Shown: in pieces, positions 1-64,000 of the stretch
Position numbering within the stretch: position 1 is the first letter of the stretch
Layout: every line of letters starts with the position of its first letter
NCBI GenBank assembly: GCA_964035545.1
Contig: OZ037766.1
Span: 13,754,722-13,818,721 of the forward strand
Length of the DNA stretch: 64,000 bases
Source of the DNA: Bugula neritina
Lineage: Eukaryota; Animalia; Bryozoa
Direction of reading: 5' to 3'
Position numbers and translations under genes: made by a program
Notes under the pieces: model-generated
What the model saw: the letters and a program-made list of their open reading frames with translations, nothing else
Database searches by the model: none
What the model was told of the DNA's origin: nothing

Positions 1-3000
1 TAAACGAAGCACCAAACATGGATACAAGTAAGTCTTCACTTGGCTTATCAATGCAACAAACTGTATGTATACAAGTAAATGAGTAATGTTGGAGTTGCTC
101 TTTCTTGTTTATCAATTTGTCGACCAATGTCAACCACTAGTATATTATTAAGGTAGGTAACATGTAACGAGGTTATTACACTTTCCTTTTTAGCTTTTAC
201 GTGTGAAGTTTTGGTTGCAAGATGTATTATAAGTTGTCCTACCACATATACTAAATGTTATTTGTTGTATTTACAGCCGTGAGTTATTCAACAACCCTGC
301 AGATGAAATTCCTTCTGACGTCTTCATGCCTGTGTAAGTTACCAACTAAACTGCATGTCAATACATTTACTGTGTAGGTGTAGCTACAGAACCAAGTGAC
401 TTCAATTTGAACTTGTGATGGGCATTTTGAGTATTATTTATTGTTTACTGTGTGCCAACTTTATAGATTTTGATTATTTCATAATGTGATTTGCCAGTAA
501 ACTTGTTCACAGACCTGTAAAATTATATTCCTTTGCTGCATTTCTGTATATCTACTAAATTCTAGTAGTTGTTTTTCTGGTTAACCAAAGCATACAGTCC
601 TCTATCCTTCTAGGTGAAAATTATCATTATTTGTGTCATCAAATCATGATGATTTGTCTATAGTGCTCACAGGAAATTTATATTTTATATATATAAATGC
701 AGCTATATCAATTCACTGACATATTGAATAATCCAGCTTGTTAATGAAATGAAATTATTTGTGCCAACAGGAGAGATGAGACGGAGATTGTTGGTGCAGA
801 TGGTCATGTGTATCGAGGAAGATTTGATGTAACCAATGGTGATCCAAACCCCACTCCTTCACTGGTACGTGTCAGTATATCTGTGCATAACATGAGTGGG
901 TCAGCTTTACAAACCTTATAAAACATTGTGTCAAACTCAAAATATTTCTGGAGAATTTTATTCAGCATTAACCTGACCTGTTAGGCTTTCAACTGTAAGC
1001 CATTTGGTGACAGTGTAATTATAAATGTTGGTATTTTTATAAAGTGTCAAACTTGAAACAGTACAATAAAATATGGTATCAGAAAGCCTTGGTGAATATT
1101 TTTTGTAAAGTTATGTTTATTCCTGTGCTGTGGTGGTTTGATAGGAGGTGCCAGTAGCTTCTCCCAGCAGGCCAAAGAGTAGTCCAGCAAGAAGAAGCGC
1201 TCACAACAGGCCCGGTAATATGACTAGACCTAAAACAGCACAGCTACAGGTCAAGGCTGAATCATCTGCACTACCTGTGAAAAAATCAGATAGTAATGAA
1301 GGGGGATTAGCAGATGTCCCAACTGCTTTCACTGTAGAGGATACTTCTACACCGGAACAGCGGGCTAAAGAGTGAGCGGCAATGTATCATCTCGGAATAG
1401 GAATGCATATTCAAAGATAAATGATAACTAATGTTTTAATTTTTACGGCTTGAATAGCAAAAGTTATTATTACTCTTAATTTAGTAAAAGCAATTTTATC
1501 AACCTTTTATGTTATTATCGATCCTTATATCTGCTTATTGATTGTGCCTACATCACGTCACAAAGGTCATGAAGAGTCAGTCTAATGTGCATTTCTTAAT
1601 ATTTTAGCGCTTTAGATTTTTAGGAGTTGTCTGCTTTATCATGTCGTCTCCCAAGCCTTACACAAGTAAACAGAATTCTTTGCATGTTTATTGTGCCTAT
1701 TTTTTCTGATTTCTTGTCAATTAGTAAGTCTTGCTCAATTTATATCAATATTTTGGTTGTTTATTTTTAATATTTGATTTTATGATATACCATTTTTATC
1801 AATCCGTCCTTACCCATTGCAACAAATGTTGTATGCATGTTAGCCACAGAATGCCTCCTATTTTTATAATAATTTAATGTTTTGTGTTTTCTTAACTTTT
1901 AATTTTTAAATTGCCAATACTTTCTTCCCTTCATTATATGCATGAAATATGCACCACTTGTTTTTCATGTTTACTTATGTCCGACTATATAATTATGCAC
2001 TTCTTGTTAAATTATTCAGATAAATATTAAAGTTTTGTAGAACTACTATTTCTATTCTCGTATTGTATAGGAACCGGTTATGGGCATCACCTGAGTATAA
2101 GCAAGTTTATACCGTACACAGATTTTGGTTTATAGTGATTTTACTGACCTTTCAACGAGTCCAGTTGGAATTACTAAAATTATTATTCCGGTTGAGTGAA
2201 ACAGGAGCAAACTCCATGAAACTAATTGGTGTGAAATGTGCTGGAAATTGTAAATTTGCCGACACACCAAATGTTTTAAAACAATCATTTTAGGGATTTA
2301 TATGTGGATTATGTATTATTGTATTATTCATCAAGATGCAAGTATTGGTGCTTCTTAGATTTTGTGATGCTACATATTATACCTAATGCTGTTGTAAATA
2401 TTGATCTCTGTAATTAGTCTGCTTAATTTAAATGAAATAATATTGATTTTAGCGATCATCTACCCGGTGCAAACGCAATTAATTTTGCTCGATCTCTAAA
2501 TGAACAACACATAGCCCAACTGCGTAAAAACAATCTCAAAGCCTATCTTGTGCATTTTGGTCAGACTTTTGGTCCTAAAGTCTTCATCACCAGATCTAAA
2601 CAGAGGTGACTTCTCTATTGCAAAAATTGGTAAAAACTCAATGGTTTGTTTGTTCAGCTTTAATTTTAAGAAATATATATGTAGTATTTATAAAATAGGG
2701 TTGTCTGTAATTATTGCTAATTGCTGTAGTTTAGCTTGTAGACCTATAATGTTACAAAGAGTGTTGGGTGATGAACAATATCATTTAGCCTGATATAAGA
2801 AAGACATAATGTTAACTGATAAACTGTGGTTGATAATGTAGAATGATAAACCCAAATGTGCCGGACTTTTACTCTACACAACGTCAATGTGGAGGGAAGC
2901 ACACCATTACACAGCAGCCGGCATCTCCTCGTACTATCTCTTCCAGTAAAGGCATGTCTGCTTCTAGAACTAAGTCTCTAAGGTATATATAGTCTTGTGT

Positions 3001-4758
3001 GGTCTCAACTAAAGTATTGTCTAGCCACTCTATAAGAGTATTGTACAAAATAAATATTTTTGGTGCCTATTGTCACCTCAATAAAAGCAGTGCATATCTG
3101 AAGCTTTTAACTGGGTGTTCTACAAAGATGATCAAAAATCCTTTCTTTAAAAACAATAAATTATGTGTTGTATTACTTACTACTTGTTCACTATAAAACA
3201 TAAATGAAAAAATTCTTTTACGGTACATTCCAATTCTATTTTATTTACACTTTTAATTGTATGTTCAGGCGATACTGTTACACACTAAGCTTTGTTTTTT
3301 AATTCAGAGATTTATTTCAAGAAGAAGAATTTGTAGCAGCTGCAGCTCCAGACAGAAGTGAAAGTGTTTTACAGGGAATAGACAAAAAGCATTACAAGGG
3401 GCGAAATGACGTTATGATGCTTGATGCCAAGCTGACAGAGGTTCTGCAGGTACTCCGAGCTTGAAGTTTCATAACTTTAGCATCTAGTCTTTTATAAATT
3501 ATTGAGTGTGTAGGCTATAAAACAACCATATCTAGAAAAATTGGTCAAAATTGTCTATGATATTTGGCAAAGAAGTTAGAGGTAACTCAATGTGTAACAT
3601 GAGCAAACCTTGAAAATTAGAAAAACAATGCATTATATATTTGTTTGGCTTCAGGTTTTCATCTTGCTCGCTTTGCCCAAATTTTTAATTTAAGAGCTTA
3701 AAAGTTATTACATGTGTAAATTTTGAAATTTACATTAGAGCTAACGGTTTTTGAACAAACATTATGGCAATATATCAACATGCCTCTTAGTTGTCCCACA
3801 TTTACTCTATGTTGAATTATTGTAGAAGGAGATGGAATTAAATTCAACAAACACTCAGAAAGGTAAGTACTGTGTTGACTGTCAATATTTTCAGTTTGGT
3901 ACTTATAAGTACGACTTAAACCTTTGAAGTTTTTCAAAAAAGTTAATTTTATTTAAAACCAACTTTTTATAATATTTAAATGCTGACTATATATAGCAAA
4001 ACAAAAAGTTATCAAATTTAATGGAAACAAATGTGTAATATAAAACAAAATAAGATGATAAAATGGAAACAGTTTATTTTATATAAAGTGCTATGAAATA
4101 TAAAAATTATAGGTAATATCCAATGACAGATTTGCATTGCCAGTGTTCTACTCAGCAAGACAAAGTGTTATGCAGTATCACAATGATATAGTAGACTTAG
4201 TGAATTCATACAAATAACATCTGCATTAAAGATAAGAAGTCTTTAAATTGCCATCATATACTATCCCATTCAAATTCAAACATCTTATGCAATTAAGAGA
4301 GGTTCTCCTTGACTGCAGAAGCTTTTAAAAAACTTTTTAATACAATAAACAATGGCATTAAACAATTATTTGGCATAAAATTACAGCTTACAGTAATAAA
4401 TAAAATTCATGTTTCTTTGTATAAAACTGTATAGTATGACTAATATTTAATTTGTAATTAATGGAATAAATTGGACTTTATTTAGCCATATTCAAGTTGG
4501 AAAAGTTCACTGCTTAATGGGTATTTGTATGAAGTACATGTTTTGTTGAAATTGCTAAAGTGTTACAACATGTGTGTTATAAACCTTTTGTAGTGATGAA
4601 AATACTTGTTAAAATAATTTATAGATTAATATATTTGTGTTACAGGGGGAGTTGAGGCAAGCAAGTATGCTGCTAAAACAAAAACTTCTAAAGACTCAAA
4701 CAACAATGCATCAGCCAGTCAGTCCAATAGCAACAGTCATGTTGATATAAATATTTAA
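1..4758 (+). CDS. 3' part of an unidentified multi-exon protein-coding gene (5' end outside window)
   Basis: Exons with GT/AG boundaries and compatible phases at about 1-26, 277-333, 771-864, 1145-1371, 3309-3449, 3826-3861 and 4646-4758 join into one frame (...RELFNNPADEIPSDVFMPVRDETEIVGADGHVYRGRFD...RPKTAQLQV...GRNDVMMLDAKLTEVLQ...SHVDINI*). No family recognised. Confidence 0.6.
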
Positions 4759-5066
4759 ATTAACATTGCAGTAAAATAATCCTAGTCAGAAAATATAATA
4801 CTTTCTAACAAGTAATTATTGTGTTCATTTTTTAATAGCTATGGCAACAGTAAAAGAGGCACTCTGTATAAGAAGAATAATTCCAGCATGTTGTGCAGTG
4901 GAAAGTTTATTAAAGCAAAAAATGATTTTAACAATAACATAATTAAAACATAAAAGGTGTTTGTATGCAATGACCATTTGACTATATTGATAAAAACATA
5001 TATATATCATATGTCTACATTTAATTAAAAGGTGTAAATAAAGAGCTATAGTGTAGTAACAGATGC

Positions 5067-5068
<2 letters not shown>

Positions 5069-5150
<82 letters not shown>
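5069..5150. repeat. (TA)n microsatellite
   Basis: Pure TA run of about 41 units. Confidence 0.98.
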
Positions 5151-5151
<1 letters not shown>

Positions 5152-5517
5152 TATTAGTCTCAACCATTGGATATGTTAATGGTTTATTTTTAGTATTTAT
5201 ATGATAGTTAGAATCTAATAAGACCATAACTAAATGACAGACTATTATTACAGATGGCTAATATTTAAGCTAGAATAACTATGAGACTTGCATGCCACTA
5301 TTTTGGCATATAGTAACTGCTGCAGTTAGTATTCTCTTCTACAAAACAAAAATAATAAAATAAAAAAGAACAAAATAACTACTCATTTGCATTAAACCAG
5401 TAAGGAATGGAATATGTTTACGAATTTAAAGTGAAAAAATAGTTAATATTTTTGCATTAAGCTGGTTACAAATGCCAAAGTTTGCAAGAAAATGGTGAAA
5501 GGAAAGACAATAATTAC

Positions 5518-7535
5518 CTTCTTCCTTTCTTATTGAAAATCTTGTTAGACTGATCCGTGATTCTTTCCAGCTTATATCTATCATTCAACTACAATGCAAC
5601 GATGCATTATAGCAAAATGGCCTGCAACATTAGCAAAAACAGCATTTTGCCTTGGAATACAGGGAGAATTTCAAACCATGTCTCACCTTGTTAATAGAGT
5701 ATATCGGAGCATCACTGTCACTGGATGATGATGAGGGACTGGGTGACTGGTGCCTTCCACCATTTTTAGTAGATATCTGAGCACGAGGTATACCTGCAAT
5801 ATTATCACATCATATAGCGTACAGGTATGAACACTTTGCGTTGCTGAGATTTTAGAAAGAATTGTTCCAACTTCAACTAGCAATGTGGGAGAGTAAAAAG
5901 TAATCTTCCTAAAGAATACTAGTTATTTCTGTTACAGAAGAAACTACTAGTGACTATTTCCCGTAAACATTATTGTTGGTGAATTCTGGAAACATGGCGG
6001 ATAGAAAACAAAAAAAATTTGCTATTAAAACTCATACATTTTTAACTACTACAGCATTACATTTCTGCTTTCCTGTCAAAAAGAACTGATATGAATTAAA
6101 AAAAGCAAAAAAATGCTGACAAACAAATATATTTAATTTTACCAAAAAGTTAATAAAACTTCTCCAATTCACAGCCTTCATGTCAAAAATGTGTGTGACC
6201 CTTAACAATGGCCAACTAAAAGAGTAGACTTTTTAACTTCTTTTTTGTCTGAAATACCTACTGTACCTACCCACATAGATGCAGTGATTGTATGCATTAT
6301 ACACATATATGCCAGCTATACAAGGTTGTATGCACGAATCTGTAATTTGTATATAATATGAACTATTATTACACAGAAAGTGTAGGTAGAAGCTAGAAAA
6401 TCCACAACCTATTTTTGGTCATGATATATCAATTGAACTATAACTAGCCTAAAGGAAAGATAACCCCCACAATATTTGACTGTAACTAGCCTTTTTTGGA
6501 AGGTTTTTTTAATACTTAAATCATTAACTTCTATTTTGATTAAACAGCTGCTGTTTCTATTTGCAACAATGAGCTATGTGTGTTTGTTTAAGGTTAGAGT
6601 AATAACATTGATAGTCAACATGTTACCAAAATTAATAAAGTCTTCTTTGTGAAGTCTCGTTGCTTGATCAACCGCTGTGCTGTACTGATAAACACCGCTT
6701 TGGTTTCTCCTGGATGGCCTTGCTAGTCTGTTGTACTCTTCACCAACAGCTATCTCTTTGTAAGTATTGTGTACCACATCTTTAGTTATTCCTCCATTGA
6801 CCACAGCTGTTCTCCATGCACTCCACTGCTGAAGAGGGTTGTCGTACTCCGAGTGCTTTACAATATTTATTATAAACCGCAGAGTAAAATGGCTAACTAA
6901 AGGTCCAAAATAGCAAACTGTTGACTGTACAGTAAATAGAGATATCAGAGCCATAAGGCACACTTAATAGACTTATTTCTTTTAATAGTGAAACAGCGGC
7001 CTAATTTTAACCATGACCTCTTAAGTACTGCCGGCTGTTGGCTGCCAATAATTCTACTTTAGTAAAGTGTCAGAATTATAATTGCAATATTACTCAGACA
7101 CATACTGTTTGGTCTGCAAAATACTTTTTTCACAAATTTCAATAGGCACATCAATCCAAAAATAAGTAATTTCATCAGAGTTCCATTTACTATATGATCA
7201 TCTTTTGGAAAGTTCTACATCGCCCAATAAATGCAAACTTTTGCAATGCTATGGAAAAAAGCCTAGTACCTTTATTTTATTCCGGGAAGCTCTTTGCTGT
7301 CGGTGGGATGATTGTTTGGTTCTTTCTCTAGATTTTTTTCTTGCTCTTTCAACTGGCACGGCATCATACATGGGACCTGGTGGATAATATGGCCTTCTGT
7401 CGTATAGCACTGGATCTAATGGACCCGTCGGCACTGGAGGTGGTGGACCAATTGGCACAGGAGCTGGTGGGCCAGCTAAAATTGGGCCAGCTCTGCTCGC
7501 ATATATTGGACCATGTGGACCAGCTAGTACAGGAC
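5518..7535 (-). CDS. Internal exons of an unidentified gene (proline-rich, basic protein); start and stop not resolved
   Basis: Exon-like segments with splice signals at ~7268-7535 (GPVLAGPHGP...PPPPVPTGP), ~6630-6860 (HSEYDNPLQQWSAWRTAVVNGG...), ~5687-5792 and ~5518-5588. Confidence 0.5.
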
Positions 7536-10204
7536 CTGATGAAATAACAGCAAAAATCACATAATTGCTAAGTGATAGTGAACTTGGTAGACATGTATAG
7601 GCTTTGCACACGATGCTAGCATTCTATAGTAAAACAACGGCAGTTTATAACAAATAGCATTTTTACTTACACTATTTTTATATTTCAAATTATTAAGTTA
7701 AATAACTTGTGTATTTATGTTTTGTTAACTATAGACTAATTTTTTGCCCACCACAAATAAGTTTACCTAATATAATTTATAAGCTGAAACATTCTTTTCC
7801 TAAGCTATTATAGTTATTAATTTAGCATCCTTCTTGATGTAAACTCTTGATTTTGTTCTGCAGAACTAAAATAAAATAAACAACTTATCTCCCTGTTTAC
7901 TGCCAAACTTTAACACATGCAATTTGACCAGTCTTCCAACAACACTAACAGCATATTGATTCCAAATACAGCCAATGATCTTTTACAATGGCTTGAATTA
8001 CATATAATTTAAATTTACAGTTTTTTCCTGTAATATTTGTCTTTATGATATTGAGAGTTGAGGAATTATGATGAATCATAATTAGTTCATCTTGTCCAAT
8101 TAATAGTTTAATCAATAGAAATGTTATTAAGAAATAGTTCAAGTAATTTTAAATTTAAATACTTTTTAGTGAGCGAATAGCCACATGGTGATGCTATAGT
8201 AAAAACTGTGAATATAATTATATTATATCACTTTGACAAATTTGCCATTTATAAGAGCAGCAGTGGAGAAATGGAGATAGACTAAGTACTTTAACTTATT
8301 TTATTAAAATTTGGTTTGGTTGAAATTCTTGTGAGAACATAATTTTTTTTGCTACATTTCTAATCTAGAACACGTGCTTTTCTCAATTTTTCCATTACTG
8401 CACCTACCTCAACTTTGTTGCTGCCATGAGCCTCACCATTTAAGGCTATACTTTTCTTTGGAGAACTACCACTAAAGTGTTGACTGACAGTAGGTACTTT
8501 AAAACTGCCAAATGGTGTCCGACTTTTTAAATCTTTCAATAATTATAACTACATTGCTTGTCACAGCCTATGATTTTACAGCTGTCACCGGTAGCTGAAA
8601 CTTCTATTTATAAATACTGCCATGAAAATTGTCACAACTCTCGAACCCCTAAAACACTCAATCAAGGTGTTACTAGCTCCACCCTTCCCTAGTTATTTAT
8701 TTTGAAGCAGTTATCTTACAGAAACCTATAGGCTATAACTATATGAGTATATGATAGCTGTGACACCTCTTAGGGTTTTTGTGACTTGTCAGCTTTCAAT
8801 AGAGCAAGTCATTGTCACTATACACAGACAAAATGCTTTTTCGAGTTTTCAACTATGATTATAACAACTGTCCCAGTATAACCTGACTACAGGGTCTCAA
8901 TATTAAGTGAAGTATTTCTATTTCCTACTATCATAATATTATTATGCCCTTACCATGCTGATGCTGCCTCATCATATCTTCCCTTGAATATCTGTGCATC
9001 TTCAGAAAGTAATAAATTTGCTGCCACACCTACTATAAGCTAATCTTAGTGATATATGTATGTGATTCACAAAGCCTATAGTTTATAACTAATATGCTAC
9101 GTATACTGCAGACTGGCCTACATAAACTGAGTAGGTCTTAGTATTCAATTATTATTAGATGCTTTGTTATATTATGTTTGCTAAGCCAAGCAATACAAAT
9201 ACCTATTGAAATGATCCTATACCTTTGCACATAACAGTGATCATTCTTCTATGATGTTTGGGCTCAATTTCATGCATTTTGTTATGGCTAAGTTGGTTAT
9301 AGTTTAAAGTAACTACATCTGCCACGATTAGGTATATCATATATAATGTGGAAAATAGTTCTGATATTTCAGCTGTAAAGGAAGGAGAAAGTGCAACATT
9401 TTTACATATAATGCAAACAGATTTCTTTTTGCTATTTTGCTTTAGTAACTCTATAAAAGGCAAATATAGGAGGCAATGGTTGTGACATTAAAATTGCTTA
9501 GTTGGCAATGATTATAGGTCATGAAGCTGTGGTTTATTAGTTTCTACACAAACATTTTTTTGTATTTTAAGCTTGAAAGGGATAAATGTCTCAAAATTTA
9601 GGTTTTCCCTTCTCTTTGCACCATGTGCCAAATTTGAAGCTAGTAGCCTACCTCAGAAATGGAAAAAAATATCAACTATGGCTACCGTATATTTTGCCTT
9701 TCCTACTAACCCTCTAAATAGGTATAGCCATAATAATTTTAGCAAACAATTCATTACTGAGATTAGCTATTTGAAAATACCATTATGGCCAATGTGAACA
9801 ATTACAGTAGAATTTTGTATAGTCGCAATCCATAAACATTAGGTTTGTCTGCATGGTATTTAGTGCCGAGGAGAATACAACTCCTAATTGAATTAACATA
9901 ATAGCAAATACAAACATAGTAGATATAAAAAAAATTGCAGTTTATGACACATATATTAAAAATTCAACAGATGTAGATTCAGCAATAGAACATGAAATTG
10001 CTTATTTTTGTACACTAGTCTACAGTCATTAAATTGCACGCATTTACTTGCTTCTCAGTGACAACATTCTTATCTTTCAAGATTATATTGCGACAACTAA
10101 ATAAGTTACTGACTTATTCCTCATTATAGCTTGACTGTTACTTCCTTTAAGAAAAGAGAATTTACAGTTGAAAAAATATATTGAAATAGCTAAAATTATA
10201 TTCT

Positions 10205-13149
10205 TCAACTTCGAGATTTGTGTTTTTTCTTTTTATGTTTCTTTCCATCTCCACTCTCATCAATATCGCATATTTCTACTTCATCTTTATCCGTATAATT
10301 ACTAATATCATTTTCGTTGATCTTATTTTCTTTATTTTTCTTTCTTTTTTTCTTTCTTGGCTGCTCTTCATTGATGTCAGAAACTGCCATATCAAGCTGG
10401 TCTGTCTCGCCAACGGTTTCATCAACAATACAACTGTCCCCATGATCTCCACCCTCTTTAGAAGAATTTTTCTCCTTATGCTTCTTTTTCTTTTTACCTG
10501 GGGACTGCTTTTCCAATGACTCGGCCATTGATTGTTCCTGCTGATCCATATCTAATTCTACTATTTCTTCCCTATGCTTTGTTTTCTTAGTTACAGGCTA
10601 CAAAAGTAATTAACCAAACAAGGAATTTGTTTGCAAAGTGTACTATATAAAAGTTAAACAAGTTTTTCACAAGATGGACATTACCAGAAAACTAGAGTAT
10701 AAAATGAGTATATGCTGGGCATATGAATAGATAATTTATACACACCTCATGTATCAATTATTTGAATTATGCTAATGTAATCAATGAAAATAGCTTTATG
10801 CTAATGAAACCACAACCTGTACAGCGGAAATCCATGAAATGGTCATTCGATCATAGCTGAATGAAATATTTTGCAATGGAGACAGGAATAAGCAATTTCG
10901 GGAACAGTTACAAGATGCAAACAAAAATTTGAAGCAATTCTTATAAGTTGTAATTGGAGTTTAAAATAAATTGACAGATGCGGTCTAGTTGTTAGAGCAC
11001 TGACTTAGTAGGCACAAGGTCATGGGGTCATGTGATGTAACCCAAATGAGAATCTATTCAAATTTCAACCAAGAAAACTTAATGATAGAGGAGCTGAATG
11101 AAGCCTGAAAATTGTTGGTTCAATCTACATATTGAATTCACGCACAAATATTTGGCAACTTGGGATCTATAAAAACCATACATTAACAATCTTCATCTAC
11201 TTACTTTCTGTAACTCTGCATCCTCATCAAGATTGCCATTCACACACTCCTGCTGTTCAGGTTCAGGTTCACCTTCAGTTTTCTTTCTGTAAGAAAAGTA
11301 AACAAGACGTTATATTTATTCCTAAATACTAAAATGCATTACTTAGATACGAATATACTTAGTGCTAATGTAATTAGTTATAAATAATAATTACAATAGT
11401 TCTGAATAAACACTGACAGTTTAATAGAACAAATATTTTTAATGAAAAATTTTGCAGCATGGGGGTTTTCGGAAGTTTATTAGTTATCTTTTCTATCCTT
11501 TTTGTAGCTTTAAAAAAGTACAATGTCAATGTAAAAATGCTAAAAAGGATTGTATATTGACATATTAGTGCTCAATCCTTGTTGAGATATAGTATAAGAT
11601 CTTCAAACCCTCATACTGCTTCATGCAATCACCAATACAGTTGACAAATCAGGTCAAGTGTTATTAGTAACATGTATGCATAAAATAATTTTTTGCAAAT
11701 AATTCTTACGGTGGAAATCAATTTCCTATAGATTTGGAAACATATGGCTGACATAGCACAGCATATGTTACTTAGAGATTACTCATGACAGCAAGGAGTT
11801 TATTGTGAAAATTTCTTTTGCCTGTAAATTTTAAACTGTGTAATTTCAGAAATTGGATTCATTTTGTTCACAAGCTACACAAAGCTTTATAGTAATGAAG
11901 TAAAAATAGAAATACTTACAAAATTTTTATAAATTTGCCTTTGAGGGATAAAATTCTGCGAGTTACTGTAGATCTGATAACTTCGAGCAAGACCTCATCC
12001 CCAACACTAATTTCAGGAATTGTCTGCTTTTCATTTTTAGATATGGAAGCATTGAACCACTCATGAACCAGTAAACCGATATGAGAATGGCTAATCTTGT
12101 CTACACGAGCAGCCACCTGACTAGCAACTGCAGGCTGAAACACTATTAGTTCTGCTAATATCTTGAAGTATATGCATGGATCCTCTCCACTTATTATACC
12201 AGTACTCCCAAGCTTCTTGATCTTTCTAACTTTGACTGGAATACACTGCAACCTGAAAATAGCAGTATTTCAGGTCTACACATAAAACAGTATCGAAATA
12301 TTGATTAACAATTAAATAAAATTAAATACTACTAAAAAACAAAAGCTATATTAGGGTGATATGATAAACTTTACGGCTGACTAATTTGGTTTTTACTTAG
12401 TCTTATTAAATAAGTGCAGTAATTACTTTACATGAAATCATTAGCAATGAAACTTAATCTTATGTCTAGTAGTAGTAACTATGGATAAATATGGATTTCC
12501 ATTTCCACATTAAATTCAAGAACACTAACTCTAAGTCTAATAGTAATAGTAATACTAATACAGTAATAGGGACACTAAAACTAAAAGCAGTTCAAACTGT
12601 AATACTAATCAGTAATACTAATTGTATTTGTAAGACTAAAAATATGATAAAGTCATAAACAATAAATTTAAAACAAACAAGTAAGTTGTAACTGTAAGAA
12701 AAGATCATGTTACTGTTACTGTTAGTGTTACAGTGTTACAGTGTGAGTGTTAGTGTCAGGCTAACAGTACGAATATCAATATGGATATGAGTGACTGCAC
12801 GAGTCATTAACTTTAAGCCAAACTAAAATCGAAACATTAACAATAACTATAAGCAAATTATTACTATAAAGTATAACTCAAACTTGGCCTTGGATATGAA
12901 ATCACTAAATGACTAATCAGAATGAGAAAATGAAATGCGTAGCCGTTACCTATCGTCAAACTTTCCAAGCTTTTTGTCTAATACCAATTTGATAAATTCA
13001 TTTTCATTTCCAAGATACTTCGGTAAAAGACCTATTGAAACCTCTTTTTCAATCACATTGAGGCACGCAAAACTCGAATCTAATTTAGATTCTATACCAG
13101 AAAAATCGAAAGCGTGCAATTCAGCATGACGCTTATCAGAAGTCGCCAT
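10205..13149 (-). CDS. POLR1F: RNA polymerase I subunit RPA43 (TWISTNB), about 4 exons
   Basis: Exon 13149-12950 (MATSDKRH...IGLLPKYLG); exon ~12252-11920 carries the RPA43 signature IVFQP...VDKISHSHIGLLVHEWFNASI; short exon ~11180-11287; last exon ~10598-10205 is the Lys-rich tail typical of RPA43. Confidence 0.85.
10975..11030 (+). mobile_element. Truncated 5' head of the tRNA-derived SINE family also seen at 26.7 kb and 57.1 kb
   Basis: cggtctagttgttagagcactgacttagtaggcacaaggtcatggggtc resembles the SINE head tggtctaggggttagagcgtttgcctagtaaacatgaggtcatgggttc. Confidence 0.45.
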
Positions 13150-13986
13150 TTTAAAGATAAATAGCCTCAATGACAACCTTCTCAAAAATATAGAAAACTT
13201 TTATATATGAGTTTTGTACAATACCAAATGTTTTTTACAACAAAATAATACAAATTATAATGTTTTAAATTTTAGGTCACGTTTGTAACAACGATTGAAA
13301 ACGAAGTATAAAAACTGGTCAAAATAACGTCTTTGGGTTAGAGAGTTAGTAAAATCAAAAGAGATAAATTCAAAAAGCACCTCTACTAGTACTTGACTTT
13401 CATTTTAATAATAATTTTAATACTTATACAGATATTTAATTTTATCGTTATACTTATGCTGTCAATAATTATAAATGAACCAATTGGCAAATACAATGAT
13501 AAATAATTCATGATAGTTAAAATTGATCTTATAGTTATAGTTAAACGTAATCATAATGTTAATGTTATACTTACTCTTAGTCTTAGTCTAAGTCTTATAC
13601 TTATAGTTATAGTATAACTGAGTTATACTTATAGTTGTACCGTAACTGTAAGTGTAAGGGTAATAGTAATACTTATAGCTATATTTATACTTATAGTATT
13701 AGTTATTGTTATACTAATTTAAAATTATTTTGACTTTCAACTTGAACTACCACTTGGCCTTGGGTCTTGAAGTTGAACTTTGAAGTAAACCACACGTCGT
13801 CGGTCGTAGAACTAGAAATATCAGTATTATCATTACCAAATCATCATCATTATGAAATAAAACTCAAACTCATCAGTCATCATTATCATCACCGTGATGA
13901 TGATGCTGATAATCACGAAACATGAAGATATTTAGATAATCATAACGAATATGACTATGAGTATGAACTTGAAGATCACTTCCAAG

Positions 13987-14257
13987 TGTAGTAAATTGTG
14001 TAACTACTATGCGTGGGTTCCTAGCTTGTAATTATGTCTATTTATCTACACCAATAAAGTATTTAGGTAAAAGTTTCCAAGTTTATTTACTACTAATTAT
14101 ATAAAAGATACAGCACGTACACAGATTAGAGATTACATCCTCGCTTAGTTAGCGCGCTCTCTCTACTGCAAAACTACTACTAACTGAGGCCTATCACGTG
14201 ACGCACTTGGATAGGCTGAAGGAATACGGGGGACGCGCGCATTACGTCCTTACTACA
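13987..14257 (-). repeat. 3' LTR of element A
   Basis: Direct repeat of 21272-21542; TG...CA ends; AATAAA on the - strand; TCACGTGA motif. Confidence 0.97.
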
Positions 14258-14297
14258 CCGCCCCCCCCCAGCAGAAAGCCCTACTTTCTGATAACAC
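14258..14297 (-). promoter_or_regulatory. Polypurine tract and adjacent conserved hairpin, element A
   Basis: G-run on the - strand abutting the 3' LTR; CAGAAAG-ccta/c-CTTTCTG stem-loop at 14272-14290, also present in element B. Confidence 0.85.
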
Positions 14298-14614
14298 AGA
14301 TACAATAATTTCGAACATAAAATGTTATAAAACTATATAAAAAAAACCGAGAGAGCGTGTGGTACATAAAAGAAAAACATTGCTATATACAGTAGTAAGA
14401 AACATATACATACATAAAAAAAATATAACAGTAAATGTACAATGGCACCGGCGGGAGGCACTATAAGGGAATAGTTTGTAGAGGTAGAGCTGTATACTGG
14501 TAGGTTACTATATTGTTACACTGAGTAATTGTCTGTGAGCACTAGCGTGAGGAGGGTCTGTACTGGGGCACCACCTGCTGTACCATCACGGATAGGAAAA
14601 GAGGGACATCACCT

Positions 14615-15703
14615 TCAAGCACTTCCTTTCATTCGGGCTACAGAGGCAGAGAGGGCCCGGAGTTCTGATGCGGCGGCGGAGATTCTCGGTGTCAGTCTTT
14701 GCACCTCTTTCTCTAATTCTCGTATCCGCTCTTCTGCCTCGCCTAGATTCCTGGCGGGGGCAGAGTGTCGATTGGGGGATGAAGATGGCCAACTCCGCTT
14801 ACGAGACGGCCTCGGGGAGACAGGGGGGGAGGGACGCCATCGCTGTGGTATATCGATGCGTCGTAACACGACTCTTGGTATAGAGTCGGGGCGAGGCACT
14901 GTGCGTGCGGGGGGTGAGGAATGGGATATGCGGGGTTTCCTATATCCGGGTGGTTTAGGGCAGGGTCCCTGTGTGATGGTCCTGGGTGCGGGGAACTCCT
15001 GGCGCAGCCGTTCATATCGAACTGGGTCTGATATGAACGGTCGGATGAGATTAAGGAATTGTGGAAAGGAGGGTTCGTCGACTTCGAATAGGTGTCCAAT
15101 ATGGCATCCCATGGTTCGTTGGTGACGGAGGATGTAGTCCCTGTGATAACTATATTCACCACAGGGACAAAAGGTGGTGAAGTAATGTTGGGGAATATGA
15201 ACTCGGAGTCTTCGTGGGGTAGTGAAGTGAAGCTGGCATAAACGGCAGGTGGTGCATTGGTCATCTCCTTTGTGCTCTCGTATCAGTGTTTCCGTATCTG
15301 TTGTAACCCAGCATGATTGTTGTAGGAGTGCCTCCGGAAGAGTAGTGGGAACGGGTTCCTCGTTCCAAGCCATTTCTAGTGACGGCATGTCACCAGATAG
15401 AGGAGAGAGAGCGGTATCTAAAAGAGCAGAATTACTGTTAGATCGGATATGATCTTTACACCATAATTCTGATGACAACCGACTGTTACTAGTCTGAGAG
15501 TCATACATCTTTTCAGATAGCACTCGCGGGACTGAGTCGTGTCGTGTAGACTGACAGAGAGACATAGTGTCAAGCTCCAGATCTAGTAGATCGTCGGCCA
15601 TCTTTATGTTCTCGTCGCCTTTCACGTAGGACTCAGTCCCCAGTAGTTGTGATTCAATCAAGGCGATTAAATCAGAACTGACTGATGGTAGACTGGTTTC
15701 CAT
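14615..15703 (-). CDS. ORF3 of element A: C2H2 zinc finger, second atypical Cys/His finger and C-terminal coiled coil (362 aa)
   Basis: CRLCQLHFTTPRRLRVHIPQH (C-x2-C-x12-H-x3-H), then FCPCG...H...C, then heptad-like LGEAEERIRELEKEVQRL. Lies between the pol stop and the PPT; homologous to 45717-46430. Confidence 0.85.
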   Translation of the reverse strand: METSLPSVSSDLIALIESQLLGTESYVKGDENIKMADDLLDLELDTMSLCQSTRHDSVPRVLSEKMYDSQTSNSRLSSELWCKDHIRSNSNSALLDTALSPLSGDMPSLEMAWNEEPVPTTLPEALLQQSCWVTTDTETLIREHKGDDQCTTCRLCQLHFTTPRRLRVHIPQHYFTTFCPCGEYSYHRDYILRHQRTMGCHIGHLFEVDEPSFPQFLNLIRPFISDPVRYERLRQEFPAPRTITQGPCPKPPGYRKPRISHSSPPARTVPRPDSIPRVVLRRIDIPQRWRPSPPVSPRPSRKRSWPSSSPNRHSAPARNLGEAEERIRELEKEVQRLTPRISAAASELRALSASVARMKGSA

Positions 15704-15768
15704 GAGTGGAAATGTTAGCTCAGAGCAAGCTTACCTGAGAACCCGGTATTTGTAATCATACTCGGCGT

Positions 15769-18700
15769 TCAAGCTTGGATGTCCGTGGATTGAGTTTGAA
15801 TGCGTCTTCCCTTGACAATGTCAGCGTACGAAAAGACTGGGCAGCGTGGTTGTTGCGCACGGCTGGAACTATTTGCCCCGGGCGCAGTAGTTTTGTTTAC
15901 TACTCCGCCTTCGCAAAAGTTGAGATTTCCGTGGTGTTCACAACTCCCACGCTTTGCTGCCAGTCCTTCCGTACGGCGCCCAGCTAGACTTTCATAATTG
16001 CCGTTTGTAACACGGTCACATATGTAGTCTTGAAGGTATGCTGGGGGTTGTCTAGTACGCTGTCCCCGTTCCAGGGGAGGTGACGTATCAGCTGGAGAGG
16101 GAGTTGTAGCTGTTGGTTGGGGCGGCGTACTCACTGGTGGGCTATTTTGCTCCACCTGTGGTGTTTCTGGCCCGCCGTTGGTGGTGGTGTTCCCCTCTCC
16201 GCTGTTGTCTCCAGATGGAGCCCCTCCCACGGGGGGGTTTTGCACTTCCGGACGCGGATGCGGAACCGGAAGTGGTGGGGGTAGACTTGGTACTGGGGGC
16301 GGTGGGCGCACTTCCGTTGGTGGGAGTGGCGTCTCCTGCCTCACCAAGTCCTCTCCCCGCGGCACGACCATTTCGTACTCGGGTCCATGCCGTTGCCGCC
16401 CACGCGTTACTGTCTGCCTCCTGGGCTCCAACAACGGGGGGGCTGCTCCTGCTGCTCCTGGGCTAGCCCAATACGGTTTCAAGCGGGTTTCGTTCTGGAC
16501 AGAGACCTGTCCAGATCGCTCCAACTTGTACGTATGATTGGGCATAGCCTCAACTACTACGTAGGGTCCCACAAACTTAGGCTGGAGCTTAGCCGCTTGT
16601 CCTCGACGCCTACGGTAGTTGACCATCCACACCCAGTCCCCAGTTCGATAGAGAGGTGGTTCCTGAGAGTCCTCTCGCCGTACCTGCCACTGCTTCGCCC
16701 GCAGTATTTCGTGTGCGGCCCTCAGGTCCTCTATCAATTTACTGGCATACTCGTGGATGGTATAGTCTTGCTCTGGGATGTGGTATGTGAGGTGGTCAGG
16801 CACTCGCGTCTCTCGACCGAGCATCAGGAGGTTAGGGGTTTCCCCCGTACTGGTGTGTGGTGTACTACGGTAGGCCCGCATGACTTGCGGCAGTACCGTA
16901 TCCCACTCCTCCTGACCCCGGCCGAGGAGCAGACTGCGCAGTGCATCGCCCAACATGCGATTGTTGCGTTCCACCACCCCGTTGCCCTGAGGATGGTACG
17001 GGGTGGTCCTGCTTTGGTTTACTCCCCAGAGGCGGCAGAGGTCGCTCAACAGTTGGGACTGGAATTGAGCCCCCTGGTCCGAATGTATTTGCTCAGGTAG
17101 TCCAAGATAGCAGAATACATTTTGATCCAGCACCCTGGCCACTGTGGGGGCGGACGCATCTGGAATAGCCAGGGCATCCGCCCACCGTGTAAAGTGGTCG
17201 GTTAATACTAGGATCCAACTGTTTCCTCTGGGGGTGACGGGCATGGGTCCGACTAGGTCGATAGCTACCACCTGCCACGGCCTTCCAGCATATAACCTAC
17301 GCCGTCCCGCTTCACCAGGGAGACGGCCATGCTTGCTGGCCTGGCAGATTTCGCATTGTTTGACTCTACGCCGCACCTCACGCTCCATGCCGGGCCAGTA
17401 CCACCGGAGTCGTAACTTGGAGAGCACCCTGCTCGCCCCGGCGTGGGCTTGCTTGTGGGTGTCCCATACTAACTCCCGGCGTATGGCGGCTGGGCAGATC
17501 ACCCTCTTCCTGCCGTACTGGTTGTTGTGAGCAGCCACTGTGATGGTCAGCAGACCATCTGGCCCGATCCGCAGGGAGTCCCAACGTTGGCAGTACGACC
17601 GTAACTCGGTGCATCCCTGCCGCAGTTGTTCTTCACTGGGTCGTCGCCCCTCCTTTTTGGCACGATATACGTCGGCTACCACTCCAGGGAGGTCCTCCTG
17701 GAGTCTTCGTAGCTCCCTAACGTTATCAGCCAAGACAGGATTGGCACGGAGGCGTTGGATAGCCTCCGGGGGCGTAGCGGCCTTCTGTAGGAGTTGACCC
17801 TGGTCCCAGTCATACTCCGTTTCAGAGTGGTTCAGTGCTCTCAACTCGGATTTTGGAGGACCTCCGTCCCTCTTCTCGATGTTGAGGCACTGTTTACACC
17901 CCTCGTCCGGTCGCCGGCTCAGTCCATCAGCATTGCCGTGTTTCTTACCGGGTCGGTGCTCGATCCGGTAAGAAAACTCAGCTAGGACCTCGAGCCATCG
18001 GGCGACTTGGCTGGACGGTTCTGCTCTCTTACATAACCAAATCAAGGAGGCGTGGTCGGTCCGCAAGCGGAACTTCCTGCCGTATAGATAAGGTCTGAAA
18101 TGCTTCACTGACTTGATTACTGCCAGCAATTCCTTTCGGGTAGTGCAGTAATTTCGTTCAGTGGGCGAGAGAGACTTACTGTAGTAGGCCACGACTACTT
18201 CGCGGCCCTCCTGCACCTGGGACAGCACAGCGCCGACATTTTGGTCACTGGCGTCAGTATCGAGGATGTACTCCAGGGCAGGGTCTGGGTAGGCCAGGAT
18301 AGGGGCCTCCAGCAGGCGGCCTTTGAGGCAGTCGAACGCTCTCTGTTCGACGGGAGTCCACTGCCAGGTCACCCCCTTTGCGGTGAGCCGGTTTAATGGC
18401 TGCGCTACCCCCGCAAAGTCTGGTATGTATTGCCTGTAATACCCTACCAGCCCCAGGAAAGCCCGTAGCCCGGTCAAATCCTGGGGGGTTACCCAATCTT
18501 CTATAGCTCGTACCTTTTCAGGATCCGTCGCCACACCGTGACGGCCGACGATGTGCCCCAGGTACTTCACCTCTGGCTGCAAGAGAGCGCACTTGGAGGG
18601 TTTGAGCTTCAGATTGGCGCCTCGGAGTCGATCGAAGACCTCCCGCAGACGGCTGACGTGTGTCTGAAAGTCTGGGGAGATCACGATGACGTCGTCGAGG

Positions 18701-21210
18701 TATACTAGCAGTGTCTTCCAGTGGAGTCCACTGAGGACCTGTTCCATGAGCCGCTGGAACGTGGCGGGGGCAGAAGTCAGTCCGAAGGGGAGGACTTTCC
18801 ACTTCCATAAGCCGTCCCGCGTGATGAACGCCGCCTTCTCCTGGGCGTCTGGGCTGAGGGGGACCTGCCAATAGCCGCTCAACAAGTCTAGCGTACTGAA
18901 GTACTTGCTGCCGGCTAAGGCGTCCAGAGATTCGTCGATCCTGGGTAAGGGGTAGGCGTCCTGTATGGTCACGCTATTGAGCTTGCGATAATCCACACAG
19001 AACCGCCAACTGCCGTCTTTCTTTCGGACCAGAACGACCGGTGAACTCCACGCACTATGTGCTGGCTCGATGAGGCCGCGGTCCAAAAGATCCCGGACTT
19101 GTTGGCTGACCTCCTTTTCCTTCTCGGGTCCCAGCCTCCTAGTGGGCTGCCGAATAGGGGTAGTCCCTGCAGCCAGCGGTATCTCATGACGGACGGCCGT
19201 GGTCAGGCCGACGTCATGGTCCCCACTGCTGAACACGTCGCTATATTCACGTAGCAACTGAGCCATAGTCTGGCGTTCCACGTTGCCCGTGCAGCCGTTA
19301 CACGCTGCCTGGTATAGCTCTTTGACGTGTGATGGGACGGTCCCCCGCCTAACTGACGGGCTCTGTCGGGGACCTTCCGTCGCAGCTCCCAGCGACGGCC
19401 CTATATCCTCCTCCTGGATGGAGTGGAAGCGACCCAGCATGGATCCTGACGGTAATTGTACCGCTTCGGAGAAGGGGTTGACACACTGCACCAAGATCTC
19501 TCCTCGGTCAGTCAGCCGGTTTAGACTGCTGGCGAGTTGGATTCTAGTGTGCGCACCTTCGACAACCCCTAGCCCCGAGAGTTGGCTATTGTTCACTCTG
19601 CAGTGAACGGTAGCCCGGGAGCGGCCGGGTATAGTACAGTTGCGTACTACCTGCACACCTCCCGCTAGAGGACGACCGAACTTGTCGACACAGGTGAGTT
19701 CTTTGCCGCCCATTAGCATGGCTGACTTGCTAAAGTCAATATGGCACCCGTGTCTCTTCAAGAACGGCATCTCCAGTGGGCTGATGACGAAGGTTTCCTG
19801 AATGGCCTGGTCGCGGACGCGCCCAGCCAATTCTATGATACCGTAGAAAGGAATCCGTGACCCGTCAGCTAGGGTGCCCGGTTCCCCGGTATAGGGGGCT
19901 AAGGCTCCCCTCTCCTTGAGAGGGAGGGTGTCGAAGACCCGACGGCTGAGGAGATTAGTGGTACACCCGGAGTCTAGCAGGAAGGTGACAGCTTTACCGG
20001 CCACCTTCCCTGGCAAGAAGTAGCTGCCTCCGTGAGGTTGTACCCGTACTCCCCCAGCGTGCTCGGTCTCGGCCGAACGGGGCTGTGCCCGTTTGTTCCG
20101 CGGTTTGCGGGGCCGGTGAGAGTTTCCTTGCGGGGAGGCGTTCTGATCCTCCCCGATGCCCTGAGGGGCCTCGCTGGTCTGTTCCATTACTGGTAACGGA
20201 CTGAAGCGGTTGGTGAGAGGCAAAGAGAAGGGGTCTCGTGGTCGACCCGGTTGGCTGGTTCGGCGAGGTGTTTGCCATTGACGGGGGGTGTGTTGCTGGG
20301 CCCGTACGGGCTCCTGGCGACATCCACCCCGTTTTCCTCTCTGTGTGTGCCCGCGGAGCTCTGGGGGTCTCCGGGGAGGTTGTGGTTTCTGCTGCCGTTT
20401 GAATCGTGGGCCGCTCAGGTGGCGGTGTCCCTGGTTGCCGCTTTCCTTTCGTCGCATCATAGGTCTGGGGGGTTTTGCTGCCGTCTTCTTACTCTTCCTT
20501 GAGTGGTTGTGTGTTATCGTCGCCACCAGTTGTCCCAGCCTAGTCATCAAGCGGCTTATCTCCATCTCTATGGGGGGTTTAGTGGTCGTGGCAGCTGTGT
20601 GGACCGGATGGTCTGGTTCCCTAGAGGTCTGGGGAGTGGTCTCTTCCGTCTTATAGAGTCGCTCGGCTCCAGCGTAGGCTTTGTTCTCCTGGATTGCAGC
20701 CTCGATTGTGGTCACTCCCTTGGCTTGTAACTGGTGGTGGAAGTCCAAAGAGTTGAGAGACTGTACAAAAGCTTCGAACGTGTAGTGCCGTCTGTGTGTT
20801 TCTGGCAGATCGCTATACGCGGTCCGTGCCAGTCTCTGCACCAGAGTGGCGTGGTCAGAAAGCGGTGTACCTGTCTTGCGGAGTAATCCTCGCAGCCTGG
20901 ACTTGGCGACGGCAGCGGGCATGCCAAAACGGGCCCGTAGTGTAGCAATGATCCCGTTTATGCTAGGCCTCCACCCGTACGGCTTGGCTTCTCCCGTCAG
21001 TGCCATCCGTAGTTTCATAAGGGTTACTCTTGGCGGCCATCTTGTAATGGCTGCAGCTTCACGAAATTCTTGAACGAATTGTTCAATATCCTCGCGGCCT
21101 GTGAACACGGGAACCTCCAACGTGTTCCTATATACCTCCTCTCCAGCTCCGAGAGGGCCTATAATAATGTTCTGCTCACCTCCTTCCATTGAAGTTACTC
21201 CCTCGTCCAT
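15769..21210 (-). CDS. Single-frame Gag-Pol polyprotein of element A (capsid, decayed NC, protease lacking ILG, RT, RNase H, integrase)
   Basis: 1813-aa ORF: LLDSG (protease), WRFCVDYRKLN / LPFGL / YLDD (RT), DTDAS / ELLA / TDH / ADGLSR (RNase H), H..H..C..C, IDLVGP / HSDQG / VERNN (D,D-35-E integrase) and a GPY module. Confidence 0.97.
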   Translation of the reverse strand: MDEGVTSMEGGEQNIIIGPLGAGEEVYRNTLEVPVFTGREDIEQFVQEFREAAAITRWPPRVTLMKLRMALTGEAKPYGWRPSINGIIATLRARFGMPAAVAKSRLRGLLRKTGTPLSDHATLVQRLARTAYSDLPETHRRHYTFEAFVQSLNSLDFHHQLQAKGVTTIEAAIQENKAYAGAERLYKTEETTPQTSREPDHPVHTAATTTKPPIEMEISRLMTRLGQLVATITHNHSRKSKKTAAKPPRPMMRRKESGNQGHRHLSGPRFKRQQKPQPPRRPPELRGHTQRGKRGGCRQEPVRAQQHTPRQWQTPRRTSQPGRPRDPFSLPLTNRFSPLPVMEQTSEAPQGIGEDQNASPQGNSHRPRKPRNKRAQPRSAETEHAGGVRVQPHGGSYFLPGKVAGKAVTFLLDSGCTTNLLSRRVFDTLPLKERGALAPYTGEPGTLADGSRIPFYGIIELAGRVRDQAIQETFVISPLEMPFLKRHGCHIDFSKSAMLMGGKELTCVDKFGRPLAGGVQVVRNCTIPGRSRATVHCRVNNSQLSGLGVVEGAHTRIQLASSLNRLTDRGEILVQCVNPFSEAVQLPSGSMLGRFHSIQEEDIGPSLGAATEGPRQSPSVRRGTVPSHVKELYQAACNGCTGNVERQTMAQLLREYSDVFSSGDHDVGLTTAVRHEIPLAAGTTPIRQPTRRLGPEKEKEVSQQVRDLLDRGLIEPAHSAWSSPVVLVRKKDGSWRFCVDYRKLNSVTIQDAYPLPRIDESLDALAGSKYFSTLDLLSGYWQVPLSPDAQEKAAFITRDGLWKWKVLPFGLTSAPATFQRLMEQVLSGLHWKTLLVYLDDVIVISPDFQTHVSRLREVFDRLRGANLKLKPSKCALLQPEVKYLGHIVGRHGVATDPEKVRAIEDWVTPQDLTGLRAFLGLVGYYRQYIPDFAGVAQPLNRLTAKGVTWQWTPVEQRAFDCLKGRLLEAPILAYPDPALEYILDTDASDQNVGAVLSQVQEGREVVVAYYSKSLSPTERNYCTTRKELLAVIKSVKHFRPYLYGRKFRLRTDHASLIWLCKRAEPSSQVARWLEVLAEFSYRIEHRPGKKHGNADGLSRRPDEGCKQCLNIEKRDGGPPKSELRALNHSETEYDWDQGQLLQKAATPPEAIQRLRANPVLADNVRELRRLQEDLPGVVADVYRAKKEGRRPSEEQLRQGCTELRSYCQRWDSLRIGPDGLLTITVAAHNNQYGRKRVICPAAIRRELVWDTHKQAHAGASRVLSKLRLRWYWPGMEREVRRRVKQCEICQASKHGRLPGEAGRRRLYAGRPWQVVAIDLVGPMPVTPRGNSWILVLTDHFTRWADALAIPDASAPTVARVLDQNVFCYLGLPEQIHSDQGAQFQSQLLSDLCRLWGVNQSRTTPYHPQGNGVVERNNRMLGDALRSLLLGRGQEEWDTVLPQVMRAYRSTPHTSTGETPNLLMLGRETRVPDHLTYHIPEQDYTIHEYASKLIEDLRAAHEILRAKQWQVRREDSQEPPLYRTGDWVWMVNYRRRRGQAAKLQPKFVGPYVVVEAMPNHTYKLERSGQVSVQNETRLKPYWASPGAAGAAPPLLEPRRQTVTRGRQRHGPEYEMVVPRGEDLVRQETPLPPTEVRPPPPVPSLPPPLPVPHPRPEVQNPPVGGAPSGDNSGEGNTTTNGGPETPQVEQNSPPVSTPPQPTATTPSPADTSPPLERGQRTRQPPAYLQDYICDRVTNGNYESLAGRRTEGLAAKRGSCEHHGNLNFCEGGVVNKTTAPGANSSSRAQQPRCPVFSYADIVKGRRIQTQSTDIQA

Positions 21211-21252
21211 GATGTTCTAATACTTCTCATTGTTCTCATACAGTAGCTAGAA

Positions 21253-21270
21253 ATCCCACTGCTGCCACCA
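21253..21270 (-). promoter_or_regulatory. Primer-binding site complementary to the tRNA-Leu 3' end, element A
   Basis: The - strand reads TGGTGGCAGCAGTGGGAT one nt after the 5' LTR; metazoan tRNA-Leu(AAG/TAG) ends ...ATCCCACCGCTGCCA-CCA. Confidence 0.85.
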
Positions 21271-21271
21271 C

Positions 21272-21542
21272 TGTAGTAAATTGTGTAACTACTATGCGTG
21301 GGTTCCTAGCTTGTAATTATGTCTATTTATCTACACCAATAAAGTATTTAGGTAAAAGTTTCCAAGTTTATTTACTACTAATTATATAAAAGATACAGCA
21401 CGTACACAGATTAGAGATTACATCCTCGCTTAGTTAGCGCGCTCTCTCTACTGCAAAACTACTACTAACTGAGGCCTATCACGTGACGCACTTGGATAGG
21501 CTGAAGGAATACGGGGGACGCGCGCATTACGTCCTTACTACA
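21272..21542 (-). repeat. 5' LTR of element A
   Basis: Direct repeat of 13987-14257. Confidence 0.97.
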
Positions 21543-23437
21543 CAAGTTCATGATGATGACGGTGCGTCATGCTTATGATCATAATTTTAATTTTCATCAT
21601 TTATTCTAATTCAATTTCATGATCAATAAGGTTAAATCATAGTCAATAACTATAACATTAACTATAAGACTAAGTACAAGTCATAGTCACTATGACTATG
21701 CAATTGTATCAGTATCAGTAAGACTATCGCTATCATCTATCAGTATCACTATAATAGTAATACTGATAATCATACTCACTGATACTGATGGTGATACAAT
21801 TACTTATACTATTAGTATTACATGTGAATGACTATAAGTATAAGTCATAAGAGTTAGAGTAAGACTAAGTTTTCAAGTTAATTTTTTTTATACCAATAAT
21901 GATAATGTAAGTAATGCTCATCATTGTTATAATTATTATATTAAATAAATAAATGTAAGATTTTAATTTATTCATAATGACTTTAAGTCAATATAAATAT
22001 GTGTATTGGAGTTTAGACTTAATTATAATATTGATAATTATTGCAGGTCATTTCATACACATGTCATTTTTTTACCCATCATAAATTAACTAAAAAGTAT
22101 ATTTTTTTTATATCTATTTATTCTTTGATGTAAGTATCAAACTAAGACTCCCTAACTCTAAGTATTAGACTTACCCTTAATCTTGGAGTTGGTCTTGGTT
22201 TAAGTATAACTGTAAGGTTAAGGGTTGGTAAAACAATTTAACTGTGACTATATCTGTGGTTGGTTCTATAATCATAGTGTATACAGTAAAAGTATTAGTG
22301 TGAGAAAAAGGCAAATCAGTAGGATTAAAGTGATAATCTATTGGATTTTTGGACACACAGCCTATGTTTTAATTCAAAGCTTGATATTGAAGTTATTCAT
22401 AGCCATTACTCATTGCTGTCTTGCACCTTCACTTTTTCTTTGGGGTTATCAATATCATTTTCACTTTGACTTGACTCAATGATATCGAGATTGTTGTCTC
22501 ATTTAATATACTTACACTTGTAGTCTACTTATTAAAAAATCGGAAAATTAACAGCAAATTAAAGTAGTGCATGACTATATTTGATCGGCTGAAAGAATTT
22601 CATGCTAGGTATTTATCATGAAGAATGTTATATTTTTTACGAAAGTTATTTACCTTTCTGTGTAAATTATTTATTACACACTAGCATCAGTTTAGTGGTA
22701 TGGCAGGGAGTTTTTGAAAGACAATAACAATATTCCTGAAGTTAAACATGTGTAACTTGTAACTTGCATTTTGCTACAAAACTACAAATTATATGTACTT
22801 AACGCAGCATAGTTGTTTTTGATCTTTTGTGACCTCTATTTCTTTTATATACATTATATTTTAAAGCGGTTAAAAATCCATATATTTGAAGATTTATAAC
22901 AAATGTAAATCATGAGCTTCTAATTAATTTTGAGTCAACATTTGGTACACTTTTTAGGTTCTTTCAACAAACATTACGCACTTGCGTTATACACTAAACG
23001 CTCTCCATGTTTTAATAGATTTTTCCTAAAGCTAGTCTCGTAAACGTTGTATAATGTACATCATGATCACCATCAAATCTGTGGTAACTTAAGTTAGGAG
23101 CATTTGGGGTCATACTTTTTTTGTAAATTATCATATTTAAACAGTCTACTTCGGCTTTGCATGCATCTCTTATTTTATTGCTTCTGACACTCAACCAGGT
23201 CACTAATATGTATTTAATGCTAGTTAGGATTGTTATGACTCTTGGTAGATTTTTGCAGTACTTACTTAGCTTTAAACTATGCTTATATTACTGAGAACAT
23301 GCACTTTGTAGCAAGCTTTTGATGGTCTGTTTTAATTGCAAAAATAGAAGTGATATTGTAAACTCAAGACATGTTTTTTTAACTCTGCATATTTCTACTC
23401 TTATGAGTTGTAATATGTTCATAGAGTTTCTTATGTA

Positions 23438-43275
<19,838 letters not shown>

Positions 43276-44324
43276 AACAATATCAAAGCTTAACATTTAT
43301 TTTAAATGCCATGCAGTGCAAGGAGTGATTGTGAAACATGTGCAGGGAGTCTCAACGTAAACTTTGTCAATGATGTTCTTTGCTTTTTTGAAGTTCTCAG
43401 TATATCTTATAGAATATTACACTTCAAAAAGCTCCTTTAGTAGCTATGTCTAGGTTTAAGGCATTTGCTTAGTGGATCGGACTCATTCTGACTCTAAAAT
43501 AGAGTAATCTGAAACTTTTCTTCCCCAATATGGGTTTTGTTATTGAAGCTGTTTGCTTGTTTTGGAATTTCTAGAATAGCTAGCTATTATAATTTATGTA
43601 CAGATCCGTTTTTACTCCTATTACTCTCATTCCAAATTATTTGGTTTGGATTATAATTTAACTAGATAAAATACAAGTGGAACCAGCTCAAGCACTATCT
43701 TATAATATATGTGCTAGCTATGCTATATTGTAGCTACATTTAATATAAGTGTGAGGCATTATAAACTATGTTATGTTCCCTTTTAGTACATAGAGTTCGC
43801 TACAAATCAGTATTTTTGTATAGCTGTTAGGTAGACCATTTCATTTTATTTCCACTAACTTATTTAATTACAAAATAGAAACTATCTAAAAACTTGGCTC
43901 TGGTAGTTTAGAAAATTTGCAATTTCAACAGTGTTTTGCACTTTCAACAGTGTTTTGCACTTTCAACGAAAATCAGTTTTACTCAACAAATCAGTTTATG
44001 TAGACTAAAACACAACCAAGCTTGATGTTATATTGAAAATTTTGATTCATAAAACATTTTGTACAAATAAATTTAAAATTCCCTGGGAAATAATAATTTC
44101 AATAGAGAAAAAGCAGCAGATTAAAACTGAATAACTAAACACAATTGTTTCTTTGTATTTCAAATATCTTAGGCATCTGTTCCTTGTGTTTCACTGCTGC
44201 TATTTTATTTATTTAAAAACCAATTAACTAATTATAAGGTTGCTAGCATTGCTATTTTTTGAACCAGCAGCTACTATAAAAAATAGCAGTCAGTTATAGC
44301 TAAGAAAACTGTTTTACTTTGTAG

Positions 44325-44326
<2 letters not shown>

Positions 44327-44382
<56 letters not shown>

Positions 44383-44428
44383 TATACACATATATATACA
44401 CATATATATATACATATATATATATATA
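44327..44428. repeat. (TA)n / (TATATATACACA)n microsatellite
   Basis: Directly visible. Confidence 0.95.
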
Positions 44429-45072
44429 ATTGTTTATGGACTTTGCTTGCCTCCTTGATTGTGAATAGTGACCCCTGTTGTCAACCAGATGTATATAATT
44501 TAGAGTTGTGCTCCCACAGCACTTTTGCAATGAGAAAACTCATGTCATCAAATATTATGCAAAGTGGGGTAGGATATATCCAACCATGAAGTGAGGGTGC
44601 TGGCTGTAGACTCAGCCATCACTCTTAGTGAGAACTCTTTTGACATCTATGCTACTCTACATGACATACTAGGAGAGATTAGTCCGGTTTACCACAGTCA
44701 CATTAAATTTTCCAAGGATGGCTCCCAGCAACACAGACTTCTTTGTCTCCCTTTCTTTCCTCTGCTACCAAGGTCAAAGGTCACTGTTTCTCCAAACACC
44801 ATCTTCTTTCTTTTATTTGTATGTTTGATGTTGATTGTTGTAATATTATTGGCAGAATCCAAAATCCATGTTTATAGTTTATAATATTATATTATAACTT
44901 GTAACATTGTCACAAATTCTACTTTATAAACTGTTATAATATATATCACTCTCTTTTGTTATTTAGCCTACACTTATAATTTGTATAGCACACAAGTCTA
45001 TTGCAAGTACTATTGCGCAATAATTGTTTAAATTTTTAGTCACTCTTTATTGTGCTAATGAATAGTGCCTAT

Positions 45073-45424
45073 TGTAGTAATTTGTGCAATTACTGAGCGT
45101 GAGTTATTTACTTGCGTACAGTTAGCTGGTTATTCTGTTATCAATTACTAGGGTAGCTGTCGAGTAATTATATTTATTATCCACAATAAAGCATAAACCA
45201 AACATCACATCAAATTATCCTATACAAGAGTCAACTACTAACACATGTTACTACTACAAGCCTCCGCTTACAACAACGTGGTATAATGTTAATAACCCGG
45301 GAAGTGTCACGTGAATCGGAAGCATATCTTCCGGAGCTGCTAATTGGTTGCTACATAAGAGTCTAAGTATTCCAAGAGTAGGGAGAGGGCGATTCCTGTA
45401 TTTGTACTTGCACTACTCACTACA
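45073..45424 (-). repeat. 3' LTR of element B
   Basis: Direct repeat of 49986-50337; TGTAGT...ACTACA ends. Confidence 0.97.
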
Positions 45425-45463
45425 CCGTCCCCCCCAGCAGAAAGCCCTACTTTCTGATAACAC
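45425..45463 (-). promoter_or_regulatory. Polypurine tract and conserved hairpin, element B
   Basis: ccgtcccccccagcagaaagccctactttctgataacac, nearly identical to 14258-14297. Confidence 0.85.
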
Positions 45464-45716
45464 AATAAAAAAACACATAATGAAAAACTATACAATAATC
45501 CAAAAAGAAAAACATACATAAGTAAACCCACAAAGAGTAAGAAGAGAAATAGTTAAACACGACAACATTTACATTAGAAGACAACAGGGTGATCGATCAC
45601 ACACATCTAGTCAGCTATTAAGAGAGAGGGTGCTTACCAGCACGCGGGCCAATGTCGGAGCGCTCGTCACATTCCAAACGAGTATCGCTCAACGAAGGTG
45701 CCTACCCCAGGCATTC

Positions 45717-46430
45717 TCATTGGTTGGACTCTGATTCTTGTAGCGACCGTGCTCTGTGTCGAGCCTGTCGGGCCCGTAGCCGCCTCTTCAGTCGCCCCAC
45801 TGAGTCCTTCAACTGGTATAGACCTGTCGTCGTATCCAGCAGGTCAGGGGCAAGTTGTGTGAACTCGGCTTGTAGTCTCATAAGCCGCTCTTCTACGTTA
45901 GCCAGCTGGCTAGGCCTTGGTGGGGTTGTAGTGGTCTCCGTTAGAGGGGATATTGTTGTTTCTTCTACTTCTGGGGTGTTGCTAGGGTTGACGGGGGTAG
46001 GAGGTGGGCCCTGAACCATAGGGGACTTATGGCGGGCAGATAGTAGCAGTACGTGAAACCCTGACATTAGTGCGGCCAGGGTGATAGCCTTCCTGATGAC
46101 TGGCTTGATGGCATCCAGGTATAGGGGGAAACTGTCTTCATCAACAGTGTGGTTCTCTCCGGCGAAGCAGCTTAGCTTATGTACTGTCACGGGATACGGG
46201 TAGACGTCGTGGAACCCGCAGGGACAGAAGTGGAGCAGGAAATGGGCGTCTACATGTAAACGCAGGGAGCGGTGTGACGGGCACTCCTCAAAGCAGACCT
46301 GGCAGGTTCGGTGTGGTCCACTGGGTCCCCAGGCTTCTTCAATTCTCCTCTCTGTCGTGGGTGACACCCAACGGTGTCGTCGGCGGAGCACTACAGGTAT
46401 GCCATTCTCCATTACAGGCTCTTCTTCCAT
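45717..46430 (-). CDS. ORF3 of element B: C2H2 zinc finger, second Cys/His finger and coiled coil
   Basis: CQVCFEECPSHRSLRLHVDAH, FCPCG...H...C, VDEDSFP and LANVEERLMRLQAEFTQL. Frame is open from 46523; first ATG at 46430; candidate splice acceptor ctactctttcag ends at 46484. Confidence 0.82.
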   Translation of the reverse strand: MEEEPVMENGIPVVLRRRHRWVSPTTERRIEEAWGPSGPHRTCQVCFEECPSHRSLRLHVDAHFLLHFCPCGFHDVYPYPVTVHKLSCFAGENHTVDEDSFPLYLDAIKPVIRKAITLAALMSGFHVLLLSARHKSPMVQGPPPTPVNPSNTPEVEETTISPLTETTTTPPRPSQLANVEERLMRLQAEFTQLAPDLLDTTTGLYQLKDSVGRLKRRLRARQARHRARSLQESESNQ

Positions 46431-46792
46431 AGACAGAGAGGTTGGCTGGTCCCGTGACCGGGAGGTGGTCACTCGAGTGTGATCTGAAAGAGTAGCAGTG
46501 TTAAAGATTATACACTGAGGCACCGTCGGCGTGTACAGCCTGACCGGTACTCTGTTCAGTTACACTCGTGAGATTCAGGCTAATGAATAGTTGATGGAGA
46601 ACACACTCGCTATGACAGATTATTTAAAATCAAAGTCGACGTGTATTCCCACCACTGTTTATCATTATCGAATCTCCAGCTAGCTAGTGTAGCTAAGCTG
46701 ACTGATGCAGTCTAGTTATCGTACCAAAAACATAATTAACTCACCCTTCGATCCAGAATAGTAAGACATTTTGGAATGAGAGTGGTAAATGA

Positions 46793-49051
46793 TTACTGTT
46801 TACTGGCACGTCTACTCTCGACTGCATCAACATAGGAAAAGATCGGACAGCGTGGTTGTGAAACGTGACTAGGGCTTTTCACTTCCAGCGGATGAATCTC
46901 GTGTGAGATTCCGCCGAGGCAAAAGTTGAGATTCTCGTGGTGATCACAACTCCCACGGCTCTTTGCCTGTTTTCCCATGCGAGGCCTCTCTAGACTTTTG
47001 TTACTGCCGCTTATACCGCGGTCACGTACACAGTCTCTGAGACACGCTGGAAGTTGCCTAGTGTGTGGTCCTGGTCCTATGTTGGTATCTCCTTGCGGAG
47101 CCCCTCCCACGGGGGGTTTTTGCACTTCCGGACCTGTTTCTGGTTCCGGAAGTGGTGATGATGGCAGGCTTGACGTTGGGGGCGGTGAGCGCACTTTCAA
47201 GGACGGAAGTGGCCTTTCTCGCCTCGCCAAGTCTTCCTGACGTGTCATGGAGGTGTTTCCGGCCAGGTTGACAGTCTCCGCCTGCCGAGACCTTCTCGCA
47301 CAATGCGTCTGCCGCCCCGCTTCACCAGGGAGACGGCTATGCTTGTTGGTCTGGCAGACTTTGCACCGTCTCACTCTGCGTCGGATATCCCGTTCCATGT
47401 TAGGCCAGTACCACCGGAGTTGTAGCTTGGTGACCACCCCTTGGACTCCTCCGTGAGTCTCCTCGTGGGTGTCTTGTATCAGCTTCCGGCGGATGGCAAC
47501 TGGGCAGACAACCCTCTTCCTGGCTGGCTGTCTGCTGTTGGCGGCCAAGGTCATGGTTAGCAGACCATCTGGCCCGACCCGCAGAGAGCTCCAACGTTGA
47601 CAGTACAGCCGTAACTCGGCGCATCCCTGTCGCCGTTGTGTACTACTGGGTCGTCGCCCCTCCTGTTTCGCTCGGTACACGTCGGCTACCACCCCAGGAA
47701 GGCATTCCTGGAGCTTCGGCAGCTCCCTAACGTTACCAGCCCATACAGGTTTGGCGCGGAGGCTCTGGGCAGCCTCCGGGGGCGTGTCAGCCCTCTGTTG
47801 GAGTAGCTGAGCAGGGGCGGTCCTCGCCGCCCGTGGTACCTCACGGCAGCCTGCTTTATTTAGGCGGGCTCCGTGGTCTGTGTGGCTGAACGCCTCACTG
47901 TACCCATGTGGCAACCTAGCCATAGCCTGGCGCTTCCCGTTGCCTGTGCAGCCACGCGTCCCTGGAGGAGGGGAGGCGTGGGTTGGGACGGTCCTCCGCC
48001 CTCGAGACGAGCTCTGCTGAGGACCTTCCGTCGTAGCTCCCGACGACGGCCCAATGGCTTCCTCCTGGACAGGATGGAAGCGACCCAGCATGGATCTGGG
48101 TGGTAGGTCTACTGTCTCTGAGAAGGGGTTGACACACTGCACTGAGATCTCTCCTTGTCCCGTAAGCCGGCTAAAGCTATGGGCAAGTTGGACTCTCGAG
48201 TGCGTACTTTCGACAACTCCCAACTTAGAGGTTTGGCCACCGTCTACCTTGCAGCGGACGGTAGCCCGGGAGTGGCCTGGTATAGTACAGCTCCGTACTA
48301 CCTGCACTGCTCCCGCTAGAGGACGACCAAACTTATCGACACAAGCGAGCTCCTTGTCGCCCATGATCATCGCAGATTTACTGAAATCGATGCGACAACC
48401 GTGTCGTTGTAAGAATGGCATCCCGAGGATAGCATCCTCGTTGAGCTGCCCGACGATAAACGTCTCTTGGATGGCCTGGTTACGGACGTAACCAGTTAGC
48501 TCAATAATGCCGTAGAAGGGAATGCAGGACCCGTCTGCCAGGGTGCCATGATCCCCCTCATACGGTGCCAACCTGTCCTTGACCTTAGCGCTGAGGGTGT
48601 CAAAGAACTGACGGCTAAGGAGGTTGGTGGTGCAGCCTGAGTCCAGGAGGAAGTTGGCAGGCTTGCCGGCTAGCTTTCCTGGTAGGAAGTAGCTACTTCC
48701 GTGTGGCTGCAATTGTGTGTGCCGTGGTTGCACCTCCCTCGCTGTGGGTCGAGGGGTCCACGGTTGGCGGCGACTATTGACCAGCTGCCGAGGTTGGGGC
48801 GGTACGCCTTGCGGCGCCTGTACCGTTTCCCTCGCAGGCTCTGTGGTCAACCGTCTGCCGGCTCCGTGTTGGTGCCGGAGTGGCGTAGAGGACCCAGGTG
48901 GCGAGTGGCTGGAGCCTACTCGCCGCGGGGGTCGCCACTTCACAGCATCTCCGCGCGGCGCCCAGCGGGGCGACAGACGCGCGGGCCTCCCTGGGTAATT
49001 CACAGACGGCCCGCAGGAGGTGGGAACATCTGCGGGCCGTGGTAGTTTAAC
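46793..49051 (-). CDS. Internally deleted pol frame of element B (protease, RH-IN linker, integrase HHCC domain, C-terminal tail), probably reached by a -1 frameshift
   Basis: LLDSG...AILGMPFL protease; no YLDD, no RNase H and no DDE core; THEETH...CKVC retained; open throughout and in the -1 frame relative to gag. Confidence 0.9.
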   Translation of the reverse strand, partial: VKLPRPADVPTSCGPSVNYPGRPARLSPRWAPRGDAVKWRPPRRVGSSHSPPGSSTPLRHQHGAGRRLTTEPARETVQAPQGVPPQPRQLVNSRRQPWTPRPTAREVQPRHTQLQPHGSSYFLPGKLAGKPANFLLDSGCTTNLLSRQFFDTLSAKVKDRLAPYEGDHGTLADGSCIPFYGIIELTGYVRNQAIQETFIVGQLNEDAILGMPFLQRHGCRIDFSKSAMIMGDKELACVDKFGRPLAGAVQVVRSCTIPGHSRATVRCKVDGGQTSKLGVVESTHSRVQLAHSFSRLTGQGEISVQCVNPFSETVDLPPRSMLGRFHPVQEEAIGPSSGATTEGPQQSSSRGRRTVPTHASPPPGTRGCTGNGKRQAMARLPHGYSEAFSHTDHGARLNKAGCREVPRAARTAPAQLLQQRADTPPEAAQSLRAKPVWAGNVRELPKLQECLPGVVADVYRAKQEGRRPSSTQRRQGCAELRLYCQRWSSLRVGPDGLLTMTLAANSRQPARKRVVCPVAIRRKLIQDTHEETHGGVQGVVTKLQLRWYWPNMERDIRRRVRRCKVCQTNKHSRLPGEAGRQTHCARRSRQAETVNLAGNTSMTRQEDLARRERPLPSLKVRSPPPTSSLPSSPLPEPETGPEVQKPPVGGAPQGDTNIGPGPHTRQLPACLRDCVRDRGISGSNKSLERPRMGKQAKSRGSCDHHENLNFCLGGISHEIHPLEVKSPSHVSQPRCPIFSYVDAVESRRASKQ

Positions 49052-49950
49052 CCTTGTGGGAGCTGAGGGCAGTCTTTCTGGAAATGTCCTGGCCTTCCGC
49101 ATTCCCAGCAGAAGTGGTGCCCCATGCCTGGTGATTGTACCTGCGGCCCGCTAGGCTCACGGGCAGTATCTACCTGGCTTGGGGAAGCTAATGTGGTGAC
49201 CAGTTTATCTAGCATGTCAGTCATCTGTGAGATTTTTGACGCTAGTGACATCTGGTTCACATTAGCCACCGCGGAGGGTTCCGCGTCTAATTCGGCGTGA
49301 GCAGTAGAGTGCTCCGTGGTCACCTGGCGGGAGGCCACGCGGTTGCGGTGCATATGAGTCGCCAAGAGGTAGGCTTCTCCCACCGCAAGTGCATCTTCGA
49401 CTGTGGTGACTCCCCTCGCTTGGAGTTGATGGTGGAGCCCCAAGTCGTTGATGGACTGCACGAAGGCATCATAAGTATACCTCTCACGGTGTACCGGAGG
49501 CAGATCGCGGAATGCAATCTGCGCTAGTGGGTACACCGTGGCAGCGTGCTCTTCTAGTGACGTGTGAGGATCACGCCGCATCCTCTGTAGACGGGCCCGC
49601 GCATCTATGGGAGAGATGCCAAAACGGGCCCGCAGGGAAGCAAAGATTCCGTCTATGTCAGGTCCCGCTCCGTACGGCTTAGCTTTGCCCGTCAGCGCCA
49701 TCCTGAGCTTTAGCAACGCCACCCTTGGCGGCCATTTTGCAATCTCCATCACATCCTGGAATTCTTGGATAAACTGCTCCACTGCTTCTTCGCCGGTGAA
49801 GGTGGGTGCCTTCAGCCGGTATCTATTTTCACCATGCTCTCTAAGAATTCTCACTTCTTCATCTAACACCACTGGTTCCACCGGTATATCAACATTATCT
49901 CTCTCACCTTCATTCAGTGGAATGGGTAGCTCCGTGCCGTCTTCTGCCAT
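49000..49950 (-). CDS. Gag of element B (capsid and CCHC nucleocapsid)
   Basis: Capsid region aligns with the element A N-terminus (FTG.E..EQF.QEF, WPPRV.L.KLRMALTG.AKPYG, LRARFG); CWECGRPGHFQKDC knuckle; ATG at 49950. Confidence 0.93.
   Translation of the reverse strand: MAEDGTELPIPLNEGERDNVDIPVEPVVLDEEVRILREHGENRYRLKAPTFTGEEAVEQFIQEFQDVMEIAKWPPRVALLKLRMALTGKAKPYGAGPDIDGIFASLRARFGISPIDARARLQRMRRDPHTSLEEHAATVYPLAQIAFRDLPPVHRERYTYDAFVQSINDLGLHHQLQARGVTTVEDALAVGEAYLLATHMHRNRVASRQVTTEHSTAHAELDAEPSAVANVNQMSLASKISQMTDMLDKLVTTLASPSQVDTAREPSGPQVQSPGMGHHFCWECGRPGHFQKDCPQLPQGLNYHGPQMFPPPAGRL
49006..49051 (-). promoter_or_regulatory. Putative -1 programmed ribosomal frameshift signal
   Basis: G_TTA_AAC in the gag frame (49051-49045), followed 4 nt later by a perfect 11-bp stem ACGGCCCGCAG / CTGCGGGCCGT with a 13-nt loop, inside the gag/pol overlap. 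Confidence 0.75.
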
Positions 49951-49966
49951 GACTGCTATACGCAAG

Positions 49967-49984
49967 ATCCCACCGCTGCCACCA
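49967..49984 (-). promoter_or_regulatory. Primer-binding site, tRNA-Leu, element B
   Basis: The - strand reads TGGTGGCAGCGGTGGGAT one nt after the 5' LTR. Confidence 0.88.
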
Positions 49985-49985
49985 C

Positions 49986-50337
49986 TGTAGTAATTTGTGC
50001 AATTACTGAGCGTGAGTTATTTACTTGCGTACAGTTAGCTGGTTATTCTGTTATCAATTACTAGGGTAGCTGTCGAGTAATTATATTTATTATCCACAAT
50101 AAAGCATAAACCAAACATCACATCAAATTATCCTATACAAGAGTCAACTACTAACACATGTTACTACTACAAGCCTCCGCTTACAACAACGTGGTATAAT
50201 GTTAATAACCCGGGAAGTGTCACGTGAATCGGAAGCATATCTTCCGGAGCTGCTAATTGGTTGCTACATAAGAGTCTAAGTATTCCAAGAGTAGGGAGAG
50301 GGCGATTCCTGTATTTGTACTTGCACTACTCACTACA
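49986..50337 (-). repeat. 5' LTR of element B
   Basis: Direct repeat of 45073-45424. Confidence 0.97.
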
Positions 50338-52416
50338 CTATTCTACACGAGTCATGCACAGTGTGGAATGTGGAATATCATATCATTCTCCCTGCTAACA
50401 CGCATATTGTTTTAGATTCTTGCTACTACACCATTCTTGATGTTTTGCTTCCTAATAAGCACAATAACCACCAGTCAAAAGAGTTAACCACATTTGACCA
50501 AGTAATGAAAAAGAAGGAATTTCTGCAGAGCTCATACAGCTAACTGATATTTGAAATACCACAACAAAGAATTATTAATTATCTTAATGTTCATGTCAGT
50601 GGGACTCTTAATATCGGAATACAGAGAGCAATGTCTTTTTCAAGAAGTAAATGCAACAAAGTGATGACACAATGTGTTGACACCACGTATTATCATAGTT
50701 ACAAAATGAAGCAGAATTAAAATTCAGTAGAAAAATATGCTAGTTAACAATCACCTGTAATAGCATGGGTATGGGAGCTGTGAACAAAATTATGTTTAAT
50801 GAATCGTAGAATACTTATATCAAAAGACCGAAGAGATATTTGTCAAGCCATTTTATTTTGGTAACAAAGCATCACAGAAGTTTGGATAAAATAAGTCAAC
50901 ATTATATTATAGTCATTATTCTTATTGACTACAGACACTATTCTGCTCATACAGTAATCACAAAACAATGCTAAATAAGATATTTAATAACTAGCCAATA
51001 ATTTGTTATTACTAAAATAATATAATGCTGGAAATCAATATGGCTGCAATGTAAACAAAGTCAATTGGCTCTTATTAAATTATATTTCATTGGCAAGAAG
51101 ATACAATTGTGAATGACAGCACTTGTAAAGAGCAGTACTGCTCAATAATTATTTCTACTCTCTTGGAATGTATTTATTTAATTATGTAGCCTATATAATC
51201 TTGACAATGTCATATTATAATTTTCATAAAGTGTACAAGTTTATTGTGTGCACAGAATGAAATTTCATCAAAATTTGTAAAATGGTACAGGGAGAGCAAT
51301 TAGTATAATGAATATATAGGATTTTATATATTGCTGTTTTTATTTTTCACTTTCAACAATGGTGACCTAAATAAATATAAGAAAAAGCTGCTATAATAGT
51401 GTAGTTGTGGCACCTTTTTATCTAGATTTTATACTCTATGAATGATAGAGTTTTGTTGTATTAACTTTATTATAGGAGGTGATGCAATGTATTATAATAT
51501 ATTTATATTAACATGCCTGTGTCTATAACTTGATATGCGATATCATCTATTATGCTTATAAGTTATATCTAATATGATCTAGTATTTAAAACAAAACAAA
51601 AAAAAAACAAAAATGTACTTGAACAAATCATTGGTTTTTATCCAATAGCTGTAAAACAAAATATCAGTTAAAACAAATAGTGTTAATATGACTGACTCAT
51701 ATTAAGTTGGTAGAAAGTTACCCAAAAGTTGATAACTTTTCATGAACTACCTTGCCTTTTTCAGCATTATATACAATTAATGCAATTATACTCAGTTATA
51801 TATGACGTCAAAATTGACCCAATTTCTCTGCTAAAAAAGTTATCAATTTAAAATTACAGAGTTTATAGAAATAATGAGCATTTTACATAAAATATTATAT
51901 ATTGCTTATTTCTCTGAAATACTTTGGTTTTCTGTAGTCTCTCTCGTCCTATTTATTGACATGGACAATGTGGAATGTTGCTAATCATTGAAAAGCCTTT
52001 ACCCAATGCTTTCTAGCTCCCAAAAAAAGTTGCTGGTTAGCAGCTGCACTCTGTGATTTAGCTGTAAAGGGCATCTCTTGAATAAAACCCAAAAATGTGG
52101 ATAGTACAGTAGTCAAATGCATGTATGTATCAAGCATTTTGATCCTTACTCATTGCCACTTAATTAAGTTCTCTCTTTTTTCACAGTAATGCAGTGAGTT
52201 TTACACTGTAGGTTCCTTTTCTTGTATCTTCAAGTTCAAATAGCCATTTTACATGTAAATGAATTGCAAAAACACTACAAGTAGTGCCTGCTTAAAAACT
52301 TGCTAGCTGTCAAGCTTTATAATGAGTATAACGTCATAACTAGATGGCATTGGACTAGGACACGGAGTGATGGCTAAGGGTTAAAGGGCATAATATATTC
52401 GGCTGGATGATGAGTT

Positions 52417-52566
52417 GTTCTATAAGCAGCTCCAAGTTTGAAATGAATAAGTGCAGTAGTCGAAAGTTTTCAAATTTAAAATCAAACCCTTCCTCCCCCA
52501 ACTTCAAACTTGAGAACTTTAAGCTACTGCACTCCTTCACCACTAACTCGGAGCTGCTTATAGAAC
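52417..52566. repeat. 150-bp imperfect palindrome (foldback / MITE-like)
   Basis: 17-bp perfect inverted ends GTTCTATAAGCAGCTCC / GGAGCTGCTTATAGAAC, plus inner pairs gtgcagtag/ctactgcac and ttttcaaatttaaa/ttcaaacttgagaa. Confidence 0.75.
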
Positions 52567-52856
52567 TATTTTATTATATAAACTTATTTTGACAAACTCG
52601 CTGTTTGCTTGCACTAAGACTTAGCGTGTTGGCATTTATTAAAGGCGTCTGGTGTTTTCTTCAGAGTAAATTCCCGTAATATTATTTTTAGTTACACGCA
52701 GATTTTGCGAAGTTATAAAATCTATCTTGTCGCCCAGAAAACCATCGATGCTTTGTCGATAGTATAAATAATTCTTAACCGACAGGTGTGTGCGAGAGAC
52801 GGCACAAGCACTGCTCCCAGCGCATCAGACTCAATTGTCATGTGCATGTCACTGTG

Positions 52857-55800
52857 ATGTTTTCTCATGCAACACCTCACGCTAAAAGTTCCAAGAAGAA
52901 TACGTTTGTACGCAGGAGTAAGTTGTTTAGTATTTGTCATTTACTATTGTATTAAACACTTTTGTTGTCATTATTTTGCACTTGCAGTGTTTTATAGAAG
53001 GATAATCATTGTGAAATTGACTGCTCTTAGTCCTTGTCGGCTACGTCTAGTTCTACGGCATCACCATCATGATCAAATAATCAATATCACTATGACTATC
53101 ACTCAGTATCAGATTTAGTATAATATTATCAAAACATTAACTAAAAGTATAAGCATATAAGTCTATTAGTATTAGTATTACTATTAATATTAGTATTACT
53201 ATTGCTTATACTTATAATTAATATTATTACTAATTACCTATTCAATTGTTTATAGTCATAATTATTACTTCAACTTGTTAGTTGTTAGACTTGGCATTAC
53301 ATTTACTGATTTAGTGATTTACTATTAATGATATTGAGTTTGATACTAGTATCAAATTCAATGACTGTGACACTCACACTGACTATCACTATCAGTATCA
53401 TGCTGTCACTGATACTATCAATGATAGTCATAGTGATTGTTATACAAAATGTTTACTTATACTTATAGTTATAGTCTTATAGTTATAGTCTTATACTTCT
53501 AGTTATACTAATAGTCTAATACTAGTAGTAATATCTACAGTATAACTCTGACTTATACTTAGAGTCGTGGACATGATGTTGTTCAAAATCATATTGATAA
53601 CAAAATTTATGATCATCCATTCAACTTAAAGTGATTTATTGATGTTTATGATTATCATTATGCTTATAGACTATTGCTAGACACTAGTTATACAGTATTA
53701 CTATTGCTAGTACGGGAGGGACAGAAAGAAAGAGTTAACTTTAATCTAAGTGGATAGGCGTTTTCCCACCTAAATTCATTAACCTTGCTGCAGTGTATCT
53801 AAATAATATATATGTTGCTGGCTTTGCAAATAGCCCAAGCACTCCAAATTACCGTTCGCCTCATATATGTTAATTTCTAGACAATATTTGCCATTTTTAG
53901 TTGTGCAGATTTTTTCATTACAATAGATGATATTGGAAGAATCTTAGTGAACTAATTAATTTCTATAATTGCTTAGTTTACTAATTTTAGTTGAACCTCA
54001 CAGATTTATAACTTGCTTATCTCCTGCTCTTTATGCTAGTTATTAAAAGTTTTGAATTTGGGAAACCTGATTTAAATTTTCAAAGTCAGACTACTTATTA
54101 CAAATATTACCTCAACTCCTACAGATTAAAATTGTGAGTTTCACTCATTCAGCAGCATCATATTTCTACCATAAATATTTCAATACTTAGCACTTAATTT
54201 TTGAAAACTGTTCTAGTCACTATGAACCATCTTATCCCACTAATGTATAGAAGTACCTTATCTTAATAACAGTACTGTGAAGTCTTAGCCCGTTTTATTG
54301 CAGCAATACCATGTGATGGCAACATTGTACAGCATAAGTCTGAAATAGTTAGAAAAGATAGAAATGGCAATTATCCACCCAATTTTGTGTAAGTATACAA
54401 GTATGATTTTAAAAGACATAATTTAATATGGTAACCGTTAGAAATGCTGGTACTGCTACCTTTAATTCAATGTGAGAAAATGTTTGGGAACTTGTAAAAA
54501 TTTTGAATTAGCTTAAAATTCAATCTTAGACATTTTTGTTGAAAAAGCCAGCTTTTCTTTATTTAGTTCGAGTTTGAAGTAAATTCCACAACAGATAATT
54601 ATAGAAATATTACAAGTATCTGAAGTATTATAGCTTACATAATAGTGAAATTTGATAACCACTGGGGTCTTATAAACTCAGCTTTTTCAGGCAGTTGCAC
54701 TGCTTTTTGTTTGTGTATAGCAGTAGCTTTGAATGATTTGGCAACTGGTCATTACATTACTAACCCTGCTGGTTCCAAGTTGAACTTAGTTTTATATTAT
54801 ATTCCATGCGTGAGTTATGTTTTCTTTTTACTGCAGGAAGCAACCAGTTTTTGTAAGGCGGGCCTCTCAGCAAAGAAACTCTGAACCTTATACAGCTAAC
54901 CATGTTCAACTTGTGGATTACCTGTGGCGAAGTAAGTAAATTTGCTAGGAATTTTAGTCCAAGTTAATAATTTCCTACAAATTTCTGGGGTATATTTGAT
55001 TTTTTTACAATTTCATTAACAGTTAAACTGTGTTTACTTTTTGTGATATTGTTGTTTGCAGCTTGGCAAAATGCCTCAAGAGGTTTTGATAAGCAAGCTC
55101 AGAACTCAGCACTTTCAGGTATGCGTTATATATTATGGTAGCGGATATAAATAATAACTATTATGTACAATGGTAGTGCTTTATAGAGGTTGTGTCCATT
55201 ACTGAACGCTTGTGAATTGTAAGCAGTTATTTGTCATATGTATGAAGGACAACAGACAACTAAAAAATGTTTTTTTTGATGCTCTTATTAATACATTTTG
55301 TTTTGTAAGTTATGCAGACCTGAGTCCATTAATTTTGATTAAATTTTCAGCTCATAGTTCTATTTGATTTTTAGGGTTAGAAGTTACTAAATCTTTAGAA
55401 AAAGATATTAACCCGGTATTAAAAGGTAAGCATACTTTTGTTTTTGCTACAGTACATTTTTGTACAGTTTTCAAATCTTAGTTCTCATCTAAAATAATAT
55501 GCTGCTATATAGAAGGCTATTGCCAAAGGTCTTTGGGTTTAATATTTTATCTAAAATTGGAGTTGCTACAAATTGTCTATCAATTAATCACAATACAAAA
55601 ACATTGTTACTTATCAACTTGTGTAAATCAACCCCTTGATATTTACATATCTTTTCTTGAATTCTAGTTTTTTTTCTTAAACAAGCTTCAAATCAAGCAT
55701 GTGTATTATTTTGTTGGAAAATCTTTCACCCTTTAATCGGCATTGCTAAATTAGTTTCACATAGCCAACCTTTAATGTTGCCACGTGTTGAATCTCATCA

Positions 55801-55947
55801 AAGTTACCAAAGGTGGAATACTAATTTCATTTCAATACAGAGGACCTATTACTTTTGAACACTGTATTTTTAGATTTCAAACCATTTGATCTGGAACAGT
55901 GGCTAGAAGACCAACTATATCATAAATATACAGACACAAGTTCCTAG
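52857..55947 (+). CDS. MCRIP2: MAPK-regulated corepressor-interacting protein (MCRIP/FAM195 family), 6 exons, 140 aa
   Basis: Exons 52857-52917, 54304-54388, 54837-54931, 55062-55118, 55375-55425 and 55874-55947 join in phase. ...PVF...YTANHVQLVDYLWRTWQ...EKDINPVLKDFKPFDLEQWLEDQLYHKYT matches the FAM195 pattern (H..NV.F...AWQ; NP.L..F.PIDL.EWW). Paralogue assignment is uncertain. Confidence 0.8.
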
Positions 55948-56389
55948 CACACATTGCATGGCTGTGTACTTACATCCATCCCTGCCTTGTAAAGTAGTTA
56001 AGAACACCTAGTGGTATATGCTTTATGTATGTACATTTTCAATTGTGCCAACAATGAGTGTGAAGTTGTTTAGTGATTTCTTTTTAACTTATTACTCTTG
56101 TATTATCGATGTACAATATTTCTGGACATAGCTTTACATATTTCAATTTTGAAATTATATCTTAGATTGTGCAAAAAACTGAGTCCAAGTTTATACTTTT
56201 CATGGCAAAAATTGATCTTATGTTGTATTGTGTTGGTATTTAATAATAGTTTTTGCAAAATCCATAAAGCCGTTATGCAGTTTATTATAAATATTGTTAT
56301 AAATAGTATTATTCAACTAGCATGCCCTTAAAAGCATAGAGTACTGTTTTCTGGTTTGCTATACTACCAAAAAAAGTCTCCAGTCAGTA

Positions 56390-59300
56390 TTAATCAAAAG
56401 AAATTAATTGTGATTCCTCTTGTGGAGGGGGTGCCTGTTGGTAAGGAGGGGTGGGTGCACTGCCCAGTTGATTAGTACCAGGTTGCTGCATCTCTCCACC
56501 CATACCACTAATTCCTGGCTGTCCAATATACTGCTGAGGTTGGTGAACACCAGTCTGGTAAGTGTGTAATGGCTGACCAGTTGCCGGTAAATTCTCAGTC
56601 ATACCTGAAACAAGTTAATTATTACAACAGCTGAGCTACTAATTATATTTTCATTTTCTTCTTGAATTGGTTGAAAGTAATTAATTGCCCAAAAAAGTCA
56701 TAGCCATAAAATTCCTCAAGACATTTTACTTATAATGCTTTTCTACAAAAATTATTATACATTTATGGATTTACATGTACCACGAAAACAAATGTGTACA
56801 GCTTACAACATGCGCAGAAATCTGTAAAAGGCAAATATTTAGCAGACCTTCTTGAATTCAACTCAACAGGGAGTATTTCGATTTTATTTAGTATATGTGA
56901 TAATGTACACAATATTTAAAATAGACTAAAAGCAATACCTTGCATATTATAAGGGTTGTAGGTCATGCCTTCAGTTTGCTGCTGATATCCACCATAGCTC
57001 TGCTGACTAGCCGAGGGCTGATACAGGCCACTCTGATAAGTTTGCTGCATTGTGTTGGGAACACCTAATGGAATGAAACATAATGAATTAGTTTTCAACT
57101 CTAAAGCCTTGTGGCAACACTACAGCAAGTAGGTATATTTTGGTAAACTCACGCAAGTTTAGAGTCACTACCCCTGTGAGAAAACCCCTGATGGAAAGGA
57201 TTTTTGTTGAAACGGGCTAAGGATTTATTTAAATGAGGCACAGGAGCAATTACGACTATATGCTCTTCCTAACATCACCAATGGCCTTTGTCTGAGCTCG
57301 AACCCATGACCTCATGTTTACTAGGCAAACGCTCTAACCCCTAGACCACGGCTGCTCCCTTAGGTATATTTTGGTAAAGAAAAGAATAAATTATGTATAT
57401 CTTATTGAGAGTTGCAACTTCTTAGTGAAAAATCAACAAAATATAGCAAAAGATTTAACAAATGTAGGTGTTGATAACTTTAATCAGATTAACTTGGCAT
57501 TAAATTTCAACTGAAGTATTTGTGCGACCATAAAGCCCTGGTTTTAGCTATAGATTAATACAACTGATCTATCGGTAAGATGTCGGGAGAGAAATCTAAA
57601 AGATAACATCTCACCAGGTTGTTGTCCAGAAATCTGGGCAGGTGGAACTTGCATCTGAGGCTGTGAAGGTGGAACCTGCATCTGCTGTTGTGAAGGTGGA
57701 ACCTGCATTTGCTGTTGTGAAGGTGGAACCTGCATCTGAGGCTGTGAAGGTGGAACCTGCATCTGAGGCTGTGAAGGTGGAACCTGCATCTGAGGCTGGT
57801 TGAGCTGCTGGTGTGGCAGCTGCTGCTGATAGACATTGTATTGCGGGATTTGCTGATTGCTGAAAACTTGTTGCTGTTCAACAGCAGTTGGCTGATATTG
57901 CTGTTGCTGTGGTGGTGGATACTGATGCATATATTCAGCAGTCATGGGGTTATACTGTCCATAGCCTGTCTGCAGCTCCTATAATATGACAAGTTAACAG
58001 TTATTTAGCTTTACCAACATATTATATACATGTATATATGTAATGGTCGACGTCTACTGGGCAGAACACATTCTTTGAAGTGGTGCTAAGCACACTGGGC
58101 TCCTCTACCTAGACTGCCATTAGTTTGAGCAATACAGCCCCCAATACAAACAATATTTAATCAATAATTGCAATTTTATGTTTGTATTTATACTAGTATA
58201 AACAGAGTTCAACAGCAATTAAGTCAACTTTCAAAATTGCTTAACCATAGATTCATTCTTATTTACCTTTGTCGAATAATTGTGAAGTTACAAAACGTAA
58301 CATTTTTTCAACAATTTACAATAACTGTATAGCATTCAAGTTTTGATGATGTGAAAAATGTTGATAATATAATTTTATTTTCTATTTTTTTTACTATAAA
58401 CTAGTTCCATGTAGAATAGAGCCACAATAACAATAATAAGCTAGAATAATTCAATATTTTAAAAACTCAAGTTGCTTTAAACAACATATTTACAAAACTT
58501 CAATTAAATGAGAAATTAAACTATAAATCTCACAAAGTGGGCCAACTGGTGACAGGAGTGCCTTAAGGTAGAACTACTACATAGTGCAACTAAGCTTACG
58601 TAAACACTATCATTGATTATCATTTAATTTAATAACAAAATTTCATGTTTTGGGTGAATCTTTGACATTAACTGCATCTATTATTAGTGAACTCTCCCAA
58701 GCTTTGATACAGCAAAATATGTATAGGGCTATAGGCAGAGTGTAACTAAAAACAATTTTAAACTATTTGAACTGTTTAGTTGAAAATTAGAAAAAATTAC
58801 CCTTTACTCATGATTATTTACACCAAATAATAGTATCGGGACACGTTGGTGAAAGATGAACAATAGTAAAGCTTGAGATATCTGATCTTTTTATGTTCAG
58901 TATTCATAAAAACCGCTTTTACTCCTTTTGAAAACTCAACTAGCATCATTGTAAATTAGATTTTGTCATTTTTATAAAGTACTTCCACGAGAGAAGACAA
59001 GTATTTATTACCACATAATTTTCGAACTTTTATCCTTAAGCTGAAAAACAACTTGAATGGTATTACTGAACCAACTAAACTAGAACCTGGGGGAAGCCGT
59101 GAAGCTGCATCTGTCTCATTTGCGTTTGCTGTTTCTGCATTTCTATTCTGGCAGCCATCTCTGCCTGCTGCTGCTGCAGCCTCTGCATCGCCTCTAACCT
59201 CTGTCTATCCAACACTTGCTGTTAAAATATGCTAGAATCAAATATAAACAGCTTCAAAACAGCATGCACATGCTTATTCTACAAAATTTCAAAATAACTT

Positions 59301-62300
59301 AGACTATCAATATGATTTTCAACATGAACTGTATGAAATGCTGGTAGCATCGACATTCTATAAGAACAAAAGAATAGTAGGTACAATATTGGAAAGTTGA
59401 ATATCTGCAGCACCAACTGAGACCGCTTATATTCTAAAAAAAAAGAGAAGACGACTATTGAGTTACTTAAAGCTGACTCAACATTAAACCAAACACATGT
59501 TTGGCCAATATATAATCTGATGCAGAGTGTATTGGTCAGTAGTGAGTGTCTAATAGAAAGAGAGATGCATATTTGAGAGGGCAATTGTGGTGGTTATGAC
59601 TATGAGAAGGAAAATCCAATTAAATCAAAGCAATACATGACCTTGTGAGTAACACCAACCTGTTTCTGTTTTCTCAATACATCTAATTTCTGCATCATTT
59701 GGATTTGCTTTCTCTTGGCTTTCTCTTCGGCCTCGATACGACGTTTCTCAGCATGTTCGTCTCTAAGAGAGGTAAGAGCATCTCTGGCATCTCTTAATTG
59801 CGCCAACTTGTCTTGCAGACTTTCGTAGTGTGCTAAAACATCGATAATACGATATATAACCAAATAGTAAAATATATTTAAGTTTTTTTTTCAAAATCAT
59901 TACCCCGCAGACTTAAAATAGCGCCCAATGAGTGCTCTAACAAACTTTATCAAAACTTGTTTAGCAATCACATAATGTAAAATATATAGACAGAGATTAT
60001 GAAGATTACAAACTATCAACTTATATAATCTGTCATAAAGGAAGGATAACGCATATACGTTGATGTAGCTGACCTACACTGGTAATAAACCAAGTCACTG
60101 TATACTTAATAATCTACACCGGCATTATACTGGATGTACAGATTATATAGAGCTAAATCTAGACCAGTATTATAGTAAACGTATAAATGATAAAGAGCTA
60201 AATCTAGACCAGTATTATGGTAGATAGGTAAATGATGTGGAGCAAGATGTATAGAATATACGGAGCTAAATCAAGAGCAAATTAATCTACTCACATCTCT
60301 TATCTTCCAGAGCCTGCAGGTAGCTGAGTAGCTGAGGGTGCATATTCTGTAGAGTAGCAAACAGCGTCTGCACGGCGGAGTCATTAATGATGCTCCTGCC
60401 TCGCACAGAGTCGCTGTTCATTCTGTTGACAAACACATCAATGCTGCTGGACATGGCCTTCATAAACTGCTCCTTGTCAGCGTCACTCTCCTCCGGTACA
60501 ACATCTCTCTCCACTGGCGCAGTCTGCAAACTCTACCGACATAACACATCAGTCAGTATGTGTATTCAAAGAGCAAGCTTGTTGGGTGCTATTTTAACAT
60601 ACAGACTGCATATTTTGAACTTGTATAGCTGGTAATACAAAACACTTTGCAAAAGATTTAAAAATCATCAATTATTAATTTTACTATTCACTATTACTAT
60701 TTACTTGATGAAGTAAAGCCTCAACTAATATGTCAGAATAATATCGAGTTTACAATGTAAAGCGCTGATCATACTTTGACTTGATTAATTTGACACTCAC
60801 ATTCTTGTCTGTATATTTATTGATGGAAGAATACAAGGGCTCAGATTGTGATGGAGGTGGCGCACTCGGTGTAGTGGCAACCGGCTCATAGCTGCGTCCA
60901 TTCTGAGCGGGCTGAGTCTGAGCAGTGCTAGCAGCAGGACTAGGAGTTGCCTCCTTCTGTCTCTGCTCCCAGTAGTTCCTGTTGAGGTACTTCTGCAGCT
61001 CCGGAGTCATCAAATCATTGTCCAGCTCAATCTTAGGACCGGTTGGCTGAGCCTGCCAGTACAGATACTAACATTTTGTCTGTTTTGTTATATTTAGTCA
61101 AAAGTGAAAAGAAATACGTATATAACTAAAAAAGAAAAAATGACAAAGAATCCATGATAAACTACACTTACGCGGAATTAAAATATTTTTTTATATATCA
61201 AGTTTCATCTAAGAAACAATTTTGTTTTATAAGAAAGTCCGTGGACATATGTGCTGAATTGTTTACTGACGAAGTTTTCGTTAGGTTTTGGTTATTATAA
61301 AACTTATACTATTTATAGCTGACTTTCATTGCTTGCTATTTTTAGCTGTTGCAACACAGAGATTGATAACTGAGTGGACTTGAAAGTTTAAACTGTTAAC
61401 TAATACTTACTACTACAGTGCGACTGCTATCATCACCCATTCCTGCAGGGGGCGTGGCATCCAGTGACATGAATGTTTGCCTCTTCCTTTTTTCTTGATC
61501 CTTGGCTTCAGCTTCACTCTGACTTATAGCCAATGCTAGTTGTAGCTGTTCCTCTTCTTCTATTTCTTCTTTTGACTTTCCTATTATACAGCATGAGATT
61601 AAAGCACTGTTACACAACTCCACACTTTCTGGTAATGCTGACTTCACTAGGATGAGTTTTGCAATAGATATTATGAGCTTGTTTTATGGACAAGGGATTC
61701 AAACCATACCAAAAATAAAATCTAAAAAACTTCTCTTGAAAAATTCAAAATCATTTTGGGGACAATGGAATACTGTAAAAATTAAAAACAATTAGCTATT
61801 AATGCTTGTTTTGAAATTCAAATAAATCTTGTCACTTTTCAGAAACAGCATCAATCCTTTAGCTCTATCAATAACCTATGTTTGTCCAGGTAACCAAGTC
61901 ACTAGTTAAAAAGTTCCACTCCCATAACTCATGTATCTCAGTATCTTAAAAGTTATCTTTAAGTAACTTTTTCATAAAAAAAGATCAATTTTTAACAATT
62001 TTTTGGGATGAAAATTAATACAAACTACTTAAAGTTAAAGAGAACGAGGAAAAAAATTCTATGTTAATTTTTATGCAGTTTTCACTTCAAAAAGAAACAA
62101 GAAACTTGCATGAGGTTTTCTCATGGTTGAAAGCTATTTTAAAAGAGCTGTTATTCAAAATATAAATGATAAATAGTATATGCATAAAATATATGTATAT
62201 ATTTGTCTAATACATGTATATAATATATGTGCGTGCGTGTGTGTGTGTATATATATTATATGTATACAATATATGCATTTATTATATGTATATGCGTGTA

Positions 62301-63457
62301 ATATATGTATATATTTATATGTATATATTATATGTATACAATATATGTATTTATTATATGTATATGCGTGTAATATATGTATATAATATATGTATATATA
62401 CTAATATGTATATATTATATGTATACAATATATGCATTTGTTATATGTATATATGTAATATATGTATATAATATATTTATATATGTGTGTAATACAATGT
62501 ATATAATATATGTAGTATATAATATATGTATATAATATGTGTATATAATATATGTATATAATATATATGGTATATAATATATATGTATATATACCTCCAG
62601 TGGTTGGGTTCTGACTCTGGGTCAATGACTGTTTATAAAGAGGACTATTTAGATACTCTTGAGGCAGGCCAGACTCATCATCTGTTACCTCTGCCCCACC
62701 TCTATAAATGACATACAGAGAAGTGTTCTACTATTGTAAACACCTTCTTATATATTACATAGTGATAATTAATATCACCACAGCTGTCTGACACAAAAAG
62801 AGATCCACAAACCGCACAGAAACTACAGGACATTAATATGGGTTAGCTAAAAGAAATTTATGTATTGTATCTTATGAACTAGATTGTAACTCGTACATCA
62901 ATTGCTATTAAAATGTCATAAATTCAAGTCAGTATTCAATTATTACCTTGTCTTATTCAGCTTAGCATAGCAGGCATCACAGACACGCACTTCCTTCTCA
63001 ATGCCAAACTTAGGAATGGTGCTGTTCTTGGATGAACACTTGGAACAAAAACTTTGTCCACAAGCTCTGCAGTGATGCTAAAAACACACATAATGTACAT
63101 CACTTTACACAACAAACAGAAATGAATGTAACTGGTGAATAATAGCGAGTTGCTCAAGCAGTATTATCTGCAGCTTTCAATGGAATCACTTAAATTTAAC
63201 TAAACCGATTGGCCCTTTCTGGTTTAAATTATCCACGTTTTATTGCACTTGCAACACTTGAAATTTGAATGGGCAACTAGACAGTGACCTTAATCTGAAC
63301 CTTAGTTGACCTTGACATAAATGCCTGCTCCTTACCCTTCTAGTCAGCATGCCAAAGTCATTTCTGCATGCAAAGCAGGATTCTTCTTCCTTCCACTGTG
63401 GAGGAACTTCAGAAGTGAACATTGCATCAGCCTCACGCAAAGTTGGAAATGACACAC
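56390..63457 (-). CDS. HGS: Hepatocyte growth factor-regulated tyrosine kinase substrate (Hrs, ESCRT-0); 5' VHS exons outside window
   Basis: FYVE domain (W.EEESCFAC...RRHHCRACG...KEVRVCDAC), UIM (EEEEQLQLALAISQSEAE), YLNRNYWEQ, RGRSIINDSAVQTLF, YESLQDKLAQLRDARDAL coiled coil, Gln/Pro-rich tail and C-terminal clathrin box QLISFD*. Confidence 0.96.
57148..57360 (-). mobile_element. Full-length tRNA-derived SINE (213 bp) in an HGS intron
   Basis: 18-bp TSD TAGGTATATTTTGGTAAA (57130-57147, 57361-57378); A-box-like TGGTCTAGGGG and B-box-like GGTTCGAGCTC on the - strand; second copy at 26705-26910. Confidence 0.88.
57641..57798 (-). repeat. 27-bp coding tandem repeat (Q[P/Q]QMQVPPS x6) in HGS
   Basis: Visible in the DNA and in the translation of ORF 57544-57945. 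Confidence 0.93.
62177..62593. repeat. Degenerate TA-rich simple repeat / minisatellite in an HGS intron
   Basis: Repeating tatatgtatata / tattatatgtatacaat units. Confidence 0.9.
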
Positions 63458-64000
63458 CTGAAATATTATTCAAAGAATTCTTTTAGGGAATCAAAACATT
63501 TCACTCAAATTCACAACACCTATTTAATTATTTAACGAGCAAATCAAATTCTCTAAGGCGCAAATGTTGACTGAAAAGAGCGATTGCTTACTTGAGGGTA
63601 AAATGAATACGCTTCACAACTAAAAAGTAACTTTGCAACAGGTGTCACAAAATTAATTAGCTATTAAGCCGAAAAAGCTGTTACAATTGGCGGAGAAAGT
63701 TGGTTATACAAGTTGTACTTTATTAATCATATTTGACCACTTAGATTTTAGGCTATGCCAGCCATTACAAAAATAAATTAATAGCAATTGTTGAACAGTT
63801 ATATTATTTCCAGGAGAATCACTCAGTATTTGTGACAGTTTTCTTGGCAAAATCTTTTATTCATTAATTGTTTTTTGTGAATTAAAAAAAGGTCAACATG
63901 AAGCTTCGTGCTTCATATATTATTTTAAAACTTTTGAATTGGATTGAAATTGGCGGGATTAAATATTTTCACTTACATTTTAACCAAAAATATGGTTACT

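Follow-up and report, generated by a model that had tools for sequence, protein, structure and literature searches.

A long-lived Ty3/Gypsy lineage that keeps its own particle proteins, and a probable damaged copy from a related full-length family, in the bryozoan Bugula neritina

Our analysis of a 64,000-nucleotide stretch of the Bugula neritina genome (contig OZ037766.1, positions 13,754,722 to 13,818,721; hereafter the window) reveals two related Ty3/Gypsy (Metaviridae) elements, A (13987-21542) and B (45073-50337), both on the minus strand. With a probability that we put at roughly 0.6, they represent an ordinary helper/dependent pairing, in which the lineage of B is dependent and A is a damaged copy of a full-length family. 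Specifically, B would make its own Gag with a zinc knuckle, would use a -1 frameshift to make a Gag-protease-(integrase zinc finger) fusion, and would make ORF3 as an accessory protein; it would be copied and inserted by the enzymes of related full-length members of the clade, whose primer tRNA site, polypurine tract, and LTR tips match those of B. A would be a young copy of one full-length family in which a fixed in-frame fusion took the place of the frameshift, leaving Gag-Pol as the only product; the sublineage of A would have lost the zinc knuckle several times, and the A copy would have undergone an in-frame loss of six codons in a conserved protease motif. The relation between the lineages would be one-way, the helper serving the dependent, like that of BARE1/BARE2 or Cereba/Quinta.

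A host gene lies between A and B, whose insertion sites are both intergenic and 23.5 kb from each other. Both have the termini of Ty3/Gypsy elements: LTRs with TG..CA ends, a target duplication of 4 bp (4-6 bp being expected), a primer binding site (PBS) beside the 5' LTR, and a polypurine tract (PPT) beside the 3' LTR (Table 1). The two LTRs of each element are identical (0 mismatches over 271 bp in A and over 352 bp in B), the target duplications are perfect, and the ORFs are uninterrupted, all as originally predicted; A and B are young copies. Pfam matches in A follow the domain order gag - PR - RT - RNase H - IN, and B (5265 bp; gag, a protease-bearing pol remnant, and ORF3) keeps this order minus RT/RNase H and the IN core. 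Neither A nor B appears to combine, in one copy, Gag, an active protease, RT/RNase H, and integrase. Because their nucleotide identity is only 72-77%, A and B are different families; their capsids are 52% identical, and the A capsid is no closer to that of B than to those of other lineages. Scanning the window for Rfam families and tRNAs gave no matches.

Both elements also contain a third ORF, which the original prediction did not mention. A Pfam search with ORF3 gave no family, the AlphaFold model of ORF3 is confident only in the fingers and the final helix, and a Foldseek comparison of the model against the PDB gave nothing significant, the best match being tandem C2H2 fingers (E ~0.7).

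Table 1. Features of elements A and B, in positions of the window.
Feature	Position	Strand	Remarks
A target duplication CAAG	13983-13986, second copy 21543-21546	.	
A 3' LTR	13987-14257	-	271 bp; TG..CA ends; identical to 5' LTR
A polypurine tract	14258-14269	-	small upstream hairpin, kept clade-wide; region to 14292
A ORF3	14615-15703	-	362 aa; C2H2-like fingers and long C-terminal helix
A gag-pol	15769-21210	-	one ORF, 1813 aa; Pfam RVT_1, RNase H, Integrase_H2C2, rve
A IN core	16840-17283	-	
A IN zinc finger	17329-17493	-	
A RNase H	17974-18360	-	
A RT	18547-19029	-	
A protease domain	19651-20043	-	DSG active site present; six codons absent at ~19770/19771
A former zinc knuckle site	20407-20454	-	3/3 Cys replaced, His retained
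A capsid	20566-21210	-	
A primer binding site	21253-21270	-	18 nt; 1 nt past LTR
A 5' LTR	21272-21542	-	271 bp
B target duplication CTAT	45069-45072, second copy 50338-50341	.	
B 3' LTR	45073-45424	-	352 bp; identical to 5' LTR
B polypurine tract and conserved upstream hairpin	45425-45459	-	
B ORF3	45717-46523	-	268 aa; 32% identity to A ORF3
B pol remnant ORF	46793-49102	-	769 aa; -1 frame relative to gag
B integrase-core deletion junction	47236-47258	-	~0.9 kb of A missing; shared with L003, L014
B IN zinc finger	47336-47503	-	Pfam; sole integrase part matched
B RT/RNase H deletion junction	47804-47885	-	~1.3-1.4 kb of A missing; breakpoint region shared with L002, L003, L014, L015
B protease	48317-48730	-	DSG and ILG intact; full-length profile match
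B gag	49000-49950	-	316 aa from first ATG
B -1 frameshift signal	49006-49051	-	heptamer GTTAAAC 49045-49051; stem-loop 49006-49040
B CCHC knuckle	49069-49110	-	CWECGRPGHFQKDC
B primer binding site	49967-49984	-	1 mismatch to that of A
B 5' LTR	49986-50337	-	352 bp

Pfam matching and alignment to A agree with the original description of B, in which capsid, CCHC knuckle, -1 frameshift signal, and complete protease are kept, and RT, RNase H, and the IN core are missing. The heptamer of B is in register (G_TTA_AAC) and is followed, after a 5-nt spacer, by a GC stem of 10-11 bp (z = -3.8); the stem has two compensatory pairs across seven sequences, and the signal is conserved in relatives. By sequence, B has the features expected of a programmed -1 ribosomal frameshift (an in-register slippery heptamer where gag and pol overlap, a spacer of 5-8 nt, and a stable structure beyond it), which it is predicted to use.

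Comparison with sampled relatives places B in an old lineage. L002 matches B at 98.4% identity over 3670 nt and has the same architecture, and L003/L004, L014, and L015 (75-80% nucleotide identity to B) share both deletion junctions; the check proposed at the outset, whether the deletions of B recur in other copies, found the same junctions in L002, L003/4, L014, and L015. The LTRs of L014 are only 86% alike. The deletion of the enzyme genes is fixed across the lineage, which, given the identical LTRs of B and its near-identity to L002, still transposes. Capsid, protease, and ORF3 have been under purifying selection after the deletions: between B and L003, omega is 0.13 in capsid, 0.15 in protease, and 0.13 in ORF3, versus 0.53 in the junction and tail, and between B and L002 the ratio of synonymous to non-synonymous changes is 11:3 in capsid and 9:1 in protease. 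The data support the view that B, as a member of an old gag-protease-ORF3 lineage, is unable to replicate alone.

Two further explanations were considered and set aside. Across the spacer and the zinc-finger part of IN, block identities are 76-81% in every comparison, which could suggest recent recombination between A and B; relaxed constraint on the B lineage explains them equally well. The high GC content could point to a recent horizontal transfer, but old copies, with 84-86% LTR identity, are GC-rich as well.

In A, Pfam, motif search, and alignment confirm that RT, RNase H, and integrase are kept and that the CCHC knuckle, the gag stop or frameshift, and the ILG motif are absent. Gag and pol form one frame with no gag stop, no slippery site or stem for a -1 frameshift was found in A, and no C-x2-C-x4-H-x4-C motif was found in any frame of A. 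The fused frame had been counted as a defect. It is common to A, L013, L020, P0115, P0119-121, P0265-267, and P0270, and is a trait of a sublineage, in which the fusion of A arose inside a frameshifting clade with erasure of the slippery site and the stem. Moreover, Tf1/Tf2 of Schizosaccharomyces pombe and Ty5 are autonomous and encode one Gag-Pol polypeptide without stop or frameshift, with the Gag excess achieved post-translationally (PMC7175516). A resembles Tf1/Tf2 and Ty5 in its fused single-frame architecture and differs from them in that their protease is intact whereas A is without the ILG segment, and in that the fusion is derived within a frameshifting clade.

The tree shows three or more losses of the zinc knuckle. 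The neighbours of A retain it, and the fused relatives L013, L020, and P0121 have both knuckle and ILG intact. A clade of five copies shares a knuckle loss, and knuckle-less fused elements have proliferated; in this clade the knuckle is either dispensable or supplied in trans. The linker around the former knuckle of A contains 22% Lys+Arg.

Within the A protease, six codons are missing where all relatives read E-D-A-I-L-G, and the Pfam protease profile matches only the first 38 positions in A, versus 90/90 in B. In alignment, the missing stretch falls on a conserved strand, A-I-I-G, of retropepsin-like proteases with solved structures; in retropepsins the equivalent segment forms part of the wall of the substrate pocket, ahead of the helix that stabilises the dimer. 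As judged from this alignment, the gap most likely inactivates the protease. An AlphaFold model of the A protease, from a 9-row alignment, has a pLDDT of 42, too low to inform. The gap is present in 0 of >100 relatives covering the site, the nearest being L013 (82% nucleotide identity to A) and none of the sampled relatives exceeding ~82%, and outside the gap the A protease has an omega of 0.08-0.16, per-domain dN/dS being one of the checks first proposed. Because the gap is absent from these relatives and the rest of the protease is strongly constrained, the loss appears recent and probably arose in or just before the replication cycle of the present copy. The gap, perhaps private to this copy, would then be a flaw confined to it or to a very young subfamily rather than part of the element's design; it could still be fixed in the own young family of A, given that sampled relatives are at most ~82% identical. 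The deletion junction, searched as a degenerate 27-mer, had 0 matches in metagenome contigs, where a protease scan gave only ~40%-identical relatives and no Bugula contigs, making this search uninformative. Scans of viral_contigs with the protease profile and with the A N-terminus gave no matches, and an exact look-up of the A polyprotein gave no record.

The same features could be read as those of an element that is autonomous as it stands and mobilises B, with a shortened protease that works, or some other processing, and with the basic linker replacing the knuckle. The intact 1813-aa ORF with all other catalytic motifs, the identical LTRs, the Lys+Arg content of the linker, and the spread of knuckle-less fused relatives would all fit. 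We nevertheless regard this as highly improbable, since the residues that are missing comprise a strand and a glycine whose conservation extends from all relatives to retropepsin-like proteases of solved structure, since they correspond to the pocket-lining segment ahead of the dimer-stabilising helix, and since the profile match in A breaks off where that of B continues.

The original prediction was of mutual complementation, that is, a true two-part system in which B-type elements give free Gag/NC and active protease and A-type elements contribute the enzymes (RT, RNase H, IN) within a capsid-tagged polyprotein that enters the same particles. Under such a division of labour, the gag-frameshift-protease lineage would supply protease to copies like A in particular, and particles would be put together from two genomes in the manner of a segmented virus. 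Its half concerning the dependence of B is upheld by the shared deletions and by omega values of 0.13-0.15; its half concerning a need of A for B is left unsupported, the gap occurring in none of the >100 relatives sampled. Several observations would agree with such a system: each element supplies what the other is missing; gag, protease, and frameshift signal were kept under selection in the B lineage; the fused lineage would make only Gag-Pol and repeatedly lost its knuckle, yet spread; B-like proteases never occur with RT; and both copies are young and have the palindrome TCACGTGA in U3. We nonetheless consider it highly improbable. The A protease is constrained apart from a gap that no relative has; fused relatives with knuckle and ILG exist, as do relatives with the full canonical architecture in the same host (L016/17, L018); the capsid of A is no nearer to that of B than to those of other lineages, which speaks against co-adaptation; the cis signals are clade-wide; and single-ORF Gypsy elements are autonomous elsewhere (PMC7175516).

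Turning to these cis signals, alignment confirms that A and B agree in PBS, U5 end, and PPT region and that the remaining LTR sequence is different and unalignable. By blastn-short, the PBS, PPT, and LTR ends recur throughout the clade, including relatives only 40% identical, rather than in A and B in particular. The identical LTRs and the U3 palindrome of both elements fit concurrent activity of A and B, perhaps under common regulation.

The host data, which comprise short-read metagenome contigs with a bias toward old diverged copies, bear on the source of the enzymes. In these data A-like proteases are continuous with RT and B-like proteases never are, and every sampled RT-bearing copy has an A-like protease. 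Because only A-like proteases are joined to RT, A-like elements are plausible enzyme donors; the direction of help between the lineages is inferred. Relatives with the architecture of a fully autonomous element, sought at the suggestion of the original prediction, do exist: knuckle, frameshift, ILG, RT, and IN are all present in L016/17 and L018, in the same host data, and in L001, elsewhere, but the ORFs of the L016/17 and L018 copies are broken, and no young intact autonomous or canonical element was found in the host contigs.

An unlikely, though not far-fetched, alternative is that A and B are functionally unconnected, B being mobilised by a canonical family outside the window and A being a newly inserted crippled copy. 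The low identity of the two elements and their unlike LTRs, the existence of canonical relatives, cis signals that suit any clade member, and insertion at separate sites around a host gene would be expected under this explanation; the lack of a young intact canonical element in the host data, and the A-like rather than B-like protease of all sampled RT-bearing copies, argue against it.

A helper/dependent pairing has precedents in grasses. In barley, non-autonomous BARE2, without a working gag, is reportedly cross-mobilised by BARE1. In wheat, the autonomous partner of the RLG_Cereba/RLG_Quinta pair cross-mobilises the non-autonomous one, and Quinta keeps gag alone (PMC11302176). As in both pairs, whose lineages are Ty3/Gypsy or Copia, the elements described here belong to related lineages with shared PBS, PPT, and LTR ends, with Gag contributed or used by the non-autonomous partner, and the non-autonomous lineage is old and diversified. 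Unlike Quinta and BARE2, B has retained gag, a frameshift signal, protease, the IN zinc finger, and ORF3, and purifying selection has acted on its capsid, protease, and ORF3. Its host is a bryozoan, an animal rather than a grass, and the helper of B is only a candidate. TR-GAG elements of plants are <4 kb and have a single gag ORF (PMC4350172). B is likewise a short LTR element with normal cis signals that encodes Gag and no polymerase, but at 5.3 kb, and with protease, integrase fragment, and ORF3 in addition, it falls outside the definition of TR-GAG. Among animal LTR elements, mouse IAP elements of the I-delta-1 type and ETn/MusD are internally deleted, very active, and use enzymes from full-length relatives. 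They differ from the B lineage in being vertebrate endogenous retroviruses; to our knowledge, long-term purifying selection on retained gag-protease is not a defining point of IAP or ETn/MusD.

Mutual dependence, if true, would make this the first "segmented" LTR retroelement and would bear on the origins of multipartite viruses, but the evidence falls short of it. What is solid is an animal case of a long-lived non-autonomous Gypsy lineage in which purifying selection has maintained the lineage's own capsid and protease, its frameshift signal, and an accessory ORF, together with a sister lineage that swapped a programmed frameshift for a permanent fusion and then lost the zinc knuckle repeatedly. 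An element can rely on particle proteins of its own even when its polymerase is borrowed.

A repeat finder detected two pairs of long direct repeats in the window and no others of this kind, and these pairs delimit the related Gypsy elements A and B. A base-by-base comparison bears out the original prediction of LTR pairs without visible differences and perfect target-site duplications, and each of the four LTRs starts with TG and ends with CA. The two elements are intergenic, with A ~2 kb upstream and B ~2.4 kb downstream of a ch-TOG/CKAP5-like gene, and both are antisense to it. G+C content is 56% in the interiors of A and B, 38–39% in their LTRs, and 30–35% in the host surroundings; because the old, decayed copies at relative loci L013 and L014 are also GC-rich, the contrast with the host is long-standing and is not a sign of recent arrival.

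Features of the two elements, their surroundings, and related loci (positions in the window unless prefixed by a locus)
Feature	Position	Strand	Description
A LTRs	13987-14257, 21272-21542	minus	271 bp, 0 mismatches, CAAG at both flanks
A gag-pol ORF	15769-21210	minus	1813 aa; Pfam RVT_1, two RNase H models, Integrase_H2C2, rve
A ORF3 (third ORF, after pol)	14615-15703	minus	362 aa, separate ORF
B LTRs	45073-45424, 49986-50337	minus	352 bp, 0 mismatches, CTAT flanks
B gag	49000-49950	minus	zinc knuckle present
B pol remnant ORF	46793-49102	minus	769 aa, -1 frame; full-length protease match and integrase zinc finger only
B ORF3	45717-46523	minus	268 aa
ORF3 in relatives	L003:9446-10102; L016:5767-6675; L011:7682-8548; L019:7657-8259
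Hairpin CAGAAAG-TAGGG-CTTTCTG	14270-14292, 45437-45459		abuts PPT upstream; also in L002, L003, L013, L014, L018, L019
Palindrome TCACGTGA	14194-14201, 21479-21486, 45307-45314, 50220-50227		U3 of A and B
ch-TOG/CKAP5-like (XMAP215 family) exons	about 23692-42636	plus	exons read in window
Minisatellite	33099-33336		17 bp, ~14 copies; intron of ch-TOG-like gene
Gln/Pro-rich repeat ORF	56393-57978	minus	by eye
HGS/Hrs-type-like exons	59603-63482	minus	FYVE finger 63243-63482, UIM-like acidic helix 61399-61683; by eye
Short dispersed repeat	26736-26876, 57198-57338; L003:3311-3485		copies 71-79% identical, not Gypsy-related; probably a small non-autonomous element

Collinear blocks of A and B share 72–77% nucleotide identity, and protein identity is 52% for the capsid, 75% for the protease, 68% for the integrase (IN) N-terminus and finger, and 32% for ORF3. 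Relative to A, B is missing ~1.3–1.4 kb (RT/RNase H) and ~0.9 kb (IN core), in line with the domains it had been said to lack. Locus L002 aligns with B in one collinear alignment at 98.4% identity over 3670 nt and therefore has the same deletions. Loci L003/L004, L014, and L015, 75–86% identical to B depending on the block, have alignments to A that are interrupted where B's is (about 2424 to 3706–3745 and about 4319 to 5189 in A-element coordinates), with both junctions supported for L003 and L014 and an extra small loss in B at the first junction. The shared deletions are therefore older than a radiation with dS ~0.5–0.7, and B is a member of an old non-autonomous lineage. Between B and L003, omega is 0.13 for the capsid, 0.15 for the protease, 0.13 for ORF3, 0.33 for the IN N-terminus and finger, and 0.53 for the junction and tail; between B and L002, the capsid has 11 synonymous and 3 non-synonymous changes and the protease 9 and 1. 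Selection across the radiation therefore indicates that the B lineage needs a capsid, protease, and ORF3 of its own, with polymerase and integrase borrowed. Within the L002 contig, positions 1–151 are inverted relative to 184–536, a 3′-end fragment against the 5′ LTR; the contig is either a chimera of the assembly or holds two oppositely oriented copies lying tail to head.

The frameshift signal of B comprises an in-register G_TTA_AAC heptamer, a 5-nt spacer, and a 10–11 bp GC stem, with a fold of −24 kcal/mol (z = −3.8). Conservation of this signal extends to L002, L003 (shifted to GGGTTTA), L016, L018, and the distant L001, and two stem pairs are altered on both sides among relatives. Heptamer and stem are both absent from A and from its nearest relative, L013. 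In the fused reading, the gag frame joins the pol frame a few codons past the old slippery site; a fused capsid-linker-protease ORF collinear with that of A is present in nine database proteins and, once stops are ignored, in L013 and L020. The fused frame is thus a lineage trait, and single-ORF elements are autonomous in Tf1/Tf2 and Ty5 (PMC7175516).

No frame of A contains a C-x2-C-x4-H-x4-C motif; at the corresponding site A has RRKESGNQGHRHLSG, which retains none of the three Cys residues and lies in a linker that is 22% Lys+Arg. Among fused relatives, the knuckle is intact in L013/P0264, L020, and P0121, decayed in P0120 and P0265–267 as in A, and deleted in P0115, P0119, and P0270. In the tree, A clusters (support 85/88) with the knuckle-bearing P0121, L020, and P0264 group; one loss is common to a five-copy clade, and P0120 and P0115 are placed elsewhere, so the knuckle was lost at least three times. 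The knuckle is a variable character within the fused lineage. Its repeated loss in a lineage producing Gag-Pol alone is the sole observation leaning toward the mutual dependence originally proposed, in which particles would be built from both A and B.

The protease of A lacks six codons exactly where all relatives have E-D-A-I-L-G, and its Pfam match is restricted to profile positions 1–38 of 90. A profile of clade proteases matches the solved structures of retroviral-like aspartic protease 1 and DDI1 (E down to 4e-12), and the six residues absent from A correspond in the alignment to the conserved A-I-I-G strand of those structures. The gap is present in none of ~100 proteins covering the site and in no fetched locus with a readable site, including L013, L016, L011, L019, L018, and L020 (read via its protein P0297), none of the relatives compared being closer than about 82% to A. 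The deletion junction of A had no match in a metagenome contig collection, a result without weight because the bryozoan contigs are not part of that collection. Outside the gap, the protease has omega 0.08–0.16 versus five relatives and is constrained like A's integrase core. This fits a lesion recent on the lineage time scale, and the lesion is probably disabling. The knuckle, frameshift, and protease checks confirm the anatomy in the original prediction, which gave a −1 frameshift signal to B and denied A that signal, the CCHC knuckle, and the ILG motif. Reciprocal dependence fares differently for its two halves: B's half is upheld by shared old deletions and selection, but A's half is not, since the gap is known from the A copy alone and the fused frame and missing knuckle are no defects elsewhere. 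Mutual dependence, with particles that mix, is an improbable reading.

A search with B Gag retrieved 117 relatives, nearly all in two JGI samples whose scaffold names bear the Bugula neritina mitochondrial genome accession, AY690838; the host is therefore this species or a close sibling (hence "bryozoan data"). These contigs are short, the checkable ones are old copies (LTR pairs 84% alike in L013 and 86% in L014), and young multi-copy families have probably been assembled incompletely. In an unrelated ENA metagenome, L001 combines an intact, knuckle-bearing gag with a pol of 1676 aa that includes ILG, RT, and IN. Bryozoan loci L016/L017 and L018, each with a few frame breaks, encode capsid plus knuckle in one frame, followed by an ILG protease in the −1 frame; L016/L017 continue into RT and IN, and L018 has RT and a partial integrase in which the zinc-finger match is absent. 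The full architecture therefore exists in the host's clade, in copies with frame breaks, and no young intact copy was found in the bryozoan data. All proteases continuing into RT are nearer A (73–84%) than B; those nearer B either end early or pass directly into the IN N-terminus. Independent internal-deletion or chimeric forms are many in the host data (P0051, P0067, P0101, P0108, P0368; L020:4010-4217), including junctions of gag with RNase H and of protease with the IN N-terminus, as well as a fused element with IN deleted, an abundance that fits frequent template switching in the clade.

The sharing of PBS, U5 end, and PPT by A and B holds, but it is not specific to the pair. In particular, the 18-nt PBS, complementary to the 3′ end of a tRNA-Leu, is found in every clade member, including those whose proteases are 40% identical; most members with a readable junction share the LTR tips; and the PPT and upstream hairpin are present in all six bryozoan loci readable at that end. 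The remaining LTR sequence of A and B is unalignable. The palindrome in both U3 regions, an E-box/CLEAR-like site, occurs six times in the window versus 0.5 expected, with four of the six sites within the four LTRs, and is absent from other lineages' contigs except L002, a B sibling, and one site inside L015. This hints at common transcriptional control of A and B.

ORF3 follows pol in the whole clade and is of two sequence types, A-like and B-like. A's ORF3 is predicted to contain C2H2-like zinc fingers at residues about 120–240 (pLDDT 81–94) and a long C-terminal helix; ORF3 matched no Pfam family and had no significant PDB fold match. In L019, pol is A-like and ORF3 is of the B type, and the elements are therefore mosaics.

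The best-supported account, on sequence evidence, is a helper/dependent relation between lineages. A would be a young copy from a family with a single ORF and by chance carries a probably disabling protease lesion; B-lineage elements would supply their own capsid, protease, and ORF3 and borrow polymerase and integrase from related full-length elements. The relation would be of the same kind as that of BARE1/BARE2 and of Cereba/Quinta (PMC11302176), with a looser likeness to TR-GAG elements (PMC4350172).

What the first reader, a model, noticed from the sequence alone, without database searches (positions are those of the whole stretch)
20370..20451. Element A: zinc knuckle erased and gag-pol frameshift apparently hard-wired
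Where B has CWECGRPGHFQKDCP, A has RKESGNQGHRHLSGP. Spacing and E, G, GH and P are kept, but all three Cys are replaced (two codons, AGC and GGC, are one step from TGC). From the last knuckle codon to the end of the AAAC of the slippery site, B has 24 nt and A has 25 nt. That extra base puts pol in the gag frame. A weakened GC stem (CCCCGGAG...CTCCGCGGG) remains downstream. Inference: A makes only Gag-Pol with a non-functional NC, and several independent changes with no stop codons point to lineage-level specialisation as an enzyme donor.
Basis: partly seen in the sequence, partly recalled or inferred. Interest (0 to 1): 0.8.

Follow-up and report, generated by a model that had tools for sequence, protein, structure and literature searches.

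The report
Jumping gene that lost its zinc knuckle
A young Ty3/Gypsy retrotransposon family in this invertebrate genome makes Gag and Pol as one protein and has lost its RNA-binding zinc knuckle step by step. It still multiplies and its Gag is still under selection, so it looks like a self-sufficient knuckle-less element rather than a crippled "enzyme donor".

Summary
Element A (window 13987-21542, minus strand) reads RKESGNQGHRHLSGP where element B reads CWECGRPGHFQKDCP. A has one 1813-codon gag-pol frame. B has a textbook -1 frameshift signal. The 25 versus 24 nt count is correct.

The loss is lineage-wide: 32 of 39 genomic copies have no Cys, 4 keep one, and 3 basal copies keep a full CCHC. 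The 31 distinct knuckle-less loci sit in unrelated flanks. A tree rooted on B orders these as a stepwise loss.

The fused frame is older than the knuckle loss. CCHC-bearing copies, and a metagenome relative, already have it. A close two-ORF family ("C") opens its pol frame at the codon after the knuckle, which places the fusion at the old slip site.

"Non-functional NC" and "enzyme donor" are not supported. Inherited substitutions in the knuckle-less family show purifying selection on the capsid-like part, the remnant with its basic flanks, and pol. At least 11 other copies keep a full 1821-1823-codon frame. The region has pI 12. B's motif-sharing helper is family C. Knuckle-less and single-ORF Gypsy elements are already known (Drosophila gypsy, Tf1/Tf2). 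This is a new member of a known kind, with an unusually clear fossil series.

The parts
13987..21542 (-). Element A, a complete Ty3/Gypsy LTR retrotransposon (7,556 bp) flanked by a 4-bp target duplication CTTG (21543-21546 and 13983-13986).
   Evidence: 271-bp LTRs (TG..CA) that are 100% identical, with matching flanking CTTG.
21272..21542 (-). A 5' LTR. The 3' LTR is 13987-14257. The PBS-like TGGTGGCAGCAGTGGGAT lies at 21270..21253. The polypurine run lies at 14258-14269.
15769..21210 (-). Single gag-pol frame of 1813 codons: capsid-like Gag, knuckle remnant, basic linker, PR, RT, RNase H, integrase and a C-terminal extension.
   Evidence: Sister copies have 1821-1823 codons. This copy alone lacks 6 protease codons.
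20407..20451 (-). Zinc-knuckle remnant RKESGNQGHRHLSGP (aa 254-268). All three Cys positions are replaced and the His is kept.
20385..20391 (-). CAGAAAC, at the position matching the GTTAAAC slip site of relatives. It is read here in the gag frame, 25 nt after the last knuckle codon.
   Evidence: Family C's pol-frame homology to A starts at aa ~269.
20350..20376 (-). Weak, bulged 8-bp stem (CCCCGGAG / CTCCGCGGG) at the place of B's frameshift stem-loop. It is probably a relic.
   Evidence: -11.6 kcal/mol, z = +1.5. for the alignment.
20026..20406 (-). Arg/Lys/Pro-rich linker (aa 269-395) between the remnant and the protease. It is homologous to the pol-frame linker of the two-ORF family C.
   Evidence: aa 236-345: pI 12, 28 K+R and 18 Pro in 110 residues. 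(52% identity to C's pol frame). (purifying selection).
45073..50337 (-). Element B, a non-autonomous relative (5,265 bp). The LTRs are about 352 bp, identical over the 300 nt compared and by eye over the first ~50 nt. The target duplication is ATAG. RT, RNase H and the integrase core are missing.
49069..49110 (-). B's intact CCHC knuckle, CWECGRPGHFQKDC.
   Evidence: on the other B copies.
49006..49051 (-). B's -1 frameshift cassette: heptamer GTTAAAC (49051..49045), a 4-nt spacer and an 11-bp GC stem-loop (49040..49006).
   Evidence: The motif occurs 257 times in the genome and 0 times in the reversed control.

Best explanation
Element A belongs to a young, still-proliferating Ty3/Gypsy lineage. 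Its gag and pol frames were joined at the site where its relatives use a -1 ribosomal frameshift.

Every ribosome therefore makes one Gag-PR-RT-RH-IN polyprotein. Free Gag and the enzymes would be released afterwards by the element's own protease, and the Gag:Pol balance set after translation, as in Tf1/Tf2 and Ty5 (inferred).

The fusion also puts the strongly basic Arg/Pro-rich linker into every Gag-containing molecule. In two-ORF relatives that linker lies in the pol frame. After the fusion the three zinc-binding cysteines were lost in steps: a full CCHC, then one Cys, then none.

Nucleic-acid binding and chaperoning is most likely done by the basic, probably disordered region around the remnant, as shown for Drosophila gypsy and Ty1 Gag (inferred by analogy). 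On this reading the lineage is autonomous.

Shown: the anatomy, the copy series, the order of events on the tree, the selection signal and the proliferation. Inferred: protease processing, NC-like activity of the basic region, and autonomy.
For: Anatomy:
- One 1813-codon frame with PR, RT, RNase H and integrase and no zf-CCHC; identical LTRs; target duplication, PBS and PPT.

Lineage-wide state:
- 32 copies at 90% identity or more lack all three Cys, 4 copies (86-88%) keep one, and 3 copies (84-85%) keep CX2CX4HX4C. None has an indel across the 161-nt site.
- On a tree rooted with B the CCHC copies are basal. The one-Cys plus zero-Cys clade has support 100/97 and the zero-Cys clade 100/99.

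Fusion first:
- L035 carries CCHC, and its frame stays open from the knuckle into RT. The other old copies change frame only at an unstable C or G run.
- Metagenome relative P0004 has CCHC followed in the same frame by the homologous linker.

Junction at the slip site:
- Family C (RT 95-96% identical to A) has a 328-codon gag frame and a 1555-1558-codon pol frame offset -1. Its pol-frame homology to A begins at A aa ~269.
- C carries the same TTAAAC plus stem motif as B, about 1,300 nt upstream of its RT.

Still functional:
- Substitutions shared by 2 or more knuckle-less copies have nonsynonymous:synonymous ratios of 1.0 (capsid-like part, p = 2e-7), 1.17 (remnant plus basic region, p = 0.011), 0.89 (linker, p = 0.014) and 0.65 (PR-RT). 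The neutral expectation is about 3.1.
- Across codons 233-300, pooling the three rows by hand gives omega ~0.45.
- 22 of 39 loci keep the frame open over gag-PR-RT. At least 11 other copies have 1821-1823-codon frames.
- Flanks are unrelated except for one duplicated locus.

Basic character:
- pI 12, with 28 K+R in 110 residues. The count is unchanged from CCHC copies to zero-Cys copies.

Precedent:
- Gypsy and Ty1 Gag lack zinc fingers but chaperone through a basic disordered region (PMC1635307, PMC4551931).
- Zero CCHC arrays is a recognised Ty3/Gypsy state (PMC2774666, PMC2577118).
- Tf1/Tf2 have a single ORF and no CCHC (PMC7175516, PMC10085805).
Against: - There are no expression, protein or particle data, so protease processing and NC-like activity are inferred.
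- The 15-codon remnant alone gives no significant selection signal (7 synonymous, 11 nonsynonymous, p = 0.10).
- Purifying selection on Gag shows that Gag matters to the lineage. It does not exclude help from the knuckle-bearing Gag of the abundant C and B families.
- The window's own copy carries a private 18-nt protease deletion. This particular copy may not be self-sufficient.
- Only the window copy could be dated by its LTRs. The other copies were read over 3.5 kb only.
- The selection test uses simple Nei-Gojobori site counts with no correction for transition or CpG bias.
Confidence: 0.68

Rival explanations
1. A makes only Gag-Pol, its NC is dead, and the lineage has specialised as a donor of enzymes. 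It depends on knuckle-bearing Gag from relatives such as B or C to package RNA, forming a two-component system.
For: - B-type elements lack RT, RNase H and the integrase core in 30 of 30 copies, yet are abundant and young, so they need a donor.
- A and B share LTR termini, a near-identical PBS and a near-identical PPT.
- A's RT is 95-96% identical to that of the C family.
- No cysteine is left in 32 copies.
Against: - The knuckle-less family has itself made at least 30 independent insertions.
- Its capsid-like Gag, and the remnant with its basic region, are under purifying selection.
- The fusion predates the knuckle loss, so the two are not one specialisation event.
- An autonomous family C with at least ~170 sites carries B's exact frameshift cassette and a B-like gag. 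It is the motif-sharing helper candidate for B.
- A's Gag is only 41% identical to B's, which makes co-assembly doubtful.
Confidence: 0.14
2. The gag-pol fusion made the zinc knuckle redundant. The basic linker, formerly only in the rare frameshift product, is now in every Gag molecule. The knuckle therefore erodes repeatedly and independently in fused relatives, but not in frameshifting ones. This is a causal refinement of the best explanation.
For: - B's Gag NC region is not basic (pI 7.1, 4 K+R in 56 residues), while its pol-frame linker is (pI 12).
- Fused relatives show different knuckle lesions: the A lineage (three Cys replaced in steps), P0003 and P0005 (second Cys is Tyr) and P0006-P0008 (knuckle deleted). 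P0020, whose frame state was not established, has Arg at the second Cys.
- Frameshifting types keep CCHC: the 30 B copies carry only scattered substitutions across the knuckle-to-stem stretch and nearly all keep a 338-codon gag frame (each copy's knuckle was not translated here), and P0019 has it intact.
Against: - The sample is small. The metagenome proteins may come from dead copies or be cut by contig ends.
- Fused relatives with an intact CCHC exist (L035-L037, P0004).
- The knuckle state of family C could not be read.
- The independence of the losses is not shown on a tree.
Confidence: 0.3
3. Nothing biological: the erased knuckle and the extra base are decay of one dead copy, or an assembly error.
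For: The window copy does carry one private lesion, an 18-nt protease deletion. Homopolymer runs vary in length between old copies.
Against: - The same state is found in 32 copies, and the 31 distinct loci have unrelated flanks.
- There is no gap at the site in any of the 39 copies.
- The LTRs are identical, and the deficit of nonsynonymous changes is significant.
Confidence: 0.02

Closest known systems
Tf1/Tf2 of fission yeasts (Ty3/Gypsy, Tf1/sushi branch)
   Same: They have a single gag-pol ORF processed by the element's protease, and a Gag without a CCHC motif (PMC7175516, PMC10085805). A shows the same pair of character states.
   Different: They are fungal chromoviruses. Relatedness to A was not tested, and Pfam finds no chromodomain in A. 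In the yeasts the state is ancient and fixed. Here the intermediates (a full CCHC, then one Cys, then none) are still present as copies in one genome.
Drosophila gypsy and other errantiviruses; yeast Ty1 Gag
   Same: Their Gag has no zinc finger. A basic, disordered C-terminal region binds RNA and anneals the primer tRNA (PMC1635307, PMC4551931). "Zero CCHC arrays" is a recognised lineage marker (PMC2774666, PMC2577118). A's region is likewise basic (pI 12).
   Different: Ty1 expresses pol by a +1 frameshift (PMC7175516). From my own knowledge, Drosophila gypsy has separate gag and pol ORFs joined by a -1 frameshift. A has one frame. No chaperone assay exists for A, and no env-like gene was identified (its third ORF is a zinc-finger/coiled-coil protein that I did not study).
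Two-ORF relatives in the same genome (families B and C) with a -1 frameshift of the X XXY YYZ plus stem-loop type
   Same: C's RT is 95-96% identical to A's. B shares LTR termini, PBS and PPT with A. C's pol-frame linker is homologous to A's linker, and the knuckle is homologous to B's.
   Different: B and C keep a separate gag frame and the slip site plus stem, and B keeps the CCHC. A has lost all three features.
Non-autonomous LTR elements mobilised in trans (for example BARE2 with BARE1, Dasheng with RIRE2; from my own knowledge)
   Same: Family B lacks RT and integrase but is young and abundant, so it must borrow enzymes.
   Different: This describes B, not A. A is a possible donor, but not the one that shares B's cassette.

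Membership tests
Ty3/Gypsy (Metaviridae) LTR retrotransposon | Direct LTRs with TG..CA ends, a short target-site duplication, a PBS after the 5' LTR and a polypurine tract before the 3' LTR. | tested here: met
   271-bp identical LTRs, 4-bp CTTG duplication, a TGG... PBS and a G-rich tract.
Ty3/Gypsy (Metaviridae) LTR retrotransposon | Pol domain order PR-RT-RNase H-integrase. | tested here: met
   Asp_protease_2 (aa 400-436), RVT_1 (728-888), RT_RNaseH (976-1079), Integrase_H2C2 (1240-1294) and rve (1310-1407).
Ty3/Gypsy (Metaviridae) LTR retrotransposon | Gag with a capsid domain. | tested here: inconclusive
   There is no Pfam gag hit. Homology to B's Gag is clear (41%, E = 9e-62), as is homology to metagenome Gag-like proteins. 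The nearest Atlas clusters are named retrotransposon gag, at score 0.91. No fold was predicted.
Ty3/Gypsy (Metaviridae) LTR retrotransposon | A CCHC zinc knuckle in NC. This is usual but not universal. | tested here: not met
   no Cys at the three positions in 32 copies. The feature is met in B and in 3 basal copies.
Elements that express pol by a -1 programmed frameshift | Pol in the -1 frame, a slippery heptamer in the overlap, and a stable downstream structure after a short spacer. | tested here: not met
   A has one frame, no in-frame heptamer, and a stem no better than shuffles. B meets the feature, and so does C for frame offset and motif.
Single-ORF, CCHC-less Ty3/Gypsy elements (the Tf1/Tf2-like character state) | One gag-pol ORF and no CCHC in Gag. 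| tested here: met
Single-ORF, CCHC-less Ty3/Gypsy elements (the Tf1/Tf2-like character state) | Gag released, and the Gag:Pol ratio set, after translation by the element's protease. | not testable with these tools
   This needs protein data.
NC-like basic chaperone region (gypsy / Ty1 type) | A markedly basic, Pro-rich, low-complexity region at the Gag C-terminus. | tested here: met
   aa 236-345 have pI 12, 28 K+R and 18 Pro in 110 residues; the count is stable across the copy series.
NC-like basic chaperone region (gypsy / Ty1 type) | RNA-binding and annealing activity. | not testable with these tools
   This needs a biochemical assay.
Autonomous element | Complete coding capacity, and evidence that the lineage's own proteins are selected. 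| tested here: met
   The window copy itself has a private protease deletion.

The most novel reading that the evidence does not exclude
Joining gag to pol at the old slip site moved the Arg/Pro-rich linker from the rare Gag-Pol product into every Gag molecule. That made the zinc knuckle dispensable. The knuckle then decays repeatedly and independently in fused relatives (A lineage; P0003 and P0005; P0006-P0008) while frameshifting relatives keep it. If true, this is a rule linking the mode of pol expression to nucleocapsid architecture in retroelements.
Probability: 0.3. Interest if true: 0.55.

Novelty: new member of a known kind. Interest (0 to 1): 0.4.

Why it matters
Zinc knuckles are usually treated as essential for retroelement RNA packaging and reverse transcription. 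The lineages without them are old, so how the knuckle is lost is not visible in them. Here one genome keeps the whole series: two-ORF frameshifting relatives, fused copies with a full CCHC, copies with one Cys, and a prolific family with none. Selection is still acting on the remnant and its basic flanks.

That makes a concrete question testable with natural sequences: can a basic linker take over nucleocapsid function once it is present in every Gag molecule? The work also corrects the idea that the element is a degenerate enzyme donor. The RT-less family B shares its cassette with a separate large autonomous family.

Tried and rejected
All copy comparisons therefore rest on 3.5-kb loci, and only the window copy is LTR-dated.
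2. The look-up of encoding contigs for metagenome relatives P0006 and P0019.
3. The search for related loci in metagenome contigs with the Gag alignment. 159 pattern matches were found, none confirmed.
C's knuckle state remains untested.
5. Placing the extra base from the A-versus-B nucleotide alignment alone. MAFFT places no gap between the knuckle and the stem. Identity downstream is 29-38 of 90 in every register, with +1 only marginally best, so I rejected this as sufficient evidence and used C's pol-frame homology instead.
6. Reading the frame changes in old copies as a second, inherited frameshift site. Rejected: the C run has lengths of 6, 7, 8, 9, 10 and 11 in different copies, which is random homopolymer slippage or sequencing error.
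7. Troyka retroelements (PMC12440569). Rejected: A has TG..CA ends and a 4-bp duplication.
The consensus lines that DNA alignment and align_proteins print by themselves were not used.
Full report
WHAT IS THERE

The window is AT-rich DNA (about 33% GC) holding two GC-rich LTR retrotransposons on the minus strand. Earlier notes of this scan call the host a bryozoan. I did not test that.

Element A spans 13987-21542. It has 271-bp LTRs that are 100% identical, TG..CA ends and a 4-bp target duplication (CTTG). A TGG... primer-binding site follows the 5' LTR and a G-rich polypurine run precedes the 3' LTR.

A carries one 1813-codon frame (21210..15769). Pfam finds protease, RT, RNase H and integrase domains in it, and no zf-CCHC.

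Element B spans 45073-50337. Its LTRs are identical over the 300 nt that one search compared, and its target duplication is ATAG. It has a gag frame with a Pfam zf-CCHC hit, and a pol frame offset by -1. RT, RNase H and the integrase core have been removed from that pol frame.

A and B are different families. Amino-acid identity is 41% in Gag, 65% in the protease region and 64% in the integrase N-terminus. They share LTR termini, a PBS differing at one base, and a similar polypurine tract.

THE OBSERVATION

It is correct. A's residues 254-268 (20451..20407) read RKESGNQGHRHLSGP, opposite B's CWECGRPGHFQKDCP.

From the last knuckle codon to the end of AAAC there are 24 nt in B (GTTAAAC at 49051..49045) and 25 nt in A (CAGAAAC at 20391..20385).

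B has a canonical -1 frameshift signal: the heptamer, a 4-nt spacer and an 11-bp GC stem (centroid -22.7 kcal/mol). A has only a bulged 8-bp stem at the aligned place (-11.6 kcal/mol), and the stretch folds no better than shuffles (z = +1.5).

IS IT ONE DAMAGED COPY OR A LINEAGE?

A 501-nt probe found 41 matches in the genome. I read 39 loci of 3.5 kb each.

- None has a gap in the 161 nt around the site, so the extra base is not an assembly error.
- Thirty-two copies at 90% identity or more have no Cys at any of the three positions. The usual form is RWESGNQGHRHLSGP; this copy and its twin have K for W.
- Four copies at 86-88% identity keep only the second Cys.
- Three copies at 84-85% identity have a complete CX2CX4HX4C.
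- On a tree of the protease-to-pre-RT region rooted with B, the three CCHC copies are basal. The one-Cys and zero-Cys copies form a clade (support 100/97), and the zero-Cys copies form a clade within it (100/99). The cysteines were therefore lost in steps along one lineage.
- Flanks are unrelated in all copies except one pair that is the same locus duplicated. The knuckle-less form has thus inserted at least 30 times.

THE FUSED FRAME

The fused frame is older than the knuckle loss.

- The basal CCHC copy L035 keeps the knuckle frame open into RT.
- The other old copies leave that frame only at an unstable run of C (lengths 6 to 11) or of G, about 110 codons downstream. In the main family a T interrupts that run.
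- A metagenome Gag relative (P0004) also has an intact CCHC followed in the same frame by the homologous linker.

A search with A's RT showed where the frames were joined. Besides the A lineage, which has 1821-1823-codon frames in at least 11 other copies, there is a large family "C". Its RT is 95-96% identical to A's, and its open frame is only 1555-1558 codons.

- C's pol-frame homology to A begins at A residue ~269, the first codon after the remnant.
- C has a separate 328-codon gag frame ending there, with pol offset -1.
- C carries the motif TTAAAC, 6 nt, then GGCCCGCAG about 1,301-1,304 nt upstream of its RT. I cross-checked this in 14 of 14 copies.
- That motif occurs 257 times in the genome and never in the reversed control.

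So A's frame is gag-like up to residue 268 and pol-like from about 269-275. The direct A-versus-B nucleotide evidence is weak by comparison.

IS THE NC DEAD, AND IS A AN ENZYME DONOR?

The evidence points the other way.

First, selection. Among substitutions shared by two or more knuckle-less copies, and therefore passed on by transposition, the nonsynonymous:synonymous count ratios are:

- capsid-like part: 1.0 (p = 2e-7)
- remnant plus basic region: 1.17 (p = 0.011)
- linker: 0.89 (p = 0.014)
- PR-RT: 0.65

The neutral expectation is about 3.1. Pairwise dN/dS values agree. The 15 remnant codons alone are too few to test (7 synonymous, 11 nonsynonymous, p = 0.10). Pooling the three rows for codons 233-300 by hand gives omega ~0.45.

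Second, charge. Residues 236-345 have pI 12, with 28 K+R and 18 Pro in 110 residues. The basic content is unchanged from CCHC copies to zero-Cys copies.

Third, precedent. Published work shows that Gag proteins without zinc fingers (Drosophila gypsy, Ty1) carry nucleocapsid-like chaperone activity in exactly this kind of basic, disordered region (PMC1635307, PMC4551931).

- "Zero CCHC arrays" is a recognised state of Ty3/Gypsy lineages (PMC2774666, PMC2577118).
- Tf1/Tf2 have a single ORF and no CCHC, and Ty5 has a single ORF, with the Gag:Pol balance set after translation (PMC7175516, PMC10085805).

Family B does need a donor. All 30 copies I read share the RT deletion and keep the slip site and stem largely intact. 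Nearly all B-type matches keep a 338-codon gag frame.

The autonomous family C shares B's frameshift cassette and has a B-like gag (59% identity at the C-terminus, with intermediate families up to 88%). C, or a relative of C, is the helper candidate that shares B's cassette. A remains only a possible one.

A MECHANISTIC LEAD

B's Gag nucleocapsid region is not basic (pI 7.1, 4 K+R in 56 residues). The basic linker lies in B's pol frame (pI 12).

Fusion therefore places that linker in every Gag molecule of the A lineage. Relatives with the fused linker show several different knuckle lesions:

- the second Cys replaced by Tyr in P0003 and P0005
- the whole knuckle deleted in P0006-P0008

P0020 has Arg at the second Cys, but I did not establish whether its frame is fused.

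The frameshifting types I could read (B and P0019) keep CCHC. This suggests that fusion relaxed the need for the knuckle. The sample is small, the independence of the losses is not shown, and C's knuckle could not be read.

LIMITS

- There are no RNA or protein data.
- The window's own copy has a private 18-nt protease deletion that none of the other 38 copies share. This copy may be defective even though its family is not.

VERDICT

The element is a new member of a known kind, the single-ORF, CCHC-less Ty3/Gypsy elements. Its value is that the route to that state is preserved as copies within one genome.

Noticed in passing
window ~19762-19800 (element A protease): The 18-nt in-frame deletion that removes EDAILG from the protease is private to the window copy. 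All 38 other copies have the motif, including the near-identical twin on another chromosome (L002).
   Followed up: partly
G000, many places (for example the motif sites listed): A large autonomous two-ORF family "C" has a 328-codon gag and a 1555-1558-codon pol in the -1 frame. Its RT is 95-96% identical to A's. About two thirds of the 257 exact TTAAAC-plus-stem sites have its spacer variant TACCGC. B copies have TACCAC or TACCCC.
   Followed up: partly
A lineage versus family C; L002 versus L035: The divergence gradient is steep. A versus C is 52% identical in the linker, 75% in PR to pre-RT and 95-96% in RT. Between the main A family and its basal copies, dS is 0.42 in the capsid-like part but 0.115 in PR-RT. 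This suggests recombination between co-packaged families, or very uneven constraint.
   Followed up: no
loci L031-L039, about 110 codons after the knuckle (in the window copy the matching site is the NASPQG stretch of the linker): A run of C varies from 6 to 11 bases among old copies and shifts their frames. In the main family a T interrupts the run, and its length no longer varies.
   Followed up: partly
G000 hits (for example open frames of 853, 1770 and 1796 codons; paired hits offset by +1): Other related families appear to have a fused gag-pol frame. Four copies of one family have pol offset by +1 rather than -1, though these are possibly decayed copies. The gag-pol junction seems evolutionarily labile in this genome.
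   Followed up: no
L009 and L010 (two places about 1.4 Mb apart on contig C8): These two A copies are identical, including 560 nt of flank. This is either a segmental duplication or an assembly duplication.
   Followed up: no
window 16001-20000 versus the rest: Element A is 58.5% GC in a host background of about 33% GC. B is also GC-rich. The composition is far from the host's.
   Followed up: no
window 14615-15703 (minus strand): A has a third ORF of 362 codons between pol and the 3' LTR, with a C2H2-like motif and a coiled-coil-like end. B has a shorter counterpart (45717-46523). Another finding of this scan covers it, and I did not study it.
   Followed up: no
window 49000-49110 versus 48700-49050 (element B): B's Gag nucleocapsid region is nearly neutral (pI 7.1). 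The strongly basic stretch lies in the pol frame, so it is present only in the frameshift product.
   Followed up: partly
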